A stretch of 64,000 nucleotides of DNA. Origin: Candidatus Woesebacteria bacterium GW2011_GWB1_38_8b (lineage in GTDB: Bacteria > Patescibacteriota > Microgenomatia > UBA8517). Numbering within the stretch: the stretch's first letter is position 1; the number at the start of each line of letters is the position of its first letter. Location: positions 19,924 through 83,923 of the forward strand of contig LBVN01000001.1 in NCBI GenBank assembly GCA_000993115.1. The letters run 5' to 3'. Below are positions 1 through 64,000 of the stretch, one piece after another. Made by a program: the position numbers and the translations under genes. The notes beneath the pieces were generated by a model, which was given only the letters and a program-made list of their open reading frames with translations, made no database searches and was not told the DNA's origin.

Positions 1-60
1 TACTCTTGATCCGTTTTTTCGAAATCTTCTATTGGATGATATATTCTTAGTGAACTCCAA

Positions 61-372
61 TTAGCCATTCTTCTCCTCCTTCTGTTTTTCTTTATAAAAC
101 CACTCGTCTATTCCAACCCATTCGTTGTCTTTATTTTCTACAGCGCTACAAATTGCATCTAACATCGCATTGTCCCGACTGTTAATAATTTCATCACTCT
201 CGGTAAAGGCATATAAAACTCTGTGCATTTCAAGGTCTGTTAACCTTCTATCCCAGTTTGCTTCTGCTAATTCCTGGATCATCTCCTCAGTAATTACAAA
301 TACAATCGGGTCATCAGCATCTCCATTTTCTAAATGCCACCATTTGAACCACTTGTATTTAGATTTCTTCAT
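61..372 (-). CDS. Hypothetical protein (element cargo)
   Basis: 103 aa ORF, 10 nt downstream of ORF 383..664 on the same strand. No recognisable motif. Confidence 0.35.
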   Translation of the reverse strand: MKKSKYKWFKWWHLENGDADDPIVFVITEEMIQELAEANWDRRLTDLEMHRVLYAFTESDEIINSRDNAMLDAICSAVENKDNEWVGIDEWFYKEKQKEEKNG

Positions 373-382
373 AATTCACCTC

Positions 383-664
383 CTATACCCCTGAATGAAT
401 ACGAGTTTTGAGCTCGTTAATACTTTCAATTAGATCTCTTGCATCAACCTGCAATTCGTGATTCCAGTATCGGCTGAGTATTAATTCTGCCTGATTATCT
501 GAGTCTTGATTATCTGAGTCTTCAAACACAAATACGAAGTGTTGTCTGTCTTGTTTTTCCAAACGTACTAGAGGAAATCCTGCGGTTTTGAGGATTACGG
601 ATTGGTAAAAATCTGATAATTTAAATTCGTTGGATTCCATAGGATTTTTCATTTTTAATTCCAT
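383..664 (-). CDS. Hypothetical protein with a DSDNQDSDNQ tandem repeat (element cargo)
   Basis: 93 aa ORF. The DNA carries the 15-nt unit gattatctgagtctt about 2.7 times near 485..530. The start is uncertain; internal Mets are at 652 and 640. Confidence 0.35.
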   Translation of the reverse strand: MELKMKNPMESNEFKLSDFYQSVILKTAGFPLVRLEKQDRQHFVFVFEDSDNQDSDNQAELILSRYWNHELQVDARDLIESINELKTRIHSGV

Positions 665-800
665 CTAACGCAGCCTTTATTTTTCTTGAGGCTACAGACT
701 TATAGAGAACCTCCACTGCTTCATTTAACTTCTGGAAAAGCACATCATTTTGTGCTTGTGATAAATTCGTTTTTACCTGTAGCTTCTCACTGACTTTCAT
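621..800 (-). CDS. Possible small helical protein (59 aa, antitoxin-like size), below the ORF-track length cutoff
   Basis: ATG at 800..798. Translation reads MKVSEKLQVKTNLSQAQNDVLFQKLNEAVEVLYKSVASRKIKAALDGIKNEKSYGIQRI and stops at 623..621. It overlaps the start region of ORF 383..664. Confidence 0.2.
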   Translation of the reverse strand: MKVSEKLQVKTNLSQAQNDVLFQKLNEAVEVLYKSVASRKIKAALDGIKNEKSYGIQRI

Positions 801-878
801 GAGGCCAGTGTATTTGAGGAGGATAGAATAGGTGAACAGTATAGGGTATTTGTTTTACTTTGGAGAAAAAAGTAGCCC

Positions 879-1592
879 CTATCTTTTTGGGAGTGGTCGA
901 ACCGATAATCTTATTCTTTTTACACCCTGACTGCCTATGTTTATTATCGCAACTTTTGCGCCTGCAAACTCTTTCTGAAACCGTTTGTTCAAGACTACAA
1001 TCATTGCATCTATTCTTCTATTGTCAGGATCTTTTGATCCATATTGCTTGAGTTGCTTGACTAAAAAGCCTGATCCTATACCACTCTCTCCTGCCTCAAC
1101 AACTAATTTCGACAATAGAGCCCTTTGATTTATTTTTGCTCCCGCAGGAAGGCTTTTCTTCGAAAACACGCATTTACCATAAGGCGAGAGATATAATGTA
1201 TTTTCCTTTTCATTAAATTGAAAATCTTTATTCCAGATTTCATCTTCATATACATCATGTTTTCCTGAGAATCTCGATTCAAGAGTTTCATTAGTCCATT
1301 TTTCAGCAAGGTCATAATCAATTTTAACCAGGAAATATCCTTTGGGAGTGTGGTTAAACATGAATTGCTGAGGTTTAGGTGTATTTGAGATTATCTTTAA
1401 TATCCCAATCTTTTCGAGATAAAAAGGTGTTTCTAACTGATTATAGGCGTATTCAACTTCTCTGAGGTCGAAAGTTCGAGGCGCCATCGACTCCATTGCA
1501 ATGTCCCTCAAGTCACCTTTGTCCTTAGTTCTTATCACAACACTACATAAGCGCAGCGCGTCATCAATAATGTTTTTATCTACATTTTCCAT
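879..1592 (-). CDS. Hypothetical protein (element cargo)
   Basis: 237 aa ORF adjacent to the recombinase unit. No motif recognised. Confidence 0.45.
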   Translation of the reverse strand: MENVDKNIIDDALRLCSVVIRTKDKGDLRDIAMESMAPRTFDLREVEYAYNQLETPFYLEKIGILKIISNTPKPQQFMFNHTPKGYFLVKIDYDLAEKWTNETLESRFSGKHDVYEDEIWNKDFQFNEKENTLYLSPYGKCVFSKKSLPAGAKINQRALLSKLVVEAGESGIGSGFLVKQLKQYGSKDPDNRRIDAMIVVLNKRFQKEFAGAKVAIINIGSQGVKRIRLSVRPLPKR

Positions 1593-1635
1593 ATTGTATA
1601 TTCTATTTAATTATACTATATTAGTTTAAGTTAAT

Positions 1636-1857
1636 ATGACTAAGAAAACAATACCATTATTTTCTCCTTCTGATCCTACCACCTGGTCTCCACTTCTAAC
1701 TCTTTTGCAAGCTTCTCAAATATTAAACGTCAGTCCTTGGACGCTTCGCCAATGGGATAATAAGAAAAAACTTTTAGCAGTAAGAATAGGTACTCGGCAA
1801 GATCGCCGATACAAAAAAGCAGATCTATTAAAAATCCTTGATAAAGGTCTGAAATAA
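1636..1857 (+). CDS. Excisionase-family helix-turn-helix DNA-binding protein (Xis/AlpA-like, candidate recombination directionality factor)
   Basis: The motif LLTLLQASQILNVSPWTLRQWDNKKKLLAVRIG...RRY matches the excisionase/MerR-like HTH pattern. Its stop is 3 nt before the recombinase ATG. Confidence 0.6.
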   Translation: MTKKTIPLFSPSDPTTWSPLLTLLQASQILNVSPWTLRQWDNKKKLLAVRIGTRQDRRYKKADLLKILDKGLK

Positions 1858-1859
1858 AC

Positions 1860-3434
1860 ATGGAAAATAAATTTAAGATTCGAGCGGTTGTATACGCTCG
1901 AGTAAGTACAAAAGAGCAAGTTGAGGGTAAGATCTCGATCCCTTCGCAAATAACTGATTGTAAGAAAGTAATTGTAGAAAGAGGCTGGGAATTGGCCAAA
2001 GAGCCATATATCGATGAAGGAATAAGCGGTCATCTCCTGGAAGAACGCAAAGGGCTTCAAGACTTGCTCAGTGATGCTAGACAGCATCTTTTCGATCTGG
2101 TAATAGTCAAAGACTTCGACCGCTTTGCTAGAAACCGCGCTGCTGCAACAATCGTGCGCGAGGAGCTAAAAGAGCTTTTCATCCAAACTTACGCCCTAAA
2201 TACTCCAGTCGAGCCGAAGAATCCTAAGACATATGATCCCACAGACGATGACTTGGGGATTATGGTCGAGGGATACAGTGATACGATGTCTGAAATTGAG
2301 AGAAACAAGATTCGCAGACGAATGATGATGGGTAAAGTAGCCGTAGCCAAGGCAGGAAAAATCCCAAATAACGTACCTTATGGTTACAAAATAAAGCGCT
2401 CGATTGATGAGAAAGGAAAAGTGCATCGTAAAGTATTGGTAGATGAAGAAAAAGCCAAAATAGTCCGTCAAATATTTGATGACTATATAAGGGGTAAGGG
2501 AGCTCTCAATATCGCCTTTCAACTTACTGAGAAGGGCGTAAAACCACCTAGGGGTCAATATTGGCGAGCACAGGCTATCAAATACATGATCCAGAACCAA
2601 ACATACACAGGTAAGGTATTGTGGGGCTGGAGACACGCTGATTATAAGAAAAACCAACAGCGAAGGTTAAGAGGCCATCAAGGAATTATTGAAGACAGCA
2701 CTGAGCACAAAGCAATTATTCCTGAGGCTATTTTTGCGCTAGCTCAAAAGGAGAAAAAGATCAGAGGTAATTCCCAAAAAGGTCGAGGAAAACTCAGTCG
2801 AGGCCTACTTACGGGACTCGCAAAATGTATTCGCTGCGGATCTGGTGTAACTTATCTCACTCGTCACCATAATAGGAAGAAAAAGAATCTGAATTGGAAT
2901 GATACAACTACTTACGAATACCTGTGCGGTGGTTACAAATACAGTGGGATCTGCCAACGCAGGATAATGAGTGCCACTAAGCTTGAAGAGTTTGTCTTAA
3001 ACCAGATCAGAAACCTGGTTAATAATCCAACAGCCAGAGAAAGATTGATCTTCGATCGCAATATTGCCATATCAGATAACCTGGAAGATGACTACAAGTA
3101 CGCTGCAAAACAACTTGCTGACATCGAAAGAAGAAGGCAAAGGGTCAAGGAGGCTTATGAGGCGGGTATCGACTCGTTAGAGGTCTATGGAGGCAATTTA
3201 AAGCGCTTAGAGGAAGAAGAGAATAAGCACCATGTGGTAGCCGATGATTATCAATTTAAGCTTCAGAAGGTTAACGAGCGTCGCCAGGAACTAGAGAAAT
3301 TCACTAAATCTCTAGAAGACTTCAATACCTTATGGGATAATGCAGAGTTTGAAGAGAGAAAACATTTCCTGCGTATGATAATTAAAGAAATACGCGCGGG
3401 TAACGGAAATATTGAGATCGATTTTCGCTTCTAA
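1860..3434 (+). CDS. Large serine recombinase (integrase)
   Basis: N-terminal resolvase catalytic domain AVVYARVSTKEQ with the active-site Ser. A large recombinase domain follows, with a Cys-rich zinc ribbon (CIRCGSG...CGGYKYSGICQRR) and a C-terminal coiled coil. 524 aa. Confidence 0.9.
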   Translation: MENKFKIRAVVYARVSTKEQVEGKISIPSQITDCKKVIVERGWELAKEPYIDEGISGHLLEERKGLQDLLSDARQHLFDLVIVKDFDRFARNRAAATIVREELKELFIQTYALNTPVEPKNPKTYDPTDDDLGIMVEGYSDTMSEIERNKIRRRMMMGKVAVAKAGKIPNNVPYGYKIKRSIDEKGKVHRKVLVDEEKAKIVRQIFDDYIRGKGALNIAFQLTEKGVKPPRGQYWRAQAIKYMIQNQTYTGKVLWGWRHADYKKNQQRRLRGHQGIIEDSTEHKAIIPEAIFALAQKEKKIRGNSQKGRGKLSRGLLTGLAKCIRCGSGVTYLTRHHNRKKKNLNWNDTTTYEYLCGGYKYSGICQRRIMSATKLEEFVLNQIRNLVNNPTARERLIFDRNIAISDNLEDDYKYAAKQLADIERRRQRVKEAYEAGIDSLEVYGGNLKRLEEEENKHHVVADDYQFKLQKVNERRQELEKFTKSLEDFNTLWDNAEFEERKHFLRMIIKEIRAGNGNIEIDFRF

Positions 3435-6257
3435 TCAGCCTCTTTTCCCGTATCTTCTTTGCCATTCTTCCTGATTATTGGAATATAAGTTATAGGCTTC
3501 AATCTCCTGTGTTCCTTGCGGTTCCCTATTTATATGGCACTTCTTCCACTTCTTTCCGCTACCACACCAACATGGGTCGTTGCGGCCTAGTTTTTTGGTA
3601 GCCGGTTGTGAACTTTCACTAGTGTTTTGTGATGGAGTCGCGAAAGCTTTTTTGCCGGCGGCAGCCGTAATTTCTTCATCCGCGGATTCCATAAGACCGG
3701 TTTGATCAAGTTGATCCTCGTTTGTACGAAGTAAATTTGTCGGAATTTCTGGCCGCTGCGAAGCAACTCCAACTCTGAATAAGCTTCTCGCAAGCTGTGC
3801 CTCAATTTTTCCCATCAATCCCTCAAACATTTGGAATGCCTCATTTTTAAATTCCGCCAATGAATCTCGCTGTCCATAAACACGAAGCCTAACTCCCTCG
3901 CGTAATCCTTCAATCCCATCCAAATGCTCTACCCACTGGTGATCAATTGAGCTTATGTAGGCAAACTTTTCGACCTGTCTCATAACATTCTCCCCTACCT
4001 GCGATTCGCGTGATTTATGTACGCTAAGTACAATTTTTTCCAGAGTTTCTTTTATTTTTTCCAAATTATCCTGATTTTTTAGCTCCTTTAAAGCCTGTTC
4101 GCGTGAGGCATCATCAAACGGAACTATTTCTACCAAACCCATAACAATCTTTTCGTGATCAATTTTTCCCTCTATATTTTTTCCGAATTCGACAATTAAA
4201 TCAATCTCTTTATGAAGTATCTCCAAAACTTCATCTTTTACAACTTCTGCCTCCAACACTTTCTTACGTAGTTTATAAATAACTTCCCTTTGCTGATTTG
4301 CAACGTCGTCGTATTCAACAACATTTTTTCTGGAATCAAAATGAAATCCTTCAACTTTAATTTGCGCTTGTTCAATTGCTCGGCTTATAAGGCGGTTCTC
4401 AATTGGTTGATCTTCGGGAACTTTAAGACGGTTCATCAAAGCAATCATCTGCTCCCCTCCAAAGATTCTCATCAAATCGTCCTCCAACGATAAATAAAAT
4501 CTCGACTCACCCTGATCCCCTTGCCTTCCACCTCGTCCACGAAGCTGATTATCAATTCGTCTAGACTCATGACGCTCGGTTCCGATTATATAAAGTCCTC
4601 CCGCTTTTTTAACTTTTTCGTGGGCAATTTCCCATGCTGTATATTCTTTTGACTTTTTATAAGTTTCTTCTTTTGATCCTTCTGTCCTGTCAGGTTTTGC
4701 ACCTCCCAAAACAACGTCGACACCACGCCCTGCCATATTTGTTGCAACAGTTATTGCACCAGGTTTTCCAGCACCCGCGATAACAAGAGCCTCAGTTTCG
4801 TGGTTCTTTGCATTTAAAACATTGTGTGGAATTTTTTTGCGTTTCAACAAGTCAGACAAAACTTCATTTTTCTCAATCGAAGTAGTTCCAACCAGTACCG
4901 GCTGCCCTTTTTTATATTTATCCTCAATGTCACGGGTAATTGCGGCGTATTTTGCAGAAATAGATTTGTAGACAACATCGGCCATGTCATGCCTGACCAT
5001 CGGCATGTTTGTAGGAAGTACAACAACGTCAAGCTTATAGATTTTTTTAAACTCCTCGGCTTCGGTTGCTGCGGTTCCTGTCATACCGGACAGGTGTTCG
5101 TACATACGAAAATAATTTTGGAAGGAAATTGTTGCATAAGTTTTTGTTTCCTGCTGAATTTTTACACTCTCTTTTGCCTCAACTGCCTGGTGCATTCCGT
5201 CTCCCCAACGCCTTCCATACATAAGTCTTCCCGTAAATTCATCAACAATAATGACCTGGTCCTCTTTTACAATATAATCGCGGTCAGGTAAATAAAGCGT
5301 TCGGGCTCTGAGTGCGTTTTCGATATGGTGTATTGAATCAAAATCTTTTTCGTAAAGATTATCCACCCCGAGAATTTTTTCGACTCGGGTAATTCCGTGC
5401 TCCGTCAGAGTTGCGCTTCGCAATTTTTCGTCAATCGAATAGTCAGTATCGGGATTTAGTTTTTCAATGAGAGTGGCAAACTTATAATATTTATCGGTCG
5501 GTTCGGTGTCGGGAGCCGAAATAATAAGCGGAGTCCGTGCTTCATCAATTAAAACCGAATCAACTTCATCAACAATGGCAAAGTAGTGCCCGCGTTGTAC
5601 CATTTCGGGCAAGCTCTGGACCATATTGTCACGCAAATAATCAAAACCAAACTCATTATTTGTTCCATAAGTAATATCCGCCGCATAAACTTCACGCCTT
5701 TGCGCAGGTTTAAGGTGAGCAAGGCGTTCATCGCCATGGCTTGTATCGTTATAATCATGATCATAAATAAACGACTTCCCTTCCTGAACAATTGAACCAA
5801 TTGTGAGGCCCAAAAGGTGAAATATCGGAGCATTCCATCCGGCATCACGCCGCGCCAGATAATCATTTACAGTTACCAAATGAGAGCCTTTACCTGTCAA
5901 TGCACGAAGATAAAGAGCGGGAACTGCGGATAAAGTTTTTCCCTCACCTGTTTTTTGCTCAGCAACTTTGCCTTCAAAAAGTGCAACGGCTGCCATAAGC
6001 TGAACATCATAAAGCCGCAGTCCCAATGTTCTTATTCCTGCTTCGCGTACAAGTGCAAAAGCTTCGGGAAGAATATCTTCCAATTTTGTTCCATCAGAAA
6101 CTTTTTTCTTAAACTCTTCGGTTTTTTTCTTAAAATCATCTGCTTTGAGTTTTTTTATTTTTTCCTCAAGCGCATTTATTTGCTCGACGGTTTTTTGAAG
6201 CCTTTGAACCTCTTTCTGGTTTACATCCAGAATTTTCGTAAAAATATTTTTAAACAT
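3435..6257 (-). CDS. secA: Preprotein translocase ATPase SecA
   Basis: Full-length SecA (940 aa) with DEAD-like motor domains (KTGEGKTL, DEVDSVLIDEA) and the C-terminal zinc finger CWCGSGKKWKKCH. An unusual extra ~30 aa tail follows the zinc finger. Confidence 0.95.
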   Translation of the reverse strand: MFKNIFTKILDVNQKEVQRLQKTVEQINALEEKIKKLKADDFKKKTEEFKKKVSDGTKLEDILPEAFALVREAGIRTLGLRLYDVQLMAAVALFEGKVAEQKTGEGKTLSAVPALYLRALTGKGSHLVTVNDYLARRDAGWNAPIFHLLGLTIGSIVQEGKSFIYDHDYNDTSHGDERLAHLKPAQRREVYAADITYGTNNEFGFDYLRDNMVQSLPEMVQRGHYFAIVDEVDSVLIDEARTPLIISAPDTEPTDKYYKFATLIEKLNPDTDYSIDEKLRSATLTEHGITRVEKILGVDNLYEKDFDSIHHIENALRARTLYLPDRDYIVKEDQVIIVDEFTGRLMYGRRWGDGMHQAVEAKESVKIQQETKTYATISFQNYFRMYEHLSGMTGTAATEAEEFKKIYKLDVVVLPTNMPMVRHDMADVVYKSISAKYAAITRDIEDKYKKGQPVLVGTTSIEKNEVLSDLLKRKKIPHNVLNAKNHETEALVIAGAGKPGAITVATNMAGRGVDVVLGGAKPDRTEGSKEETYKKSKEYTAWEIAHEKVKKAGGLYIIGTERHESRRIDNQLRGRGGRQGDQGESRFYLSLEDDLMRIFGGEQMIALMNRLKVPEDQPIENRLISRAIEQAQIKVEGFHFDSRKNVVEYDDVANQQREVIYKLRKKVLEAEVVKDEVLEILHKEIDLIVEFGKNIEGKIDHEKIVMGLVEIVPFDDASREQALKELKNQDNLEKIKETLEKIVLSVHKSRESQVGENVMRQVEKFAYISSIDHQWVEHLDGIEGLREGVRLRVYGQRDSLAEFKNEAFQMFEGLMGKIEAQLARSLFRVGVASQRPEIPTNLLRTNEDQLDQTGLMESADEEITAAAGKKAFATPSQNTSESSQPATKKLGRNDPCWCGSGKKWKKCHINREPQGTQEIEAYNLYSNNQEEWQRRYGKRG

Positions 6258-6268
6258 ACAATCTAGTA

Positions 6269-6297
6269 TTATATCTCTTTAAATGTACTAGTTCAAA
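6269..6297 (-). promoter_or_regulatory. Sigma70-like promoter for secA (TTGAAC-17-TATAAT), with a very short leader
   Basis: Minus strand reads ttgaac tagtacatttaaagaga tataat actagattgt ATG. The -10 is about 10 nt from the secA ATG. Confidence 0.45.
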
Positions 6298-6445
6298 ACA
6301 AAAAGATAAAGCTCCCCACTACCTTACGGTTGGGGTATCTTCTCCCAGTGCTTCGTCGGGAGCGGAATCCCTCCGAAGCAAAATATCTTCGCATTCATCC
6401 GCGAGCTTACGCTCGAGGCATTTTGCGAAGTGGGATAAATAGTAT

Positions 6446-6997
6446 TTGACCGCAGCACTCGGAAATATTAAAATATCGCTGAATATGGCAGCAAAAATCA
6501 ATAAGTCAAAAACAACAAAATTAGTTTCCAAGAAGACCGAATCGGCTTCAAGCCCTTCCTATAAAAAACTTTTTAGGCCGAAAAAAGGCAGACTTTTGGG
6601 TGGCGTATGTTTGGGATTAGCGGAATTTCTTGATTTTGATCCGATGGTTGTCAGGCTTATTTTTGTCGTCGTTACCCTTCTCGGAGGATCAGGAGTATTA
6701 ATATATTTTATTCTTTGGTTAATAATTCCATCGGAAGACCATCCTGGTGAAATTACATCGGAAAATTTAAAAATCAGCACCGATGAAATGAAAGATAAGG
6801 CAAATGAGTTTAAAGAAAATGCAAAACTCTATTCCCAAAAAACTAATCCAAAAACCGCGGTTGGGGTAATTCTAATTATTCTCGGAGTATTTTTCTTAAT
6901 ACAAAATTTAGGACTTTTCCATTTTAATTTCATTTGGAGGTTCTGGCCGATAATTCTAATCGCTTTTGCAATTTATCTGATTGGCAAAAATGACTGA
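6446..6997 (+). CDS. PspC-domain membrane protein; the likely true start is the ATG at about 6485 (MAAKINK)
   Basis: Canonical PspC domain LLGGVCLGLAEFLDFDPMVVRLIFVVVTLLGGSGVLIYFILWLIIP. A TTGACC-17-TTAAAAT promoter lies at about 6440..6475 just upstream of the 6485 ATG. Confidence 0.7.
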   Translation: MTAALGNIKISLNMAAKINKSKTTKLVSKKTESASSPSYKKLFRPKKGRLLGGVCLGLAEFLDFDPMVVRLIFVVVTLLGGSGVLIYFILWLIIPSEDHPGEITSENLKISTDEMKDKANEFKENAKLYSQKTNPKTAVGVILIILGVFFLIQNLGLFHFNFIWRFWPIILIAFAIYLIGKND

Positions 6998-7412
6998 TTC
7001 GGAGAAAACTCAAACAAAACTTTTTCAGGCAAAAAATATAACCTGGCCGATAATTTTAATACTTTGCGGTATTTTACTTCTTTTTAACAATCTAGGAATT
7101 TTGTCATGGGATGTCTGGAACGTAATCTTTAGATTCTGGCCGGTTCTTTTAATATTAGCAGGAGTTGAATACATTCTGGGTAATTCACTTCTTGGAAGTC
7201 TGTTTTCATTTCTTATAACTATCGCTGTACTTCTTTTCATCTTTGCTTATTCAGTATCAATAATAAGCCGACCGTTTGATCAGTATTTACGAATGACTTT
7301 TCCTTTCTGGAGCAATCTCAAAAGAAACATTCCCGAGTCCCGCTTAAGAAATCTCCCATTCCGCTGTTATCCCTTTGAAGAAGATTGCCAAATGTATTAC
7401 AGGTGGAATTAA
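6981..7412 (+). CDS. Membrane protein with LiaF/PspC-associated W.FWP..LI TM repeats
   Basis: Repeated motifs WDVWNVIFRFWPVLLILAG and NITWPIILILCG; the same motif is at the C-terminus of the PspC-domain protein. Overlaps the upstream gene by 17 nt. Confidence 0.45.
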   Translation: MAKMTDSEKTQTKLFQAKNITWPIILILCGILLLFNNLGILSWDVWNVIFRFWPVLLILAGVEYILGNSLLGSLFSFLITIAVLLFIFAYSVSIISRPFDQYLRMTFPFWSNLKRNIPESRLRNLPFRCYPFEEDCQMYYRWN

Positions 7413-8083
7413 CTCCTACAAATCAGCATCAAATTTGCTTCCGGAAAAAACCAGTCAACTTTATAAAAATGTTTTTTGAGTTTTTCTCCAAATAGAGCGG
7501 CCTCTTTCCTTTTTTCGCCGTAATAAAGCCTGTTAAATACCGCAATTCCTTTTGGAGATAATGTCTTCTTCACTAGTTTTATAAATTGTTCTTTCTCGAA
7601 CTTATCGGGGTATTTATCTCCGAGATATAAATCAATACAAATAAGATCGAACTTGGATTTAGTCGCAAGAAATTTTTCCGCATCGCTGATTACGACTTTT
7701 ACTCCTAACTCACCTAATCCCAAATATTTTTTCCCCATCTCTACCATTTTGGGATCTATATCAACCCCTGTAATTTTCGCGACCGGCCAATATTTTCGGA
7801 TCACTTTTGCAACACTTCCACCGCCTAGTCCAAGGATTAAACAATTACTAATTTCCCCGCCTGCAACACTTCGTGTAGTATTACGGGCAGGTAATTTATA
7901 GTTCCTAATTTTCCTAAGTGTCTTTTTCCAGATTTCTTGGAGGATTCCCCCCGATTGGGTCAAATTGCCAACCGATAAATATGTTCCGAACGCCACACTT
8001 TTAATAACGGTAATTTCACCGTTTATTGGGGATTCGATTATTTCTTTCAAAAGCGTACCTGTGAGTAAATTTAGCTTTGACAT
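7409..8083 (-). CDS. Spermidine-synthase-like class I SAM-dependent methyltransferase
   Basis: ILGLGGGSVAKVI...VDIDPKMVE...DLICIDLY matches the spermine/spermidine synthase (PABS) fold pattern. Confidence 0.5.
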   Translation of the reverse strand: MSKLNLLTGTLLKEIIESPINGEITVIKSVAFGTYLSVGNLTQSGGILQEIWKKTLRKIRNYKLPARNTTRSVAGGEISNCLILGLGGGSVAKVIRKYWPVAKITGVDIDPKMVEMGKKYLGLGELGVKVVISDAEKFLATKSKFDLICIDLYLGDKYPDKFEKEQFIKLVKKTLSPKGIAVFNRLYYGEKRKEAALFGEKLKKHFYKVDWFFPEANLMLICRS

Positions 8084-8142
8084 ATTTTTGTATATATAAA
8101 CACAAATTATATCAATTTTCTTGTGAAGTTAGAGTGAATAAA

Positions 8143-9066
8143 TTACAAAGCAAGAAGTATTGCTATAAAGATCAAGAACCCTGCACCTATTGTAAAAATA
8201 ATAGTAGGGAAAGCAATTCCTGCATCAGCTAAAGTTCCACCGGTTGCTCCCGTTGAACCCGCACTTGCAATAGTTGTTGATGTTGGAGTTGGTGTATTTG
8301 TAGATGCCGTACCACCGGAACCGCTTGCGGTTGTTGGTGTTGGCGTATTAGTCGGTGTATTTGTTGGGGTGTTAGTCGGTAACCCACCCGACCCGCTTGC
8401 TGTTGTTGCAGTAGGTGTAGGTGTATTGGTGGGAGTTAGTGTTGCTGTCGCCTGTTGTTGGGTAGGAACAGGAGTGCCTGTAGCTGTTTCAGTTGGAATT
8501 GGAGTTGCAGTCGCGTTTGCTACCGGTAAAATCGTAAGATTTAACGGGACCGTATTTGCCAACACGTTTAGTCCAACGTCACCTGTGCTAACCGCCGCTA
8601 CCTTTGAACTTGGTTCGACTGCTATTGTCGCTACTCCTTCAGTAAGTGCAGTGAACGAAATTGTTCCGATACTACCTACTCCTGTTTGTGCTTGCCCGCC
8701 TGTCGGAAGATAAATAATGTAAGTTACCGTTCCTGCGGCGTTATCATAAGTTGAAGTTAGAACTTGAGCACCTGGAGGGAATGAACCAAGCGACAAATTA
8801 TTAATTTGTATAACATCTTTACTAAATGTTAGATACATTTCAGCACCAACTATTTCGTTCGATCCCGTATTTAAATCAATCGAAACATTAAATTGTTCCC
8901 CAACTCTAGGAGCCTGATTATCTGGTGTAAAATAAACCGTTGTTTCAGGTGCGGCTTTTTGTTCAAATACAGCCCTTCTCCCAACCAAAGTCACTCCGAG
9001 AAACACTCCCAAGCCCATAATTACGACTATAAAAATTGGGATAAATATTTTTGCTAATTTTTTCAT
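8143..9066 (-). CDS. Membrane-anchored cohesin-domain protein: N-terminal signal/anchor, cohesin-like beta-sandwich, Thr/Pro linker, C-terminal TM helix
   Basis: Cohesin-like pattern (VYFTPDNQAPRVGEQFNVSIDL...AEMYLTFSKDVIQI...GTISFTAL...). TP-rich linker with TNTPTNTPTNTPTPTTASGSGG repeats. C-terminus FPTIIFTIGAGFLIFIAILLAL. Confidence 0.6.
   Translation of the reverse strand: MKKLAKIFIPIFIVVIMGLGVFLGVTLVGRRAVFEQKAAPETTVYFTPDNQAPRVGEQFNVSIDLNTGSNEIVGAEMYLTFSKDVIQINNLSLGSFPPGAQVLTSTYDNAAGTVTYIIYLPTGGQAQTGVGSIGTISFTALTEGVATIAVEPSSKVAAVSTGDVGLNVLANTVPLNLTILPVANATATPIPTETATGTPVPTQQQATATLTPTNTPTPTATTASGSGGLPTNTPTNTPTNTPTPTTASGSGGTASTNTPTPTSTTIASAGSTGATGGTLADAGIAFPTIIFTIGAGFLIFIAILLAL
8270..8480. 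repeat. Low-complexity tandem repeat DNA encoding a Thr/Pro/Asn linker
   Basis: Periodic ggtgt(t/a)gg(t/a)gt units. The antisense ORF 8369..8713 is an artefact of this repeat. Confidence 0.7.
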
Positions 9067-9071
9067 TGTAA

Positions 9072-9626
9072 TTACTTTAACGTAATATTTAAGGGTTCTG
9101 CAACAATCGTTTTTACGCTATTTTGCCCGGCGGACTTTGATAACTGAGTAAGGTTCACCTCAGTCGTCTCAACCGACTTATCTAAAATCTGGAATTTAAC
9201 CGTGGCCATTACGTCTCCATCTGCCCGCGCCGATTGAAGTTGTCTTCCAACAGAATATATTAGTATCCCCGGCTTTGTAGTGTCCTTCTGGAGCACCACA
9301 CTTTTTTCCCAAATGTTCCCCTCGGTTACATCAACTATCCTTAAAATGGCTGGGTCATAAGTTAGTTCAAGCGTATATCCTGCAGATTCAAAACTTTCAG
9401 AATCCTGTATTTTAAGTGAAACTTCCAGTTGATCTGAAATAGGGGTTTCCGCAGAAAACTCGACGAACATTTGTTCAGGCACAGCAGTCGGTGTTTGCGA
9501 TACAGATGTTACCGGTGGTATAACAACCGGTTCATTTTTGCCTTTATTCATTCTATAAAATACAACTATTCCGATTACAAAAACATAAACTACGGCTAAA
9601 ACTATCCAAATATTTAATTTTTTCAT
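9072..9626 (-). CDS. Cohesin-domain protein with an N-terminal TM anchor
   Basis: MKKLNIWIVLAVVYVFVIGIVVF anchor, then a cohesin-like segment ...VSLKIQDSESFESAGYTLELTYDPAILRIVDVTEGNI...DVMATVKFQIL... Confidence 0.6.
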   Translation of the reverse strand: MKKLNIWIVLAVVYVFVIGIVVFYRMNKGKNEPVVIPPVTSVSQTPTAVPEQMFVEFSAETPISDQLEVSLKIQDSESFESAGYTLELTYDPAILRIVDVTEGNIWEKSVVLQKDTTKPGILIYSVGRQLQSARADGDVMATVKFQILDKSVETTEVNLTQLSKSAGQNSVKTIVAEPLNITLK

Positions 9627-9673
9627 AATATATTTTATGCTACTAATCTAAAGTGTTCTATGTCCAAAATCGT

Positions 9674-9724
9674 AGTTCAACTCCGGTGCCCAAAGTTGGA
9701 GTTCAACTCCGGTGCCCAAAGTTG
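9674..9724. repeat. Tandem direct duplication (two 25-nt copies, 26-nt period) of the 3' terminal codons of gene 9703..10698, extending into its 3' flank
   Basis: agttcaactccggtgcccaaagttg occurs twice (about 9674..9698 and 9700..9724). Copy B encodes the last codons (FGHRS, stop at 9703..9705). Confidence 0.7.
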
Positions 9725-10698
9725 TAGAAAAGAACACTGTAATCCAGTATATCAACAGCCCCGGCGCTATCATGGTTTAGATTGGCTCTCGGATCGTAAC
9801 CCACCTGACCGGGTAATTTTCCAAAACTGGCAAATAAAATACTGTAATCAAGGATATCTACATTTCCGTCGCAGTTTGCATCTCCCGACCAACAATTAGG
9901 TGTTGGTGTTAAAGTATTTGTAATAGTGACAGGGGGGACAGTCCCTGTTGGCGTCATTGTGGGAGTGGGAGTGGGAGTTGGTGTTCGAGTCGGTGTAGGT
10001 GTGAATGTCGCTGTAGGTGTCGGTGTACGAGTCGGTGATGGTGTTGCCGTTGGCGTGGCTGTCGGAGTGTTTGTTACAACAGGATTAAGCGTAAAAGTCG
10101 AACCGGTTGAAGCAATAATCTGAGCCTCAGCTGTCATATTTACTATCTGAGAATCACTAACAGTAAAAGCAAGTTGAGAACTCACATTTGTTTGAGTAGT
10201 TGAGGATCGCACAGAAAAATTTGCAATCTCGAAAGTTCCTGTCGGGGGATTTGCCCTATCAAGCTCATCCAAACCAAGTGCAATTACAACTCTTCCTGTT
10301 GAATTCGCTTCCGCCATTGTCGTTTTAACGATCCAGGGGTCAGTTGCAGGCTCACGATTCTGTCTTAACCTCGTAGTTGTAGTTACTTCACTTGCCAAAT
10401 TAATTTGTGCAGGATTAAATGTCAATACAACTCTTGTAAAACCAATTAGCTGAGTTCCTGCACTTAAATTAACCCGAACCGTTGCATTCGGAGGTAGAGT
10501 CGCACTTGCCGGGGTTGTACTTAAAGTAACTGTCGTCACCGCTGCTTTGGGAACATATTGAACCGCTTTCCTTACAATAAATATAGCGGCGGGAAGTCCG
10601 ATTAATATTACAAGAAGGAGTGCCAATCTGGCCATAGTACCTTTCGGTAAATAGGACGATATTTTATGGGTAAATTTCATACCTAACTTAAAAAACAA
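9703..10698 (-). CDS. Adaptor scaffoldin-like protein: N-terminal anchor, cohesin-like domain(s), TP linker, and a C-terminal divergent Cys-flanked dockerin
   Basis: Cohesin-like VTLSTTPASATLPPNATVRVNLSA...VLTFNPAQINLAS...GRVVIALGL. Linker TPTATPTATPSPTRTPTPTA... Dockerin CWSGDANCDGNVDILDYSILFASFGK...NHDSAGAVDILDYSVLFYNFG. Confidence 0.6.
   Translation of the reverse strand: MFFKLGMKFTHKISSYLPKGTMARLALLLVILIGLPAAIFIVRKAVQYVPKAAVTTVTLSTTPASATLPPNATVRVNLSAGTQLIGFTRVVLTFNPAQINLASEVTTTTRLRQNREPATDPWIVKTTMAEANSTGRVVIALGLDELDRANPPTGTFEIANFSVRSSTTQTNVSSQLAFTVSDSQIVNMTAEAQIIASTGSTFTLNPVVTNTPTATPTATPSPTRTPTPTATFTPTPTRTPTPTPTPTMTPTGTVPPVTITNTLTPTPNCWSGDANCDGNVDILDYSILFASFGKLPGQVGYDPRANLNHDSAGAVDILDYSVLFYNFGHRS
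9935..10085. repeat. Low-complexity tandem repeat DNA encoding a Thr/Pro linker
   Basis: gtgggagtgggagttggtgttcgagtcggtgtaggtgt... The antisense ORF 9926..10123 (VGVGVGV) is an artefact. Confidence 0.7.
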
Positions 10699-10746
10699 TC
10701 TATTGACTAAATATGGCAGAATAATTCAAACGCGTCAAGCGTATTT

Positions 10747-12102
10747 TCAGTGATAATTTGACATCCAAATTACATAATCGGCTCCATCAACTCGTCCCGA
10801 ACTATTAAAGTCTCCAACAACGCGTCCTTGTGATGTTGTTTGGTTAAAATGATTAAGCCAGATAATATAGTCGACACCATCAACTCTCCCGTCACCATTT
10901 GCATCCCCCTGAACCAAAACTGTAGTTGGAGTTGGTGTTGGCGTACGAGTCGCTGTTGGAGTGGGTGTATTTGTTACGGCAGGTGTAGGGGTTGGAGTCG
11001 ATTGAGTTGAACCAGGCACCCAACCAGCAAGTTGGGCCATTAAAACCCAATAAGCTTTTGCTATTCTTACGTTTGCAGCACCCATACTGAAGTGGCCATT
11101 TTCGGTTTCTACTGTGTAATGTTGACAAATTGCCGGCTGGTTAATTCTATCATCAGGCCAATTTTCACAAACTGAGGTATTTTGACAATATAACACCCCG
11201 TCCCGGTTATCGTAACATTCCCTACCATCGGGCAGTGTGGCTTCGACATCCGCAAAATCAAGAAGTATTCTATAACGACCATTAGAATCCCGTCCGGAAT
11301 TGATAAATTGACGCATTTGATTATTAAAATTTGTTGAAACTTGTGTACCAATACTTCTTGCTAGACTCGTTGTCTGAAAGACAAAATATTTATTGCTATG
11401 TGCGACCAAACGTCTATCAAGATCGTAGACATCAGCTTTGTCACTGGAGTTATTATAAAAAAAACCACAACGTGGTTGATTACTCCCCCCGCAACTTGTT
11501 AAATTAGCTATAGAATCTCCATCCATCACATTCAAGTAGCTAAACTGGTAAGTATAAACATCAAAATCGTTTAAACTTCTCCCACCCTGAACCTGATTAT
11601 TATCAAGAAAAGTTATGTAATCGTTTGTCATTGTATACCACGTTGAAGCAAACCCTTCATGAATCCAGTTTGCACGATTGTAGCCACCAGTCCTACTCCA
11701 ATAAATATACTCAGGACTAAGATTATAACTTGGGTCGTTATGTACTAATTTTGTACACGTAAAGCTTGCTTGCGAACTTGATGGTGCTTCAAAGCAAGTT
11801 AACGCATCATTAGTAGTTACCCCTACGGAACGATTTCCAAATATTAACCTAATCTTTTCAGCCCTACAGAAATAACTTATTACACCAGTACTATCGTCTA
11901 TACAGTCACCATTTGAATCAGTAGTTGTAAAATCGGGGATTTGTTCGAAAAGAGCAATAGAATTTCTGTTAACAATTATTGGGGACTGCTGCAAGCGAAC
12001 GGATAAATTGGGATCTACCTGCGCATACACATTGCTCCTGCCAATCGAAAGTAATAAAAATGAAAAACAGACGGCAATAACCCTCTTGATAACTTTATAC
12101 AT
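10747..12102 (-). CDS. Secreted dockerin-bearing protein, unknown Cys-rich catalytic domain (family A, paralogue of 14580..15908)
   Basis: Signal peptide ending VYAQV. Conserved block CYDNRDGVLYC...PDD..NQPAICQHYTVE.ENGH..MGAANVRIAKAYWVLMAQLAGWVPG. C-terminal dockerin QGDANGDGRVDGVDYIIWLNHFNQ...GDFNSSGRVDGADYVIWMSNY. Confidence 0.6.
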   Translation of the reverse strand: MYKVIKRVIAVCFSFLLLSIGRSNVYAQVDPNLSVRLQQSPIIVNRNSIALFEQIPDFTTTDSNGDCIDDSTGVISYFCRAEKIRLIFGNRSVGVTTNDALTCFEAPSSSQASFTCTKLVHNDPSYNLSPEYIYWSRTGGYNRANWIHEGFASTWYTMTNDYITFLDNNQVQGGRSLNDFDVYTYQFSYLNVMDGDSIANLTSCGGSNQPRCGFFYNNSSDKADVYDLDRRLVAHSNKYFVFQTTSLARSIGTQVSTNFNNQMRQFINSGRDSNGRYRILLDFADVEATLPDGRECYDNRDGVLYCQNTSVCENWPDDRINQPAICQHYTVETENGHFSMGAANVRIAKAYWVLMAQLAGWVPGSTQSTPTPTPAVTNTPTPTATRTPTPTPTTVLVQGDANGDGRVDGVDYIIWLNHFNQTTSQGRVVGDFNSSGRVDGADYVIWMSNYH

Positions 12103-12164
12103 CTATAGATTTTCAATCATCCGGCAGTAATTTGCAACTACTTCGACCGGACAGTATCTCTTAA

Positions 12165-14513
12165 TCAAATACCATAATTATTTAACCAAATTATATAGTC
12201 TGCCCCGTCAACTTTTCCGGAATTATTAAAATCTCCGTTACTATAACCACTGGCATTTTGATCGTAATGATTTAGCCAGATAACATAATCCGCTCCATCT
12301 ACTTTTCCGTCACTATTTGCATCCCCCGGAATGACGGTCGGTGTTGGAGTGAGGGTTGTCTCTGTTGGTGTGGTGTTTAATAAAATTATTGCATCATTTG
12401 GTTGAAGAGTAACTTGATTCACAACACCTCCATCGTTATACCTTGCAATGCTTACAACTTTGAAAGCATCTCCTATGACCACGCCTGTACCCAAAGGCTT
12501 GATAACAACAGTCGACGTCTGATTAAAGTTAAATTTTCCCAAACTGTGCCAGCCAAGAGAACCCAAGGACTGATCAAGGTTGACATCAACTCCATTAATA
12601 CTAACAGTGACATTCTTGCTATAGGTAGTTAATGGTGCCACCCATGCCAAAACATCGTACTCTCCCGCATACGGAATTGTAAAATTGTACGTAAGGCTTG
12701 CATTTGCATTTGGAGCGTTTATTGAATGAATCTTTAATCCCCATTGGTCAAAACTTGCGGCAAGTATAGACCATGAACCGACAGCTATTGCCTGATCGTC
12801 ATCAATTCTTTGAAAATAAAGTGGGGCTTGAGAACCGTTAAGTTTCCGATAAGTTTTATCAAGTGTCACGGTTTGCTGCAGAGGCCCCTCGTTTAGAAGT
12901 ATTGTCCCGTTTTTAAAATGTCTTTGCCATACTCCTCCGACACCCTCCTGAAAGACAATATCGTCAAAGTAAATATCACCGGCAGCTATTCCTAAATCAA
13001 AAAGTAACGTACCATTTGTCCCTGTCCCTATAGCCTTCATTACGTAATAGTACTGCGTCCAATCAGTAAAAAAACGTATGTTATATGCAGCTTGCGCTAA
13101 ATATTCCCATGCACCTCCTGCTCTTTGGATTCTTACCCCGTTATAACGCGAGGTGTTGGCTTTAGCTTTAAAACTTAACGTATAATACTTTCCCGCCTCA
13201 ACTGAAACATAATTTTCTCTGAAAGTCACCCACCCACTTGATGCTCCTCCTATTTGAATGTGAGCAGAGCCGTTTTCTATATTATAGGTTGCTACAACAG
13301 TACTCCCGCTCGTACTTACAAACCAGGGACTAGTACCTGAAGAAAAGTTCCCGTTTACCACCTGATCGGGAGCAGTAATTTGGGAAATTAGCATCGGTGA
13401 GTCGATAGACTGTCCCAAGTATCCCAGCGACGAAACCTGACCTCGGGTACCGTATTCGTCATACCACCAGTTGGATCCCCACATATAGGGACCAAGATCA
13501 TAATGATACATTCCTCCCGCCATCATGGTTGAAACCAACCCAAAGCGCATCCGGTTATAATCAGTGCCATATTCAACCATCATTTCAGGTTTTATTGCCG
13601 TCCAGATATTTTGGAAATTATATTTGCTTCTCATTGTGACGCTGTCGGGAGTGTTTAACACACTAGTAGTGTTGGGAGAAATTGTGTTTTTTGATGTCCA
13701 TACGGAGAAATTATGGATTATTTCGGACCAAGGTCTACCGTAATCATTATCCAAATATCTTTTTATATCCATTTCAAATAATCGACCATTAATCCACTGG
13801 CTGAAATAAGGTGGAGAACCATTACAAAAAATAATCATGCCTGGGAAAGCAGCTCGGAGTCTTTGAAAAATATCAATTACACCTGAGGCATGATCGGCGT
13901 TTACAGTTGCTATATCATCGGGCACGCCATCAACATTCGCGTCAATATCATTGCCTAGTGTAATTGAAACTCCCGAATCATCAACCAAGTCAACTGTTAT
14001 GCCATCAAAATGACCGCCACTTAAATTCCAACGATTTATAAGATAATTTACTATAGTATCTCTACAATAAGTGTTACCCAAATTGGCATAGGCAGCATTA
14101 TATGTGACATCGCGTAAAATTGTCCCTACGGAATTTCGCAATATGCAAGCATAGTCTGGCGAACCAGGAGAAGCATTCCACCACTGAGGTTGGTTATCTA
14201 GACCTCTTCCCGGATCACTGGCAGTAATAATTGTAGCCGTAACTAAAACTTTCGTATTTGGATTTAGCGCATGAACAGCATCAGCCCGATCCTTAGATGA
14301 TTGGCTTGTGCCTGCCGAAGCCATTGACCAAAGATTAAAACCTGCAAAATAATCAGCATTGGTATTCGTATTGTATCCGCCCCACCAATTTAATATACGT
14401 GGATAACCTGAATCAGCATAAACATTTTTAGCAAAGCCTAATAAGGCAACCAAACTGCAAACAAATACAAAGCACATCTTGGTTAGACTTGTTATCACAA
14501 CCTCATTATACAA
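12165..14513 (-). CDS. Secreted glycoside-hydrolase-like TIM-barrel protein with a CBM4/9-like module and a C-terminal dockerin (family B, paralogue of 34445..36694)
   Basis: Signal peptide. N-terminal GHL/GH114-like region (HFDGITVDLV...). Middle module QVVNGNFSSGTSPWF...GWVTFRENYV..GKYYTLSFKAKA, typical of the CBM4/9/22 fold. Dockerin IPGDANSDGKVDGADYVIWLNHYDQN...NGDFNNSGKVDGADYIIWLNNY. Confidence 0.55.
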   Translation of the reverse strand: MYNEVVITSLTKMCFVFVCSLVALLGFAKNVYADSGYPRILNWWGGYNTNTNADYFAGFNLWSMASAGTSQSSKDRADAVHALNPNTKVLVTATIITASDPGRGLDNQPQWWNASPGSPDYACILRNSVGTILRDVTYNAAYANLGNTYCRDTIVNYLINRWNLSGGHFDGITVDLVDDSGVSITLGNDIDANVDGVPDDIATVNADHASGVIDIFQRLRAAFPGMIIFCNGSPPYFSQWINGRLFEMDIKRYLDNDYGRPWSEIIHNFSVWTSKNTISPNTTSVLNTPDSVTMRSKYNFQNIWTAIKPEMMVEYGTDYNRMRFGLVSTMMAGGMYHYDLGPYMWGSNWWYDEYGTRGQVSSLGYLGQSIDSPMLISQITAPDQVVNGNFSSGTSPWFVSTSGSTVVATYNIENGSAHIQIGGASSGWVTFRENYVSVEAGKYYTLSFKAKANTSRYNGVRIQRAGGAWEYLAQAAYNIRFFTDWTQYYYVMKAIGTGTNGTLLFDLGIAAGDIYFDDIVFQEGVGGVWQRHFKNGTILLNEGPLQQTVTLDKTYRKLNGSQAPLYFQRIDDDQAIAVGSWSILAASFDQWGLKIHSINAPNANASLTYNFTIPYAGEYDVLAWVAPLTTYSKNVTVSINGVDVNLDQSLGSLGWHSLGKFNFNQTSTVVIKPLGTGVVIGDAFKVVSIARYNDGGVVNQVTLQPNDAIILLNTTPTETTLTPTPTVIPGDANSDGKVDGADYVIWLNHYDQNASGYSNGDFNNSGKVDGADYIIWLNNYGI

Positions 14514-14579
14514 TTCTTTTAAATGTCCAAATATGAAGTATATTATCGGTTTAAAACTTTGGTAGCGGTACTAATGAAG

Positions 14580-15908
14580 CTATGAACTATAATTGTTAAC
14601 CCAAATAACATAATCCAAGCCATTAACCACACCATCAGAATTAAAATCTCCGTCCAACCTGCCCCAGGAGGTGTTTTGGTTAAAGTGAGAAAGCCAAATT
14701 ACGTAATCAACTCCATCCACCCGACCGTCACTATTTGCGTCAGCCTGATTGTATGACGGAATCGGAGTGAATGTTGGAGTTGGAGTTCTTGTTGACGTTA
14801 CCGTCTGAGTTGGTGTCGCGGTTATTTGTTGCTGTCCTGGGACCCAACCCGCAATCTGAGCAAGTAAAATCCAGTATGCTTTCGCCGATCTTATTAAACC
14901 GCCGCCCAATGTAAGGTGTCCGTTGTCTTGTTCAACAGTATAATTTTGGCAAATAGCCGGGTAATTTTGCCCATCATCAGGATAATTTTCTTGAAAGGTA
15001 GTCATGGGTGTGCAAGCCACACCTTCTTGTTTACGAACATAAGCCACCCCATCTCGGTTATCATAACAACTCACACCGCCTGGTGTATGAGAAATTATAT
15101 CTGCAAAATCAAACAGTATTTTATGATTAGAACTGGCAAAGCTTCGCATCTGATTATTAAACACCTCTCCATCTTCAGCACCGATACTTCTCGCATAACT
15201 TGTAGTCCAATAAATAAAAGCTTTATTTATGTACTGACTTTCAAGCTCAGTAATTCGGCCAATATGCCAGGGTTCATAGCTGTCATGACAGCCTGCCCTG
15301 TTTTGGGTCACCATAAAACCACATAGCGGATTGGCAATATTTGGTTGTTCATTGGTATTTCCTCCAATGTTAAGGTAGCTAAATTGATAGGTAACAATGT
15401 CATAACTGGCGATATTTTGGGGAAATAATGTACTTATAAAATTATCAGTTAAACTGTACCAGGACCCCTCCCGAAAAAGATATACAATATTACTGCGGTT
15501 ATATTTCGCAGGGTCCGGTGTAAATCTAATATCCTGCGGCACCACTCCATTATTCAAGTCTATCTGGTTATACATTCTACTGCACCATTGATTTGTATCA
15601 AAATAAGTTTTACGGCAGGAATTTGGTGACATTGCCCAACTTGTTGCTGTTAAACAGTCAAGTGACTCATTTATATTTTGACCAACGGAGCGGTCAGAGA
15701 AAAACACTCTGATATTTCTGGCGCGCTGCAAATAGTTTTCAGGGATTTGGTCAAATAAACCCAGTGAATTGTGATCGACTACGATTGGATTTGTCTGAAG
15801 GCGAGTTCTCAAGTTCGGGTCAACTTGAGCCTTCGTAATACTTGCAGATAATGAGAAAAAACACACCGCTAAAATTGATAAAAACAATAACTTGAACTCT
15901 TTTTTCAT
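14580..15908 (-). CDS. Secreted dockerin-bearing protein, unknown Cys-rich domain (family A paralogue)
   Basis: Shares blocks with 10747..12102 (AQVDPNL..RLQ, CYDNRDGVAY, YPDDGQNYPAICQNYTVEQDNGH, RSAKAYWILLAQIAGWVPG). Dockerin at the C-terminus. Confidence 0.6.
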   Translation of the reverse strand: MKKEFKLLFLSILAVCFFSLSASITKAQVDPNLRTRLQTNPIVVDHNSLGLFDQIPENYLQRARNIRVFFSDRSVGQNINESLDCLTATSWAMSPNSCRKTYFDTNQWCSRMYNQIDLNNGVVPQDIRFTPDPAKYNRSNIVYLFREGSWYSLTDNFISTLFPQNIASYDIVTYQFSYLNIGGNTNEQPNIANPLCGFMVTQNRAGCHDSYEPWHIGRITELESQYINKAFIYWTTSYARSIGAEDGEVFNNQMRSFASSNHKILFDFADIISHTPGGVSCYDNRDGVAYVRKQEGVACTPMTTFQENYPDDGQNYPAICQNYTVEQDNGHLTLGGGLIRSAKAYWILLAQIAGWVPGQQQITATPTQTVTSTRTPTPTFTPIPSYNQADANSDGRVDGVDYVIWLSHFNQNTSWGRLDGDFNSDGVVNGLDYVIWVNNYSS

Positions 15909-15930
15909 CTAATGGTTTTGAATAGGTTAA

Positions 15931-18924
15931 TTAATTGTAATTTGTAAGCCAAATCACGTAATCTGCTCCGTTTACAACTCCATCGTTATTAAAGTCGCCA
16001 CTGCTTGCTCCGCTAACATTCTGGCTAAAATGACTAAGCCATATTACATAATCTGCTCCGTCCACACGTCGGTCACCATTTGCATCCCCGGGAATATCTA
16101 CTGGTGTAGGAGTTTGTGTTACCGTAGGAGTTGGGTCGCCGTTTGACGGTGCTTCAATTGCAGCCACCAAATTTTGGATATAAAACAAATCTCCCCTCTC
16201 GAAAGCAGGAACATCCAGATACTTGATTAATTCTTCCCTGGGTTCATTTAATATGTAAGCTTTAGCCAAGAAAAGGGCATGATAATTGTAAAGGGTTTGT
16301 GTGCCCGACTCGCCCATGTCATTTTCAAAACGGTTCACAAACCAGTATTGATTTAAATATTGGTATTCAGCCAAGGCTGTATTAACCTTAGCGGTAGCAT
16401 TAGCGGCTAAATAATCACCCAACTCGGGCGTAAGCCATATAAAATTTCTCGCTGTATCGTATTTATGGCGGATAGAATCGGTGGGAAAAGAAAACGACTC
16501 CTTGGAAAAAGCCGACGCACGCCAGGTTAGAAGCCTGTTTAATTCATTAGTGACATTAGTCCGCAACGTTCCATCAGTTGAAACCATTCCGGCCAGAGTC
16601 TGCAACTGTAAAAAGCCGTTATAGCCGGCGATCTGGCTATTAATGTCATAAGGCGCGTTGGTCATAAAATAACTATCGCTAGTGGCCGGTACTTTTACTT
16701 TTGATTTAGCCAAATCATAAATTTGCCTGGTGGTTGGGCGGGCAGATTCGGGAATATTGGCCGCATATTTCCATAAGGCATAAAGATTATGCTGGGGATA
16801 ATTCCAGGCATGACCATTGGAATAGAGTTGTTTGGGGTGGTTTTGGTAATCGCCAACTACCTCAGGCGGTCTTACCGCAGGATGTCTTTCTTCGCCCTCG
16901 GACCACCCTTGTTGGGAGTAAGCAATCGGTGAAAAATATTCTGGCCACACTAAATCCCGTAAGTATGTAGCCACACTAGTTTTATTAGTTTGATTAAGAT
17001 GAGGATAGGCAAGAGTTAGCGCCATTAATGTGTCGCCGGGATTGATAAAATATGTGGGCAACATCCCATAAGTAGCTATATTACCTTGGCCCTGATTATA
17101 GTAACCGGGTTTGAGTAAACCAGCTGACACGATTTTTTGGATTTCATTGTCTAAAATGGAATTTAGGTTGGGAGTAGATACGGAGGTTTGGCTAGATTGG
17201 ACTGGCAAATAGTTTTTTTTACCCTGCGAAGTTCCCGTGCCTAAAGCGATGATTGCATTAGACCTGTGGATAAACAACCTGCCGTTATGTGGGATGAACG
17301 GATTTTGAACACCGTGGCTATTGAAAACACCGTTGGAGGTTTTAATACCATCATCAGATGTGCTGTACCAATCGCGAGCGCCTACATAGGTTCCTTGGTG
17401 GCGGGAAATGGCTCCATCCCAGATATACCACATTTCATCATAACCGGGAGCCAGACGGGAAATGGCAGTGCCTGATGTAAGATATGGCCAGTATTCTATG
17501 CCCGCTGCTGTCCGGCTAGTACCATATGAAGCGGCTACCCTATCACAGCACAAACTGGTATAAATTCTGTTTCCTCCCATGGAGAGGGAAAGGGGTTCAT
17601 CCCGGGCATAGTTACGGCTGCCGGCCATAGAAATTTTATTAGGGGAATCCAAATTCCAGCCGGCGATAATGCCTCGGATGGTAAAAGTTCCGATACCTTG
17701 GGGCACAGTATAAGAAGTTGTGATGTATAAAATGTTGTTACTGCCAACGGCTGGCGGGTACATTGGGCCGGATTCTACCCCCCACCAAATTACCGGAATA
17801 GATTCGCTCAGACCGTCATTATCGGAATCAAAAGTAAATTCCTGACCGTTTGATTGATTAATTACAAAATATTTCTTCCGCCAGGGTTTATGATTCGGGC
17901 GTAAAAGGCCAGCCGTGTCACCGATCTGTTCCTGGGCGTTTGGAGTTTCCAAATACTCGCGAATAACGGTTGGCTCGTAAACATCATATCCTCCTGACCA
18001 GGATTCGGGGCCAAGATTTACTCCTAAAACATTATCGGGTGCCACCTGATTAAAATCGTAAATTTCGGCGTGGATAAATTGAGTTTTGTTTTCCTGCATG
18101 TTCATTGACATAGTTCCGGGGTCATAACCATCGCGGTAAGGAGCAGAAAGGCCAAAAATAACTTTATCCCGCCAGACCACCGGCCAATAGGCACCAAAAG
18201 GCTCACCGATTTGGATACCTGTATTCCAAACAACGGCACCAGTACCGGCTCTGAGGGCATAAAAACGGTTATTCATGGCCGATGCATATACAATACCGTC
18301 TTTATACGCAGCTGATGTCTGGAATGAACTTTGATTTTGTGCCACGTACCTCCACACAACATTACCCTGACTTGGGTGACCCTGACCGCCTATGGCATAA
18401 AAATTTCCATCGCGGTTGCCGATCAAAACCAAAGTTTGATTATTAGTATAACTGTCTTTAATAACCAAAGGGTTGGCACTAAAGCCGGCGCCAGCTTCGT
18501 AGGACCAATATAACTGGCCGGTAGCTGCATTTAAGGCATAGAGTTTGTGATCGAAACCGCCGACATAGACGACATTTTCAAAAATAGTTGGGGAATGTCC
18601 GAGGGGCAACTGGGTATCAAAACGCCAGACAGTGTCGCCGTTAGTAGCATTAAGAGCATATAAACCCTTTCCCGTTGATACGTATATCATATTATTAAAC
18701 GCCACCAACTGGACGTGCTGAGGGATGTAAGCTTCAATAGGTCTATACCATTCAACGTTCAAACTACCGGAAACTTCCTGGCTGACCCAGCTTGTTCTTG
18801 CTGGGTTTGCTCCTGCCATTGACCAATCCGAAGATGTCTGTGCATAAATCACACTAACCTTTCCACTAAAAAACAGAATTAAAAATAAAAATACGGAGAA
18901 TATTCTTCTAACTTTTTTAAACAT
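15931..18924 (-). CDS. Secreted PQQ-repeat beta-propeller protein with a large unknown C-terminal domain and a dockerin (family C, copy 1 of 3 tandem paralogues)
   Basis: Signal peptide VIYAQT. Repeated PQQ-type motifs (YALNATNGDTVWRF, YALNAATGQLYWSY). Conserved distal block YLNQYWFVNRFENDMGES. Dockerin GDANGDRRVDGADYVIWLSHF...GDFNNDGVVNGADYVIWLTNY. Confidence 0.6.
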   Translation of the reverse strand: MFKKVRRIFSVFLFLILFFSGKVSVIYAQTSSDWSMAGANPARTSWVSQEVSGSLNVEWYRPIEAYIPQHVQLVAFNNMIYVSTGKGLYALNATNGDTVWRFDTQLPLGHSPTIFENVVYVGGFDHKLYALNAATGQLYWSYEAGAGFSANPLVIKDSYTNNQTLVLIGNRDGNFYAIGGQGHPSQGNVVWRYVAQNQSSFQTSAAYKDGIVYASAMNNRFYALRAGTGAVVWNTGIQIGEPFGAYWPVVWRDKVIFGLSAPYRDGYDPGTMSMNMQENKTQFIHAEIYDFNQVAPDNVLGVNLGPESWSGGYDVYEPTVIREYLETPNAQEQIGDTAGLLRPNHKPWRKKYFVINQSNGQEFTFDSDNDGLSESIPVIWWGVESGPMYPPAVGSNNILYITTSYTVPQGIGTFTIRGIIAGWNLDSPNKISMAGSRNYARDEPLSLSMGGNRIYTSLCCDRVAASYGTSRTAAGIEYWPYLTSGTAISRLAPGYDEMWYIWDGAISRHQGTYVGARDWYSTSDDGIKTSNGVFNSHGVQNPFIPHNGRLFIHRSNAIIALGTGTSQGKKNYLPVQSSQTSVSTPNLNSILDNEIQKIVSAGLLKPGYYNQGQGNIATYGMLPTYFINPGDTLMALTLAYPHLNQTNKTSVATYLRDLVWPEYFSPIAYSQQGWSEGEERHPAVRPPEVVGDYQNHPKQLYSNGHAWNYPQHNLYALWKYAANIPESARPTTRQIYDLAKSKVKVPATSDSYFMTNAPYDINSQIAGYNGFLQLQTLAGMVSTDGTLRTNVTNELNRLLTWRASAFSKESFSFPTDSIRHKYDTARNFIWLTPELGDYLAANATAKVNTALAEYQYLNQYWFVNRFENDMGESGTQTLYNYHALFLAKAYILNEPREELIKYLDVPAFERGDLFYIQNLVAAIEAPSNGDPTPTVTQTPTPVDIPGDANGDRRVDGADYVIWLSHFSQNVSGASSGDFNNDGVVNGADYVIWLTNYN

Positions 18925-18935
18925 TAATAATTATA

Positions 18936-21926
18936 TTAGATTATATAATTATTAACCCAGATTACATAGTCAGCTCCATCTACTCTTCCAGAGTTGTCAA
19001 AATCGCCATCACGAAAGCCTGTTGAAGTGTTTTGATTAAAATGGTTTAGCCAAATTATATAATCCGCTCCATCAACTCTTCCATCTCCGTTTGCGTCTCC
19101 TAGAATAACTACCGGAGTTGGTGTTTGGGTTACGGTAGGTGTGGACCCGCTGTTTGATGGCGCCTCAATCGCAGCTACCAAGTTTTGTATATAGTACATA
19201 TCACCACGCTCCCATGCAGGAACATCTAGGTACTTAATTAATTCTTCCCTTGATTCATTTCTGATCCAGGCTTTGGCTAAAAATAAGGCGTGATAATTAT
19301 GAAAGTGCTCTGTGCTTGATTCACCCATATCATTTTCAAAACGATTAACAAACCAATATTGGTTGAGGTATAAGTATTCGTCGAGGGCCTGATTAACCTT
19401 GGTGGAAATATTATTGGCCAGATAATCAGCCAATTCCGGGGTAAGCCAAAGGAAATTGGCCGAAGTGTCCATCTTGTGTTGGACTCTCATATCGGGGTAA
19501 GCATATGATTCTTTAGTAAAGGCCGATGCCCGCCAAGACAATAAGCGGTTGAGTTCTGTTTGAACACTGTTTCTGAATGTAGCGTCAGCGGGTGGTGATC
19601 CTGCCATTGTATATAGTCCCAAATAACCATAATATCCTGCTATCCAGGAATTAATGTTATAAGGCGTCGTCGTCATCACGTTGGTATCTGTTGTTGCCGG
19701 AACTTGTGTCTTACTCCGAGCCACTTGGTATAACTCCGAAATCGGGGGACGTGAACTTTCGGGAACATTTTGGGCATATTTCCAGATGCCATAAATACTA
19801 TGTTGTGGATATTGCCAACTATGACCCGAGGCGGTTTGGCTTTTCCCAAAATTGGCATAATCGGCCGTAATTTCGGGGGGTAGGGAAATAGGTTGACGGT
19901 CAGCACCTTCGGCAAAGCCGCGAGTTGCGTATGCAGTAGGGTAAAAGTACATCGACCATTCTTCTCGAATATAATTTGCCAGGCTGGTTTTGGAGCCGGA
20001 GGAGAGATAAGGGTAGGCCTGAGCAAGGGCCAATAAAGTATCACCAGGGAAAGTAAAGTAATTAAAAATCTGACCCCATTGGGCTAATAATTGATTTTGG
20101 ACATGGTAACCTGCTTTTAAATGACCAGCATTTATCATTTTCATAATTTCATTTTCCAAAAGAGCAGTAAGATTCGGTTGTACAACCGCCGACTGAGTAT
20201 TTTGTATCGGTAAATATGTTTCCTTCCCTTGAGCAGTTCCCGGACCAAGGGCGATAATCGCATTTGAACGATGTATAAAAAGTCGTCCATTATGCGGAAT
20301 AAGAGGATTTTGAACACCATGACTATTCATAGATGCATTTGTTGTTTTGACTCCATCATCCGCTGTTCCATACCAATCTTTAGCACCAACATAACTACTT
20401 TGGTGTCGGTCTATTGCTCCACTCATTACCCACCACATTTCATCATATCCAGGTGCTTTACCGCTGCCCGAGAGGGTATACCACCAATATCTGATACCCT
20501 GTTGGCCTGATGTTATAGGAAATGAAATAGCCGGACGGTCACAACATAAGCTCGTGTATACCCGATTCCCCGCCATTGAAATTGACAAAGGTTCATCTAT
20601 GGCATATGAATTACCGTCACTAAAACTTAGTTGTGAGGGAAAATCCAAATTCCAACCCATAACTTGTCCGCGAGAAAATCTGGCCGTAAAATACGCTAAA
20701 TTATTAGGTCCGATTGCTGGTGGAAACATTGGCCCTGATTCGGCTCTCCAGTACAAAAGTGGAATATATTCCCGCAAGCCGTCTCCATCAGAATCAAAAG
20801 TAAACTCCATACCATCATTCTGATTGATCACATAATATTCCCGTCTCCAAGGCTTGTGACCATATCTATTTCGACCAACGGGGTCATTTTGAATCTCCTC
20901 AGGTGTTGGCTGTTCTAAATATTCCCTTGCATACTGGGTATCAGTTACGCTGTATCCACCAGACCAGGATGTCGGAGGTAAAATTTCACCGACCGAGTCA
21001 ACTCCTGATGTATTGTTACCAGGATTTATTGCGTTTATTGCAGCTCTTTCTGCCCCGTTGAAGTCGGTGTAACTTGTGCCATCAGGAGCAATTATTGAAC
21101 TAGCTCCTGGACGGGAACCGTCCTTAATGTCTGAAGATTTAGAAACAATAATTTTGTCCCGATATATAACTGGCCAATAGGCCATGAAAGGATCACCTTG
21201 CCACTGGCCAGAAATCCAACGTGCTTGACCTTGAGTATTACTAGTATTCACATTTAAGGCATAGAGACGGTTGTTCATTGCAGTTGTATAAACCACTCCA
21301 TCTTTATAGGCTGCTGACATAATGATTGAACTGTTATTTGGTATTGTATATTTCCAAATAACTCTTCCCTGTTGGGGGTGACCATGAGCACCAATCGCAT
21401 AGAAATTTCCGTCTCTGTTACCTACCAAAATCACGGGTTGATTATTTGTATAACTGTCTTTAATCACAATTGGATTAACACTATATCCCGCCTGTGCATC
21501 ATTAAAAGACCAAAGCATTTGGCCTGTAGCAGCATCCAAACAATAAAGTTTTTTGTCATGATTACCTACATAAACCTTTCCTTCAAATATAGTAGGAGAG
21601 TGTCCCATTGGAAGCCCCGTATCAAAATGCCAAACAGTACTGCCATTGGCGGCATTTAAAGCATATAAACCCTTCCCTGTAGAAACGTAGATAATATTAT
21701 TATATGTGACCAACTGGACATGTTGAGGAATATAGGCTTCTATAGGCCTATACCATTCTACAATCAAATTACCATCGACTTGTGTATTTACCCAACTGGT
21801 ACGTGACGGGTTTGCCCCCGCCATATACCAATCGGATGATGTTTGAGCCAAAGATTCGGCGGTTACTGTCAGCAATAAACAAAAAGAAACCAAAACTGAC
21901 AGATACCATTTCTTAAACATAACCAT
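18936..21926 (-). CDS. Secreted PQQ-repeat beta-propeller dockerin protein (family C, copy 2)
   Basis: Collinear with 15931..18924 throughout. Dockerin at the C-terminus. Confidence 0.6.
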   Translation of the reverse strand: MVMFKKWYLSVLVSFCLLLTVTAESLAQTSSDWYMAGANPSRTSWVNTQVDGNLIVEWYRPIEAYIPQHVQLVTYNNIIYVSTGKGLYALNAANGSTVWHFDTGLPMGHSPTIFEGKVYVGNHDKKLYCLDAATGQMLWSFNDAQAGYSVNPIVIKDSYTNNQPVILVGNRDGNFYAIGAHGHPQQGRVIWKYTIPNNSSIIMSAAYKDGVVYTTAMNNRLYALNVNTSNTQGQARWISGQWQGDPFMAYWPVIYRDKIIVSKSSDIKDGSRPGASSIIAPDGTSYTDFNGAERAAINAINPGNNTSGVDSVGEILPPTSWSGGYSVTDTQYAREYLEQPTPEEIQNDPVGRNRYGHKPWRREYYVINQNDGMEFTFDSDGDGLREYIPLLYWRAESGPMFPPAIGPNNLAYFTARFSRGQVMGWNLDFPSQLSFSDGNSYAIDEPLSISMAGNRVYTSLCCDRPAISFPITSGQQGIRYWWYTLSGSGKAPGYDEMWWVMSGAIDRHQSSYVGAKDWYGTADDGVKTTNASMNSHGVQNPLIPHNGRLFIHRSNAIIALGPGTAQGKETYLPIQNTQSAVVQPNLTALLENEIMKMINAGHLKAGYHVQNQLLAQWGQIFNYFTFPGDTLLALAQAYPYLSSGSKTSLANYIREEWSMYFYPTAYATRGFAEGADRQPISLPPEITADYANFGKSQTASGHSWQYPQHSIYGIWKYAQNVPESSRPPISELYQVARSKTQVPATTDTNVMTTTPYNINSWIAGYYGYLGLYTMAGSPPADATFRNSVQTELNRLLSWRASAFTKESYAYPDMRVQHKMDTSANFLWLTPELADYLANNISTKVNQALDEYLYLNQYWFVNRFENDMGESSTEHFHNYHALFLAKAWIRNESREELIKYLDVPAWERGDMYYIQNLVAAIEAPSNSGSTPTVTQTPTPVVILGDANGDGRVDGADYIIWLNHFNQNTSTGFRDGDFDNSGRVDGADYVIWVNNYII

Positions 21927-21964
21927 TTATATCAAAATATGTGAGCTAAAGAAAGTAAAGATTA

Positions 21965-24900
21965 CTATGAAGTGTAGTTTGTAATCCAAATTACATAATC
22001 AGCGCCATTTGTTACTCTATCGTTGTTAAAATCACCATCACGCGCTCCATTTCCCGTGTTTTGGTTAAAGTGAGAAAGCCAAATTACGTAGTCCACTCCA
22101 TCAACGCGGCCGTCACTATTTGCGTCACCGGGTATAGGTATTGGAGTCGCTGTAGGTCCACCTGATGATGGAGCCTCAATTGCCGTAACAAGATTCTGAA
22201 TGTAAAACAAGTCTCCCCGCTCAAATGCGGGTACGTCTAGGTATTTTACTAACTCCTCACGGCGTTCTTTTAATAACCAGGCTTTTGCTTGAAAAAGCGG
22301 TCCATAGTTCCAGAGGGTTGAGTGAGAAGATTCTCCCATGTCGTTTTCAAAACGCGAAACGAACCAATACTGGTTTAAATACTGAATTTCAGTCATAGCT
22401 TGATTTATCTTGTCGGGGATTTGTTGGACTAAATAATCTGCAAGTTCTTGAGTCATCCATATATAGTTTCGGGGTGTATCCAATTTATGTTGAACTGAAC
22501 GATCATAGGCATATGAAGAGTCTTTTGAAAAGACTTGTGTGCGCATTGGCAGGATTCGGTCAAGATTTGTTCGTGCTGTTGTACAAGAAGTTTGCTCAGT
22601 TGATGGTAAGTCAGTACAAGCCGAATTAGAACCAAGATTGTAAGTTAATCTTTGAAGATTAAGATAACCAATATACCCTCCAATCCATCCATTATGTTCG
22701 TACGGAAACTGAGTAAAATACTCTTCCAGAGTTGCGTAATATTGAACAGGCGGGTTAGGAACCGCTCGTACTTTAGATTTCGCTATCTGGTAAAGCCGTT
22801 GGTTTGAAAGACGCTGGGACTCGGGAACATTTTGAGCGTATTTCCAGAGAGCATAAAGGTTTATTTGAGGATACTGCCACAAGGCCGCATTGGTATTTAA
22901 AACTTTAGGAAAATTTGTAAAATCCCTCTCAACTTCAGGGGCTTGTGGAACCGGATGACGGGATACACCTTCAGTCCACCCACGAGTGGAGTAAGCTGCA
23001 GAATCCCAGTAGGCTGTAACTTCTTGGGAGAGATATTGAGCAAGTTGGCTTTTAAGATTATCAGAAATATGCGGATAAGCCAGTGATAAAGCCAATAAAG
23101 TATCCCCTGGATTTTCAAAATATGTTGTAAGGTTTCCAAAAAGTGACAACGCAAACTGTCCCTGAACATGATATCCAGGTTTTAGTAATCCTGCTGATAT
23201 CATTTTCTGCACCTCTTGATCTAATTTTGATGTCAAATTCGGAACCTTAACGCTTGAGGTAGCAGTGGTAACTGGTAGATATGGAATTTTACCTAAAGGG
23301 GTACTAGTCCCAAGGGCAACAATTGCATTTGATCGATGAATAAAAAGCTTCCCGCGATGGGGAACAAGCGAATTTTGTGAACCGTGACTATTATATGTAG
23401 CGTTCATGGTTTTAATTCCATCTGAAGAAGTTCCGTACCAATCAAGTGCTCCAACATAAGTAGATTGATGACGATCGATTGCAACAGGCATAACATACCA
23501 CATTTCATCATATCCGGGAGCTTTGCCGCTTCCGCCTAATGTATATCGCCAAAAAGAAAATGGGCTAAACAAACTACCTAAACTGCGGTCTGTAGGAATA
23601 GAAAAAATTAGACGATCGCAACAAAGGCTGGTAAATAGTAGTCTCCCGCCCATGCTAATAGCATTGGGTTCATCACGCGCATAATTCTCGTTATCAGCAT
23701 ATGCCAACATATTTGGAAAACTTGGATTCCAAGCACTTACATAACCCCTAACGCTACCATTGGGGGGAGTACCAAAATAATTTGCCCCGGGTATATAAAG
23801 AAGTCCATTTCCACCAACGGCGGGTGGGTACATAGGACCAGACTCGGCTCTCCACAAAAGAACTGGTAAATATTCAGCTAATCCATCATTATCAGAATCC
23901 CATGTATATTCACTACCATCAGATTGATTAATAACAAAATATTGACGGCGCCAAGGTTTGTGACCATAACGATTCATCCCCGCCGGATCTGAAATACGCT
24001 CCGCTTCGGTTGGCTCCTCCAGATATTCTCGAGCATAGATCATATCAACAACACTATATCCCCCAGACCAGGATTGAGGACCTAGATTTGTTCCAAGGGT
24101 TCCATCCGGACTTAAACCCGCAACATCACGTCTCTCGGCATGGCCGGTTTGCTGACCTCCTGTAGCATTCAAAGACGCCGAACCTGGACGATTACCATCG
24201 CGGTATGACTCAGATTTCCCAAAAACAACTTTATCCCTGAATACCACAGGCCAATAAGAAGCATAAGGTTCTCCCAGCTGTGGCAAAGTGACCCAAACAT
24301 CACGATCACTCGCTGACGGGCTCACTCTTAACGCATAAAACCGATTTAGTAAATCGGAAAAATAAATTATACCGTTGGCATATGCAGCCGAAGTCGTTAA
24401 TGGACTACCCGCACTATATCTCCAAACCACCTGACCCGCTTGGGGATGTCCTTGTCCTCCAATAGCATAAAAATAGCCATCACGATTACCTACTAATACT
24501 AAAGTCTGGTTATTTGTATTTTGGTCACGAATAACAATAGGGTTTGCACTAAAACCTCCGTCAGCCTCATGGGACCACAATTTGACGCCACTGTTTGCAT
24601 TGAGTGCGTAAAGCTGATGATCAAAACCACCAACATAAACTATCCCATCAAATACTGTTGGTGAATTACCTAATGGTAACTGAGTATTAAAAGTCCATAC
24701 AGTTTGTCCGTTATTGGCATTTAGTGCGTATAGCCCTCGTCCCGTTGAGACATAAACAATATCATTAACCGTCACCAATTGAACATGTTGAGGAATATAA
24801 GCCTCGATCGGACGGTACCATAATACATAATTGCCATCAAAGTGGTTGGGGAAAGTGGGTTCTTCGCTAACCCAACTGGTTCTTGCCGGGTTTGCTCCAG

Positions 24901-25012
24901 CCATATACCAATCTGAGGATGTTTGGGCATACGAAGTATCAATTCCAAAAGCGGATAAAAAAGATAACAAACCAACTATGACAGAAAGCGCTATTTTCAC
25001 CCTCATGTACAT
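21965..25012 (-). CDS. Secreted PQQ-repeat beta-propeller dockerin protein (family C, copy 3)
   Basis: Collinear with the two downstream copies. Dockerin at the C-terminus. Confidence 0.6.
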   Translation of the reverse strand: MYMRVKIALSVIVGLLSFLSAFGIDTSYAQTSSDWYMAGANPARTSWVSEEPTFPNHFDGNYVLWYRPIEAYIPQHVQLVTVNDIVYVSTGRGLYALNANNGQTVWTFNTQLPLGNSPTVFDGIVYVGGFDHQLYALNANSGVKLWSHEADGGFSANPIVIRDQNTNNQTLVLVGNRDGYFYAIGGQGHPQAGQVVWRYSAGSPLTTSAAYANGIIYFSDLLNRFYALRVSPSASDRDVWVTLPQLGEPYASYWPVVFRDKVVFGKSESYRDGNRPGSASLNATGGQQTGHAERRDVAGLSPDGTLGTNLGPQSWSGGYSVVDMIYAREYLEEPTEAERISDPAGMNRYGHKPWRRQYFVINQSDGSEYTWDSDNDGLAEYLPVLLWRAESGPMYPPAVGGNGLLYIPGANYFGTPPNGSVRGYVSAWNPSFPNMLAYADNENYARDEPNAISMGGRLLFTSLCCDRLIFSIPTDRSLGSLFSPFSFWRYTLGGSGKAPGYDEMWYVMPVAIDRHQSTYVGALDWYGTSSDGIKTMNATYNSHGSQNSLVPHRGKLFIHRSNAIVALGTSTPLGKIPYLPVTTATSSVKVPNLTSKLDQEVQKMISAGLLKPGYHVQGQFALSLFGNLTTYFENPGDTLLALSLAYPHISDNLKSQLAQYLSQEVTAYWDSAAYSTRGWTEGVSRHPVPQAPEVERDFTNFPKVLNTNAALWQYPQINLYALWKYAQNVPESQRLSNQRLYQIAKSKVRAVPNPPVQYYATLEEYFTQFPYEHNGWIGGYIGYLNLQRLTYNLGSNSACTDLPSTEQTSCTTARTNLDRILPMRTQVFSKDSSYAYDRSVQHKLDTPRNYIWMTQELADYLVQQIPDKINQAMTEIQYLNQYWFVSRFENDMGESSHSTLWNYGPLFQAKAWLLKERREELVKYLDVPAFERGDLFYIQNLVTAIEAPSSGGPTATPIPIPGDANSDGRVDGVDYVIWLSHFNQNTGNGARDGDFNNDRVTNGADYVIWITNYTS

Positions 25013-25062
25013 AATCTCACTTTACAATAATATGAAGCTGAATGAAATACCAAAAACTGCAC

Positions 25063-27666
25063 TCATATATAATTGGTTAACCAAATAACATAGTCTGCAC
25101 CGTCAACTCTCCCATTATTATTAAAATCACCATTACTTGCCCCCCCAACGTTTTGGTTGTAGTGGTTTAACCAAATAACATAGTCTGCACCGTCAACCTT
25201 TCCATCCCCGTTTGCGTCTCCGGGAAACACCGTCTGTGTGGGTGTGATTGTTTGAGTGGTAGTTGGGGTCGTAATGGAAATTGTGTGATTACCTTCTGCC
25301 ACCCTTATTCTTACAAAACCATTACCAGACGTAAGAACTGTTGGACTCAAATTATCTATCAATAATCCCATAATTCCCGGATAGTATATAGTAATATCAT
25401 TCTCACTCCCCGAATAAAATTTCCCATTAGTGCCTTTTAAGTGGATGCTTAAATCCTGAGTGGATTCAAAACCTATTCTTTCTGAGCCGTAAGAAAACGA
25501 CCTTCCTTTCCTGACGAAATAAAAATTAAGCGACTGGTTATTTTTTCTGAAAATTGCTGCGGGTCCTTGAAAACTTGCTCCCTGATAAGTTATGAGGTTG
25601 TTTCCTTTTGATTCCAGAAGGAAATCATTGACTCCGCCTCCATGGATCAACTCTGCTCCACTATAATTATTACCCTGAAGTCTGTTCATTTGGGGTTTAA
25701 GATGGTTTGCATCTGTTGGAAAAAGGACAGTCACAATATTTTTCTTATTGTCCGAATCCAACTGATATGTTGAAAAGAGATATTTACCAATTATTGATTT
25801 TCTCTCGTCGTAATTATCCCAATGACATAAAACTCCATTTAAAATATCCACCTGTTGCGGTTGCGTTCCAAGAAATAACGAAATTCCTGCCATAGAATTA
25901 TTAAACACGTTTGTTCCAAGCGGTGCCAAATATTCAGCTTTATCAGTTACAACAGAAGTGGTTTCTGAATTCGGGTGCAATACAATATTGGTAACTCCCG
26001 ACGAGGTTGCAGTTACTTCATCAAATAATGCAAAATAACCGTTTTTTGAGTCCTGTGGATGAATAAAGACAAAATTTCTGATATGAGTACCATTTGGTAA
26101 TGCGGATCCAGAATTTCCTGAAGCATAATCAAAAAGACCACCAGTAATTCCCTCAATAATCCCCAAACCGGATTTTCCCTGATGATCATTTACGTTACTA
26201 GGGTCGAGAGGGTTTCCTATTTGATAATTTATTAACGCAGTATTATTTGATACGGCTCTATGGCTTAGGTAATTAGGAGTATAACGCTGATTTTGTGGTA
26301 GGTAGTCCGGACAACTATCCGCTCCGGCGTTTGTGCTCGCACCACCAAATCCCCCATTCACCAACAATGGCTCTCCATAACCAGCAATATAAACTGAATT
26401 AATATCGTCATGCATATGAAACTCGGGGCTGTTCGGATTTGGGATGTTAACATTCCAAAGCACTCCATACAAACTACCATCAACAGAGTTAGATTCAAGA
26501 AAAAAGGATCCTCCGTTAGGGAAAATCCTGCTTTCCGGTTTTTGGGCAACAGAATTATCTCTTAACAAAACATAATTAATTAATCTACCCTTAAAACCCA
26601 AGTCTAAATCAGGTCGTAATCTACTAGCCGTTTGCCATTTCCAGTATGCATATTGTCCTGCGAGATTCGAATATTGATTAGCCCCCGCGATATGCGCACT
26701 CTCTATTAGCCTTGATCCATTGCCAAAAGACCATAGCGGATAATAGTCCGAAGTATCACCAAAAGATGCTTCAACAGCGAATGGTGTACTGGCATATCCA
26801 TACAACCACTCATGCAGATTTTTAAATCTTGAATTGTTATAATATCTGTTATCGACACCCGTAAATTCCAATACATCTGGAAGCATTGTTCTCTCGTCTC
26901 GATTGTGTCCCCAGGCTACATATCCATACCCAGGACCTTCGTAGTAGACTCCATCCGGACTAATACGTGCGACCAACTCTGGCATAAATCCTGTAATCGG
27001 GCGACTATCTCCCGGACGTCTGCCTCCATTTAATAAAACCCGGATATATGGATCGTCTCCCTTTTTACCAAGATATAAGCTCCAAATAATTTGCGTACTT
27101 TCCCAAAGCGGGGGTTTATCTGAAAACGCGTTATAGTAATGATTGTATTCTTGGGTTAGCCAGTACTCACTGTCCAACAAATCCTGACTGTTAAGAGAAT
27201 CATGTATTACATCCAAAGCTAAAATACTATGAAAGAACGCAGTGGCAGGATAAACATATGCGTCTTGAGAATAGACAATATTTCCATCTGGAGGGTGTTG
27301 GAAATTTAATATATCACTCCATTTTGGATAACTTTCCACCAGTTTTTGTTTATAAACTTCTTGATTATTTTGATCCAAAATAAAAGCCAAACTACAAGAA
27401 CTCATAATATCTCGCATGGTAAAGCTTTTTTTACTTCCAATAGGAGGATTGGAAAGATCGTAAACAGTATTTTGACAAGTAGCTACGGCGTCATCCTTCA
27501 TCTCTCTCCAAGGGGACTGTAAAGTTCGGTTTCTCAAAGATGCAAAATCACTCGCTTTAACAATTAAAAATGGGTGCTGAGTCTGTGCAAAAGCTTTCTG
27601 AGGGATTTTAACCAAAAAAATTGACGTTAAAATAATTGACAATAATAACTTACATGTCATCTTCAC
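25063..27666 (-). CDS. Secreted polysaccharide-lyase-like protein (alginate-lyase/heparinase II-III-like N-terminal alpha-toroid plus beta-sandwich) with a C-terminal dockerin
   Basis: Signal peptide ...AFAQT. The N-terminus HPFLIVKASDFASLRNR resembles the start of heparinase II/III-like lyases. Dockerin FPGDANGDGKVDGADYVIWLNHYNQN...NGDFNNNGRVDGADYVIWLTNY. Confidence 0.4.
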   Translation of the reverse strand: MKMTCKLLLSIILTSIFLVKIPQKAFAQTQHPFLIVKASDFASLRNRTLQSPWREMKDDAVATCQNTVYDLSNPPIGSKKSFTMRDIMSSCSLAFILDQNNQEVYKQKLVESYPKWSDILNFQHPPDGNIVYSQDAYVYPATAFFHSILALDVIHDSLNSQDLLDSEYWLTQEYNHYYNAFSDKPPLWESTQIIWSLYLGKKGDDPYIRVLLNGGRRPGDSRPITGFMPELVARISPDGVYYEGPGYGYVAWGHNRDERTMLPDVLEFTGVDNRYYNNSRFKNLHEWLYGYASTPFAVEASFGDTSDYYPLWSFGNGSRLIESAHIAGANQYSNLAGQYAYWKWQTASRLRPDLDLGFKGRLINYVLLRDNSVAQKPESRIFPNGGSFFLESNSVDGSLYGVLWNVNIPNPNSPEFHMHDDINSVYIAGYGEPLLVNGGFGGASTNAGADSCPDYLPQNQRYTPNYLSHRAVSNNTALINYQIGNPLDPSNVNDHQGKSGLGIIEGITGGLFDYASGNSGSALPNGTHIRNFVFIHPQDSKNGYFALFDEVTATSSGVTNIVLHPNSETTSVVTDKAEYLAPLGTNVFNNSMAGISLFLGTQPQQVDILNGVLCHWDNYDERKSIIGKYLFSTYQLDSDNKKNIVTVLFPTDANHLKPQMNRLQGNNYSGAELIHGGGVNDFLLESKGNNLITYQGASFQGPAAIFRKNNQSLNFYFVRKGRSFSYGSERIGFESTQDLSIHLKGTNGKFYSGSENDITIYYPGIMGLLIDNLSPTVLTSGNGFVRIRVAEGNHTISITTPTTTQTITPTQTVFPGDANGDGKVDGADYVIWLNHYNQNVGGASNGDFNNNGRVDGADYVIWLTNYI

Positions 27667-27747
27667 ATTACTATTTTACAATGTTATATGAAAAATAAAT
27701 AACTCTGTTTCCAACTAAGAGGTCAAAGGATTCACTGAATTCTTTAC

Positions 27748-29568
27748 TTAAACTGTCTGGAAGTTGTTAAGCCAGATTATATAATCCGCTCCATCAACCA
27801 CTCCAGAATTATTAAAGTCACCATTTGCAGGACCAGTGACATTTTGGTTGTAGTGCGTAAGCCAAATTACATAATCAGCTCCATCTACTTCTCCATCACC
27901 ATTTGCATCCCCAGGGATAGGAAGTGGGGTAGGTGTTATCGTGGTAGGAGACTGATCCTGATAAGCACCAATTCCAAATTCCATTGGTGAAGTACCAGCT
28001 TCGTGAGCACCCATGTCAGGTGCTAAACCAGTGTATCCACCGTTGAAGTTTGGTAAAACTATCGCCTTATCATAACCGCCACTAGTCGGACTTAAATAAA
28101 ATGATCCCAAACCGTTTGCCCGATCAAAATTCTGTGTCGCAAAATCGGGATCTGTGAATTTTAAACTATGCAATGGAACATAATCGACGTTATTAAGAAT
28201 AATTTTGCCATTATAAAAATCGTAATCAATATCATAGTTTTGTATACCTCCACTATCCCGGATACTATTCCAATAAATACTTCTGATTTGAAAAATGTTG
28301 TTACGAGTAACTACATTGGACATATCGCCACCAGAGTCAAGAATACCACCAGTCACACCGTTCGGTTGCAAAGTGGTATTATGAAAAATATAAACTCTAC
28401 CACCACCTTCACCACCCTTAGTAAAATTGTCTCCTCCAGTTTGTCCAGAACCTTTATCTGCGCTCCCGCTGACATTGCGGAAGATATAGAGTGGGCCAAT
28501 ATAGTTACCTGCATGAGAAATTTTGACGTAGGTCTTTTCAATATAATTTTCCCAAATTCTCACATTTCGCCCTTGTCCATCGGCCTCAATTGCGTCATCC
28601 CAACAATTTGCCAGATAGTTACCATAAATATCGGTATCAGGGCCGGGAAAACCAGTGCACTGCGACAAATTCCCACATTGTGTCTGAAAGTTTGCCCCCG
28701 CCCCTAAAATGTCATTATAATAGTTGCCATTATCCGAATATATTTCGTTATATCGAATAATATGATTACCTCCACTATTGAAAAGCACAATTCCCTGTGG
28801 TCCAGATGGATGCCCTGTCGACCAATCGTTTGAACTAAATCTTGGGTTAAATATTTTATTTCGCTGGATGATAATTCGTTTTAAATTAGGATTAGTCTGA
28901 CTATAATTACCTCCACCGAAAATCGCACCCTGAAAATTTGCCCCTGTCCCCCAATTTGAAAGTTCGTTGTTCTCAATTACCACGTCATGAACATCGGGAT
29001 TTAAATATACAACACCATAAATCCCTCCGACCAGTTTAAGACCTCTGATAATTACATAAGATGCATTAACATTAACTACATAATTTTGACTGTTCTGAAC
29101 ATCTATTGTAATAGATTTTCCAGGCTCGGGAGTATAAATAGAGTAACCATTCGAAGTACCCGAGTCGCTGACTGTTAAAGTATTTGAAGAACTAGCATCC
29201 AAATAATGTATTTTGTTTGGGTCAACTGGATAATTATCATTCCAAGTTGTAACTATCAGATTGGTTGAATCATTATCTGAGGCTAAATGAATTTCGTATG
29301 TCGTGTTTGGTATTAAATTAACCAAGCTACCTCGACATTCACCGTTTCGCGAGTCAAACCACAATGGATATCCTTCTTTCCAAGTTGAAGATCCCAGCAT
29401 ACGGTAATTGACCTCACAATCCCCAGTGCTACCTGAGGACCAATAAAGACTAATTGAATTAAAGGTAACTACAGAGTTTGCTGCTGCATATACTTCTGCG
29501 GGTCTTATTAGCTGAAAAACAGAACAAATGAAAACTAAAAATAAAAAATATTTTACGATTTTAACCAT
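27748..29568 (-). CDS. Secreted right-handed parallel beta-helix (pectate-lyase fold) protein with an N-terminal FN3-like module and a C-terminal dockerin
   Basis: PbH1-like repeats (IENNELSNWG, QRNKIFN, RYNEIYS, YGNYLAN, TRNNIFQ). Dockerin IPGDANGDGEVDGADYVIWLTHYNQN...GDFNNSGVVDGADYIIWLNNF. Confidence 0.5.
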   Translation of the reverse strand: MVKIVKYFLFLVFICSVFQLIRPAEVYAAANSVVTFNSISLYWSSGSTGDCEVNYRMLGSSTWKEGYPLWFDSRNGECRGSLVNLIPNTTYEIHLASDNDSTNLIVTTWNDNYPVDPNKIHYLDASSSNTLTVSDSGTSNGYSIYTPEPGKSITIDVQNSQNYVVNVNASYVIIRGLKLVGGIYGVVYLNPDVHDVVIENNELSNWGTGANFQGAIFGGGNYSQTNPNLKRIIIQRNKIFNPRFSSNDWSTGHPSGPQGIVLFNSGGNHIIRYNEIYSDNGNYYNDILGAGANFQTQCGNLSQCTGFPGPDTDIYGNYLANCWDDAIEADGQGRNVRIWENYIEKTYVKISHAGNYIGPLYIFRNVSGSADKGSGQTGGDNFTKGGEGGGRVYIFHNTTLQPNGVTGGILDSGGDMSNVVTRNNIFQIRSIYWNSIRDSGGIQNYDIDYDFYNGKIILNNVDYVPLHSLKFTDPDFATQNFDRANGLGSFYLSPTSGGYDKAIVLPNFNGGYTGLAPDMGAHEAGTSPMEFGIGAYQDQSPTTITPTPLPIPGDANGDGEVDGADYVIWLTHYNQNVTGPANGDFNNSGVVDGADYIIWLNNFQTV

Positions 29569-31516
29569 TATAGTTTGTTAACCATAAAATATAATCAGCT
29601 CCATCAACCACTCCCGAATTATTAAAATCGCCGTTTGAAGGTCCGCTTACGTTTTGGTTGTAGTGGTTAAGCCATATTACATAATCTAAACCATCAACTC
29701 TTCCATCCCCATTTGCATCACCAGGTGTAAAAATCGGAGTTGGTGTCTGATTATTAATTATTGGAAAAAAAGGATCAACATCCTGACCGAAATAATTAGT
29801 GAGGGCACTGGCAATACCGCAACCGGCAGGAGTTTTATTAGACTCAGTCAGATAGTTACTTTCAAACATACTAAATCCTTTAATCCCCAAATTTCTCATC
29901 TGGTCAATCTGGTTAGTCAATATTGGAAGTTGATTGCAGTCTGTAATATTTAACGGACCAAGCCCGGGGAAAACTCTTTCCTGATAGTTTCTAGATGTTA
30001 TCCAATTTGTCAAAGCCGTAAATTTGGTGCTATCAAGCGTATATTCCATTGGAATTGCGTAGTCGAGATAATTATTGTCAATCCAAAGTGGCCAATTTTG
30101 GTGGACACCGATTTGTCGGCTATCTTGGGCCGGAAAAATTGCGGCGGAGATTTTCAAATTCGGTTTGATTTCCCGGATTTGACGGGCAACTTCGGCAACG
30201 ACAGCGGTAATTCCTTCCTCCATATATAACTGCCATTTAGCTATGTAATCTGTTGCCTGCTCAATTGTAATCGGATTAGGGCTGGTTAAACCTGATACTA
30301 ACCAGTGACTCTGGACAGAAGTAGGTATTGAAACAACACCGCTTTCCCGGCCACGGTTACCGATATATGAATCCGATCTGGTAGCCCCAATAATACTGCG
30401 GAATAGTGTTATCAGCGTATATCCGGTCCTGGTAGACGCGACTGCCGGCGTCGGCCCATCAATAAATATAACATTAGCACCTTTTTTTAGATACGTATCC
30501 AGCGCCAAAACGGTTTCGTCTGTGAAGTAATATATTTCCGGAATAACCAATGTGGAATTGGCTGGCAGAGCATTGATATTGGCCGCGGTAAAGTCGATTT
30601 TAGTAGAACTCACGCCAAGATACGACAGCCAGCTTGGAGTCTGTCTGATCGCATAATCGTTATAAGTACCGTTTTTCAGGATATAAACCGGTGCAGCATT
30701 GAAATAATTAATTGCTCTGGAGAAAACAGTATCCATAACCTTGAAGCTGATTTTTGACACCTGCCAGTTAAATGTCAGGACCTGACCGTGTTTGCCTGTT
30801 GTGTCACCGGTATAATTATTAAGAATTATTGCAGGTACATTATCATGAAACATAGCTATGGCTGTAGCAGTTGACGTGAGTCCAGAAACTCGGTTTCCCC
30901 AGACGGTTCCGAATGCTGGAAAATTGTCTCCCCTCATAATTGCCGGGTCAATACCATTTCTTTGAGAAAATTCGCTTAAATTATGATCGCTAAAAGAATA
31001 ATTTCCTGAGTCATAACGGATATAATCATAGTGAATACCATCCGCGTTATAATTATTTGCCCAATCAACCATAACCTTAATCGAATTTTGCTGCACTTCC
31101 GGAATGCTAAAATCGATCCATCTTTGTCCCAAAACACCTGGGTAGTTAAGACCGCCACGAGTCATTCCATTTGGCAACTTGGCATCCCAAGTGTCTTTTC
31201 CGGAAGAAAAAGCAGCACAATCCCTCCAGTGACCTGCACAAAGATAAGCGTTTGCATCCCATAGGTGGATTTGCATACCTTTTGAATGAACCTTATCAAT
31301 AATGGTCTGAAGACTTAAGCTTCTTGCTCCCCAGACGCCGAAATAAATAACATTAAAGTGCATATCCTTAAGCTTTTGTAGTTTATTATCCAAATCAACA
31401 TCATCCTGAAGCCATACACCCCTATTTTCGGATTGTGATGTTTGCGCTAAAGTGGTTTTTACGTGTCCAATAAATAACGTTATAAGTAAACAAAATAATA
31501 GTAGTTTTTTATACAT
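29561..31516 (-). CDS. Secreted glycoside hydrolase-like family 10 (GHL10-type TIM barrel) protein with a dockerin
   Basis: The mature N-terminus ...NRGVWLQDD... matches the start of GHL10/YngK-like proteins. Dockerin at the C-terminus. ATGTATAA start-stop overlap with the upstream gene. Confidence 0.45.
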   Translation of the reverse strand: MYKKLLLFCLLITLFIGHVKTTLAQTSQSENRGVWLQDDVDLDNKLQKLKDMHFNVIYFGVWGARSLSLQTIIDKVHSKGMQIHLWDANAYLCAGHWRDCAAFSSGKDTWDAKLPNGMTRGGLNYPGVLGQRWIDFSIPEVQQNSIKVMVDWANNYNADGIHYDYIRYDSGNYSFSDHNLSEFSQRNGIDPAIMRGDNFPAFGTVWGNRVSGLTSTATAIAMFHDNVPAIILNNYTGDTTGKHGQVLTFNWQVSKISFKVMDTVFSRAINYFNAAPVYILKNGTYNDYAIRQTPSWLSYLGVSSTKIDFTAANINALPANSTLVIPEIYYFTDETVLALDTYLKKGANVIFIDGPTPAVASTRTGYTLITLFRSIIGATRSDSYIGNRGRESGVVSIPTSVQSHWLVSGLTSPNPITIEQATDYIAKWQLYMEEGITAVVAEVARQIREIKPNLKISAAIFPAQDSRQIGVHQNWPLWIDNNYLDYAIPMEYTLDSTKFTALTNWITSRNYQERVFPGLGPLNITDCNQLPILTNQIDQMRNLGIKGFSMFESNYLTESNKTPAGCGIASALTNYFGQDVDPFFPIINNQTPTPIFTPGDANGDGRVDGLDYVIWLNHYNQNVSGPSNGDFNNSGVVDGADYILWLTNYNG

Positions 31517-32765
31517 TATAATTGGTTAGCCAGATTACATAGTCAGCTCCGTCAACTACACCATCAGAATTAAAGTTACCATTTGACGGACCTGGGATGC
31601 TTTGATTATAGTGAATAAGCCAAATTACATAATCGGTCCCATCAACTCTCCCATCACCATTTGCGTCACCTGGTTTTAATATTGCGGGCGAAACGCAATT
31701 AGGTGAAAGCGTACCGATACAATCATCAGTAATTTTCTTAAGCATTGCCCAGCGGTCTTTTCCCTCCGGATCAAATTGTCCATTATGCAGCGTTTTGGTA
31801 TAACCACTGTATGACCTGTCCCAATCGTACCAAATCATCATATCAACAACACCGGACCTGGCAACCCGACAGGCTTCTTCGTACATCTGATCAGCTGTTG
31901 GTACATGAGCATTATTGTAACCGACATTCTCAAAAGCTTGCAGAAGAACCCCGTAGTTGGCATTTTCACCGACAACAGCTCTATCCCTTTTCATCTTTTC
32001 CAGGCCATAACCGCAAGTTCCTTCAGGGCCATAGCATTTATTACTGCAAGAACTAGCCCACTGATTAAGGCAGCACGAAGGGTTGGATGAGTTTGCTATT
32101 TCACAGGTTAATGACTGGCAGGTGTTACCTCCGCTACCTTGATAAAAAGGTATACAGTGGGTCCAGGAAATCGGCCAATCAATAGCATCCGCCCCTATCG
32201 CCTGCCATTGCGCTTTGCTGCTAATTCCTGTATCAACAACGTTATCAATCCAATTGGCTATCGGCAAATTATATTCACTTTTGATTTTATTAGTAAGAGC
32301 AACCTGCTGAGCCAGTGTAATTCCATCGTTACGGGGTTCCTGAAAGGTGTTAATCCCTATAAGAAGATCTCTGCCACGTCCGGTTTGATACCACTCCCTT
32401 ATACGGTTTAGAATGGGTTTTTCTGCCTCATCTATTACCCATACGCCGTTAACCAAATTCCAGGGTATGCAGTCAGACCCGCAAAAATGAGGGCCGTTTG
32501 GCCATATAATCAGATACATATTGGTCTCTTCAGCTTTTTGGATATAAGAATTGAGTTTATTTAGATCTCCTTCATTAACGATTGCCTGAACAAGGTTAAT
32601 TCCATAGTTTCTGAGAACAGTAAAATCGTTGACATTACTAACATTATCGACTCCATGATAACAAACCTTACGAGTTGGTGTTTGAGCCAATAGGTTATCA
32701 GTAGCGACAAGTGCTATTACGAATATTACCAAGACAACGGATAAGATATACCTTAGCTTATACAT
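31509..32765 (-). CDS. Secreted putative glycoside-hydrolase-like protein with a Cys-rich insert and a dockerin
   Basis: Signal peptide LLAQTP. Alpha/beta-barrel-like alternation. Dockerin KPGDANGDGRVDGTDYVIWLIHYNQS...NGNFNSDGVVDGADYVIWLTNY. Confidence 0.4.
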   Translation of the reverse strand: MYKLRYILSVVLVIFVIALVATDNLLAQTPTRKVCYHGVDNVSNVNDFTVLRNYGINLVQAIVNEGDLNKLNSYIQKAEETNMYLIIWPNGPHFCGSDCIPWNLVNGVWVIDEAEKPILNRIREWYQTGRGRDLLIGINTFQEPRNDGITLAQQVALTNKIKSEYNLPIANWIDNVVDTGISSKAQWQAIGADAIDWPISWTHCIPFYQGSGGNTCQSLTCEIANSSNPSCCLNQWASSCSNKCYGPEGTCGYGLEKMKRDRAVVGENANYGVLLQAFENVGYNNAHVPTADQMYEEACRVARSGVVDMMIWYDWDRSYSGYTKTLHNGQFDPEGKDRWAMLKKITDDCIGTLSPNCVSPAILKPGDANGDGRVDGTDYVIWLIHYNQSIPGPSNGNFNSDGVVDGADYVIWLTNYNV

Positions 32766-34515
32766 TATAGCTTACTAGCCAGATAACATAGTCTACTCCG
32801 TTTACCGTTCCGTCTTCATTAAAATCACCATCTCTAACTCCATTTCCAGAATTTTGATTGTAATGATTAAGCCAAATTAAATAATCCACCCCGTCAACTT
32901 TTCCATCACCATTTGCATCCCCTGGAATCGTAGTCGGGGTTGGGGTTTGTTCAAAAACAAATTCATAAGCTCCGATATCAAAAGCCGACCCTTGAGGCCG
33001 TATGGTTCCAATATAATCATCCGTAATACCTATTGCCGATAAATCTGCTCCGGAATTGACAGCGAGTGAGCTTGTTTGCAGGGAATAATCATTTATTGCC
33101 GGGTTTGTAAATTTTACTTGGGAAATATTTAGTGTTGTTAAGTTATTTGAAACGAAAAACTCACTACTTTCGGCACTGGGAATATTAAAATACCCGGAGG
33201 ACCCATAGCCAGGATTAATAATAATATTATTCTTTATCACATTTGCGTTTATACCGTTGTTGATTGCAAAAGTGATGCCATATCCAGCCGGATTAACTAT
33301 AGTATTATTAACAACAATTGTGTTGCCGTTATGTTGGTAACCTGTTGGCTTTACATATACATATATTCCGTCATGCCAATAAGAACTGGCGGTATTATTG
33401 GCAATGACGTTATTATAAATTCTGCCCCCGTCACCTCCATAAGTAATTCCATGACCCTTGGTATTGGTAATTAAATTGTTGTAAATATCACAAACACTAC
33501 CCGGGTTGATATTAATACCGTGAACATCTGTGGCTATGTCTTGCCCACCCTTATTTATCGAGTTGTTGTAAATATTGCAATCTTTTACGGCTGATCCAAC
33601 TTGTAGTGTTTTGTCGCCAAGTGTATCAATAACATTGTTGTAAATATGGACACCTTCGATTACGGGATTGACTACAACAACACCTGTTGTTACTGATCCA
33701 TCAGGGTTGTTACAACTTCTGGTATAGGGAATAGTAGAATAATTTGAATTCCCAATATAATATGCCAGTTGTAAGCTTGAGGTGTTGTCGGCTTTTGTAA
33801 ATCCATGAAAGTAATTATCATGAAAAAACAAATTATGTTGTGTAAAATTATCACGACTAACTACATCCAACTCATTATATAAACCATCTCCATTGTAATC
33901 CCAATCGTCATTATTAAGGCGGATTGCCTCATTCGCTCTTGAAATCGCCGGACATGAAGCGTTTGTGATTGCGTGAACAGCAATGGTAGACCCGAGAAGT
34001 TCCGTAAATTCCAAATGGTCAATCTCAAAGTATTCGGATTTCAGTCCCAACAACAAACCAAAAGTCAGGGCTTTTTGAACAAAAATACCGTATTTAAAAC
34101 CCGGACTTCCAGTTCCAGTTATTCGGAAATGTTTGGCATTGGCAATGAAAAATCCATATCCTGAAGAAGTATTGAATATTACTTGTCCTCCAGAATTAAT
34201 AAAGGTTATTGGATTTGTTACTGTACCACTAATATTTTTAATAGTTAAAGTACCTCTAGTTCCTGAAGAAATACAGACAGTATCACCTGGCTGAACTTGA
34301 TTGTATGGTGAAGACCTACCATCAAATACGGAAGTGGACACATTGACAGTAAAATCACAGTTTGGAGTTTGCGCCCATAAACCATCTACAGCAATCAACG
34401 AAATTGCATATAATATTAATGCGCTAAACACCGCATATCCTAATTTATACATTGTAGTTCGAAAGCCAGATAACATAGTCAGCTCCATCAACTTTTCCAT
34501 CAGAATTTGCATCAC
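32758..34515 (-). CDS. Secreted right-handed parallel beta-helix repeat protein with a dockerin; the likely true start is the Met at about 34452 (MYKLGYAVF...)
   Basis: PbH1-like repeats (YNNVIDT, YNNSINK, YNNLITN, YNNVIANN, NNTIVN, KNNIIIN). Dockerin IPGDANGDGKVDGVDYLIWLNHYNQN...DGDFNEDGTVNGVDYVIWLVSY. Confidence 0.5.
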   Translation of the reverse strand: MMQILMEKLMELTMLSGFRTTMYKLGYAVFSALILYAISLIAVDGLWAQTPNCDFTVNVSTSVFDGRSSPYNQVQPGDTVCISSGTRGTLTIKNISGTVTNPITFINSGGQVIFNTSSGYGFFIANAKHFRITGTGSPGFKYGIFVQKALTFGLLLGLKSEYFEIDHLEFTELLGSTIAVHAITNASCPAISRANEAIRLNNDDWDYNGDGLYNELDVVSRDNFTQHNLFFHDNYFHGFTKADNTSSLQLAYYIGNSNYSTIPYTRSCNNPDGSVTTGVVVVNPVIEGVHIYNNVIDTLGDKTLQVGSAVKDCNIYNNSINKGGQDIATDVHGININPGSVCDIYNNLITNTKGHGITYGGDGGRIYNNVIANNTASSYWHDGIYVYVKPTGYQHNGNTIVVNNTIVNPAGYGITFAINNGINANVIKNNIIINPGYGSSGYFNIPSAESSEFFVSNNLTTLNISQVKFTNPAINDYSLQTSSLAVNSGADLSAIGITDDYIGTIRPQGSAFDIGAYEFVFEQTPTPTTIPGDANGDGKVDGVDYLIWLNHYNQNSGNGVRDGDFNEDGTVNGVDYVIWLVSYNV

Positions 34516-36694
34516 CCGAAATAAGCGTAGGGGTTGGTGAACTCCCTGAAGAATTAAGCAGTACTATCGCGTCATTGGGTTGAAGAGTAATTGAGTTAAC
34601 AGTACTGCCATCGTTATACCTTGCAGTACTTACAACCTTAATTGCATCGCCTATAACAACACCTGAACCCAAGGGTTTAACAACAACAGTTGCAGATTGG
34701 TTAAAATTATATTTTCCCAAACTATGCCAACCCAAAGCACCAACCGATTGGTCTAAGTTCACGTCTGCCCCATTTATATTGACCGTAACATTTTTACTAT
34801 AACTCGCAGACGGTGCTACCCAAGCCAAGACTTCATATTCACCAGCATACGGTATTGTAAAATTATAAGTCAGAGTTGCGCTGGTATTTGGAGCTGTAAT
34901 AGAGTGAACTTTTAAACCCCATTGATCAAAGCTTGCACTAGGATTAGTCCAAGAGCCAACAACCGTAGCCTGGTCATCATCAATTCTCTGAAAATAAAGC
35001 GGTGCCTGTGTGCCGTTAAGTTTTTGGTAAGTTTTGTCCAGTGTTACTGTTTGCTGCAATGGTCCTTCGTTTAATAAAACAGTTCCGTTATCAAAATGCC
35101 GCTGCCATACCCCTCCAACACCTTCTTGAAAGGCTATATCGTCAAAATAAATATCTCCTGCGTCAATGCCCAAATCAAATAGTAGCGTACCATTAGTGCC
35201 TGTACCTGTAGCTTTAAGTACATAATAATATTGATTCCATTCAGGGAAAAGACGTATATTATATGCCGCTTGTGCCAATGTTTCCCAAGCACCTCCGGCT
35301 CTTTGAACTCTTACCCCGCCATTACGGGAGGTGCTAGCTTTTGCACGGAAACTAACCGTATAATATTTTCCCGTCTCAACCGAAACATAATTTTCCCTAA
35401 AAACTGCCCAGCCGCTTGCCGCACCTCCAAGATGTATATGGGCTGAACCGTTTTCAACATTATAAGTTGCTATGACACTGCTTCCGCTTGTACTTGCAAA
35501 CCAGGGGCTGGTTCCTGAGGAAAAATTTCCGTTTACCACTTGATCGGGAGAGGTAATTTGACTGACAAGCGTATGTGTATCGGTAGGTTGTCCAAGATAT
35601 CCAAGTGTTGAAATCTGACCTCGAGTGCCGTATTCGTCATACCACCAGTTAGAATTGCCATACATATAGCTCCCTAAGTCATATGAATACATAACTCCAG
35701 CCATCATCGAAGAAACCAAACCGAAACGCATACGATCATAATCAGCGCCGTATTCGGCCATCATTTCCGGTTTTATCGCAGTCCAAATATTCTGGAAGTT
35801 ATATTTTGTCTTTATCAAAATACCGTTGGGAGAGTTCATCAAACCTGTTGTGTTTGGGTTGATTGCAGTATTCTGAGCCCATACAGAAAAGCCATTAATA
35901 ATTTCCGGCCAAGGTCTGCCGAAATCATTATCCAAATACCTTTTCATATCCATTTCGTATAAACGCCCGTTTACCCATTGACCATAATAAGGCGGAGAAT
36001 CGTTTGCATGAATAATGATATTAGGAAATGCGGCTCTTAATCTTTGAAAAATATCAATCATGCCGGCAACATAATCTGCATCGACCGAAGTAAGATTGTC
36101 CGGTATTCCATCAACGTTGGTATCTATATTATTACCTAAAACCCAACTAACACCCCCGTCTCCGGCTTGATCTACCTGCCAGCCATCAAAATGACCGCCG
36201 CTGGCATTCCACTTTCCAATAAAATAATTTACTAAAACACCACGGCAATAACTATTTCCTAAATTATTGTAAGCGGCGTTGTAACTAACATCCCGCAATA
36301 CTGCCCCTGAGGAGTTCCGCAAAATACATGCATAGTCAGGAGTACCGGGAGTGGCGCTCCACCATTGTGGTTGAACATCCAAACCACTCCCCGGGTCATG
36401 TGCCGGAATAATATCTGCAGTTACAAGTATTTTCGTATTAGGATTCAGAACATGTATCGCATCCGCACGACTTTTACTGGTGGAGTTGGATCCATCGCTG
36501 TACATTGCGTAGAGATTGAAACTTGCAAAGTACCCGTTGTCTACATTAGCTGTATAATTCCCCCACAAATTATATATTCGCGGATATCCACTGCTGTCTG
36601 CAAAGGTGTTTTTAGGATTTAATAAAAAAAATGCAAAAAACAAAAGCACCGTTGACAAGCGACAACTAACAATCAGTAATTTCTTACACCCCAT
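34445..36694 (-). CDS. Secreted glycoside-hydrolase-like TIM-barrel + CBM4/9-like + dockerin protein (family B paralogue of 12165..14513)
   Basis: Collinear and highly similar to 12165..14513 (SGYPRI..N.WG.Y, DAGDIYFDDI.FQEGVGGVWQRHF). Dockerin ISGDANSDGKVDGADYVIWLSNY. Confidence 0.55.
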   Translation of the reverse strand: MGCKKLLIVSCRLSTVLLFFAFFLLNPKNTFADSSGYPRIYNLWGNYTANVDNGYFASFNLYAMYSDGSNSTSKSRADAIHVLNPNTKILVTADIIPAHDPGSGLDVQPQWWSATPGTPDYACILRNSSGAVLRDVSYNAAYNNLGNSYCRGVLVNYFIGKWNASGGHFDGWQVDQAGDGGVSWVLGNNIDTNVDGIPDNLTSVDADYVAGMIDIFQRLRAAFPNIIIHANDSPPYYGQWVNGRLYEMDMKRYLDNDFGRPWPEIINGFSVWAQNTAINPNTTGLMNSPNGILIKTKYNFQNIWTAIKPEMMAEYGADYDRMRFGLVSSMMAGVMYSYDLGSYMYGNSNWWYDEYGTRGQISTLGYLGQPTDTHTLVSQITSPDQVVNGNFSSGTSPWFASTSGSSVIATYNVENGSAHIHLGGAASGWAVFRENYVSVETGKYYTVSFRAKASTSRNGGVRVQRAGGAWETLAQAAYNIRLFPEWNQYYYVLKATGTGTNGTLLFDLGIDAGDIYFDDIAFQEGVGGVWQRHFDNGTVLLNEGPLQQTVTLDKTYQKLNGTQAPLYFQRIDDDQATVVGSWTNPSASFDQWGLKVHSITAPNTSATLTYNFTIPYAGEYEVLAWVAPSASYSKNVTVNINGADVNLDQSVGALGWHSLGKYNFNQSATVVVKPLGSGVVIGDAIKVVSTARYNDGSTVNSITLQPNDAIVLLNSSGSSPTPTLISGDANSDGKVDGADYVIWLSNYNV

Positions 36695-39362
36695 AATTAT
36701 TCAACCAAATCACATAGTCAGCCCCATCAACATTTCCTGAATTATTAAAGTCACCATTTGCAGGACCGGTGACATTTAGATTGTAGTGATTTAGCCAAAT
36801 TACATAATCAGCTCCATCAACTCGTCCGTCGTTATTCGCATCTCCTAGGATTGGCGTTGGTGAGATTGTAGGAGTAATACTTATCGATTGATTATAATTC
36901 CCGATTTTTACTCCAACATCTGTTGTTACCGAAGCCAAATTATTTAGATTTATTATCAGTTCACCTTGATTGTTCGTTGGAATTTGTGAACTTGTTTTAG
37001 CTAAATTCGCACCATTGTCGAATTGCCAATATTCTACTGGCAGGGTTTCGTTTACAGAAAAACCTGAAATTGTAACACTCCCTGTTAATCTACCTAAATC
37101 CCAAGTCTGGGAACATCCGGATATTCCACCCACTACTGCGCACCATGTGTGTTTTTTATTTTGAATCCAAAGGTGCGCCAATTTCTTTTGTATATTTTTC
37201 TGACCAATAACCCGAATCGAATTATTATCATATCCCAAGGCTCCTATATCTGTATAACCTCCCTGATTTAAAGGAATATTTACTAAAAAGTCGGAAAGGG
37301 GTTTAAATCTATCCCGATGGTCAAACGTCAAAGGACAAGGAACAACTCCCCCGGGACAGTCATAAATATGAAAATTTTCAAACCAATAAGATTCAATTAA
37401 TCCGCCAGAATTAAGTCCCGCCCAAAGAAAATTATGAAGCCAAACCCCATTAGTATCCTTTCTTATATCTGAATCCTGAACCAGGTTGTTATCAACCACA
37501 AAACCGGTTTCCCCCCTTACTGTCGGCCAGCGTGTGTTTGATTGCGTACCCCACTGCGAACTGGCATCAATAGTAGCTTGTGCCTCGTCATAAAAATCAG
37601 TCAATGGCACACAAGGATTTCCGGATCTTCTTATGTAGCAGTGAACATCAGCAAAATCAATACCGGGATAATTATTTAAATTCCAAGAGGATGTAGTCCC
37701 TGTCCAAACTGAAGTTGACACCATTTGATGCGGGGAAAATTGACCCATATATTCCCCCATCATATTAACCGAAATTCTGTGGCCAGAATAACCCGGATCA
37801 CCCTCGTTCACATATTCCCAGGAATGTATATTTGTCGAATATCCCCAACGGGCCTCCAGATATCTCCACCAAGCTTTTTGTAACCACCTTGTTTTGGTAA
37901 TGGAGGTGTCTGAGGGTCCATAAAAATAATAAGATACGGGGTTAAAATCACCTGTTGGATTCCCGCTATGGTCAATGTGTGTAAATGTCCACTCTCTGTG
38001 GTCTCCAATTACGGGACGAAGGTAAACACTGTTCTGTTTAGCCAACTCAACAACCTGATCAAAAGAAAAAGAATTTCGCTGGTCAAAATATCTATGGTGA
38101 TCCATTTTAGGTTTTTGTAAAATATTTGCACCAACCGCAATATTGTTCTGTAATTCCTTTATTTCAACCTCGGAAACTCTGACACTTCCTGAAGTTATAT
38201 TCTCGAGTTGTAAAAAAAGATGGTCTATGAAATCCTGATTTCCGGTCGTAAAAGTTCCCGTCAACCATTGCCAGGAAGCGTTTGCTCCCTGCCTTACATA
38301 AGGTGTAATTGCAGTTGCCGAATTACATCCCTGCCAAGTACCCAGTTTGGCTACAAATCCCCCCTCCCCAACAATATTATCAGGATAATAAAAAATTCTA
38401 ATTTGGTAAGTAGTGTTTGGTTTTACAGCAATTGGAGCGTTTTGGTATGGGTCATGAAAAACACAAGGGTACACTGTTCCTACTTTTAACGCCAGTTCAT
38501 GATCGCTTTCCAAATACTGATTAACGTTCGAGGTTAGAAGTTCCATCGGAGGATCGCCCCCTGTATTTCCAAATGCTTTCCATGGATTCCAACCTGCACC
38601 AAATATTGACCACTGAGACAGCCAAACGCGAATCAGTTGAACACCATTTTGTCCCATACTTTGAAAATTGGATTGATTTTGTGAAATCGGATTTACCCAG
38701 TTTACGTGGTTATAGTTCATGTTATATCCAAGACCGGCAAAATATGACCCATTATCAAATTCAAAATAGCGCTTATCACTTTGGGCAACTCTAATAAATC
38801 CCTTACTGCCTGATGCGACAACACTAAAGCCACTGATGTTTGAAGTTGAACTGCCTGATGCGTCTCGCACTTTTATTCTGTATTGCCAGTTTCCGACTTG
38901 GTTTGGTGCGTAACGAACTTTCCAGGAAAAATTTCCGTTTGGATATATCCAGTCTCTAGTCCCGTTGTTTTTGCTTAACATTGAAAAATCCTGATAATAA
39001 AAAGCTGGTTGCGTATAAGCATTGTTCCAGTCTGTTTCGCCTGGAGGAAGAAGCTCCGCGTCTACTGAAATTCCTAAATCGGCTTCTTTAAGGCCTGATG
39101 GCACAGGAGGTTCATAAGGAAGCTGTAAATTTTGTGCAACAGTATTTGCAACCTGAAAAGAAATTTCCAGCTTTTCGTATTTTGGAATTTGAGAACCCTG
39201 ATACGATGACCTATTATCGGAAATACTATTTATCGTAGGTCCCTGCTGGGCAAAAATATTTCTTGGATACACCAAAAAAAATCCCAAACATAGAAATAGT
39301 GATGTTAGAATTAATAGTCTTCGCATACTACTTATCAGTATATCAGCCAACTGGACTCTCAA
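36684..39362 (-). CDS. Secreted DUF5060/GH5-like (cellulase-superfamily TIM barrel) protein with a dockerin
   Basis: N-terminal Ig-like region, then a TIM-barrel-like core (KRYFEFDNGSYFAGLGYNMNY...RVWLSQW). Dockerin LGDANNDGRVDGADYVIWLNHYNLN...NGDFNNSGNVDGADYVIWLNNY. Confidence 0.4.
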   Translation of the reverse strand: MRVQLADILISSMRRLLILTSLFLCLGFFLVYPRNIFAQQGPTINSISDNRSSYQGSQIPKYEKLEISFQVANTVAQNLQLPYEPPVPSGLKEADLGISVDAELLPPGETDWNNAYTQPAFYYQDFSMLSKNNGTRDWIYPNGNFSWKVRYAPNQVGNWQYRIKVRDASGSSTSNISGFSVVASGSKGFIRVAQSDKRYFEFDNGSYFAGLGYNMNYNHVNWVNPISQNQSNFQSMGQNGVQLIRVWLSQWSIFGAGWNPWKAFGNTGGDPPMELLTSNVNQYLESDHELALKVGTVYPCVFHDPYQNAPIAVKPNTTYQIRIFYYPDNIVGEGGFVAKLGTWQGCNSATAITPYVRQGANASWQWLTGTFTTGNQDFIDHLFLQLENITSGSVRVSEVEIKELQNNIAVGANILQKPKMDHHRYFDQRNSFSFDQVVELAKQNSVYLRPVIGDHREWTFTHIDHSGNPTGDFNPVSYYFYGPSDTSITKTRWLQKAWWRYLEARWGYSTNIHSWEYVNEGDPGYSGHRISVNMMGEYMGQFSPHQMVSTSVWTGTTSSWNLNNYPGIDFADVHCYIRRSGNPCVPLTDFYDEAQATIDASSQWGTQSNTRWPTVRGETGFVVDNNLVQDSDIRKDTNGVWLHNFLWAGLNSGGLIESYWFENFHIYDCPGGVVPCPLTFDHRDRFKPLSDFLVNIPLNQGGYTDIGALGYDNNSIRVIGQKNIQKKLAHLWIQNKKHTWCAVVGGISGCSQTWDLGRLTGSVTISGFSVNETLPVEYWQFDNGANLAKTSSQIPTNNQGELIINLNNLASVTTDVGVKIGNYNQSISITPTISPTPILGDANNDGRVDGADYVIWLNHYNLNVTGPANGDFNNSGNVDGADYVIWLNNYGV

Positions 39363-39383
39363 TCCAGAAAAAAATTTGTGAAT

Positions 39384-40289
39384 CTAATTAAATGCAGACT
39401 GAGTTTTTTCTTTTTTGGATAATCGGCCGAGGAGAAATGCAAAAACAGAGATCAAAAACATAACTACCGCGATCAAAATAAAGACAAAGTAATTGGTATG
39501 TTTTTGTAAGACCGGGATTTCAGTCGTCCCCTCTCCTAACACCTCCGGATTATTTTCGGAAATATTGCTTGGAAAAACAAATTTTTCTTCATTTGATTTG
39601 AGAGTTCTTTCTTCTTGATTCGATGCGAGGATCTTATCTACGGCTTTAGTTGGTTTGGGTTTTTCATTGTTTAAAATGGCATTGAGTGAACTTGCATTTG
39701 TAAGTGTCAAGCTATTTACGCTTTCCAAAACATCAATTCCGGCCTTATTTACAACATTTGTATCGTTTGTCATTCCGGCTTCATACGTAAAGGAAAAAAC
39801 TGATTTCGAATTTTCCGATTTGCTTTTAAAATATATTGTTGTAAGTCTGGCGGTGCTACCCGAAAAGTATTTTCCAAAGTCGTTGGAAAAAGCAACCTTT
39901 AATTTTCCTGAATTGTTATCAATAATTTCTTTAGCTTTGTATGTTAAGAGTCCGTAATCGGATATGTTTGTCAGTTCGATATTATTTGGATCGAAACTCA
40001 TTACCAGATCAACACCAACAATTTCTTCTTTCCCCGGGTTAAGATAGATATCGACTGAGCTGTTCGAGTCTTTTTTTAAAGAAATTGAATCGGGAGAAAA
40101 AGATAACGACGGAATGCTATCCGCTTTGACGGGTGAAACACATAACCAAAACAACAAAACCGCAATATTTATACTGAAAAATTTATTGAATTTACTTGCG
40201 AAATCTACGGACTTTAGTCTGTAGATGAAGCAAGAATCTAATCTTGTCGACAAAATACCATGGTCTTCAGCCTGTGGTAGTTTATTCAT
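39384..40289 (-). CDS. Membrane-anchored cohesin-domain protein (C-terminal TM helix plus basic tail); the start is uncertain
   Basis: Cohesin-like DSIPSLSFSPDSISLKKDSNSSVDIYLNPGKEEIVGVDLVMSFDPNNIELTNI...TTIYFKSK. C-terminus YFVFILIAVVMFLISVFAFLLGRLSKKEK. The annotated N-terminal 30 codons coincide with repeat-element copy 3. Confidence 0.55.
   Translation of the reverse strand: MNKLPQAEDHGILSTRLDSCFIYRLKSVDFASKFNKFFSINIAVLLFWLCVSPVKADSIPSLSFSPDSISLKKDSNSSVDIYLNPGKEEIVGVDLVMSFDPNNIELTNISDYGLLTYKAKEIIDNNSGKLKVAFSNDFGKYFSGSTARLTTIYFKSKSENSKSVFSFTYEAGMTNDTNVVNKAGIDVLESVNSLTLTNASSLNAILNNEKPKPTKAVDKILASNQEERTLKSNEEKFVFPSNISENNPEVLGEGTTEIPVLQKHTNYFVFILIAVVMFLISVFAFLLGRLSKKEKTQSAFN
40196..40262. 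repeat. Copy 3 (partial) of the intergenic repeat family: gcgaaatc + hairpin + atgaagc.agaatc + cgacaaaa
   Basis: gcgaaatctacggactttagtctgtagatgaagcaagaatctaatcttgtcgacaaaa aligns with copy 2 at 57903..57960. The hairpin sequence differs but the pairing is preserved. Confidence 0.55.
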
Positions 40290-41829
40290 CTTCCCTGAAG
40301 AAATTATTGACTAAAATCCAAAAGTCGTAAGAATTTACAATTCCGTCTTTGTTGTAATCAGATGGTCCTGTCAAAAACCAATTCTGATACATTATTGCGA
40401 CATCGATATTATTAACAATTCCGTCATCGTTTAGATCCCCTGCAACTAAATTTCCGAAATTCAAAACGTTTGTCCCCTCAAGAAGAGTCTGCGAAATTCT
40501 TCTCCTCAAAAATCCCGATGATTTAAGCCTAAAGAAAAGTTCAGAATTTAAATAGGTATAATCAAGTTGCCAAGTTTGTGAATTTCCGTCATTATCAGTT
40601 GTAAAATTTTGCAGCCAAGTGTCATCGACTATTTCCACCGACCCTGATGCAACGTGTCCAATTGCAAGATTTTCGGAAGGAGTCTTTAGGTTTAAATAAG
40701 CAAATACATCTAATCCCAAAATATCCAAAATTGCACCGTTTGTAGTTTGTAAGATATCCTCTCCGTTTGTTGCAATTACGTTACTTTCAGATTTATCACC
40801 GAGAGTAAAATTAAAATTAAGCTCGGTTAGTCCGATTATTTTTGGTTTAACTGTTATACTCGCAACAATACCTCCTGAATTTATACTTTGTTGAGGAGTT
40901 TGGGTTGCCGAAATTCTTAAAATTCCGGGGGAACTGTTATTAAAAATAAAATTTCCACTAAAAAGACCGCTACTTGAAACGTTTATAATATCAACAGCCA
41001 GCGGATCGTAATTAATAACCGCGTCAACTCCAATTATCGGTGAAGATATTAATAAACTCAGGTCAACTTGGGATTCTTTCGTTATTTTAAATTCCCCGTT
41101 CGGAAAAAGCGATAAAGTTGCAGGCTGATTTGCTATCGGAGTAGGAGTTGGGGTAACTGTCGCCGTGGGTGTTGGTGTTGGTGTCTCAGTTTGAGTTGGT
41201 GTAACCGTGGGTGTAAAAGTCGGTGTATTTGTTGGAGTAAGTGTTGGGGTAGGAGAATCAGTTGGTGTTAACGTTGCAGTCGGAGTTTGGGTCGGGGCGT
41301 CAAATGAAATGTCAAAGTTCTGACTCCCAACAGTTAATTGTTGGGCAGCCATGTTAACAACACTAAAATTTTGAGTATTGAAAGTCAAAGAAGTACCACC
41401 TGAAGGTGTTCCTGTTTTATTAAATTCCAAAGTTGCCAATTCAAACTCTCCGCTTGGAGGATTGGCAACGTCTGCCGGCGACAATCCCAATACTATTGTT
41501 ACTACCCCATTTGCATTTGCATCGGCGACATTTGTAACAATTATTTGGTTTTTTAAAGGTCCTGTTGCCGCAACCGGTGCTGATAAACTCAGCTTAGTTT
41601 TGTCAAATGAAATTTCCACCGAAACAAATCCAATTAACTCGGAACCTGAATTAAGCATAATTTTGTAAGACCCACTTGTTAAAGTTGATAAATCATTTGG
41701 ACCTGTAATAAAAAGATTCGCTTGCGGTGTTTGCGCAGAAGTATTGATAATTTTTGTAAGAATTACAATTAAGCCAACAAAAACCAGCGCATAAAATTTC
41801 TTACCATGTAAATTCTTCAAAAAATTCAT
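40282..41829 (-). CDS. Scaffoldin-like protein: signal peptide, two cohesin-like domains separated by a TP linker, an X-like beta module and a divergent C-terminal dockerin
   Basis: Cohesin-like 1 (YKIMLNSGSELIGFVSVEISFDKTKLSL...VVTIVLGL). PT linker PTQTPTATLTPTDSPTPT... Cohesin-like 2 (ITKESQVDLSLLISSPIIGVDAVINYDPLAVDII...). Dockerin GDLNDDGIVNNIDVAIMYQNWF...DYNKDGIVNSYDFWILVNNFF. Confidence 0.6.
   Translation of the reverse strand: MNFLKNLHGKKFYALVFVGLIVILTKIINTSAQTPQANLFITGPNDLSTLTSGSYKIMLNSGSELIGFVSVEISFDKTKLSLSAPVAATGPLKNQIIVTNVADANANGVVTIVLGLSPADVANPPSGEFELATLEFNKTGTPSGGTSLTFNTQNFSVVNMAAQQLTVGSQNFDISFDAPTQTPTATLTPTDSPTPTLTPTNTPTFTPTVTPTQTETPTPTPTATVTPTPTPIANQPATLSLFPNGEFKITKESQVDLSLLISSPIIGVDAVINYDPLAVDIINVSSSGLFSGNFIFNNSSPGILRISATQTPQQSINSGGIVASITVKPKIIGLTELNFNFTLGDKSESNVIATNGEDILQTTNGAILDILGLDVFAYLNLKTPSENLAIGHVASGSVEIVDDTWLQNFTTDNDGNSQTWQLDYTYLNSELFFRLKSSGFLRRRISQTLLEGTNVLNFGNLVAGDLNDDGIVNNIDVAIMYQNWFLTGPSDYNKDGIVNSYDFWILVNNFFREDE
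41150..41300. repeat. Low-complexity tandem repeat DNA encoding a Thr/Pro linker
   Basis: ggagttggggtaactgtcgccgtgggtgttggtgttggtgtctc... The antisense ORF 41378..41668 is an artefact. Confidence 0.7.
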
Positions 41830-41895
41830 TAATTATCGAAGGCAGTTTGGGGCAAGTACTATCCAAAATCCATAATAGCAGAAATATTATTCAGG

Positions 41896-43731
41896 TCAAG
41901 TTTTGGAATCTACACTCATATATGCTTTTGCCTGAAGATTAAAAAGTCTTGAATACTTTCCACCCCTTTTCATTAATTTATTGTGATCACCCTCCTCAAT
42001 AATCTTTCCTCCGTCAATCACGATAATTTTATCTGCGTCTTTTACGGTCGAGAACCTGTGAGATATAAACAGTAAACTTTTATCCCGGTAAAGCTTGTGA
42101 ATATTACTAAAAATTTGATGTTCTGCCTCCGCGTCAATTGCACTTGTCGGCTCGTCAAGAACTAAAATAGGAGCCCCTTCATAAAAAGCCCGTGCAATTG
42201 CCAATTTCTGCCATTGGCCTTGCGATAAATCAGTACCTTCCTCGTATTCTTTCCCCAATTGCTGGTCAAATTTTTTAGGAAATTTTTCTATAAATTCATA
42301 AGCTCCGCTTTTTTTCGCCGAGTCAATAAGTTTATCTTCATCAAATTTCGAGGGGTCTCCCAAAATAATATTTTCCTTAATCGTAAAACTGTATTTTTCA
42401 AAATCCTGGAAAAGTGTTCCCAGACGTCCGTACCAATCGCTTAATTTAACATCTTTAATATTTACTCCATTAATTAATATTTCGCCTTTGGTTACGTCGT
42501 AAAACCTGCAAAGAAGCTTAACAATTGTCGTCTTTCCGGCACCATTTTTTCCGACCAACGCAACATTTTCCTTTGAATTAACTTTAAACGAAATATTTTT
42601 TAAAACGCTTTTTCTCGCTCCCTGATATTTAAACCATACATTTTTAAATTCAATTTCCGGAGGATTCGGAGTGACCGGTAACAAGGTTGGTTTAACCTTC
42701 TCCTTAATAATCTTGGGCAAATTCAAAATTTCAAAAAAATGATTGACGTATAAATTGTTTTCATACATCCAACCAAGGTTTCCAACCATTCCGCCAACTG
42801 ACTCTACAGTTCTACTTAGCATTTCAACGAAAAATGAAAAAGTACCAACGGTCATTGCTCCCGACAAAACGAGAGGAAGTTGTTTATATGCAAAGGTAAA
42901 TATGACAACCGACTCAACCAGATTCGGCAATGAAGCAAGTGTCACATATTTTTCTATCGGCTTTTTATTTCGCTTATACAATTCCTCCTGAATACTTCTG
43001 TATTTCTCAAGAAGTGCTTTCCCTGACTGAAAAATTCTTGATTCGATAATTGACCTTTGCTGTTTAAGGAGCCATTGCAAATACCACAATTTACGGACAT
43101 TCTCTGCACCGCTGCCCCAAATGGACCATTGCAAACTTCCCATTTTTGTCCGCAGATAAATTCTGGGTATAGCAAAAAAAGAAACAATTATCGGGTAATA
43201 CCAACCAAATCCCAGAAGCAAAATAAAAGACGAGATAAAAGAAACAAAATTATTAAATAGATAAGAGAATGCCCTTAAAAAATCCGGTGGTCTCCAGGTC
43301 AATGTATCACTTGCTTTTGTAATTAAATTTTGCGTTTCAGAGTTTTCCAAATGTTGCAAGTCAAGATTGGACATTTTTTCCACAAAAATAATATTCAATT
43401 TGTTTTGCAATCGGTATCGAAGAAGATAATCAAAATAAGTTTCTTTTAAAACCCAACTGGTTAAGTCCCAACACCAATTCGAAACATATCGAAGTGCCAA
43501 AATCGAAATTAAAACCGTAGGTATACTGACTGCAATTCCTTGGTTAGAAACTACACCATCAATCAATAACTTAAAAATATAGCTGGCAATAATCGGAAAA
43601 AAAGCACTTAATCCGGCAGTCGCGTAGTACCCGACAGTCAAGAACTTATCGGCTCCATAAGAAAGTGAGAGCATTTTGTGTAAATTTTCCAAAACGTTTG
43701 TGATTGTTTGATACCATTTTTTGGTCGTCAT
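41896..43731 (-). CDS. ABC transporter, fused permease/ATP-binding protein (type I exporter, MsbA-like)
   Basis: Six-TM N-terminal half. Walker A GKNGAGKTT, signature LSQGQWQKLAIARA, Walker B ILVLDEPTSAID, H-loop SHR. Confidence 0.9.
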   Translation of the reverse strand: MTTKKWYQTITNVLENLHKMLSLSYGADKFLTVGYYATAGLSAFFPIIASYIFKLLIDGVVSNQGIAVSIPTVLISILALRYVSNWCWDLTSWVLKETYFDYLLRYRLQNKLNIIFVEKMSNLDLQHLENSETQNLITKASDTLTWRPPDFLRAFSYLFNNFVSFISSFILLLGFGWYYPIIVSFFAIPRIYLRTKMGSLQWSIWGSGAENVRKLWYLQWLLKQQRSIIESRIFQSGKALLEKYRSIQEELYKRNKKPIEKYVTLASLPNLVESVVIFTFAYKQLPLVLSGAMTVGTFSFFVEMLSRTVESVGGMVGNLGWMYENNLYVNHFFEILNLPKIIKEKVKPTLLPVTPNPPEIEFKNVWFKYQGARKSVLKNISFKVNSKENVALVGKNGAGKTTIVKLLCRFYDVTKGEILINGVNIKDVKLSDWYGRLGTLFQDFEKYSFTIKENIILGDPSKFDEDKLIDSAKKSGAYEFIEKFPKKFDQQLGKEYEEGTDLSQGQWQKLAIARAFYEGAPILVLDEPTSAIDAEAEHQIFSNIHKLYRDKSLLFISHRFSTVKDADKIIVIDGGKIIEEGDHNKLMKRGGKYSRLFNLQAKAYMSVDSKT

Positions 43732-43816
43732 ACGACAAATTATAATTCAAATTATTAAACAGGTTAAGACCAAACAAATACTTCGGTAATTGTTCGGATT
43801 GTGTTAAAATCTTCTC

Positions 43817-44977
43817 ATGCAAAAGCCACTTCCTGATTTACTTCGGCCAAACAAATTAAGTGATTTTATCGGGCAGGAACATTTGGTTGGAAAAGATGGA
43901 ATTATTACTAAATTGCTAAACGACAAAGCAAACAATAATTTTGTTCCGTCAATGATTTTTTGGGGACCACCGGGAGTCGGGAAAACGACACTGGCAAGAA
44001 TTATTGCCAACACCCTAAAGCGCGATTTTTACGAATTTTCGGCTGTTAACACTTCAAGTAAAGAAATCCAGAAAGTTGTTGACAAAATCCATGGAATCTC
44101 TCCATTTGTTTTTATTGACGAAATTCACAGATTTAATAAAGCCCAGCAGGACAGACTTCTTCCCCACGTCGAAAAAGGAAGCATTATTTTAATCGGTGCA
44201 ACGACAGAAAATCCAAGTTTCGAAGTTATAGGACCGCTTCTTTCAAGAACCAGAGTCATCGTGCTTCATCAATTAGACGAAAATAATCTAAATAAAATTC
44301 TAAAAAAAGGGCTTGCGTACGTTAAGAAAACTATTGATAAAAAAGCTAATAATTTTTTGATTGAAGCCAGCAACGGTGATGCAAGAATTTTGTTAAACAC
44401 ACTTGAAATTGCGGCTTCGCTGTCAACAAATCGTCAGCTAACTACTTCAGATATTGAACTTGCCCTCCAAAGGCGATATTTATCGTTTGACAAGCAGGGT
44501 GAGGAGTTTTACAACGTAATTTCAGCTTTTATTAAATCAATGAGGGCTAGCGACGTTAACGCTGCGCTTTATTATTTGGCCCGGATGGTTGCGGCAGGGC
44601 AGGATCCTTTATACATTGCAAGAAGAATGGTTGTATTTGCGTCTGAGGATGTTGCCTCACCTACAGCTTTGGTTGTTGCAAATGCAGTGTTCCAAGCCTG
44701 CCAGCAAATTGGGTATCCGGAGTGTCAGGAAAATTTGGCAGCAGGAGTGGTTTATTTGACAACCGCAAAAAAGGACAGACGGGCATATGATGCATACATG
44801 ACAGCCCTTGGTGATGTTCAAAAACTGGGAAATTTGCCCGTTCCCATGAACATCCGAAACGCTCCTACAAAATTAATGAAAGAGTTGGGATACGGAAAGG
44901 GATATGAAAAGTACACGAAGGAAAGCTTACTTCCGGATAAAATAAAGGGTAAAAAGTATTATATTATTGAAAAATAG
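43817..44977 (+). CDS. rarA: Replication-associated recombination protein A (RarA/MgsA AAA+ ATPase)
   Basis: [26 protein letters not shown], Walker [10 protein letters not shown], and the RarA C-terminal domain. Confidence 0.9.
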
Positions 44978-44982
44978 CTAAA

Positions 44983-45381
44983 GTGAAAACTAAAAATAAT
45001 ACATTGGAATCTAGTATCCAAAAAATAAATGATTTCAATAAAGCCCGTGGTTGGAATCCCTTACCCTCCGATCTGGCAAAATCTATTGTTCTTGAAGCAG
45101 CAGAACTTCTCGAACATTTCCAATGGGATGACACAAATTCCAAATCAAAAAACGAAATTTTAAAAAATAAAAATTGGGAAGAGATCGGCGAGGAGGTTGC
45201 TGACGTATTTTGGTATTTAGTTAATTTTTGTAATAAGTCGGGTATCGATTTAAATAATGCAGTTTTGGATAAGCTTGAAAAAAACGAGATAAAATATCCG
45301 GCTAAAATGTTTAATGGCAAACACAACGAAAAATTCTATCGGGAACAAAAAAGAAAATATCGCGAGAAAAAGAAAAAATAA
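44983..45381 (+). CDS. MazG-like nucleotide pyrophosphohydrolase domain protein
   Basis: KARGWNPLPSDLAKSIVLEAAELLEHFQW...EIGEEVADVFWYLVNFCNKSGIDL matches the MazG/YpjD family. Confidence 0.7.
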   Translation: MKTKNNTLESSIQKINDFNKARGWNPLPSDLAKSIVLEAAELLEHFQWDDTNSKSKNEILKNKNWEEIGEEVADVFWYLVNFCNKSGIDLNNAVLDKLEKNEIKYPAKMFNGKHNEKFYREQKRKYREKKKK

Positions 45382-45561
45382 AGATAAAAAATTAAGGGTT
45401 CCAAAATTAATACTTTTGATATAAAATTACTAAATAATAATTTGTTTGGGTGTCAAACTTTCGGAAATAAAAACTTCTTTCGGATTTAGAAATAATTTAG
45501 ATAACTAAAAAACCAAAAACCTTAAGACATCTTTACAAATCTGTTATATTCTCAAATATAC

Positions 45562-45978
45562 ATGGCTGATTCAATTGAAAATAAATTGGGTGAATTAAAA
45601 GAAGTAGCTGAGAAAATGTTTGGTGTTATTCCAACAGGCACTTACGTAGAAAGACGAGGATGCGGATTGAATCCAAAAGACTGTGGATTTCGAGGTCATT
45701 TGGTTGGAACCAGAAATCGGGGAGTATTCCCTACTTGCATATCTCATCTAAAAAACGGAAGCAACCGTGAAATCGTGACATTAATTGATTTAAATGGGTA
45801 CGTAGTAACAAGACAGCAGGATATAGTTTTTTGTAGTGTGAAAAACGGCGAGGAAGCAAAAAATGAAGACTCTGATCCCCTCTTACGAAAGTTTAGAAAA
45901 TATTTACCAAAACTGACTTCTGACTTCCAAGGTCTAACTTCCTACTTCAATTTTCTCTTTCCTTATTCATTTTCTTAA
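45562..45978 (+). CDS. Hypothetical protein
   Basis: 138 aa ORF with a possible leaderless promoter upstream. No motif recognised. Confidence 0.4.
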   Translation: MADSIENKLGELKEVAEKMFGVIPTGTYVERRGCGLNPKDCGFRGHLVGTRNRGVFPTCISHLKNGSNREIVTLIDLNGYVVTRQQDIVFCSVKNGEEAKNEDSDPLLRKFRKYLPKLTSDFQGLTSYFNFLFPYSFS

Positions 45979-46232
45979 TAACCATCACAATTAGGACTGG
46001 TAACCATGCTTATCAGCTGCACCCTTGTACCACTACCTAAACTAACCCTTTTTCCTCGACAATTTTTCACCAAAATTCGATTATTGGTTGATTGTTTTGT
46101 TCCTTCGGGATAATCCACAACTCGTCCATAAAACTCCTTATGGGGATGTGTACCACCTTTTGAACGAGAGTGAACAACAACTTCATCGCCAGGATACAAT
46201 TCGCTCGCTTCAATTAAATTTACTTTTGCCAT
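45975..46232 (-). CDS. Hypothetical small protein (possibly a DUF2945/Tudor-like fold)
   Basis: 85 aa. PGDEVVVHSRSKGG...GRVVDY...RVSLGSG resembles small SH3/Tudor-like proteins. Weak. Confidence 0.3.
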   Translation of the reverse strand: MAKVNLIEASELYPGDEVVVHSRSKGGTHPHKEFYGRVVDYPEGTKQSTNNRILVKNCRGKRVSLGSGTRVQLISMVTSPNCDGY

Positions 46233-46250
46233 TAAAACTTCACCTCTTCT

Positions 46251-47425
46251 CTACAAACTATCTTGCTTTCTGACCTCAATCTTCTCTTTTCCAATCCATT
46301 TTCTCAAAACTTCGGGTACGGTTACTGAACCATCTTCGTTTTGATAATTTTCCAAAATTGCAATAACAATTCTGCCGATCGCAAAGGCGGTGGCATCGTT
46401 CATATACACAAACTCAGTTTTATCTCCCTTTCTAACCTTAGTATTCAATCTTCGTGATTGGTAATCTGTCATGTAATCAGAAGTATGAGTTTCTCTATAT
46501 TTGTCTTGCCCGGGCAACCATGTTTCAATATCCATTTGTCGGTAATCCGGCCCACCCATATCCCCGGTACAAATTTCCACAACTTGATAGGGAAGCCTTT
46601 TGTATCTTTCCCGTAAGAGCCCGCTTCCCTTCTGAATGCCGTTGAAAAACCAATATATCGAATTGGTAAATCTTTTTCTAAAAGAGTTTCGTCCATGTGC
46701 AGTGGTCCTAATGTATGTTCAGCGCTTCCGATTAAATAGACGTCATCTGAGGGAATATAGTATCGTTCTTCTTTTGGATAAAGCCTACCCATCCGATCGA
46801 ACACCTCAGGTTTAATCATTACAGGCGGAACGACAGGAATAAAAGGTTTAGGGTTATATCCTTCCTCAACCTTATTTGCAATTTCCCTCAGGGTGCTTTC
46901 ATTTGTTAATGTTTCAAATACAAGTTGGACAATCGCGTATTCTATTAACACAGCCTCCCCCATTAGATATCCAAATCTCGTTCCGGTAATTTTTCCAGCT
47001 TTCTCAATATTTATTAGACCCAATTTTTCTCCAATTCCTACATGATCAAATGGTTTGAAATTAAATTTGGTCGGTTCACCCCATTTTCGAATTACTTTAT
47101 TTTCGGTATCATCCTTCCCAATTTTTACATCATCAGCTGCAGGATTTGGTAATTTTTTCAGAATTTCAAAATACTCAGAGTCGATTTTTTCCAATTCCGG
47201 TTCCAACTTTTGCAGCTCAACCTTTAATCTTTTACCCGATTCAATGTCCTTATTTTTTGCCGCAGTGTTTCTGTCGGCTCTCAATTTTTCAACCTGACTT
47301 AAAAGCTCACGTTTCTTCCCATCCAATTCCAATACTTTATCAACTAAAGCAGGATCATAATTTTTATCAGTGACGCCTTTTTTTATTTTGTCCGGATTAT
47401 CACGGATAATTTGTATATCTAACAT
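46251..47425 (-). pseudogene. serS: Seryl-tRNA synthetase gene disrupted by a ~120-nt internal deletion plus a frameshift (ORFs 46469..47425 and 46251..46580)
   Basis: The N-terminal ORF has the SerRS coiled-coil arm and motif FRREAGSYGKDTKG. The C-terminal ORF has CTGDMG...DIETWLPGQDKYRE...AIGRIVIAILENYQNEDGSVTVPEVL. The ~40 aa between them that should carry R(V/M)HQFDKVE are absent, and the two halves are in different frames. Confidence 0.6.
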
Positions 47426-47503
47426 ATTTGTATTTTAACTCCTTTTGTTTCTAAATTCTTTATTAATTTGAGGCTACATTCTTTCAAGAGAAACTGAAGG
47501 TTC

Positions 47504-48085
47504 TCAAAGCCCTAAATACCCACTTATCCCCTGCATAGCGGTGAGTGCAATTTCTATAAATTCGGAAAGAGGAATTCCAAGTCTTTCACTGCAAAGCTCA
47601 ATTTGTCTCCTATCAACACCTGCGCAAAAACTGGGGGAATTCCATTTTTTCATAACGGAATCGACAGTAACTGAAGCCAGTTTTTTATCGGGTTTAACAA
47701 GTGCTGTTGCAACTATCAATCCTGTCAATTCATCACAGGTATAAAGCGCCCACTGCATTGGTGTAACCGGCTCAGGTGCATTTTCCAAATATCCCCAGGC
47801 ATGAGAGGCAATTGCGCTTGTAACATCTGAGTGAACATCAAACAGTCGGAGCCACTCCAGAATTTTTTTTGTGTGATCGGTTTTTGCTGTTTCTTTTGTA
47901 ACTTCATAATCCGCATCATGCAAAAGTCCTGCAATTTTCCACCTCTCGCGTTCTTCATCTTTATTCTCGACATTAAGTCGGTCGTAAAGTGCCCCCATTA
48001 CTGCCTCAACCGCATAGCAGTGCTTGCGCAGGTTTTGATTCCGCATATTCTCATGCAGTAATTTTATTGCTTGTTCTCTTGTCAT
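47504..48085 (-). CDS. HD-domain phosphohydrolase
   Basis: H...HD motif (KHCYAV...AGLLHDADYE) and distal His residues. Confidence 0.7.
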   Translation of the reverse strand: MTREQAIKLLHENMRNQNLRKHCYAVEAVMGALYDRLNVENKDEERERWKIAGLLHDADYEVTKETAKTDHTKKILEWLRLFDVHSDVTSAIASHAWGYLENAPEPVTPMQWALYTCDELTGLIVATALVKPDKKLASVTVDSVMKKWNSPSFCAGVDRRQIELCSERLGIPLSEFIEIALTAMQGISGYLGL

Positions 48086-48387
48086 TTTTTTACTTTAACA
48101 ATTCTTTGCACAATATAAATGGTGACTGCCGACATCACAAATAGCACTGTAAACCAAACACCAGTGTTCACTATAGCATCTACCATATTACACGGAATCA
48201 ACTTAGACGAGCACATGGACGAACAAACAACCTCGCCGTACTGATTTCCCCAACAATCACCACCCCATTCGAAAAATAATTTGTTTGGAAATTGCGTATA
48301 AATTCCAGTTGTATATGACAATATAAACAAAACAAAAACATAGCAAAAACCAAAAAGTATTTTAAATCGACTAGTTATTGTTTTCAC
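48082..48387 (-). CDS. Hypothetical small membrane protein
   Basis: 101 aa with two hydrophobic segments and Cys/Trp-rich loops. Overlaps the HD gene by 4 nt. Confidence 0.35.
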   Translation of the reverse strand: MKTITSRFKILFGFCYVFVLFILSYTTGIYTQFPNKLFFEWGGDCWGNQYGEVVCSSMCSSKLIPCNMVDAIVNTGVWFTVLFVMSAVTIYIVQRIVKVKK

Positions 48388-48404
48388 CTTTCAATGAAAA
48401 TACT

Positions 48405-49880
48405 TTATTCTTTGTTTCCAGGCTTTAAAGTCGGAAACAAAATTACCTCTTTAATCATCCAAGTATTTGTAAAAAACATAGTCAATCTGTCAATCCCAAT
48501 TCCAATTCCCCCAATTGGCGGCATTCCGTATTCCATTGCCTCAATAAAATCCTCATCAACCTGCTGTGCTTCTTCTTTATCCTTGCGAGCCGCTTTGACA
48601 TCGTCTTCAAATCTTTCTCTTTGGTCAATTGGGTCGGTTAATTCGCTCCATCCATCGCAAATTTCCTTTCCCCCAATATAACCCTCAAATCGCTCTACCC
48701 AATCACCCACCTCATCTTTAAGTTTGGAAAGAGGAGATACATCGCGTGGGTAATCGATTATCCAAGTAGGTTCCATCAAAGTTTTTGAAATTAGTTTATC
48801 AAAAATCAAAAATATAAGCTGACCTTTAGTTTCACCACCAACCAAATCTAATCTTTTATCTTTGCAATAACTATTCAATTCATCTAATGACATCGAATTA
48901 ACATCTATCTCCAGATTATCTTTTACAATATCGACCATCGAAATTCTCGGCCAACTCTTTCCAATGTCAATCTCATTTTCATCAACCTTGATTTTCATTT
49001 CTCCAAAAAGTTTTTGAGCTAGGTGTTTAAATAACCCCTCAGTTACATCCATTACGTTTTGGTAGTCAGTATATGCGGCATAGTATTCAATCATTGTAAA
49101 TTCCGGGCTGTGCACCTGGTCAATTCCCTCATTTCTGAAATCTTTACATATCTCATAGACTTTTTCATAACCGGCAACTATTAGCCTTTTAAGGTAAAGT
49201 TCGTCAGCAATTCTTAGATAAAATTCCGAATCGAGAGCATTATGGTAAGTTTTAAAGGGTTTGGCGTTTGCCCCACCATAAAGCGGTTGTAACGTTGGTG
49301 TTTCTACTTCGCTATACCCCAAATCGTCTAAATACCTCCTGATTTCTCGAACAAGTTTTACCCTTGTATCAAATCTTATTTTGACATCAGGATTAAACAT
49401 AAGATCTAAGTAACGCTTACGATAACGTTCTTCTACATCTTTTAATCCATGCCAAGTTGACGGAAGCGGACGGATTGACTTTGAAAGAAGTTGATAATCG
49501 ATTACATCTACAGTTGTCTCTCCCGCTTGGGTTTTGAAAACTTTACCTTTTGCGTACAAAAAATCACCCACATCCAGAAGTTTTAACGTTTTGAAATTGT
49601 CTTCAAGAGTTTTTTTCTGGAACAAAAGCTGAATTTTTCCGGATTCGTCTTTCAAATCGGCAAAAATTATATTTCCATGTTCACGATAGGACATTAAGCG
49701 TCCTGCAACCTCGACAAAGTCGTCCCGCGAAGCTTCAGCGAAGTGGGACTCTCTAATATTAACTATTGGTACGGTGGTTCCTTTAGTTTTTGAAGGATAT
49801 GGGTTAATGCCCAAATCATGAAGCTTTTGAACTTTTTCCAATCTTATTTTTTTAATTTGTTCCAGTGTCTGCTCAGCCAT
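48405..49880 (-). CDS. lysS: Lysyl-tRNA synthetase (class II)
   Basis: N-terminal OB anticodon-binding domain and class II core motifs (FRNEG, GIGIDRL). Confidence 0.9.
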   Translation of the reverse strand: MAEQTLEQIKKIRLEKVQKLHDLGINPYPSKTKGTTVPIVNIRESHFAEASRDDFVEVAGRLMSYREHGNIIFADLKDESGKIQLLFQKKTLEDNFKTLKLLDVGDFLYAKGKVFKTQAGETTVDVIDYQLLSKSIRPLPSTWHGLKDVEERYRKRYLDLMFNPDVKIRFDTRVKLVREIRRYLDDLGYSEVETPTLQPLYGGANAKPFKTYHNALDSEFYLRIADELYLKRLIVAGYEKVYEICKDFRNEGIDQVHSPEFTMIEYYAAYTDYQNVMDVTEGLFKHLAQKLFGEMKIKVDENEIDIGKSWPRISMVDIVKDNLEIDVNSMSLDELNSYCKDKRLDLVGGETKGQLIFLIFDKLISKTLMEPTWIIDYPRDVSPLSKLKDEVGDWVERFEGYIGGKEICDGWSELTDPIDQRERFEDDVKAARKDKEEAQQVDEDFIEAMEYGMPPIGGIGIGIDRLTMFFTNTWMIKEVILFPTLKPGNKE

Positions 49881-50027
49881 ACCTAGTGCAAGTTTATCAA
49901 AGAAGCATAGAGTAGTAAAATTTCCCTATAAATATAAGTCGAATATTTTTTAATAGGGAAATCTTTGGCTCTAAATTCAATCAATTCTCGCAATAATATT
50001 GCGCGCGTTTCTTGAAATTATAGTAAA

Positions 50028-50492
50028 TTATTCAATCGACAATATTTCGTAAGATATTTTTCCAGCTGGAGCGTCCACCTCAACTTTATCGCCAATCTTT
50101 TTTCCAAAAAGTGCCTGACCAAGGGGAGATGTATGGGAAATCTTTTTCTTCATAGGATCAGCTTCCCAATCACCAACAATCTCATATACCAATTGGTTAC
50201 CATTGAACTTAAGTGTCACATGCGTACCGAGGGCGATGCCTCCATTTTTTGCTCCCTGTTTAACCACGGTTGCGTATTTCAAAACATCTTCTAACTCCGA
50301 TATTCTGCCGTCTAAAAATTCAAGTTCGTCCTTGGCATTATGGTAATCGCTGTTTTCCGACAAGTCTCCCTGCAGCCTTGCGTTGGAAAGTCTGTCAACA
50401 ACTTTTGGTCTTTTGTTTTCAACTAAATCGTTAAGCTCTAACTTAAGAGCATCCAGACCTTTTTGTGTAATTTGTAATTGATTATTTTTCAT
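50028..50492 (-). CDS. greA: Transcription elongation factor GreA
   Basis: Typical GreA coiled-coil N-terminus (ITQKGLDALKLELNDL...RLQGDLSENSDYHNAKDELEFLDGRISELE) and FKBP-like C-terminal domain. Confidence 0.9.
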   Translation of the reverse strand: MKNNQLQITQKGLDALKLELNDLVENKRPKVVDRLSNARLQGDLSENSDYHNAKDELEFLDGRISELEDVLKYATVVKQGAKNGGIALGTHVTLKFNGNQLVYEIVGDWEADPMKKKISHTSPLGQALFGKKIGDKVEVDAPAGKISYEILSIE

Positions 50493-50513
50493 ATTTTTAA
50501 TAATTAAATACCT

Positions 50514-50547
50514 AAAAAAACTCTCCTTCTTTATTTTAGTAGGAGAG
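50514..50547 (-). terminator. Intrinsic-terminator-like hairpin plus U7 inside the greA leader, ~21 nt upstream of the greA ATG (possible attenuator)
   Basis: Minus strand reads ctctcc tactaaaataaagaa ggagag ttttttt. It lies between the predicted greA promoter (~50643..50671) and the start codon. Confidence 0.4.
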
Positions 50548-50642
50548 TGTCATTTTTATTTCTCCCACCAAACTAGCGAACCTTAATGGAAAAGGTATTA
50601 CAAACGCCAGAGTGGAGGTAGAAATGGAAACTCATGGAGGAA

Positions 50643-50671
50643 ATTGTATATACGAATTAGTCCTTTGTCAA
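50643..50671 (-). promoter_or_regulatory. Sigma70-like promoter for greA (TTGACA-17-TACAAT) giving a ~145-nt leader
   Basis: Minus strand reads cttgaca aaggactaattcgtata tacaat. Confidence 0.4.
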
Positions 50672-50706
50672 GCATAGTGAGAGCTTATGATAACTATTTC
50701 AAAATT

Positions 50707-50783
50707 TTATTGCATATCTCTTGCGAAATCCAAACTTGGCGACAAAAACTACGCACTTAAGTGCGTAGAAGTTTATTTTTTTT
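50707..50783. repeat. Copy 1 of the intergenic repeat family, ending in a palindromic terminator hairpin
   Basis: ttattgcatatctcttgcgaaatccaaacttggcgacaaaaactacgcacttaagtgcgtagaagtttattttttt. It is collinear with copy 2 at 57886..57991 apart from a 31-nt hairpin insert in copy 2. Confidence 0.6.
50749..50783. terminator. Bidirectional rho-independent terminator (perfect palindrome flanked by T-runs on both strands)
   Basis: ctacgcact taa agtgcgtag is followed by gtttattttttt on the plus strand. On the minus strand the same stem is followed by ttttt. Confidence 0.5.
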
Positions 50784-51930
50784 CAAGTATAATTGTCTGA
50801 TGCGTAAGAAAATAACAGTGTTTACCCTACTTCTGCTGGGATTGTTTTTCATTTCTGTTTCTGCATCTTATCTTTTTTTTATATATAAAAAGGTTTATGT
50901 TGCTCCCGTTAGTCCTCCACCAAATGCAACCCCTACTCCAACGCCTGACCCAATGGCACCTAAAAATATACTGCTTTTAGGTTACGGTGGTGCGGGCCAT
51001 GAAGGAGGCACTTTAACTGACACGATGATAGTTGCCCACTTAATTCCGAAAGAAAAAAAGGTATTTTTAATTTCAATTCCGCGTGACATTTGGGTACCGA
51101 TCCCGATGAAAAACGGTACTCAAAATTTTAAAATTAACCATGCATTTTCAATCGGAGTTGACGAAAAACGTTTTCCCGAAAAACTTCCTCAATATACAGG
51201 AATTGCAGGAGCGGGTTTGTTATCCCGCGAAATGGTCGGGTTAGTAACCGGCCTTAAAATCGATAATTTTGTATCGGTAAACTTTGAGGGCTTTAAAAAT
51301 ATAGTAAATATTTTAGGAGGAATTAACATTTACGTTCCTTATTCATTTAAAGACGAATATTATCCGATTAAGGGTAAAGAAGATGACACTTGCGGGCTAA
51401 CCGAAGAGCAATTGACAGCCATTCACGCGACACTTTCGGGACAGCTCTTAGAGCAGGAATTTAAATGTAGATTTGAAACCATAGAATTTACAAAGGGATT
51501 AATTTTGATGGACGGAGAAACTTCGCTTAAATTCGTCCGTTCAAGACATTCCGATATTAACGGGGGCGATTTTGGCCGATCGCTCCGACAACAGGCGTTT
51601 ATCGTCGCTGTTAAAAATAAACTTCTAAGTTTTGGCAGTTTTACAAAATTAATCCCTGTAATAAACAGTATTTCAAAAAACACTCAAACAGATATCGATA
51701 TTAAAAGTGCCCTTAATTTTGTTTCGTCAAATTTTGAAATCGGAGATTTTGAAATAAAAACAGTAACACTAACTACCGATAACGTATTAACAGATACAAT
51801 TTCTTCCGATAAACAGTACATTTTGATTCCAAAAGCCGGTGAAGGAAATTGGGACGAAATTCATAAATTTATTTCTGACGCAGTAACTCAAAAACCTACT
51901 GTCACTCAAACTCCGAAAGTCACAAATTAA
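50761..51930 (+). CDS. LytR-CpsA-Psr (LCP) family cell-envelope polymer transferase; the likely true start is the ATG at 50800 (MRKKITVF...)
   Basis: N-terminal TM, then the LCP core (ILLLGYGGAGHEGGTLTDTMIVAHL...ISIPRDIWVPIP...LKFVRSRHSD..GDFGRSLRQQ). Confidence 0.75.
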   Translation: MRRSLFFFKYNCLMRKKITVFTLLLLGLFFISVSASYLFFIYKKVYVAPVSPPPNATPTPTPDPMAPKNILLLGYGGAGHEGGTLTDTMIVAHLIPKEKKVFLISIPRDIWVPIPMKNGTQNFKINHAFSIGVDEKRFPEKLPQYTGIAGAGLLSREMVGLVTGLKIDNFVSVNFEGFKNIVNILGGINIYVPYSFKDEYYPIKGKEDDTCGLTEEQLTAIHATLSGQLLEQEFKCRFETIEFTKGLILMDGETSLKFVRSRHSDINGGDFGRSLRQQAFIVAVKNKLLSFGSFTKLIPVINSISKNTQTDIDIKSALNFVSSNFEIGDFEIKTVTLTTDNVLTDTISSDKQYILIPKAGEGNWDEIHKFISDAVTQKPTVTQTPKVTN

Positions 51931-51957
51931 ATTTAATTTAGTGTAAAATTTGATAGT

Positions 51958-52434
51958 ATGAAGCTACTGAAAATCCACGTTTTAACCTTAGTACTTTGCA
52001 TTTTTGCTGCACAATCGGCAGGACTTATCGGCGCTATATTTACATTTTCGGCAATTGATTCTTGGTATTTAGGTCTCAATAAACCGTTTTTCAATCCTCC
52101 CAACTGGATTTTTGGGCCGGTTTGGACTATATTGTATTCACTTATCGGTATATCTTTATACTTTGTAATAATCTCCAAAAACAAACTTCGGTCTAAAACT
52201 TTGAAATTATTTTTTATACATCTCGTATTAAACGGTTTGTGGTCAATAATATTTTTCGGATTGAAAAACCCCGCGGTTGCGCTTATGGAAATTCTAATTA
52301 TGTGGACTACTTTAATTTATCTGATGTATTTATTTAATCGTTTTGAAAAAAGAGCATTTTATTTATTCATACCATATTTACTTTGGGTAACTTTTGCCTC
52401 TATTCTTAACTTATCGATTTGGTATTTAAATTGA
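51958..52434 (+). CDS. tspO: TspO/MBR family tryptophan-rich sensory protein
   Basis: Five TM segments with the characteristic W.FGPVWTILY..IG.SLY motif. Confidence 0.75.
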   Translation: MKLLKIHVLTLVLCIFAAQSAGLIGAIFTFSAIDSWYLGLNKPFFNPPNWIFGPVWTILYSLIGISLYFVIISKNKLRSKTLKLFFIHLVLNGLWSIIFFGLKNPAVALMEILIMWTTLIYLMYLFNRFEKRAFYLFIPYLLWVTFASILNLSIWYLN

Positions 52435-52437
52435 AGT

Positions 52438-52689
52438 CTACTTCGTGGATTTAACAATACCTTCAATATAGCTTGGAGGGACCAATTTCTGAATCAAAGG
52501 AATGGAATCAACTGATAAAACGAATCGGTAAAATAAAGCAATTACCCCTCCGGCTACTAGTGTAGCTCCAATTGCGGTTCCGATTCCCTGTAGCAGGGAT
52601 AACAAAAATGCTCTTTTAAAAGAATTTTGTTTTGAAAGTGTCTGGTTTAAAATTTGAATATTCTTATTGATTTCCGAAAAATCATTCAT
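52438..52689 (-). CDS. Hypothetical small membrane protein
   Basis: 83 aa with a C-terminal half TM segment (LLSLLQGIGTAIGATLVAGGVIALFY). Confidence 0.35.
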   Translation of the reverse strand: MNDFSEINKNIQILNQTLSKQNSFKRAFLLSLLQGIGTAIGATLVAGGVIALFYRFVLSVDSIPLIQKLVPPSYIEGIVKSTK

Positions 52690-52718
52690 TATTTATTGTA
52701 ACAGTGTTTTTTTAATTT

Positions 52719-53534
52719 ATGAAAGTGTTACTATTAAATATGAAGTCAAGATCTAAGATAGAAACAGTTTCAATTGTTTTTATTTTGGTATTATTTTTTA
52801 CTGCAGGTTTTTTAGTGTTTTCAGGTCTTTTAAATTTGTTCAAAGGTAAAGACAAGACTTCGCAAATTATCGCTGATTTGAAAAAACCTGAAATCACTAT
52901 AAGCGGAATTATCTTCACAAGCGGTCTATCGGACGATGAAAAAAATACTTTTAAAATAAATAGTGATTATCAACTCATAAAGTCAGCTCCGGAAAATAGT
53001 TGGGAAGATCCTGTTAATACTTATTTTCTTTATGCGAATGGGTTGGATCTTTCGAAATATCTCGGTAAATGCGTTAATTTGACCGGGTACTTATATAGCG
53101 GTTGGGAAAATATTGACAAAAATAATTTTTTAGTTAACGGAAGATGGACCTACGACCGATCGGCATTTGCAATCGGTTCTGTAAGTGAGAAAGGGTTGAC
53201 CGAGTGTATAAACGATTTTGACAATACTGTAAAACCTGCTGAAGGAGAAAAAATTAAACACCTAACTTTTACCGGAATATTAAATATTTCCAAGAGACCA
53301 TCTCCGGATATAAACTATGATTTCCAGTTACAACTGGACAAACCGTTCATAGATGACGTAAACCCAACCGGAGAGTTGGTTGGACAAAATGAATTAGTTA
53401 TACTACCTGCAACTGATGAATTATTAGTTGAGTTTTTGGGTAACGTTGAAAAACAGGTTGAGATTGGTGGCTATATGCAGTGGGGTTATTCCGAATCAAG
53501 GTTTTTAACGGTTGATAGTCTTAAATCGTTGTAG
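52719..53534 (+). CDS. Hypothetical protein with an N-terminal signal anchor
   Basis: 271 aa with N-terminal TM (IVFILVLFFTAGFLVFSGLL). No recognised domain. Confidence 0.45.
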   Translation: MKVLLLNMKSRSKIETVSIVFILVLFFTAGFLVFSGLLNLFKGKDKTSQIIADLKKPEITISGIIFTSGLSDDEKNTFKINSDYQLIKSAPENSWEDPVNTYFLYANGLDLSKYLGKCVNLTGYLYSGWENIDKNNFLVNGRWTYDRSAFAIGSVSEKGLTECINDFDNTVKPAEGEKIKHLTFTGILNISKRPSPDINYDFQLQLDKPFIDDVNPTGELVGQNELVILPATDELLVEFLGNVEKQVEIGGYMQWGYSESRFLTVDSLKSL

Positions 53535-54015
53535 ATTAGATTGGCATATGCCCACGAAGAAAAATTTATTTTATTTACAAACTTTACTTCTTTTCTCGGG
53601 CGTTGTTTTTTCCTGGGGAAATGTTTTAAAAGAATTTAAAATTTATTTTGCAGCGGGTGGACAAATACTTCAAACCGCAGGATGTCCGGTCACAAACCCG
53701 ATTATAACTCCGTGTTTTTGGGGAGCAACGGCTTTCTTAATCGCCTTAATCTGGTCTTCATATATAATTCAGGCAAAATCCACAGGACAAATCTCAAATG
53801 AAATTAGATTGAAGTGGTTTTTGGTTGCATCTACAATTTTCGGTTGGGGAAATGTAGCCTTGGAATTTTATAAATATTACGCTTCAAAAATGCAACCGAT
53901 TGTCTCCTGCACTGGAGTTATAAAAAGTCCAATCTATGCACCATGTTTTACTGGGTCAATAATTTTTCTTGCTTCACTTATTTTTACTTCAATAATTATT
54001 AAAAAGTTAAAGTGA
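53512..54015 (+). CDS. Hypothetical membrane protein with an internal duplication of a C(x8)PCF..G..FL TM hairpin motif
   Basis: GCPVTNPIITPCFWGATAFLIALIW and TGVIKSPIYAPCFTGSIIFLASLIF are internal repeats. Confidence 0.4.
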   Translation: MIVLNRCRLDWHMPTKKNLFYLQTLLLFSGVVFSWGNVLKEFKIYFAAGGQILQTAGCPVTNPIITPCFWGATAFLIALIWSSYIIQAKSTGQISNEIRLKWFLVASTIFGWGNVALEFYKYYASKMQPIVSCTGVIKSPIYAPCFTGSIIFLASLIFTSIIIKKLK

Positions 54016-54030
54016 CCCCACCGGGATTCG
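54011..54030. repeat. 20-bp exact direct repeat of the tRNA-Glu 3' end (att-like); the other copy is at 55319..55338
   Basis: agtgaccccaccgggattcg appears at 54011..54030. It reappears as the 3' terminal 18 nt of tRNA-Glu plus 2 flanking nt. Confidence 0.6.
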
Positions 54031-54244
54031 TGTGCATGATGTGCAACACATTACTTGTTCGCTATCGATCCCGAGGTGGAACGAGCTGCAAGCGAGTGAC
54101 CTCGCTGTCCAAGAAATGGAACACCTTACAAGATTACTTTTCTAAACTGTATTTTACCTTCCAAGAATTGAACCTACAACCTCAATTAGAAACCAACTTC
54201 GCTACAATCTAAACAGGGTTTTTCTATTAATTGCTACAACAACT

Positions 54245-54541
54245 TCAAGGAATAGCGGGTGGTGTGGGTAGTAAATTAACACCCCAACCTACAGAAAGAG
54301 CATTTATTGCTGCCCAAATAAGGAATACTAAAATTAAACCTAATAATCCTGCTGGTAACCCTCCAAATGATATCATCAACCACCTATTCAGCTTCTTGTT
54401 ATCCTTATTCTTTTTTGTCAGTTTAATAATCAATAAAATTATCCCAACAGGAATAGATAAAATCATCCAAAGAAAAAAAGCAAGAGATAATATTATTAAA
54501 ATAAGAGTAACAAGCACAGATATGATTTTTATAAGTATCAC
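54245..54541 (-). CDS. Hypothetical small membrane protein (within the AT-rich islet)
   Basis: 98 aa with three hydrophobic helices. It overlaps the plus-strand ORF 54231..54566; the strand choice is uncertain. Confidence 0.3.
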   Translation of the reverse strand: MILIKIISVLVTLILIILSLAFFLWMILSIPVGIILLIIKLTKKNKDNKKLNRWLMISFGGLPAGLLGLILVFLIWAAINALSVGWGVNLLPTPPAIP

Positions 54542-54574
54542 CCCCTTCTTAAACTTAAAAGTTTAACGAAATAT

Positions 54575-55264
54575 TTACCTACCTATGATTTTACCAATGA
54601 AATTATGTACCCTTACAGTAGTATCTCCAATTTTTACTATTATATTTTCATTACAATTTGATTGAATTTTTAATTGATTACAGTAAAATTTATATACCTC
54701 TGATAACGAAAATGATAATAAAGAAAATCCTAACAAAAATGCCATAAGACCTCCCCATATCTCTGAGGTACGGGAAAGCTTATCAGTTCTCATTTTCAAC
54801 TTAGACCAAAGAGTTCCTGTCATTTCAAACTTCCTCTCTGTAGCAGTTATAAATTTATTACCAGTTAAAAAACCTAATCCAAGAACAAGAAAAAAGATTG
54901 AGGCAAGTGGAATTGCAAGGACAATTGAGGTTAATATTGCAAAAATAAAAATAAATAAAAATGTTTCTGAAATGCTCTTAGGAAGAAAATCCAAATTATA
55001 TTTATTAATATCTAACGACTTGAAAAATAGAAAAAATAGCAAATTAAAAATTACAAATATGATATTAGCCAAAAAGTAATAAATAGGATACCTGATTGAC
55101 CGCTTGTTGTTCTTCCACAAATTCTTAAATAGAGCAATTGTGAAAATTAGGACTGGAATAATTATAATAATCAGATAGAGGAAGTTTTCTGATTGGTTAA
55201 ATATAGTCCTCATAATTAAGAGTATATTAACTATAAGATATAGTACCACCCAAAGTAGAATCAA
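54575..55264 (-). CDS. Hypothetical polytopic membrane protein (within the AT-rich islet)
   Basis: 229 aa, Ile/Leu/Phe-rich, with multiple TM segments. No recognised motif. Confidence 0.4.
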   Translation of the reverse strand: MILLWVVLYLIVNILLIMRTIFNQSENFLYLIIIIIPVLIFTIALFKNLWKNNKRSIRYPIYYFLANIIFVIFNLLFFLFFKSLDINKYNLDFLPKSISETFLFIFIFAILTSIVLAIPLASIFFLVLGLGFLTGNKFITATERKFEMTGTLWSKLKMRTDKLSRTSEIWGGLMAFLLGFSLLSFSLSEVYKFYCNQLKIQSNCNENIIVKIGDTTVRVHNFIGKIIGR

Positions 55265-55320
55265 ACATATTTAGCCTCAGTTTTGTACTAGAATTGGTAA
55301 ATTTCGAAAACAGTCTCTAG

Positions 55321-55392
55321 TGACCCCACCGGGATTCGAACCCGAATTACTAGGATGAGAACCTAGCGTCCTAGCCATTAGACGATGGGGCC
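55321..55392 (-). tRNA. tRNA-Glu (anticodon CTC)
   Basis: The minus strand GGCCCCATCGTCTAATGGCTAGGACGCTAGGTTCTCATCCTAGTAATTCGGGTTCGAATCCCGGTGGGGTCA folds as a cloverleaf. Acceptor stem 7 bp, T-loop GGTTCGAATCC, anticodon loop TTCTCAT. No encoded CCA. Confidence 0.8.
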
Positions 55393-55429
55393 AATTACGA
55401 ATATTTTATCACAAATCGAAGCTAATTTC

Positions 55430-57829
55430 TTATCCGGAGATTGGTAGAGGTTTTTTCAAAGCAGTTGCCAATACGTCATCAAGCCGATTGAAAAACAAAA
55501 ATTTAATTTCTTTTTTGACCTTATCCGGAACGTCTTCCATGTCTTTTTCGTTATCGGCTGGAAGAATTATTGTCTTTAATCCAGCACGATGGCCAGCGAT
55601 GACCTTTTCTTTAACTCCCCCTATTTCCATAACACGCCCACGAAGAGTAACTTCTCCAGTCATACCTACATATCGCTTAACGGGAATTTTGGTTAAAGCC
55701 GAAACGAGTGCTGTTGAAATTGCAATTCCTGCTGAAGGACCGTCTTTCGGAACCGCACCTTCGGGAACGTGTATATGAACATCCAAATTTCTTCCGAAAT
55801 TTTCTTTTAATCCAAGCTGTTTCCAATGTGACCTTGCCCATGTAAACGCGGCTTGGGCAGATTCTTTCATTACATCACCCAATTGCCCTGTAAGCATAAG
55901 TCTCCCTTTACCGGGCATTAATGCCACTTCAATAAATAAAATTTCCCCACCGGCAGCTGTTACTGCAAGTCCTGTCGAAAGTCCTATTTCATCACTTTTT
56001 TCAGCAATCATTGAAGATACTTTTCTCGGACCTAAGAATTTCCTTATGTCATCTTCCTTTATTGTGGTGGGAAATTTTTTACCTTCCGCAACAAGTCTTG
56101 CTATTTTTCGCAAAGAAGATGCCAAATTCCTTTCCAAATTTCTAACACCTGCTTCTCTTGTATAATGCTCAATCACTTCCGTTAATGCACCCGATGAAAG
56201 CTTAATTTTTTTATTCTCAAGCCCATGAACCCTAAGCTGTTTTGGCCATAAAAACTTTTCTGCAATATTAAACTTTTCATCCTGGGTATATCCGGGGAAA
56301 GAAATTACCTCCATTCTATCCCGCAGTGGCCCGGGAATGTTTTCCAAAACGTTTCCTGTACAAATAAACATAACTTGGGATAAATCAAAAGGGGCTTCCA
56401 AATAATGATCCGAAAATTCTTTATTTTGTTCCGGGTCAAGTGCTTCCAATAAAGCGGAACTTGGATCTCCACGGAAATCTACTCCTAGTTTATCGATTTC
56501 ATCAAGCATAAAAACGGGATTATTTGTTCCGGCATTTTTTATTCCTTGGATAACTCGACCCGGGAGCGCTCCCACATATGTTCGTCTGTGTCCACGAATT
56601 TCAGCTTCGTCCCTAATTCCTCCAAGGGAAACTCTTACAAATTTACGGCCTAAAGACCTCGCAATAGATTTTCCAATCGAAGTTTTTCCTACACCCGGAG
56701 GGCCGATAAAACAAAGAATGGTCGGCATTTGCTGAGATTCTTTTTCATCTTTTTTACTTTTTTGGGATTTCTTACCTTTAATTTTCATGACAGAAAGATA
56801 CTCAAGAATTCTCTCTTTTGCTTTTTTAATTCCGTAATGATCATTTTCCAAAACTTTTGCAGCGTGTTTTATTGAAACATCATTAGGAGAACTTTTACTC
56901 CAAGGCATATCACAAAGCCAATCCAGGTAATTTCTGATGTATCCGCCTTCCGGATTGTTAGGAGACATTTGGGTCAGCCTTTTTAATTCCTTTTCTGCCT
57001 TCTCATGAACTTCTTTCGGCATACCCGCATCTTTAATTTTTTTCTTATATTCTTTCAGTTCTTCTCCGCTTAAATCCCCTTCTTCGATTTCTCCAAGCTC
57101 TTCTTCGATCGTTTTTTTCTTCTCGCGTAGCATCGCTTTGCGCATTTGATCCTCAAATCTTTTTTGGGTTTTTGAAGAAATCGTTTTTTCAAGCTCTAAT
57201 ATATTTACTTCTTTTGACAAATACTCATGGACTTTGTTAAGACGAAGCTTTAATCCGTGGGTTTCGAGAAGCTGTTGTTTTTCGAGAGTTTTGACCTCCA
57301 ACAAAGATGCGACCTGGTCAGCAACTTCAATCGGCTCAATATTTCCCGAAACAAGTCTCATGACCGTCATTATTTCTGCCTGTTTTCCAAGATTCACCGA
57401 TTTTTTAAAGAGGTCTACTAATTTATTGGAAAGAGCTGCCGCTTCCTCACTTTTATCAAGGTCGGGAGCAACTTCTTCAACCCTGCCGATTAAATAAGGA
57501 TCAGTGGAAATAATTTCCAAAAGTTTTGCCCTGACCTGACCTTTGACAACCGCGTGAATTTCTCCCTCCGTTGACATCATCTGAGTAATCGTTGCAATGG
57601 TACCTAATTCATAAAGATCTTCTTTTCCGGGATCTGCGGTTTTGGGGTCTTTTTGTGTAAAAATAGCAACAATCCTATCCTGCTGGAAAGCGGCATTAAC
57701 CGCCTCAACGCTTTTTTTTCTTCCGAATGACAAAACCGCGTCGGTATAAGGAAACACAACTGAGCCTCGAATAGCTACAATGGGGATTTGTCGTGTAACA
57801 ATAGTGTCCTCTATTTTTTCTCCTTCCAT
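55430..57829 (-). CDS. lon: ATP-dependent Lon protease (La); the start is placed at the Met at about 57829 (MEGEKIED...) because the upstream 16 codons of the ORF-track model overlap the CIRCE-like element
   Basis: LON N-domain. AAA+ module GPPGVGKTS with sensor motifs. Proteolytic domain with catalytic Ser in PKDGPSAGIAI and the Lys dyad. Confidence 0.9.
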   Translation of the reverse strand: MEGEKIEDTIVTRQIPIVAIRGSVVFPYTDAVLSFGRKKSVEAVNAAFQQDRIVAIFTQKDPKTADPGKEDLYELGTIATITQMMSTEGEIHAVVKGQVRAKLLEIISTDPYLIGRVEEVAPDLDKSEEAAALSNKLVDLFKKSVNLGKQAEIMTVMRLVSGNIEPIEVADQVASLLEVKTLEKQQLLETHGLKLRLNKVHEYLSKEVNILELEKTISSKTQKRFEDQMRKAMLREKKKTIEEELGEIEEGDLSGEELKEYKKKIKDAGMPKEVHEKAEKELKRLTQMSPNNPEGGYIRNYLDWLCDMPWSKSSPNDVSIKHAAKVLENDHYGIKKAKERILEYLSVMKIKGKKSQKSKKDEKESQQMPTILCFIGPPGVGKTSIGKSIARSLGRKFVRVSLGGIRDEAEIRGHRRTYVGALPGRVIQGIKNAGTNNPVFMLDEIDKLGVDFRGDPSSALLEALDPEQNKEFSDHYLEAPFDLSQVMFICTGNVLENIPGPLRDRMEVISFPGYTQDEKFNIAEKFLWPKQLRVHGLENKKIKLSSGALTEVIEHYTREAGVRNLERNLASSLRKIARLVAEGKKFPTTIKEDDIRKFLGPRKVSSMIAEKSDEIGLSTGLAVTAAGGEILFIEVALMPGKGRLMLTGQLGDVMKESAQAAFTWARSHWKQLGLKENFGRNLDVHIHVPEGAVPKDGPSAGIAISTALVSALTKIPVKRYVGMTGEVTLRGRVMEIGGVKEKVIAGHRAGLKTIILPADNEKDMEDVPDKVKKEIKFLFFNRLDDVLATALKKPLPISG

Positions 57830-57843
57830 GATATTTAAAAGCT

Positions 57844-57870
57844 TTAGCAGTCTATTGCAGCTAGTGCTAA
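57844..57870. promoter_or_regulatory. CIRCE-like inverted repeat (putative HrcA operator) 14 nt upstream of the lon start, overlapping its promoter
   Basis: Minus strand TTAGCACTA-gctgcaata-GACTGCTAA versus consensus TTAGCACTC-N9-GAGTGCTAA (8/9 + 8/9 with a 9-nt spacer). A TTGACA lies just upstream on the minus strand. Confidence 0.5.
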
Positions 57871-57885
57871 ATGTCAAGCACTAAA

Positions 57886-57991
57886 TTATTGCATATCTCT
57901 AGCGAAATCCACAACTTTCAAGTTGTGGATGAAGCTAGAATCCAAACCTGGCGACAAAAACTACGCACTTTAGTGCGTAGCAGTTTATCTT
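57886..57991. repeat. Copy 2 of the intergenic repeat family, between the PAP2 stop and the lon promoter
   Basis: ttattgcatatctctagcgaaatcca[caactttcaagttgtggatgaagctagaatcca]aacctggcgacaaaaactacgcactttagtgcgtagcagtttatctt. The bracketed 31 nt are absent from copy 1 and contain a perfect 9-bp hairpin. Confidence 0.6.
57956..57980 (-). terminator. Rho-independent terminator of the PAP2 gene (palindromic hairpin plus U5 on the minus strand)
   Basis: Minus strand reads ctacgcact aaa gtgcgtag ttttt, starting 5 nt after the PAP2 stop codon. Confidence 0.55.
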
Positions 57992-58470
57992 AGAGCCTTA
58001 AATAAATGCAGCTTTTGAATTGTGTGTGCAACCGCGATCCCAATAAGGCTACCAACTATCACATCGGAAATCGAATGAACGTTACTGAAAATTCTTCCCG
58101 CTGATATTAAGATAGCGCAGGCTATAAAAAATAATCCGGCTTTTTTGTTATGCAAATATACGCTTACCGCCAAAGCAAACGAAATTGCAGCGTGGTTTGA
58201 TGGAAATGAACCATCGCCGGGAATTGTTAATGTAAGTGGTGGTCTTCCGTCAAACTGAAATGGACGAAGTGTCGGAAAAAGCGTTTTTATTAGATAAACA
58301 ATTGAACCGGCAATTATAATTGAAAATATTGCGTGAAGTGCTTGTTCTTTTTTTATTTTACCGTCAATAAACCATAATATCCCAACACCAATAAACATCA
58401 GCCAAATTAATAAACTTGCAACAAAAGTTACGAAAAAAGAATTTTGTGCTGATAGGACTTCTGGATTCAT
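57985..58470 (-). CDS. PAP2-family phosphatase (undecaprenyl-diphosphate / phosphatidylglycerophosphate phosphatase-like)
   Basis: Acid phosphatase motifs (KTLFPTLRP, PSNHAA, SRIFSNVHSISDV) within a 4-6 TM protein. Confidence 0.7.
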   Translation of the reverse strand: MNPEVLSAQNSFFVTFVASLLIWLMFIGVGILWFIDGKIKKEQALHAIFSIIIAGSIVYLIKTLFPTLRPFQFDGRPPLTLTIPGDGSFPSNHAAISFALAVSVYLHNKKAGLFFIACAILISAGRIFSNVHSISDVIVGSLIGIAVAHTIQKLHLFKALR

Positions 58471-58726
58471 GATTTGTTAATTACAATTTTTGCTCAGAAA
58501 TTATTTGTATCAGGATAAAAACTCTTACCCTTTCTCGTCTTTACATATATAGATTATATAGCCAACTCAAAATAAAATAACAGTTTTTCATATAAATGAG
58601 GCTATATATCAATGTTTACAAGTGGTTTCAAAACCTACTTGTACAGACATCTAGAACAGCCTGTAAAACAAAATAAAATCAAACATTTTGTTTTAAACTT
58701 GCTATAGCAGTGATAATATACATACA

Positions 58727-59095
58727 ATGGGACTTAGGCACGATACTGCAAGAAGTTTTAAATATGCATTTTCCGGTATTAAAACCGCTTATAAAAATGA
58801 ACCGAATTTAAGAATCCATACTTTTTTTGCCATATTTGCGATTTCTCTCGGAGCCGCACTTGGAGTCAGTATTATTGAATGGCTCCTTCTTACATTTACA
58901 ATCTTTTACGTCATTACGCTTGAGCTTTTAAATACTGTCCTTGAGGCTATGGTAAATATGGTTAGCCCGGAAATTTCGCCTTATGCTCGGATTGCGAAAG
59001 ATGTATCCGCGGCTTGTGTTCTTCTGGCGGCGTTCATGTCGGTTATTGTAGGATTTGTAATATTCCTCCCAAAAATAATCTCTCTTTTTTACTAA
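58727..59095 (+). CDS. dgkA: Diacylglycerol kinase / undecaprenol kinase family protein (DgkA)
   Basis: Three-TM DgkA fold with conserved SFKYAFSG...NEPN...E.LNTVLEAMVN.V. Confidence 0.7.
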   Translation: MGLRHDTARSFKYAFSGIKTAYKNEPNLRIHTFFAIFAISLGAALGVSIIEWLLLTFTIFYVITLELLNTVLEAMVNMVSPEISPYARIAKDVSAACVLLAAFMSVIVGFVIFLPKIISLFY

Positions 59096-59838
59096 AGGGA
59101 TAAAGCAATAACAATTATTCCAAGCACCAAAGAGTAAACGGCAAAAAACTTAAACCGTCCCTTTTTGATAAATTCCATAACCAGTTTTATTGCAAGTAAT
59201 CCAAAAACAAAAGAAAAAACCAGACCGACCATATAATTTCCGTAATTTATTGAGCTGCTTCCGCCATATTTTAAAAGCTGCAGTAAATTTGCACCCATTA
59301 CTGCAGGCAGTGACAAAATAAATGAAAATTCTGCAACTTTTTCCTTATCAATTCCCAGAACCGATCCAGCAAAAATTGTTGAGCCCGACCGGGAAATTCC
59401 GGGTGAGATTGCTATAGCTTGGGCAATACCAATTAAAAAAGAGTTTTTTAAATTTATTTTGACACCGCGGTTTTTTACAACAGAGATTATATAACTCATT
59501 GCCGCATTAACTAGAAATTCAAATCCTACATATAAAGTACTGGCAAAAAGTTTTTCAAAAATATTATCAAATAAAAGCCCGACAATTACGGCAGGAATTG
59601 TAGCAATAATTAGAAACCAAAAATTATCAAAGATTAAACTAACGAGTTTTTTTCTAAAGTAAATTACAACGGCAACAAGTGTTCCGAAATGAAGTACTAC
59701 ATCAAATAATATTCCCGGTTGGGAAAACCCGGGAAGTATTTTCTGGAAAATTACCAGATGACCGGATGAAGAAACCGGTAAAAATTCAGTCAGACCTTGA
59801 ACAATACCCAAAATTGCCGAATTTACAATTTCCATCAT
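59092..59838 (-). CDS. uppP: Undecaprenyl-diphosphatase UppP (BacA)
   Basis: AILGIVQGLTEFLPVSSSGHL and the second conserved region GISRSGSTI. Confidence 0.85.
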   Translation of the reverse strand: MMEIVNSAILGIVQGLTEFLPVSSSGHLVIFQKILPGFSQPGILFDVVLHFGTLVAVVIYFRKKLVSLIFDNFWFLIIATIPAVIVGLLFDNIFEKLFASTLYVGFEFLVNAAMSYIISVVKNRGVKINLKNSFLIGIAQAIAISPGISRSGSTIFAGSVLGIDKEKVAEFSFILSLPAVMGANLLQLLKYGGSSSINYGNYMVGLVFSFVFGLLAIKLVMEFIKKGRFKFFAVYSLVLGIIVIALSL

Positions 59839-59844
59839 GTTCTA

Positions 59845-60552
59845 CTATATATCAAAAGCAAAACTCTTCCAATTCTCCGGATTTAATTCATTTAATAAAA
59901 CAGCCTTTTTCAAATTATATTTCCCAACTTTAGTCCTTACCAAATCAGACAAATATGCACCAGTTCCGAGTTTTCTCCCTATATCTCGGGCCAAACTTCT
60001 TATATAAGTCCCGGATGAAACTTTAAATTTTACCGTGAGGATGGGAAAATTATATTCCATTAATTTTGTTTCATAAACCGTAATTTCTCTCGGTTTTAGC
60101 ACTACGTCCTTCCCGGCCCTGGCTAATTTATACGCTTCTTTACCCCCTACCTTTATCGCAGAATATATTGGTGGTGTCTGCATTTGCTTCCCCATAAAAC
60201 CCTTTAAAGTAGTACGTATTTTGGAAATTGGAATTTGGGATTCAATTAGAAATTCAGAATTAGAAATTAGTGATTTTCCGTCTGCATCCTCTGTATCCCT
60301 TTCTTCCCCTAAATAAATATCAGCTAAATACTCTTTATCCAACTTTAAAAACCTATCCAAATTTTTTGTTGATTCACGTCCAATTCCTAAAATTAATAGT
60401 CCCGTTGCGTTTGGGTCAAGAGTCCCCGCATGTCCGACCTTGATTCGCCGAAGCCTATGCAAAGGCGATTCATCCATAGAAATAATTTTTCTAACTTTCG
60501 CCACAACACCGTGCGAAGTAATCCCTTTCGGTTTATTAACTAAAATAAACAT
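59845..60552 (-). CDS. truB: tRNA pseudouridine(55) synthase TruB
   Basis: LVNKPKGITSHGVV..VR......KVGHAGTLDPNATGLLILGIG, with the catalytic Asp in GTLDP. Confidence 0.85.
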   Translation of the reverse strand: MFILVNKPKGITSHGVVAKVRKIISMDESPLHRLRRIKVGHAGTLDPNATGLLILGIGRESTKNLDRFLKLDKEYLADIYLGEERDTEDADGKSLISNSEFLIESQIPISKIRTTLKGFMGKQMQTPPIYSAIKVGGKEAYKLARAGKDVVLKPREITVYETKLMEYNFPILTVKFKVSSGTYIRSLARDIGRKLGTGAYLSDLVRTKVGKYNLKKAVLLNELNPENWKSFAFDI

Positions 60553-60577
60553 TAGCTATTTTAACAGATTCAAAAAG

Positions 60578-61333
60578 CTATTCCTCAAACACTATCGATT
60601 CTTGATTTGCTCCCAATTTTCCGAGAATTTCCTGCATACTCTCAACCATTTTCCACGGACCGCAAAGGTAAAAATTTTTGGAGAAATCATTAACGTGTTT
60701 TCTAAGTAAATTCTCGTTTATCCTTCCATACTCATAATCTTGCAATTTCTCCTGCGTCAAAACAAGGATCAAATTGCCTGTAGGAAATATTTTTCTTAAC
60801 TCTTCTTCGTAAATAATATCTCCATGCGTTTTATTTGAAAAAACCAGTTTATTGTTTCCAACTTTTCCCTCAGTCTTAAGCTGCCTGAAAATTGAAATAA
60901 ACGGAGTAATACCGGCCCCTCCTGCAATAAAAATACCTTCTTTCTTATAATGAATCGTTCCGAAAGACTCGCGAAGTATAAGCTCGTCTCCGACTTTTAA
61001 TTTATGCAGTTCCTCTGTCACACCTTTATGATTCGGGTATTGGCTAACAGGGTAACCTTTAATCGTAAATTCCAGATTTTCCCACTGGGGTAAAGAAGTA
61101 AATGTAAATGGATTGTGCTTATCTCTAAAACCATCCTTGTTAATTGCCAGCTCAACCGCTTGACCTGGCGTAAATAAATAACCTGAAGGTTTCTCCACTA
61201 AAAACCGTTTTACATTATGAGTTACTTCGGTAATATCTAAAATCTTTACAACAGATTCCATTTTAAAACTAGTTGTGATGCTCTGTTTTTTCGGCGGTTT
61301 CCGCTTCCTCTTTTGTCGCGTGCACTGTCCCAT
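60578..61333 (-). CDS. FNR-like oxidoreductase FAD/NAD(P)-binding domain protein; the likely start is the Met at about 61261 (MESVVKIL...)
   Basis: FAD-binding beta-barrel. NAD-binding GGAGITPFISIFRQL. C-terminal CGPWKM motif. Confidence 0.65.
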   Translation of the reverse strand: MGQCTRQKRKRKPPKKQSITTSFKMESVVKILDITEVTHNVKRFLVEKPSGYLFTPGQAVELAINKDGFRDKHNPFTFTSLPQWENLEFTIKGYPVSQYPNHKGVTEELHKLKVGDELILRESFGTIHYKKEGIFIAGGAGITPFISIFRQLKTEGKVGNNKLVFSNKTHGDIIYEEELRKIFPTGNLILVLTQEKLQDYEYGRINENLLRKHVNDFSKNFYLCGPWKMVESMQEILGKLGANQESIVFEE

Positions 61334-61658
61334 CAGGGTGATTAGGTGGGGCGTAAACTGTATACAGTTTTAAATCGGCGTCGGGAAGAGCATTAACAAC
61401 ATTATGCGCAGATCCTGCAGGAACAATAACCACATTTTCCTGTCCAGCCTCAATTTCTTCACCATCGATAAAAAATTTTGCCAAACCCTCTTCAACTCTG
61501 AAAAATTGATCCACGCTGTCATGTACTTCCATCCCAATTTCCTCTCCGGGCTTTAGGCTCATTACAACCAATTGCAAATGTTTTCCTGTATATAAAACTT
61601 TTCTGAAGTTGGAATTTTTCTTTGTGTCATCTTCAATATTTGTATGAAATGAACTCAT
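61269..61658 (-). CDS. Cupin domain protein
   Basis: Cupin motifs G(X)5HxH-like (KPGEEIGMEVHDSVDQFF...) and G.N.V.VPAGSAHNVVN. Confidence 0.6.
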   Translation of the reverse strand: MSSFHTNIEDDTKKNSNFRKVLYTGKHLQLVVMSLKPGEEIGMEVHDSVDQFFRVEEGLAKFFIDGEEIEAGQENVVIVPAGSAHNVVNALPDADLKLYTVYAPPNHPDGTVHATKEEAETAEKTEHHN

Positions 61659-61803
61659 ATAATCACCTCCACCTAAGAGATAACTCCGAAGGAGTATCTC
61701 ATGGTGCTACATTTGATGGCATAGCCTATCAAATTGTAGCTCTCAACTTGGTTTTAACTAACCGAGACCTTCAAACATTATAGTACATATGCTAAATTAA
61801 AAT

Positions 61804-63033
61804 ATGGGACTTAAATTTCGTAAAAATAAAATCGCAAGTGCAAAACTCCCCAAAGACAAGCATATTTTTGTAATCCTATTTTTAATTGCTGCAATTGGAG
61901 CAATGTTATTTCTATATTATGGCAAAATTCAATCGCTACAGAGTAGCTTGTCCAGCGCATATTCCGAAAAAGATAAAAATTACCAAGAGCTCACAAAAAT
62001 TGCTACTGACCTCGATACTCTAAAAAAAGAATATGACACCTTAAAAAACGAGGATCAGAAAAAGAAAAATGATGAACTTAAAAAAAATATAGATGAGATT
62101 GAAAAAACTTATGACAGGGCAGTTGGAATTTATGAAGATATTTTAGCTCTTAAAGAAAAGGGTGGAAAAACCACTGAGCTTGATAAATTATTTGCTGAGA
62201 GCTTAAAACAATTATCCGATCAAAAATATGCTGATGCAGATAAAACTTTAACTACACTCGCTACAAAAATAAAAGAGGAGGAAACAAAATTTGCGGCTAC
62301 ATTCACAATTCCTGCTAACGTTGCTGCAAGTAATACTCCTCCGGGAACGGGATATTCAAGGCAAACCGTTTCAACGGACTCGGGAAATTTTATGGTTTCA
62401 ATGGTCGCAGGTGACTTGGGATCAACTAAAGTAATTGTCGATACCGCATCGGACTCAGACTGCAGCAATAATTGTCCTGTTCTTCCTTTAGCAACTTATG
62501 TTTCCAGAAGCGGTGCATACGCCGGAGTTAATGGGAGTTATTTCTGCCCGGCAAGTTATCCGACATGCGCCGGCAAAACCAATACTTACGACCTGCTTCT
62601 TATGAACAAAAACAAAAATTATTTTAATTCCGACAATAATGTTTACAGTAATAACCCCGCAGTAATTTTTGGTGGAAGTTATGTTAGATTTGTGGGTGCT
62701 GCTTCATCCTGGGGCAGGGATACGGGAATTGATAGTATGATTTCGAATTACCCACTCCTGGTGTCGGGGGGAAATATAGCCTCAGGAAGCGCAAGTGACC
62801 CGAAAATGACAAGTAAAGGAGCGAGAAGTTTTGTCGCCAATAAAGGAAATACTGTTTACATAGGTGTTGTTCATAGCGCAACAGTACCCGAATCGGCAAA
62901 AGCCCTAAAGGCCTTGGGTATGGAAAATGCCCTTAATTTGGACGACGGTGGTTCAACCGCTTTATGGTCAGGGGGTTACAAAGTTGGTCCCGGACGGGAA
63001 CTTCCAAATGTAATACTTTTTATTAAGAGGTAG
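61804..63033 (+). CDS. Membrane-anchored coiled-coil protein with a C-terminal phosphodiester-glycosidase-like (DUF2233) domain
   Basis: N-terminal TM, then a Lys/Glu-rich coiled coil. C-terminal VNGSYF...NYPLLVSGG...NLDDGGSTALWSGGYKVGPGRELPNVILF resembles the DUF2233/NAGPA-like family. Confidence 0.45.
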   Translation: MGLKFRKNKIASAKLPKDKHIFVILFLIAAIGAMLFLYYGKIQSLQSSLSSAYSEKDKNYQELTKIATDLDTLKKEYDTLKNEDQKKKNDELKKNIDEIEKTYDRAVGIYEDILALKEKGGKTTELDKLFAESLKQLSDQKYADADKTLTTLATKIKEEETKFAATFTIPANVAASNTPPGTGYSRQTVSTDSGNFMVSMVAGDLGSTKVIVDTASDSDCSNNCPVLPLATYVSRSGAYAGVNGSYFCPASYPTCAGKTNTYDLLLMNKNKNYFNSDNNVYSNNPAVIFGGSYVRFVGAASSWGRDTGIDSMISNYPLLVSGGNIASGSASDPKMTSKGARSFVANKGNTVYIGVVHSATVPESAKALKALGMENALNLDDGGSTALWSGGYKVGPGRELPNVILFIKR

Positions 63034-63523
63034 CGTGAGAGGAAAGATAAGCATCAACTTCTGCAACAATATCTTTTGGTTTATAGTTGGCTTTGAGTAA
63101 ATATTCGTTTGCACCCGCTGCGACAACTTCATCGATAACCACTTTGTCATCATTGTTGGTTAAAATAAATACAGGTGTTGTAGTATTGTGATTTTGGGTT
63201 GAGCGGATCTTTTTTAAGATATCAACTCCACTCATGTCGGGTAGCATCATGTCCAATAAAATTACACTGAAGGGTTCTTTTTCAAGTAAGCTTTCTGCCA
63301 AGTTACCATTATCGGTTGTCGATACTTCGTATCCGGCGCCTTGAAAAGCTCCGTCGTAAAGCTTGCGGATAAAAAAATCGTCTTCAACTATAAGTACTTT
63401 TTTCACTCGTAGGTACATCATATTATTAATATTTTTGAAACACAAGAACAAGTTATTTGCATCCAAAGTAGTGATATAATTTGCTTTCGGATATGAAACA
63501 GGTTTTTTTCGATGTCGAAACAA
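63023..63523 (-). CDS. Single-domain response regulator (CheY-like receiver); the likely start is the Met at about 63421 (MMYLRVKKVLIVEDD)
   Basis: VLIVEDD with the phospho-acceptor Asp in ILLDMMLPDMSG, and a conserved K in the LLKANYKP region. Confidence 0.7.
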   Translation of the reverse strand: MFRHRKKPVSYPKANYITTLDANNLFLCFKNINNMMYLRVKKVLIVEDDFFIRKLYDGAFQGAGYEVSTTDNGNLAESLLEKEPFSVILLDMMLPDMSGVDILKKIRSTQNHNTTTPVFILTNNDDKVVIDEVVAAGANEYLLKANYKPKDIVAEVDAYLSSHATS

Positions 63524-64000
63524 AAAAATTATTTAACGAAATTCCCGACCAGGATCCGGGAAAACTTGAGGTTTCGGTAGTGTCTCTTTATTCAAGAACA
63601 GTGGATGAGGAGCAAAATGAAATTGAAGGAGAAATGCTGTCTTTTTGGGAGTCTGATTTTGATAAAATGTGGCCTTTTTTCCAAAACACCCAAAGAATTA
63701 TCGGATTTAATTCATTGAATTTTGATGTCCCTGCACTTCAACCTTATGCAGCTTTTCCTTTCAAAAAACTTCCTCATTTTGACATTATGGAAAAGTTTAA
63801 AAATAAATTAGGGCATAGGATTAGTCTTGATGCTATCGCAAAAGAAACTTTAGATAGGCAAAAAATTGATTCGGGGTTGGACGCGGTTTATTACTGGCGC
63901 AAAGGTAATAAGGAAAGCTTAGATAAACTAAAGCGCTACTGTGAAGACGACGTAAAAATTACACGGGATATTTACGATTTTGTTGTAAAGAGAGGATATC
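63492..64000 (+). CDS. DnaQ-like 3'-5' exonuclease (DEDD family), partial; runs off the window end
   Basis: ATG at about 63492. Exo I motif FFDVETKKLF and exo II-like IIGFNSLNFDVPAL. Not in the ORF track because it is truncated by the window end. Confidence 0.5.

Follow-up and report, generated by a model that had tools for sequence, protein, structure and literature searches.

Three tandem dockerin proteins of a Woesebacteria bacterium share a conserved propeller-plus-helical unit that may process glycans

The window analyzed here is a 64,000-nucleotide stretch of contig LBVN01000001.1 from Candidatus Woesebacteria bacterium GW2011_GWB1_38_8b. The initial annotation had reported three adjacent paralogues of ~1000 aa, and three minus-strand ORFs were found exactly where it had placed them (A, B, and C; Table 1). 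Their products are 56–61% identical over ~980 aligned residues, and the intergenic gaps are 11 and 38 nt. Each gene is predicted to encode a Sec-secreted protein of ~100 kDa. The signal peptide of A ends with VIYA/QTSS and contains no lipobox Cys; hydrophobic, signal-like N-termini are also present in Chloroflexi homologues.

Table 1. Positions in the window of the three paralogues, the features of A, and related genes.
Feature	Position	Strand	Basis
Paralogue A, 997 aa: signal peptide, propeller, helical domain, Thr/Pro linker, dockerin	15931..18924	-	ORF call, Pfam, AlphaFold
Signal peptide of A (MFKKVRRIFSVFLFLILFFSGKVSVIYA), probably cleaved before QTSSDW	18841..18924	-	Read from sequence
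Eight-bladed PQQ/BamB-like β-propeller of A, aa 29–565	17230..18840	-	Pfam, AlphaFold, Foldseek
DSDNDG (aa 366–371), DxDxDG-type loop with E374	17812..17829	-	Conservation in family
Adjacent Cys459–Cys460 (LCCDR)	17545..17550	-	Conservation in family
HRSNAI block, β-hairpin of last blade adjoining helical domain	17251..17268	-	Model strands 522–527 and 530–535
All-helical domain of A, aa ~585–925, 11–12 main helices, α/α-toroid-like	16150..17172	-	AlphaFold, searches
YLNQYWFVNRFENDMGES, conserved long loop of helical domain	16306..16359	-	Between model helices 817–830 and 852–864
Dockerin of A, two Ca-binding repeats DANGDRRVDGADYVIW and DFNNDGVVNGADYVIW	15934..16092	-	Pfam Dockerin_1, motif scan, translation
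Paralogue B, 996 aa, A-like architecture; post-propeller stretch including helical domain at 19149–20231	18936..21926	-	
Paralogue C, 1015 aa, A-like architecture; post-propeller stretch including helical domain at 22160–23296	21965..25012	-	
Conserved partner gene, 442 aa, with dockerin	14580..15908	-	Similarity to a gene of Chloroflexi locus L085
Second partner-gene copy, 451 aa, with dockerin	10747..12102	-	ORF, Pfam; relatives in 27/85 loci
Probable membrane-anchored cohesin protein, candidate docking site	8143..9066	-	Pfam Cohesin, translation
Cohesin plus C-terminal dockerin protein, candidate adaptor	40282..41829	-	Pfam Cohesin, Dockerin_1, translation

The three genes are 59–61% identical at the nucleotide level, which ruled out the possibility raised with the initial annotation that they are assembly duplicates with identical DNA. 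Their pS values were 0.76–0.80 (saturated) versus pN values of 0.27–0.31. Because DNA identity is only ~60%, pS is saturated, and pN is far below pS, A, B, and C are ancient duplicates kept by purifying selection rather than products of assembly. With synonymous sites saturated, the dN/dS comparison suggested for detecting sub-functionalization gave no information. Assemblies are known to fail at tandem repeats, and the B orthologue in one ENA assembly (L086) is split into pieces of 747 and 246 aa; both points would favor reading the triplication as an assembly artefact or the copies as decaying pseudogenes. However, all three reading frames of the window are intact, and each copy retains 184–202 of 222 family-conserved positions (20 deviations in A, 38 in B, and 34 in C). 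The tandem of C and B orthologues also occurs in two independent assemblies, L086 and L087, where the C orthologues are 1015 and 1013 aa. Together with the sequence divergence, these results refuted the artefact or decay explanation, to which we assign virtually no probability. Paralogue B is the orthologue of a single-copy gene in related CPR genomes, with 94% identity to P0121 and 66–68% identity to the homologues in L003 and L004.

An N-terminal PQQ propeller had been recognized at the outset. It is present, but it extends far beyond the part visible to Pfam, up to about aa 565. Pfam PQQ_2 (50–65 bits in A, B, and C) and Beta-prop_ACSF4 cover only aa ~60–270 of A. The AlphaFold two-domain model of A (pLDDT 89.7, pTM 0.93) showed strands continuing to model residue 535. 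Foldseek aligned 520–600 columns of this model with eight-bladed BamB, quinoprotein dehydrogenases, and tetrathionate hydrolase (E ~1e-14); propeller matches at this level were 8gy2, 1yiq, 1kv9, and 1flg. The propeller contains a partly helical insert at aa ~270–335. Two sequence blocks had been noted as invariant in the region after the propeller. Both are present, but they belong to different domains: since the propeller runs to aa ~565, HRSNAI(I/V)ALG is a hairpin of the last blade, and only the YLNQYWFV block is located in the helical domain. In the HRSNAI block, R554 and N556 are invariant in the family, and conservation is ≥93% at H553 and S555.

Two further conserved features were found in the propeller. 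Among 52 full-length family members, conservation reaches at least 93% at D366, D368, D370, G371, and E374, and the motif type indicates that the DSDNDG loop is a probable Ca2+ site. Cys459 and Cys460 are the sole cysteines of mature A, are at least 93% conserved in the family, and may form a vicinal disulfide. Adjacent cysteines stack the cofactor in methanol and ethanol dehydrogenases, and CCDxVNRG is the vicinal-disulfide motif of methanol dehydrogenases. The LCCDR of the family recalls this motif. Along with the calcium-type loop, the relatedness of the propeller to eight-bladed quinoprotein dehydrogenases, and a weak TIGR03075 match, this would point to a true quinoprotein (PQQ or another quinone) oxidizing sugars or alcohols, in which Cys–Cys stacks the cofactor and the helical domain holds the substrate. 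We consider this very unlikely. The TIGR03075 score is 57.3 bits versus a cut-off of 480, far too low for the PQQ-dependent dehydrogenases despite the eight PQQ-type blades. The cofactor site of quinoprotein dehydrogenases includes Ca2+ ligands, a catalytic Asp, and a Cys–Cys in the N-terminal part, near residue ~105, whereas the Cys–Cys of A is in the C-terminal part of the propeller, on a different blade; aa ~30–190 of A, aligned to dehydrogenase residues ~25–190, contain no Cys–Cys. When the PDB was searched with a profile including the Cys–Cys region, no quinoprotein matched at E ≤ 10. The hosts, Anaerolineae and CPR bacteria, are not known to have PQQ synthesis or respiratory partners, and no cytochrome or pqq genes were found in the window. 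Moreover, cofactor-free enzymes with such a propeller exist, e.g. tetrathionate hydrolase.

The distal domain had been described as ~450 aa of unassignable sequence. It did lack any Pfam, NCBIfam, or PDB-sequence match, and for Pfam this was also the case in 73 family members, but the domain is all helical and spans ~340–360 aa. The AlphaFold model of this domain alone was confident (pLDDT 91.5, pTM 0.91). Foldseek, proposed earlier for the region after the propeller, returned no significant PDB or BFVD fold match; the best PDB matches had E = 0.03–0.04 (lowest, 0.029), and TM values were 0.36–0.48. Among these non-significant matches were toroid carbohydrate enzymes (PL35 GAG lyase 8khv, chondroitinase 9o3q, GH76, GH15, GH78, GH81, GH9, and PL17) as well as 14-3-3, armadillo-like, and complement thioester domains. 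R680, N827, E834, W861, E872, D904, and D912 are invariant and located in loops or first helical turns of the domain; R865, in the same long loop as W861 and E872 (YLNQYWFVNRFENDMGES), is at least 93% conserved. According to the two-domain model, the propeller and the helical domain would pack rigidly into a single conserved functional unit.

The distal domain, first suggested to be possibly novel, is not specific to this locus. It forms the constant C-terminal half in a family of ~1,284 clusters at 50% identity, mainly from Chloroflexota. The family was found in Chloroflexi and candidate-phyla bacteria, and 234 propeller-plus-helical relatives, again mostly from Chloroflexota, were found among GTDB species genomes. 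Database labels of members are only "PQQ-binding-like beta-propeller repeat protein" or "BamB", and we found no paper on the family. In the 52 full-length members (~40–48% identity to A), 204 positions across both domains are at least 93% conserved, including many Asp, Glu, Arg, Asn, Tyr, and Trp residues. Nearly all family-conserved residues are kept by all three copies, in line with the invariant blocks seen initially. This conservation pattern, including the loop positions of the invariant residues, would suit an enzyme better than a scaffold. Mature Chloroflexi members stop at the last helix of the helical domain and have no dockerin. In longer members, the unit is followed by modules often seen in carbohydrate-active enzymes, namely CBM96, CHB_HEX_C_1, Fn3_assoc, Laminin_G_3, PKD, DUF5060, or dockerin; Big and cadherin-like modules also occur.

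The neighborhoods of family genes were compared. Wzm/Wzt ABC export genes, GT2, and BNR_2 were present in all five annotated Chloroflexi loci, most of which also contain a radical-SAM gene, sulfotransferases, Wzy_C, or Acyl_transf_3. Among 39 non-CPR loci with full flanks, 24 had at least three of the nine context genes and 13 had none. This polysaccharide context was not found at the CPR loci of the family. Here, as in Chloroflexi and other CPR genomes, family genes are flanked by a conserved partner gene. The 442-aa partner of the window shares 49% identity over 322 aa with the gene directly upstream of the family gene in the Chloroflexi locus L085, and its relatives are near a family gene in 29 of 85 loci. 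Except for the dockerin, it had no Pfam or PDB match.

The same evidence bears on whether the unit lacks catalytic activity and, as an adhesin or scaffold, only binds a glycan or protein, such as a host surface component or an envelope-assembly partner, with three copies for three specificities. Many PQQ-like propellers, including BamB, serve as interaction platforms, BamB ranks with the best Foldseek matches, and the helical domain matched the non-enzymatic folds mentioned above. No catalytic motif was identified in the unit, and the PKD, Big, and cadherin-like modules of longer members are also known from adhesins. However, 204 polar-rich positions conserved across phyla and in both domains are unusual for a pure binder, and the conserved residues cluster in helical-domain loops. 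The gene is consistently among glycan synthesis and export genes, and fused carbohydrate-binding modules would be redundant for a mere lectin. We therefore regard a pure scaffold as a rather unlikely explanation, albeit one with appreciable weight.

The suggestion that the three proteins are displayed on a complex is supported by the gene content: all three copies carry dockerins, and cohesin proteins are encoded nearby. The Dockerin_1 (PF00404) scores were 17.9 for A, 25.7 for B, and 19.4 for C versus a cut-off of 22.9; only B passes. Type I dockerins have two tandem Ca-binding repeats of ~22 residues at the C-terminus; both were seen in A and C, while one repeat of B was found by regular expression and the other was visible in the alignment. 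Two-repeat Ca-binding dockerins are present on ~14 secreted proteins of the locus, and neighbors of the triplet include secreted dockerin proteins with CBM4_9, GHL10, β-helix, and DUF5060 modules. The cohesin protein at 8143–9066 has an N-terminal hydrophobic segment, a cohesin, a Thr/Pro-rich linker, and a C-terminal hydrophobic helix, and the candidate adaptor has a possible second cohesin-like module. Judging from these modules, the dockerins of A, B, and C would bind cohesins.

The results establish the architecture, the conserved gene context, the size and spread of the family, the age of the duplication, and purifying selection. From them, we infer enzymatic activity, substrate class, active-site location, and cohesin binding. 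The reading that we favor, at about an even chance, is an uncharacterized extracellular glycan depolymerase or trimming enzyme displayed on the Woesebacteria cell via cohesin–dockerin binding. It would act as a hydrolase or lyase on a complex surface or matrix polysaccharide that may be acidic or sulfated. The substrate site would be the loop-rich face of the helical domain, with the motifs GWxxGxxR, WxYPPxN, NAYIAGY, ARNFxxLxPEL, YWFVxRxExxxxE, and DVPAFxRGD, and would probably face the last propeller blade (HRSNA). The mature protein of Chloroflexota consists of the unit alone and is encoded in ABC-transporter-dependent (Wzm/Wzt) surface-glycan loci. In this Woesebacteria genome, a Thr/Pro linker and a dockerin have been added, and A, B, and C would be held on the cell surface by the 8143–9066 cohesin protein, together with ~12 other dockerin proteins. 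The confident two-domain model, conservation, toroid resemblance, fusions, gene context, partner gene, and surface-display genes were counted for an enzyme. Counted against it were the non-significant fold matches, which include non-enzymatic helical proteins, and the absence of the polysaccharide context at about one-third of Chloroflexi loci and at CPR loci; BamB-like propellers are often pure interaction scaffolds.

A more far-reaching version joins three claims, and their combination is a long shot. The unit would be a new CAZyme family with an active site formed jointly by the PQQ-like propeller (vicinal disulfide and Ca2+ loop) and a divergent toroid. Chloroflexota would natively use it to remodel their own, possibly sulfated, surface polysaccharide exported through Wzm/Wzt. 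CPR bacteria (e.g. Woesebacteria and WWE3) would have gained both the enzyme and its partner gene, equipped them with dockerins, and increased their copy number, and the surface-mounted copies would attach to or cut the envelope glycans of filamentous Chloroflexi hosts.

Neither Pfam nor NCBIfam covers the defining half of this cross-phylum family of ~1,300 clusters, and no PDB fold comes close to it; should the enzyme reading hold, the family would be a candidate new family of glycoside hydrolases or polysaccharide lyases. Anaerolineae are filamentous bacteria abundant in digesters, sediments, and wastewater, and the family would then also offer a handle on their uncharacterized surface polysaccharides. 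The window encodes a compact putative cohesin–dockerin display in a CPR genome with mostly function-unassigned cargo, and it bears on how small-genome bacteria contact polymers or host cells. Unannotated domains are common in secreted modular proteins; the propeller-plus-helical unit is a well-defined target rather than a surprise.

Among known systems, BamB, quinoprotein alcohol and methanol dehydrogenases, and tetrathionate hydrolase share the propeller fold and blade motifs with the unit, and its N-terminal SDWxMAGANPxRTSW strand resembles the N-terminus of the dehydrogenases. However, none of these families has the large inserts and the fused helical domain. BamB membership (TIGR03300) was rejected: the score was 59.6 bits versus a cut-off of 285.2, there is no lipobox, and the protein is ~600 aa longer than BamB. 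GH150 λ-carrageenase CglA (~940 aa, secreted) has an N-terminal PQQ-like propeller and further lobes that form a cleft, and its substrate is a highly sulfated glycan (PMC12549532). Compared by description and Pfam model, it has in common with the unit a secreted N-terminal PQQ-like propeller plus further lobes. Beta-prop_CGLA (PF25292) scored 26.2, 23.6, and 18.2 bits among the copies versus a cut-off of 26.8, and the match spans ~60 of 316 model positions, about one blade pair. With this score and no Pfam match or lobe similarity outside the propeller, GH150 membership was rejected.

PL35 GAGases (8KHV/8KHW), as well as PL15, PL17, PL21, PL12, and PL8, combine a toroid-like domain of ~320–350 aa with an all-β domain, and 8khv and chondroitinase 9o3q were the top, non-significant Foldseek matches of the helical domain. 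In these lyases, the active site is between the toroid (Asn, Tyr) and the β domain (His) (PMC12088678). By analogy, a lyase-like geometry between the helical domain and the propeller is plausible. However, the β domain of these lyases is a C-terminal two-layer β-sandwich, whereas that of the unit is an N-terminal eight-bladed propeller; sequence similarity is not detectable, and TM is only 0.36–0.39. One candidate Asn for an Asn/Tyr/His triad, N713, is Ser in B. Membership in PL35, PL15, PL17, or PL21 was rejected, as A has no C-terminal β-sandwich and only the linker and dockerin follow the toroid-like domain. The helical domain may share the general α/α-toroid look of GH15, GH76, GH78, GH81, and GH9, and the conserved acidic residues E834, E872, D904, and D912 are a further point in common. 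However, E values were 0.25–0.9, TM was at most 0.48, and there was no Pfam match.

Unlike cellulosome-type display, the system here belongs to a small-genome CPR bacterium, its cargo is drawn largely from families without known activity instead of classical cellulases, and its scaffold apparently has only one or two cohesins. The two have in common that dockerins on secreted proteins, a probable membrane-anchored cohesin, and a cohesin–dockerin adaptor are encoded in one locus.

The three copies (A, B and C) lay head to tail, with spacers of 11 and 38 nt. The initial annotation had described three adjacent paralogues of 997, 996 and 1015 aa. The ORFs were indeed intact, and the proteins shared 56–61% amino-acid identity in end-to-end alignment. 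It had also named assembly duplicates with identical DNA as an alternative source of the triplet. This was refuted by a DNA identity of 59–61% and by the recurrence, in two independent ENA assemblies (homologous loci L086 and L087), of the same arrangement of a C-like gene (1015 and 1013 aa) in tandem with a B-like gene. In comparisons among the copies, pS was 0.76–0.80 versus a pN of 0.27–0.31; dN/dS was not calculable because synonymous sites were saturated. The low DNA identity, saturated pS and lower pN indicated that A, B and C are ancient duplicates under purifying selection. Neighbour-joining analysis clustered B with family member P0121 (94% identity), as well as single-copy genes from WWE3 UBA1379 (66%) and MAG SKW179 (68%). 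A and C fell outside this cluster. With B nested in this way, the duplications appear to be older than the split of those lineages, although A and C may instead be faster-evolving.

Split reading frames were observed at other loci. The L001 homologue (6991–9884) is in two ORFs that break at a TGATG overlap inside the variable insert of the propeller, the L002 homologue (7010–9749) is in two ORFs with a 44-nt overlap, and the orthologue of B in L086 (10001–12984) is broken into 747 and 246 aa. These breaks may be either frameshifts from sequencing or genuine gene splits.

Features of the window, with position, strand and description
Feature	Position	Strand	Description
Large serine recombinase	1860-3434	+	Resolvase, Recombinase, Zn_ribbon_recom; adjoins secA
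SecA	3435-6257	-	76% identical to SecA on Woesebacteria DeMMO6_59 contig
Cohesin protein	8143-9066	-	N-terminal hydrophobic segment, cohesin, long Thr/Pro-rich linker, C-terminal hydrophobic helix
Second partner-gene copy	10747-12102	-	451 aa, dockerin; paralogous to the partner gene
CBM4_9 + Golvesin_C protein	12165-14513	-	782 aa; pair with 34445-36694
Partner gene	14580-15908	-	442 aa, dockerin; directly downstream of A
Copy A	15931-18924	-	complete ORF, 997 aa
Cys-Cys of A	17545-17550	-	equivalent positions present in B and C
Copy B	18936-21926	-	complete ORF, 996 aa
Copy C	21965-25012	-	complete ORF, 1015 aa
867-aa dockerin protein	25063-27666	-	upstream of the triplet
Beta-helix protein	27748-29568	-	606 aa; pair with 32758-34515
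Beta-helix protein	32758-34515	-	585 aa
CBM4_9 + Golvesin_C protein	34445-36694	-	749 aa
DUF5060 + dockerin protein	36684-39362	-	892 aa
Cohesin + dockerin protein	40282-41829	-	cohesin module, possibly second cohesin-like module, dockerin

The N-terminus of A is a typical signal peptide. Pfam recognised PQQ-type blades at aa ~60–270 only, plus the C-terminal dockerin. Mature A (aa 28–935) was modeled with AlphaFold2 from a 74-sequence alignment, and the model was confident (pLDDT 89.7, pTM 0.93). Beta-strands reached model residue 535 (aa ~562); the stretch at aa ~270–335 was an insert, partly helical and less conserved. An all-helical domain spanned aa ~585 to ~925, followed by a Thr/Pro linker and a two-repeat dockerin. 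In Foldseek, 520–600 model columns aligned with eight-bladed propellers (E about 1e-14), and the matches were BamB, quinoprotein alcohol dehydrogenases and tetrathionate hydrolase. The initial annotation had placed two conserved blocks beyond the propeller. In the model, YLNQYWFV(N/S)RFENDMGES (aa 856–873) was inside the helical domain, in a long loop joining two helices, but HRSNAI(I/V)ALG (aa 553–562) was a hairpin of the propeller's last blade.

The propeller contains a conserved DxDxDG-type loop (D366, D368, D370, G371 and E374) and adjacent residues Cys459–Cys460 in the motif LCCDR. Conserved at 93% or more across the family, this pair provides the sole cysteines of mature A and may form a vicinal disulfide. 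LCCDR is reminiscent of CCDxV in methanol dehydrogenases, although the blade that bears it is a different one. A true quinoprotein oxidoreductase is very improbable, as scores were far below family cut-offs, the Cys–Cys position was non-canonical, and the Cys–Cys region had no quinoprotein match in the PDB profile search. BamB identity was ruled out by the NCBIfam score. On the features tested, the proteins did not belong to the BamB, PQQ dehydrogenase, GH150 or PL35-type lyase families. A tblastn search of plasmids for a GH150 relationship returned generic PQQ-repeat proteins only.

A domain-only AlphaFold model (aa 567–929) was also confident (pLDDT 91.5, pTM 0.91), with 11–12 main helices. 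Searches agreed with the earlier view that this domain is unassignable to any family. At E up to 10, Pfam gave no match to it in A, B, C or any of the 73 distal-alignment members; NCBIfam gave none either. Whether the query was the single protein, the full-length profile or the distal profile, sequence searches of the PDB matched the propeller and dockerin only. Foldseek of the domain-only model found nothing at E up to 0.001 in PDB or in BFVD viral structures. The best PDB fold match was the alpha/alpha-6 toroid of PL35 GAG lyase 8khv (E = 0.029, TM 0.36, not significant), followed by chondroitinase 9o3q (E = 0.041, TM 0.39, not significant). Lower matches included the toroid enzymes GH76, GH15, GH78, GH81 (TM 0.48), GH9 and PL17; complement thioester domains and 14-3-3 proteins were in the same list. 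The proteins could also be non-catalytic binders or scaffolds, which we consider possible but rather unlikely. Literature searches covering CPR (candidate-phyla bacteria) dockerins, propellers of lambda-carrageenase, sulfated exopolysaccharide of Anaerolineae and propeller-plus-toroid lyases returned nothing on the propeller-toroid family.

Searching with the distal part retrieved about 170 'hypothetical' proteins without Pfam domains, many of them fragments or second halves of split ORFs. The propeller part retrieved hundreds of full-length proteins of 880–940 aa, mainly from Anaerolineae and labeled 'PQQ-binding-like beta-propeller repeat protein' or 'BamB'. A suggestion that the propeller is missing from most homologues was rejected, as the short matches were fragments or split ORFs and full-length homologues were plentiful. 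When 1.84 billion representative proteins were searched with a profile, 1,284 clusters matched at E ≤ 1e-3, 408 of them at E ≤ 1e-30. Relatives were encoded by 234 GTDB species genomes, the majority from Chloroflexota (Anaerolineae, Ardenticatenaceae, Caldilineaceae, Thermoflexus and the cultured Bellilinea caldifistulae GOMI-1), with a few CPR hosts (WWE3, Woesebacteria, Microgenomates and Roizmanbacteria). The helical domain is the constant half of a widespread family that is visible in databases yet unannotated. Chloroflexi homologues had signal peptides, and nearly all those inspected stopped directly after the last toroid helix, indicating that propeller and toroid are the whole mature protein there. 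The window-type dockerin was found in CPR loci L003 and L039 only. Longer members add CBM96, CHB_HEX_C_1, Fn3_assoc, Laminin_G_3, PKD, Big, DUF5060 or dockerin modules. Such modularity is typical of extracellular carbohydrate enzymes.

In 52 full-length members (~40–48% identity to A), 204 positions over both domains were at least 93% conserved. A, B and C deviated from 222 family-conserved positions at 20, 38 and 34 sites, respectively. All three kept R680, N762, Y768, N827, E834, E872, D904, D912, the Cys–Cys pair and the DxDxDG loop.

Each of the five Chloroflexi loci annotated with Pfam had the family gene amid surface-glycan genes. Genes for Wzm/Wzt ABC exporters, GT2 glycosyltransferases and BNR_2 propeller proteins were present in 5/5, and most loci also had a radical-SAM enzyme, sulfotransferases, a Wzy_C protein or Acyl_transf_3. 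Nine context genes were scored across the 39 non-CPR loci whose 8-kb flanks were complete: 20 had Wzm/Wzt, 23 had a BNR_2 protein, 24 had at least three context genes, and 13 had none. The 442-aa partner shared 49% identity with L085:8856–9971, which lies directly upstream of the family gene in that locus, and 30% with its L001 equivalent. Relatives of the partner genes were near the family gene in 27–29 of 85 loci (29 for the 442-aa gene). The family gene and the partner gene are the portion of the Chloroflexi locus common to CPR genomes. The partner proteins match no known family, with nothing beyond the dockerin matched in Pfam and PDB. Motifs of the partner family, which is unannotated, include SDRSVGQNINE, YQFSYLN and ICQxYTxExxxGHL.

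About 14 minus-strand ORFs with dockerin repeats lie between 9.7 and 41.8 kb of the window. Among their modules are CBM4_9 with Golvesin_C, GHL10, beta-helix and DUF5060, and several ORFs are in duplicated pairs. The 749-aa ORF stops after the first dockerin half-repeat (34466–34513), and its overlap with the following ORF is 71 nt. Its dockerin may be truncated, or the ORF may contain a frameshift. From its sequence, the cohesin protein is probably a membrane-anchored scaffold, and the cohesin + dockerin protein may be an adaptor. Together with the dockerin ORFs, they would make up a compact display locus of the cellulosome type within a CPR genome. With cohesin and dockerin proteins in one window, surface display by cohesin–dockerin binding is plausible, and the window would be an example of such display in a CPR bacterium.

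Homologues of the 867-aa protein adjoin the family gene in CPR loci L003 and L040 (37–39% identity). Its N-terminus (HPFLIVKASDFASLRNR) and its HMHDDxNSVYIAGYG motif are reminiscent of heparinase II/III-like lyases. The dockerin was its sole match in Pfam, NCBIfam and PDB sequence searches. A relationship to the helical domain was rejected by hhalign with the distal profile (probability 0.5%). Relatives of the 892-aa protein (30–40% identical) were near the family gene in loci L003, L046, L037 and L074, and family members P0107, P0241 and P0361 were directly fused to DUF5060. These neighbours and fusions point to a functional link between the DUF5060 family and the propeller-toroid family.

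The window SecA was ~70% identical to that of many named Woesebacteria, and four genes at 7409–10698 were syntenic with the DeMMO6_59 contig. With the SecA identity, this synteny indicated that the host is a Woesebacteria-like CPR bacterium. The paralogues were 55–68% identical to the WWE3 UBA1379 and MAG SKW179 homologues and ~40% to the L039 homologue; the L039 contig nevertheless carries the 76% SecA match. As the affinities of SecA and the paralogues disagree, the dockerin-enzyme array seems to evolve apart from the core genome, shaped by gain, loss or transfer. The serine recombinase may mark a mobile-element or prophage boundary.

For the propeller-toroid proteins, we infer a function in glycan processing: A, B and C are putative extracellular glycan-processing enzymes of an uncharacterised kind. 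Of the readings considered, this one has the best support, and we hold it to be about as likely as not. In such enzymes, propeller and toroid would act as a single catalytic unit, whose substrate site would be made by the conserved toroid loops GWxxGxxR, WxYPPxN, NAYIAGY, ARNFxxLxPEL, YWFVxRxExxxxE and DVPAFxRGD, possibly with the last blade (HRSNA) completing it. The family is a concrete target for finding a new carbohydrate-active enzyme family. In toroid-plus-beta-domain lyases, the toroid supplies Asn and Tyr and the beta domain supplies His (PMC12088678); the proposed joint site of propeller and toroid would be parallel to this arrangement.

Follow-up and report, generated by a model that had tools for sequence, protein, structure and literature searches.

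A 121-bp gap that splits the seryl-tRNA synthetase gene of a draft Woesebacteria genome is probably an assembly error

The draft genome of Candidatus Woesebacteria bacterium GW2011_GWB1_38_8b, a metagenome-assembled CPR genome of the Rifle aquifer “GW2011” series, carries serS, the gene for seryl-tRNA synthetase (SerRS), as two out-of-frame pieces on the minus strand (positions 46251..47425 of the 64,000-nucleotide stretch analysed here, hereafter the window). This raises the question of whether the gene is broken in the organism or in its record. A first-pass annotation of the window had described an internal deletion of about 120 nt with the two halves of the gene in different frames, and both statements are borne out. 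Alignment to ten contigs from other assemblies, with flanks that are 100% identical, puts the deletion at exactly 121 bp. When the intact protein of a sibling genome is searched against the window with tblastn, its residues 1–278 align in frame -1 (47425..46592) and its residues 318–431 in frame -3 (46595..46254), so that no uninterrupted serS reading frame is present. Since 121 is three times 40 plus one, i.e. 40 codons and one nucleotide, the loss shifts the 3′ part of the gene by one base. The same search detected no second serS-like sequence in the 64-kb window.

The 5′ portion (46596..47425, minus strand) runs through codons 1–276 to the second base of the Gly277 codon. In protein terms it covers the N-terminal coiled-coil arm and the beginning of the class II core, with motif 2 kept as far as its first half (…FRREAGSYGKDTKG). 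An RBS-like AAGGAG hexamer lies 13 nt upstream of its ATG (47439..47444, minus strand) and, as read from the sequence, indicates that the expression signals of serS are intact. The third base of the Gly277 codon is the first to be missing and that of the Asn317 codon the last, which places both breakpoints at third codon positions. The junction lies at 46595..46596, where the 121 bp of the comparators (5831..5951 of contig L001) are absent, with 0 bp of microhomology on both sides. Beyond it the 5′ reading frame continues into an out-of-frame tail (46469..46595, minus strand; FPIKLWKFVPGIWVGRITDKWILKHGCPGKTNIEKLILLIT, then a stop), which is a by-product of the +1 shift and no real peptide domain. 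The 3′ portion (46251..46595, minus strand) holds codons 318–431 and the stop, from LPYQVVEICTGDMGG through the motif 3 region to the terminal QDSL, and is 100% identical to the sibling protein over these residues.

The assignment of the two open reading frames, 46469..47425 and 46251..46580, to SerRS was confirmed with TIGR00414, Pfam and tblastn. The first (minus strand) matches positions 1–276 of the 418 positions of the TIGR00414 serS profile with 178.9 bits, and the frame containing 46251..46610 (minus strand) matches positions 315–418 with 131.3 bits. This alignment, which the first-pass annotation had proposed as a way of sizing the gap, leaves 38 profile positions missing between the two pieces. 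The cut-off of this NCBIfam equivalog profile is 301.65 bits for a whole protein over positions 1–418; the two window pieces, scored separately, fall below it, while the intact sibling protein (P0001) scores 366.3 bits over the full profile. The N-terminal tRNA-binding arm (PF02403) is present with 66.6 bits at residues 1–94 of the 5′ product, and the class II core (PF00587, tRNA-synt_2b) is matched at positions 9–55 and 96–179, with positions 56–95 missing.

What has been lost is residues 278–317 of the 431-residue enzyme, which in P0001 read ILRVHQFDKLEMESFTTSENGQKEQYFIVAIQEYLMQKLN. Class II motif 2 was sought as FRxE, a loop and xxRxHQFxKxE, and is incomplete in the window: FRREAGSYGKDTKG is kept, while ILRVHQFDKLE, i.e. 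the second strand of the motif, is absent together with the next 29 residues. The earlier statement that the deletion removes motif 2 is therefore right for its second strand and wrong for its first half. Similarly, the gap had been described as about 40 residues reaching as far as LPYR; 40 residues are indeed gone, but LPYQ is present right after the junction, where LPYQ…CTGDMG is the first sequence encoded in the 3′ frame, upstream of the GTG taken as the start of the 3′ open reading frame. The lost columns are conserved in all five aligned homologues and in the SerRS structure PDB 2dq3. The motif 2 strand of class II synthetases that is missing here contributes to the binding of ATP and the amino acid, and an allele with the 121-bp deletion would, by analogy with these enzymes, be null.

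The conservation of the missing residues bears directly on whether the two pieces could be expressed jointly, by programmed frameshifting, or work as a split enzyme. Each part is still an open reading frame, and the ribosome-binding site of the 5′ part is retained, which speaks for such an arrangement. Rejoining the frames nevertheless leaves out the 40 residues conserved in all homologues, including ILRVHQFDKLE, and the protein rejoined in silico barely reaches the cut-off (303.7 against 301.65 bits), and does so as two separate stretches. The 121 bp are, moreover, simply present in sibling contigs. The homologue alignment effectively refutes both arrangements, to which we attach next to no probability.

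The lesion is present in the deposited record. The 318-residue product, including the tail FPIKLWKF…LILLIT, is KKQ87813.1 (“Serine-tRNA ligase”, GW2011_GWB1_38_8b) on an 85,371-bp contig, and the 73-residue C-terminal fragment is KKQ87812.1 of the same genome; the gap therefore belongs to the deposit and did not arise when the window was extracted. Outside this deposit, an intact serS was read in eleven contigs, which come from further assemblies of this Rifle-aquifer population. The DNA comparison used window positions 46100..47600 as the reverse complement and each contig over the part that it covers. Ten of the contigs (L001–L010, from NCBI, JGI and ENA) are 100% identical to the window apart from the 121-bp gap (1,501 nt compared). 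The eleventh (L041, 648–1943) also has the 121 bp; in a 66-bp patch it differs by five substitutions, of which one creates a nonsense codon. This patch is an unrelated lesion and illustrates the noise in assemblies of this low-coverage population.

P0001, the intact product and the closest database protein (KKQ26463.1/KKQ46360.1; from Woesebacteria GW2011_GWA1_37_8 and Microgenomates GW2011_GWC1_37_12b), is recorded for 21 contigs. The genes around it are the same as in the window, and in these genomes comprise greA, lysS, an HD-domain gene, serS, an 85-aa ORF, a 138-aa ORF, a MazG-like gene and an MgsA-like AAA gene. Its residues 1–277 and 318–431 are identical to those of the window, which, unlike P0001, has no 121 bp for residues 278–317 and has its downstream part frameshifted. 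In the protein cluster of the window product, where all six members were inspected, the deletion occurs only in KKQ87813.1, and no other carrier of the junction and tail peptide was found among 5.8 billion cluster representatives. The lesion is thus private to one assembly, with identical flanks elsewhere, and was not seen in independent samples or assemblies.

These comparisons also bear on the possibility that serS is a true pseudogene, with its function supplied by a second copy elsewhere or from a host or partner cell. In favour of such a loss, genomes are reduced in CPR bacteria, many of which are regarded as episymbionts. Against it, near-identical siblings keep an intact gene at the same locus, scoring 366 bits against the cut-off of 301.65, and the window holds no further copy. 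The remnants show no difference from the intact allele in 1,175 nt and hence no decay, and flanks that are 100% identical leave no time for a lineage-specific replacement. We know of no case in bacteria of imported aminoacyl-tRNA synthetase activity. A true pseudogene is accordingly highly improbable, and the second copy or host dependence that the first-pass annotation had called for is neither needed nor supported, given the intact gene at the same locus in sibling assemblies. Where that annotation had left open a choice between pseudogene and assembly artefact, it is the second that the evidence favours: the lesion is private, the siblings are intact and, as described below, blunt deletions recur among them.

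Over the whole window, the sequence is collinear with 38–42 comparator loci across 62.4 of 64 kb, with block identities of 98.1–100%, most of them at least 99.5%, except for a divergent lysS stretch in L003 (window ~48400–49334), which has 250 differences in ~930 nt. Within this comparison the serS deletion is the sole structural difference that is private to the window. At a smaller scale, a single-base difference at 10426 and a dinucleotide difference at 27435–27436 set the window apart from all covering loci (8 and 10, respectively), and are either private variants or base errors of the deposit.

Several other features of the window were recorded in the course of this comparison. A region of ~30 kb (9072–41829) is occupied by large minus-strand genes, the sibling products of which have Pfam matches to dockerin, cohesin, CBM_4_9, Golvesin_C, GHL10, beta-helix and PQQ/beta-propeller families; judged by these matches, the secreted proteins of this CPR (Woesebacteria) genome include a cellulosome-like set. 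At 61–3434, adjoining secA (3435..6257), lies a gene for a large serine recombinase (1860..3434, 524 aa; Resolvase/Recombinase/Zn_ribbon_recom according to the sibling annotation). Its neighbours are an excisionase-like gene (HTH_17) and a number of small ORFs of unknown function, and this region is probably an integrated mobile element or a prophage remnant. In a sibling locus (L029, 1–5820), a second recombinase and DNA methylases follow immediately after the point at which the window ends on the right. The window contains a single tRNA gene, a tRNA-Glu (CTC; 55320–55392, minus strand).

The junction itself is informative about how the gap came about. It has no microhomology and no flanking repeat; a search near the breakpoints returned only weak, imperfect direct and inverted repeats, none of them located at a breakpoint, and, as a single-stranded DNA fold, the intact region does not exceed its shuffled versions in stability (z = 0.39). 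Repeat-mediated collapse and slippage are rejected on these grounds, and the word “collapse”, by which the artefact had first been described, does not apply, as no repeat flanks the deletion. A contrasting case is found at 508–522, inside a small ORF (383..664, minus strand), where the window has a perfect 15-bp tandem duplication (GATTATCTGAGTCTT twice) that L021 and L026 lack. No other indel of the window is clearly biological; this one is a length polymorphism of the slippage type, and it contrasts with the blunt serS deletion. A strain “bubble” bounded by synonymous SNPs was also considered; it would fit breakpoints at third codon positions, but an alternative allele of the 121-bp segment was found in no contig.

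Blunt deletions of the same kind are found in sibling GW2011 deposits. One deposit (L006, GCA_000990505.1) has lost 97 bp corresponding to window positions 45695–45791, with 0 bp of microhomology, and 78 bp across the lysS start (49832–49909), with 1 bp. Another (GCA_000992155.1) lacks 48 bp in L003 (41258–41305, 0 bp) and 13 bp in L032 (54152–54164, 1 bp). In the sibling with the start deletion, the lysS product is consequently annotated with 469 aa rather than 491 aa; the 138-aa ORF is truncated by one of the sibling deletions. These four deletions probably belong to the same class of artefact as the one in serS, a class which thus recurs within one pipeline. The 43 kb of sibling GW2011 sequence contain four private blunt deletions and the 64-kb window one more, against two (22 bp in L039 and 10 bp in L016) in ~444 kb from other assemblies (MEGAHIT, JGI, Logan and others). 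Five of the seven events therefore fall in ~19% of the sequence (binomial p ~0.004, a rough figure, as the loci overlap one another).

The 48-bp deletion of L003 matches, to within one base, the position of a dense strain-variable patch in L007. Many such patches, 25–140 bp long and with 8–20 differences, mostly at every third base, are found between assemblies that are otherwise near-identical: at 47618–47678 (in the HD-domain gene, 47504..48085), 41257–41305, 45132–45179, 47963–48050, 50184–50217, 39269–39353 and 58375–58512. They could stem from mosaic strain variation, from short recombination tracts or from strain switching by the assembler.

Two further assemblies show anomalies at the right serS breakpoint. 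In L040 (ENA, SAMN03202996), an independent scaffolded re-assembly, a run of 10 Ns (L040 2955–2964) stands exactly at GAAT|CTTCCC, i.e. at the right breakpoint of the window, and the true gap is 0 bases, with no base lost. Gaps of 10 Ns in this assembly series correspond to true gaps of 0–32 bases and mark places where contigs nearly abut. The right breakpoint is thus a contig boundary in an independent assembly; for the left breakpoint no such boundary was found. In L039 (JGI 3300025030, Ga0209518_1000700, 3001–4274), a different serS deletion of 22 bp, with 3 bp of microhomology (TAT) and the junction GAATATCT|TATCAAG, overlaps the right breakpoint and causes the same +1 shift. Both L039 and L040 differ from the window in the 47618–47678 patch when private variants are compared. 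The anomalies of the window, L039 and L040 lie within 10 bp of each other, and chance does not account for this. Of the three main samples, exactly one is affected in every one of the three series of assemblies (NCBI, ENA-ANAN16 and JGI), a pattern that would fit one sample with a local coverage hole, or a few aberrant reads.

This coincidence is a reason to consider that the 121-bp deletion could be a real and very recent allele segregating in the population, where it would be null and would mark dying or non-viable cells, extracellular DNA or rescued cells. The L039 deletion produces the same frame shift at the same spot, the contig break of L040 could come from a branch that the deletion allele introduces into the assembly graph, and the dense variant patches show that the population is heterogeneous. 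Several observations speak against a segregating allele. It is confined to one deposit, against 11 complete contigs and an intact product on 21, and its frameshifted tail recurs in no other cluster representative. Its blunt junction is unlike those of slippage deletions and of the 15-bp polymorphism, and the remnants have no substitutions. Equivalent blunt deletions hit other genes, such as the start of lysS, in siblings from the same pipeline. Finally, one would not expect a viable population to have a null version of the only serS at the locus as its consensus. On balance we consider a segregating allele unlikely. Less likely still, and clearly improbable, is that GAAT|CTTCCC is a real hotspot of DNA breakage, e.g. 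for a site-specific nuclease followed by imprecise end joining. Such a hotspot would yield independent +1-shift deletion alleles (121 bp and 22 bp) anchored at one position, and a dead copy of this essential gene would be present in a measurable fraction of cells or of free DNA.

The reading that we prefer, and regard as likely, is that the 121-bp gap is an assembly or scaffolding error in the GW2011_GWB1_38_8b draft, namely that two contigs were wrongly joined where coverage was low or strains varied. In its favour are the private nature of the lesion, the blunt junction, the recurrence of such deletions in sibling deposits and a breakpoint that falls on the contig boundary of another assembly. 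The reads may have given no continuous path at this spot, owing to low coverage, strain heterogeneity or both. Two contigs, one ending in …GATACAAAAGG and the next starting with CTTCCCTATCAAG…, would then have been placed end to end, with neither the 121 bases that belong between them nor Ns; the pipeline step at which this happened is one that we infer. The suffix “38_8b” presumably follows ggKbase usage and denotes ~38% GC and ~8× coverage, and coverage as thin as this makes coverage holes likely. Some points count against an assembly error. A de Bruijn contig junction normally needs read support, and the L039 junction hints at real heterogeneity at this spot in serS. In principle, the curation applied to the Rifle genomes (PMC5079060) should also have flagged an unsupported join.

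If the join is indeed wrong, the organism itself most likely carries an ordinary, intact SerRS of 431 aa. Biologically, the gene is almost certainly an ordinary serS that gives the organism a normal enzyme. The value of the observation lies in annotation and quality control: GenBank holds two “Serine-tRNA ligase” fragments (KKQ87813.1 and KKQ87812.1) for this genome, and fragments of this kind would wrongly lower completeness estimates, or suggest the loss of an essential gene in a CPR bacterium. In low-coverage GW2011 deposits of this population, private blunt deletions occur about once per 10–20 kb. Since they are this common, gene-loss claims that come from a single deposit should be checked against sibling assemblies or reads.

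Genuine deletion pseudogenes of reduced or degrading genomes resemble the window in having an internal deletion with a frameshift and two separately annotated ORF remnants. They are, however, shared by relatives and accumulate changes, whereas the lesion of the window is private and its remnants are 100% identical to the functional allele. Another likeness is offered by the IDBA-UD assembled, ggKbase-curated Rifle genomes described by Anantharaman et al. (2016) with reference to Brown et al. (2015), for which “two contigs erroneously scaffolded” are given as a class of error, and for which stretches beyond correction were exchanged for Ns or the scaffold was broken (PMC5079060). Unlike what that procedure prescribes, the join in the window carries no Ns, and it presumably escaped the procedure or was mis-repaired. 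Like the scaffolding errors described there, it would be a short region in which contigs were joined wrongly, in a GW2011 deposit of the same project.

What the first reader, a model, noticed from the sequence alone, without database searches (positions are those of the whole stretch)
50707..50783. Small repeated intergenic element (3 copies) with hairpins that differ in sequence but keep pairing, and a palindromic bidirectional terminator
Copies lie at 50707..50783 (between the greA and LCP promoters), 57886..57991 (PAP2 stop to lon promoter) and, partial, 40196..40262 (between the scaffoldin gene and the anchored-cohesin gene). They share ttattgcatatctct(t/a)gcgaaatcca, gcgaaatc-HAIRPIN-atgaagc(a/t)agaatc and aac(t/c)tggcgacaaaaa ctacgcact-t(a/t)a-agtgcgtag. 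The internal hairpins differ in sequence but keep pairing (ccacaactt/aagttgtgg versus ctacggact/agtctgtag with a G-U). That is what a structured RNA or REP/MITE-like element would show. In copy 1 a TTGTCA-15-TATGAT promoter-like sequence upstream on the plus strand could drive a ~85-nt sRNA ending at the T7 terminator.
Basis: seen in the sequence. Interest (0 to 1): 0.55.

Follow-up and report, generated by a model that had tools for sequence, protein, structure and literature searches.

The report
Small mobile hairpin repeat in Woesebacteria
The three look-alike stretches are copies of a 99-base jumping DNA element with no gene of its own, found in a few groundwater Woesebacteria (tiny-genome "CPR" bacteria); it lands next to the sequence TTAT at gene starts and can even sit in frame inside a gene, so it is selfish DNA, not a small-RNA gene.

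Summary
The window (Candidatus Woesebacteria GW2011_GWA1_37_8) holds exactly three copies, all on the + strand: c2 57886-57989 (full), c3 40183-40286 (full, a second subfamily, not partial) and c1 50707-50777 (lost the left hairpin by a 33-nt deletion between two AATCC).

At least nine more copies occur at other loci, at least six of them assigned to GW2011_GWA1_39_21. That genome also has a related ~165-nt family B and a 52-nt mini-B.

The element is mobile DNA:
- Relatives with 85-93% identical Lon have a 54-57 nt PAP2-lon spacer without it.
- Metagenome contigs from other samples carry the c3 site empty, exactly 99 nt shorter with near-identical flanks.

Anatomy: no terminal inverted repeats, always TTAT|TG...GTTTAT|(T), and two related hairpins kept by compensatory changes, each preceded by an A-run. 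This resembles gene-less IS200/IS605 derivatives (PATEs) moved as single strands by a Y1 transposase. No such enzyme or autonomous parent was found.

c3 adds 33 in-frame codons to a signal peptide. An A+B pair sits in frame in a prepilin leader, as Rickettsia palindromic elements do. The right hairpin scores as a terminator on both strands. The small-RNA reading has no support: no shared promoter and no Rfam match.

The parts
57886..57989 (+). Copy c2, full length (104 nt including both TTAT(T) repeats; subfamily with c1). It sits between the PAP2 stop codon (57985-57987, minus strand) and the lon promoter.
   Evidence: The site is empty in L028/L029/L030/L032, where the PAP2-lon spacer is 54-57 nt against 155 nt here.
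57898..57939 (+). c2 left-end long hairpin: outer stem TCTAGC/GCTAGA, GAA/GAA internal loop, 10-bp inner stem ATCCACAACT/AGTTGTGGAT.
   Evidence: fold, z = -6.3; covariation
57961..57980 (+). c2 right-end hairpin CTACGCAC-TTTA-GTGCGTAG. An A-run precedes it and CAGTTTAT follows it. It is terminator-like on both strands.
40183..40286 (+). Copy c3, full length, of the subfamily shared with GW2011_GWA1_39_21. It lies in frame (33 codons, read on the minus strand) after codons M-N-K of the 301-aa ORF 39384-40289(-). Its right-end TTTAT also contains the TAA stop of the upstream cohesin/dockerin gene.
40195..40234 (+). c3 left-end long hairpin: CTTGC / GAA / ATCTACGGAC ... GTCTGTAGAT / GAA / GCAAG, with one G-U pair on the + strand.
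40256..40279 (+). c3 right-end hairpin TACCATGGTC-TTCA-GCCTGTGGTA. It has two G-U/U-G pairs on the + strand, which are C-A mismatches on the minus (coding) strand.
50707..50777 (+). Copy c1, truncated (71 nt). The left hairpin is missing through a 33-nt deletion between AATCC repeats. It lies in the divergent greA/LCP region, 10 nt upstream of the LCP TATAAT (50788-50793; ATG at 50800).
   Evidence: the L032 empty site reads TTTCAAAAT|TTTTGACGTATAAT
50749..50768 (+). c1 right-end hairpin CTACGCAC-TTAA-GTGCGTAG. AAGTTTAT plus a T-run follows on the + strand and TTTTTGTCGC on the minus strand.

Best explanation
The three sequences are copies of a non-autonomous mobile DNA element with a 99-nt unit, called family A here. 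It is so far seen only in Rifle-aquifer Woesebacteria.

Shown:
- It inserts and/or excises precisely.
- It has no terminal inverted repeats.
- It always lies as flank-TTAT|TG(A/C)AT ... GTTTAT|(T)-flank.
- It carries a long imperfect hairpin 16-18 nt inside the left end and a second, similar hairpin 2-6 nt inside the right end. Both are on the same strand, and each is preceded by CGA(N)AAA(A/T).
- The hairpins are kept by compensatory substitutions.
- A longer family B and a mini-B share this end design, sit in tandem with A, and share one TTTATT with it.

Inferred (about 0.45): the element moves as single-stranded DNA by a Y1 HUH transposase supplied in trans, the IS200/IS605 'peel-and-paste' mechanism. 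The enzyme would bind the two hairpins and cut after TTAT at both ends. The A-runs 5' of the hairpin feet would act as guide sequences for the T-rich cleavage and target site. This would make it a PATE-like derivative.

Side effects, read from sequence only:
- The right hairpin with its flanking A- and T-runs gives a two-way intrinsic terminator. In c2 it now follows PAP2 just upstream of the lon promoter.
- Because its target AATAAA is common at gene starts, copies pile up at the 5' ends of genes.
- Copies are tolerated in frame in cleavable N-terminal leaders: the c3 signal peptide and a prepilin leader in GWA1_39_21.
For: Copies:
- Three in the window.
- At least nine further loci of family A: L002, L003, L006, L007, L010b, L033, L039a, L039b, L045. 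At least six are assigned to GW2011_GWA1_39_21 (record titles; cluster names).

Mobility:
- The PAP2-lon spacer is 54-57 nt in relatives with 93%, 88% and 85% identical Lon, against 155 nt here. The junctions are CACTAAATTAT[...]CTTAGAGCC (filled) and CACTAAATTAGTTTAGGGCC (empty).
- The greA-LCP empty site is seen in L032.
- c3 is polymorphic. P0141 is identical to the window protein minus 33 aa. The DNA alignment shows exactly 99 extra nt between two AATAAA, with one SNP in about 160 nt of flank.
- Orthologues at 37-64% identity also lack the 33 aa.
- No copy was found in 88 kb of the closer relatives, although the more distant GWA1_39_21 (Lon 75% identical) carries many. This fits horizontal spread.

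End anatomy:
- The alignment shows the constant ends.
- The base before the left TTAT varies (A or T) while the right end is constant (GTTTAT). In c2 and L039a the base after the right TTAT differs from T. This fits a join made directly after TTAT.
- The left and right hairpins resemble each other within each family.

Pairing.

Comparison with IS608: its cleavage sites lie 19 nt 5' of the left hairpin and 10 nt 3' of the right hairpin. Its guide sequences are the 4 nt 5' of each hairpin foot. Excision is precise (PMC3201880). Gene-less PATE derivatives are known (PMC10055086).

Terminator calls.
Against: - No Y1 transposase was detected in about 490 kb of held Woesebacteria DNA, partly redundant. 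Neither a Y1 transposase nor TnpB was seen in the 40 window ORFs scanned with Pfam, which leaves out about a dozen large ORFs between 3.4 and 36.7 kb.
- No autonomous element with these ends appeared in the genome-collection scan.
- The orientation of copies shows no consistent relation to local GC skew: five negative, five positive and two near zero. IS200/IS605 members are biased to the lagging-strand template (PMC5027513).
- In 11 of 12 loci the proposed top strand is antisense to the gene next to the left end.
- The TTAT(T) direct repeat could equally be a 4-6 bp target duplication.
- Terminator activity, transcription and translation of the in-frame insertions are untested.
Confidence: 0.8

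Rival explanations
1. A multi-copy small-RNA gene or other trans-acting structured RNA. It would be transcribed from the + strand, in copy 1 from TTGTCA-15-TATGAT to the T-run.
For: Stable folds with z down to -6.8. Compensatory changes. About 14 G-U cells pair only on the + strand. The c1 hairpin is followed by a T-run.
Against: The copies share no promoter and their flanks are unrelated. The proposed -35 is the reverse complement of the greA -35, the spacer is 15 nt, and the site was not called. No Rfam match. Copies sit inside coding sequence. Presence/absence varies within one population. Close relatives lack the element. Ten of the G-U cells are a single inherited T-G pair.
Confidence: 0.05
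2. A dispersed functional cis-element: a two-way terminator or insulator cassette kept by selection at gene boundaries. The repeat would spread by any means but persist because it separates transcription units.
For: Hairpin 2 is the top terminator-like call on both strands. In c2, c3, L039a, L033 and L017 the right end faces the 3' end of an upstream gene. In 11 of 12 loci the left end faces a gene start.
Against: Two insertions put this hairpin inside a coding region. The empty allele of c3 coexists with the filled one. Relatives manage without the element at the same boundaries. The excess of AATAAA over TTTATT near gene starts (29 to 15) explains much of the orientation bias (P about 0.05 after allowing for it).
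Confidence: 0.12
3. A classical MITE moved by a DDE transposase that makes a 4-6 bp target duplication of TTAT(T).
For: Direct repeats of 4-8 nt flank every copy, and the empty c3 site holds one copy of AATAAA.
Against: There are no terminal inverted repeats: the left end is TGAATTCATCTG and the right end is CCGTGGTAGTTTAT. The 'duplication' has the same sequence at 11 of 12 sites. The left repeat varies at its outer base while the right repeat does not.
Confidence: 0.1
4. A REP/REPIN-like element handled by a RAYT (TnpA-REP), a different branch of the same HUH enzyme class.
For: The element consists of two ~40-nt imperfect palindromes. Every hairpin ends in GT(A/G)G.
Against: The GT(A/G)G is paired inside the stem, not a free 5' head. 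The two palindromes are in direct, not inverted, order. Copy number is low. Some copies lie inside genes. No Y1-type enzyme was detected with an IS200-type TnpA profile; no RAYT sequence was included in that profile.
Confidence: 0.08
5. Independent terminators with chance similarity in their flanks.
For: None beyond the presence of a hairpin followed by a T-run.
Against: E-values of 1e-14 to 1e-35 over about 100 nt. The 99-nt unit is identical in length in two genomes.
Confidence: 0.01

Closest known systems
PATEs: gene-less derivatives of IS200/IS605 insertion sequences (IS608 as the reference)
   Same: No terminal inverted repeats. Insertion directly 3' of a fixed tetranucleotide (TTAT here, TTAC in IS608). 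Similar imperfect hairpins near both ends on one strand, farther from the left end (16-18 nt against 19) than from the right end (2-6 nt against 10). Short A-rich sequences 5' of both hairpin feet that could pair with the T-rich cleavage site. Precise empty sites. No coding capacity.
   Different: No cognate TnpA or autonomous parent was found. No replication-strand bias. The right cleavage site is closer to the hairpin than in IS608. No sequence similarity to any described IS end was tested or found.
Rickettsia palindromic elements (RPEs)
   Same: A 100-150-nt palindromic repeat that can insert in frame into protein-coding genes and stay open (c3: 33 codons; A+B in a prepilin leader: about 90 codons). 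No transposase is known for it. The host has a small, reduced genome.
   Different: Here most copies are intergenic at gene starts. The two coding insertions lie in cleavable N-terminal leaders, not in protein bodies. The phylum is unrelated, and sequence relationship to RPEs was not tested.
REP/BIME and terminator-like repeats (e.g. the pneumococcal SPRITE, Neisseria Correia elements)
   Same: Dispersed intergenic hairpin repeats that can end transcripts and reshape promoters.
   Different: Correia elements and other MITEs have terminal inverted repeats and a TA duplication. REPs have a free GTAG head and very high copy number. This element has neither.

Membership tests
IS200/IS605-derived non-autonomous element (PATE) | No terminal inverted repeats | tested here: met
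   The alignment of 12 copies shows unrelated left and right termini.
IS200/IS605-derived non-autonomous element (PATE) | Insertion 3' of a conserved tetra- or pentanucleotide without target duplication | tested here: inconclusive
   TTAT lies at the left flank in 11 of 12 copies (TCAT in L002) and the right end is GTTTAT. The empty c3 site holds one AATAAA. A 4-6 bp duplication of a fixed target would look the same.
IS200/IS605-derived non-autonomous element (PATE) | Similar subterminal imperfect palindromes at both ends on one strand, with asymmetric distances to the cleavage sites | tested here: met
   The left hairpin is 16-18 nt from the left TTAT and the right hairpin 2-6 nt from the right TTAT. 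IS608 has 19 and 10 nt (PMC3201880).
IS200/IS605-derived non-autonomous element (PATE) | Guide tetranucleotide 5' of each hairpin foot that pairs with the cleavage site | tested here: inconclusive
   AAAT or AAAA precedes both hairpins in families A and B. This is compatible with TTAT under the IS608 pattern (TTAC with AAAG). It cannot be verified without the enzyme.
IS200/IS605-derived non-autonomous element (PATE) | A Y1 (HUH) TnpA in the genome, ideally on an element with the same ends | tested here: not met
   No hit better than E = 0.49 in the six-frame ORFs of about 490 kb of held DNA. Nothing in the 40 window ORFs scanned with Pfam. No long element with this left end in the genome-collection scan. 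Whole genomes could not be searched, so absence is not proven.
IS200/IS605-derived non-autonomous element (PATE) | Orientation bias to the lagging-strand template | tested here: not met
   GC skew relative to the element strand is negative at five loci, positive at five and near zero at two. Skew on short contigs is a weak proxy.
Classical MITE | Terminal inverted repeats matching a DDE insertion sequence | tested here: not met
Classical MITE | Small, non-coding, multi-copy, with presence/absence polymorphism | tested here: met
REP / REPIN | Free GTAG head 5' of a GC-rich palindrome, inverted doublets, an associated RAYT gene | tested here: not met
   GT(A/G)G is present but paired within the stems, and the hairpins are in direct order. 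No Y1-type enzyme was detected with an IS200-type TnpA profile; no RAYT sequence was in that profile.
Rickettsia palindromic elements | In-frame, stop-free insertion into coding genes | tested here: met
   c3 adds 33 codons. A+B lie in the prepilin leader of GWA1_39_21.
Rickettsia palindromic elements | Sequence homology to RPE families | not tested
Rfam gave no match.
Known small-RNA / cis-regulatory RNA families (Rfam 15) | Match at the gathering score | tested here: not met
   Only the tRNA-Glu in the window reaches a gathering score. The best sub-threshold hits have E of 2-7 and 0.04.
Intrinsic (Rho-independent) terminator | GC-rich stem-loop followed by a T-run | tested here: met
   Hairpin 2 of c1 and c2 is called on both strands, and that of c3 on the + strand. 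Activity is not testable here.

The most novel reading that the evidence does not exclude
This may be the first described active family of gene-less mobile elements in Candidate Phyla Radiation bacteria. It would move precisely in genomes that may encode no IS200/IS605 transposase, and so use an unrecognised enzyme or a helper from a co-resident organism or phage. It would also be built to stay open-reading, so that it can lodge in frame in the leaders of secreted proteins.
Probability: 0.2. Interest if true: 0.7.

Novelty: new member of a known kind. Interest (0 to 1): 0.5.

Why it matters
CPR bacteria have genomes of about 1 Mb. Two full-text searches found no description of small repeat elements in them.

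This family is caught in the act, with filled and empty alleles among groundwater samples. It is shared by two Woesebacteria that are only about 75% identical in Lon yet is missing from closer relatives. That makes it a marker of gene flow between co-resident CPR lineages.

It also reshapes gene boundaries:
- It places a terminator-like hairpin between PAP2 and the lon promoter.
- It splits the LCP promoter.
- It lengthens the N-terminal leaders of a cohesin-family surface protein and a pilin.

For annotation, it explains spurious ORFs (P0121, P0123) and N-terminal extensions (P0122, P0138) in public Woesebacteria records.

Tried and rejected
- Short-motif searches gave two extra candidates in the window (33608, 62828). 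Both lie in coding sequence and are chance matches.
- The genome and metagenome pattern scans also returned L001, L004, L005, L009, L011, L012 and L015. L005 lies within long ORFs and L009 in high-GC sequence; all have flanks unrelated to the element. I treated them as the few chance matches expected.
- The viral-contig scan found nothing.
- Rfam at the gathering score and at a lax E-value found nothing.
- I looked by eye for an internal promoter on either strand and found no convincing -35/-10 pair. The scan called none inside the copies.
- I considered that the conserved ATGAAGCAAG might start a coding gene. Differences between subfamilies are not biased to synonymous changes, and c2 has a stop in that frame.
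- The replication-strand bias test by GC skew gave mixed results.
- A search for a Y1 transposase with a profile built from IS608 and Sulfolobus TnpA sequences found nothing.
- I considered attC (integron) sites, dif/Xer sites, a hammerhead ribozyme in family B, and group II intron ends, and dropped each on sequence grounds alone.
- The first nhmmer pass missed the newly fetched loci. Rerunning with --max recovered them.

Full report
**What is there**

A profile built from the copies scores them at E = 1e-14 to 2.5e-35. A covariance model run without filters finds these three and nothing else in the 64 kb.

Their common limits are TTATTG at the left and GTTTAT(T) at the right.
- c2 (57886-57989) and c3 (40183-40286) are full length: 104 nt counting both TTAT(T) repeats, with a 99-nt unit.
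- c1 (50707-50777) has lost 33 nt, including the left hairpin, between two AATCC repeats.
- c1 and c2 form one subfamily. c3 belongs to a second.

Pfam confirms the neighbouring genes as greA, an LCP-family gene, PAP2, lon and cohesin/dockerin proteins.

**Where the window comes from**

Exact protein look-ups and the Lon search place the window in Candidatus Woesebacteria bacterium GW2011_GWA1_37_8. This is a Candidate Phyla Radiation genome from the Rifle aquifer. It is not a clostridial cellulosome producer, as the cohesin genes might suggest.

**More copies elsewhere**

A pattern scan of one genome per species found four copies in a second Rifle genome, GW2011_GWA1_39_21. It found nothing convincing in any other genome. 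The metagenome scan returned the same loci.

I then used the six-frame peptides of the element as a protein query. This recovered three predicted 'proteins' that run through copies. Their contigs added five more loci.

In all there are 12 distinct insertion sites of family A:
- three in the window;
- nine elsewhere, of which at least six are assigned to GWA1_39_21 (record titles; cluster names).

GWA1_39_21 also has a related family B of about 165 nt. B sits in tandem directly after A's GTTTATT at two loci. A 52-nt mini-B is flanked by AATAAA. B has the same end design: CGCGA(T/A)AA-hairpin-CTGAAGC at the left and GGCGAGAAAA-hairpin-TTGTTTAT at the right.

**It is mobile DNA**

Three lines of evidence show this.

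1. Three relatives whose Lon is 93%, 88% and 85% identical have the same PAP2-lon gene order but a spacer of only 54-57 nt. The window has 155 nt.
   - The filled junctions read CACTAAATTAT[TGCAT...GCAGTTTAT]CTTAGAGCC.
   - The closest empty site reads CACTAAATTAGTTTAGGGCC.
2. The greA-LCP spacer of L032 shows the empty site for c1: TTTCAAAAT|TTTTGACGTATAAT. The insertion lies just upstream of the LCP -10 box.
3. The c3 site is polymorphic among the groundwater samples, and this is the decisive line.
   - The 90%-identity cluster of the 301-aa protein contains 268-aa members. One of them, P0141, is identical to the window protein apart from 33 missing residues.
   - Its contigs align to the window with one SNP in about 160 nt of flank and exactly 99 nt absent.
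   - Empty: GGGAAGATG-AATAAA-TTTTTCAG. Filled: GGGAAGATG-AATAAA-CTACC...AAATTC-AATAAA-TTTTTCAG.
   - More distant orthologues (37-64% identity) also start MNKF... without the 33 residues.

No copy occurs in 88 kb from the three closer relatives. Yet the more distant GWA1_39_21 (Lon 75% identical) carries many copies of the c3 subfamily. This fits transfer between co-resident lineages.

**Anatomy**

There are no terminal inverted repeats. Every copy lies as flank-TTAT|TG(A/C)AT...GTTTAT|flank.
- The base before the left TTAT varies (A or T).
- The right end is constantly GTTTAT.
- The base after the right end is T in 10 of 12 copies, C in c2 and A in L039a.
- The simplest description is therefore a join made directly after TTAT, with a preference for a following T.

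It has an outer stem (TCTAGC/GCTAGA in c2, CTTGC/GCAAG in c3), a GAA/GAA internal loop and a 10-bp inner stem.

The right hairpin resembles the left one (CCAYGGRC-TTTA-GYCCGTGG). Both are preceded by CGA(N)AAA(A/T). In family B the two hairpins also resemble each other, but not those of A.

Over 22 pairs and 12 copies, 95.6% of cells pair. Nine pairs change on both sides, against 2.0 +/- 1.2 in shuffles. Sliding the partner column drops pairing to 28-40%. Most double changes separate the c1/c2 subfamily from the rest, so they represent few independent events.

**How it most likely moves**

The combination of features is that of the IS200/IS605 family and its gene-less derivatives (PATEs):
- no inverted repeats;
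- a fixed tetranucleotide at the left flank, repeated at the right end;
- two alike subterminal hairpins on one strand, far from the left end and near the right end;
- A-runs just 5' of both hairpin feet;
- precise empty sites.

In IS608 the left cleavage site TTAC lies 19 nt 5' of the left hairpin and is not part of the element. The right site lies 10 nt 3' of the right hairpin. Each site is read by four bases 5' of the hairpin foot, and excision is precise (PMC3201880). Gene-less PATEs moved in trans are documented (PMC10055086). Here the distances are 16-18 nt and 2-6 nt.

I put this mechanism at about 0.45, because several tests did not support it:
- No Y1 transposase was found in about 490 kb of held Woesebacteria DNA. 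None was found in the 40 window ORFs scanned with Pfam either. The only recombinase seen is a large serine recombinase at 1860-3434.
- No long element with this left end turned up.
- Copy orientation does not follow local GC skew. IS200/IS605 members favour the lagging-strand template (PMC5027513).
- The TTAT(T) repeat could instead be a target duplication.

**Position and side effects**

In 11 of 12 loci the left end faces the 5' end of a gene on the opposite strand (13/4096 if orientation were random). Near gene starts AATAAA outnumbers TTTATT by 29 to 15 on the sense strand. Target availability therefore explains much of this bias, leaving P of about 0.05.

The right hairpin, with an A-run before it and a T-run after it, is the top terminator-like call on both strands in c1 and c2. 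In c2 it now stands between the PAP2 stop and the lon promoter (TTGACA-17-TAGACT).

c3 adds 33 stop-free codons between MNK and the hydrophobic core of a signal peptide. In c3 the right hairpin has two G-U pairs on the + strand. These become C-A mismatches on the coding strand and weaken any terminator there.

In GWA1_39_21 an A+B tandem (about 90 codons) lies in frame in a prepilin leader, between MHKNK and SKRSFTLIELL. Both insertions are in N-terminal parts that are normally cleaved off, which may be why they are tolerated. This recalls the Rickettsia palindromic elements (PMC10969869).

**The small-RNA idea**

The copies share no upstream promoter. The TTGTCA proposed as a -35 box for copy 1 is the reverse complement of the -35 of the strong minus-strand greA promoter (50671-50643). 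With its 15-nt spacer the plus-strand site was not called. No Rfam family matches. Compensatory changes are equally expected for hairpins that must form in single-stranded DNA. I rate an RNA gene at about 0.05.

**Verdict**

This is a real and clearly mobile element: a new sequence family of a known general kind. Two full-text searches found no description of such elements in CPR bacteria. The open question is what moves it.

Noticed in passing
L033 10010-10176 (-), L045 2512-2647 (-), L002 4153-4204 (-): A second, related repeat family B (~165 nt) sits in tandem right after family A, sharing one TTTATT with it. A 52-nt mini-B fuses the left arm of B's left hairpin to the right arm of its right hairpin and is flanked by AATAAA. 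All are in GW2011_GWA1_39_21.
   Followed up: partly
L049 1350-1470: In another sample the same pilin gene carries element A without B, and the DNA upstream of A's right end is completely different (a polysaccharide-synthesis gene). This suggests a rearrangement with its breakpoint at the element end.
   Followed up: no
window 57849-57885 (-): The lon promoter TTGACA-17-TAGACT overlaps an inverted repeat, TTAGCACTA-N9-GACTGCTAA, that resembles the CIRCE heat-shock operator. It is conserved in relatives at 85-93% Lon identity (alignment A1).
   Followed up: no
window 50788-50802; L032 about 11005-11025: The LCP gene has TATAAT only 6 nt before its ATG and no Shine-Dalgarno sequence, in both this genome and a relative. 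The mRNA looks leaderless. Several genes next to element copies in GWA1_39_21 start 0-14 nt from the element end.
   Followed up: no
window 1860-3434 (+): A large serine recombinase (Resolvase, Recombinase and Zn_ribbon_recom domains; 524 aa). It is the only recombinase seen in the 40 ORFs scanned with Pfam. No link to the repeat was found.
   Followed up: no
window 46251-47425 (-): Seryl-tRNA synthetase appears split (318-aa and 109-aa ORFs), whereas relatives and other assemblies have 428-431 aa. This is a frameshift or an assembly error.
   Followed up: no
window 8143-43731 (-): A long run of very large minus-strand ORFs (up to 1015 aa). The flanking ORFs that were scanned carry cohesin and dockerin domains. 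A cellulosome-like surface system is unusual in a CPR genome.
   Followed up: no
L002 3680-3730: A 51-nt near-perfect palindrome (ATGTCATCCTCC...GGAGGATGTCAT) abuts the left end of the L002 copy and replaces the usual TTAT with TCAT. It may be another inserted element.
   Followed up: no
public records KKR12003.1, KKR10836.1, KKQ46367.1: Deposited Woesebacteria protein annotations include element-derived sequence. Two have N-terminal extensions running through the repeat, and one 141-aa 'hypothetical protein' starts inside it.
   Followed up: partly
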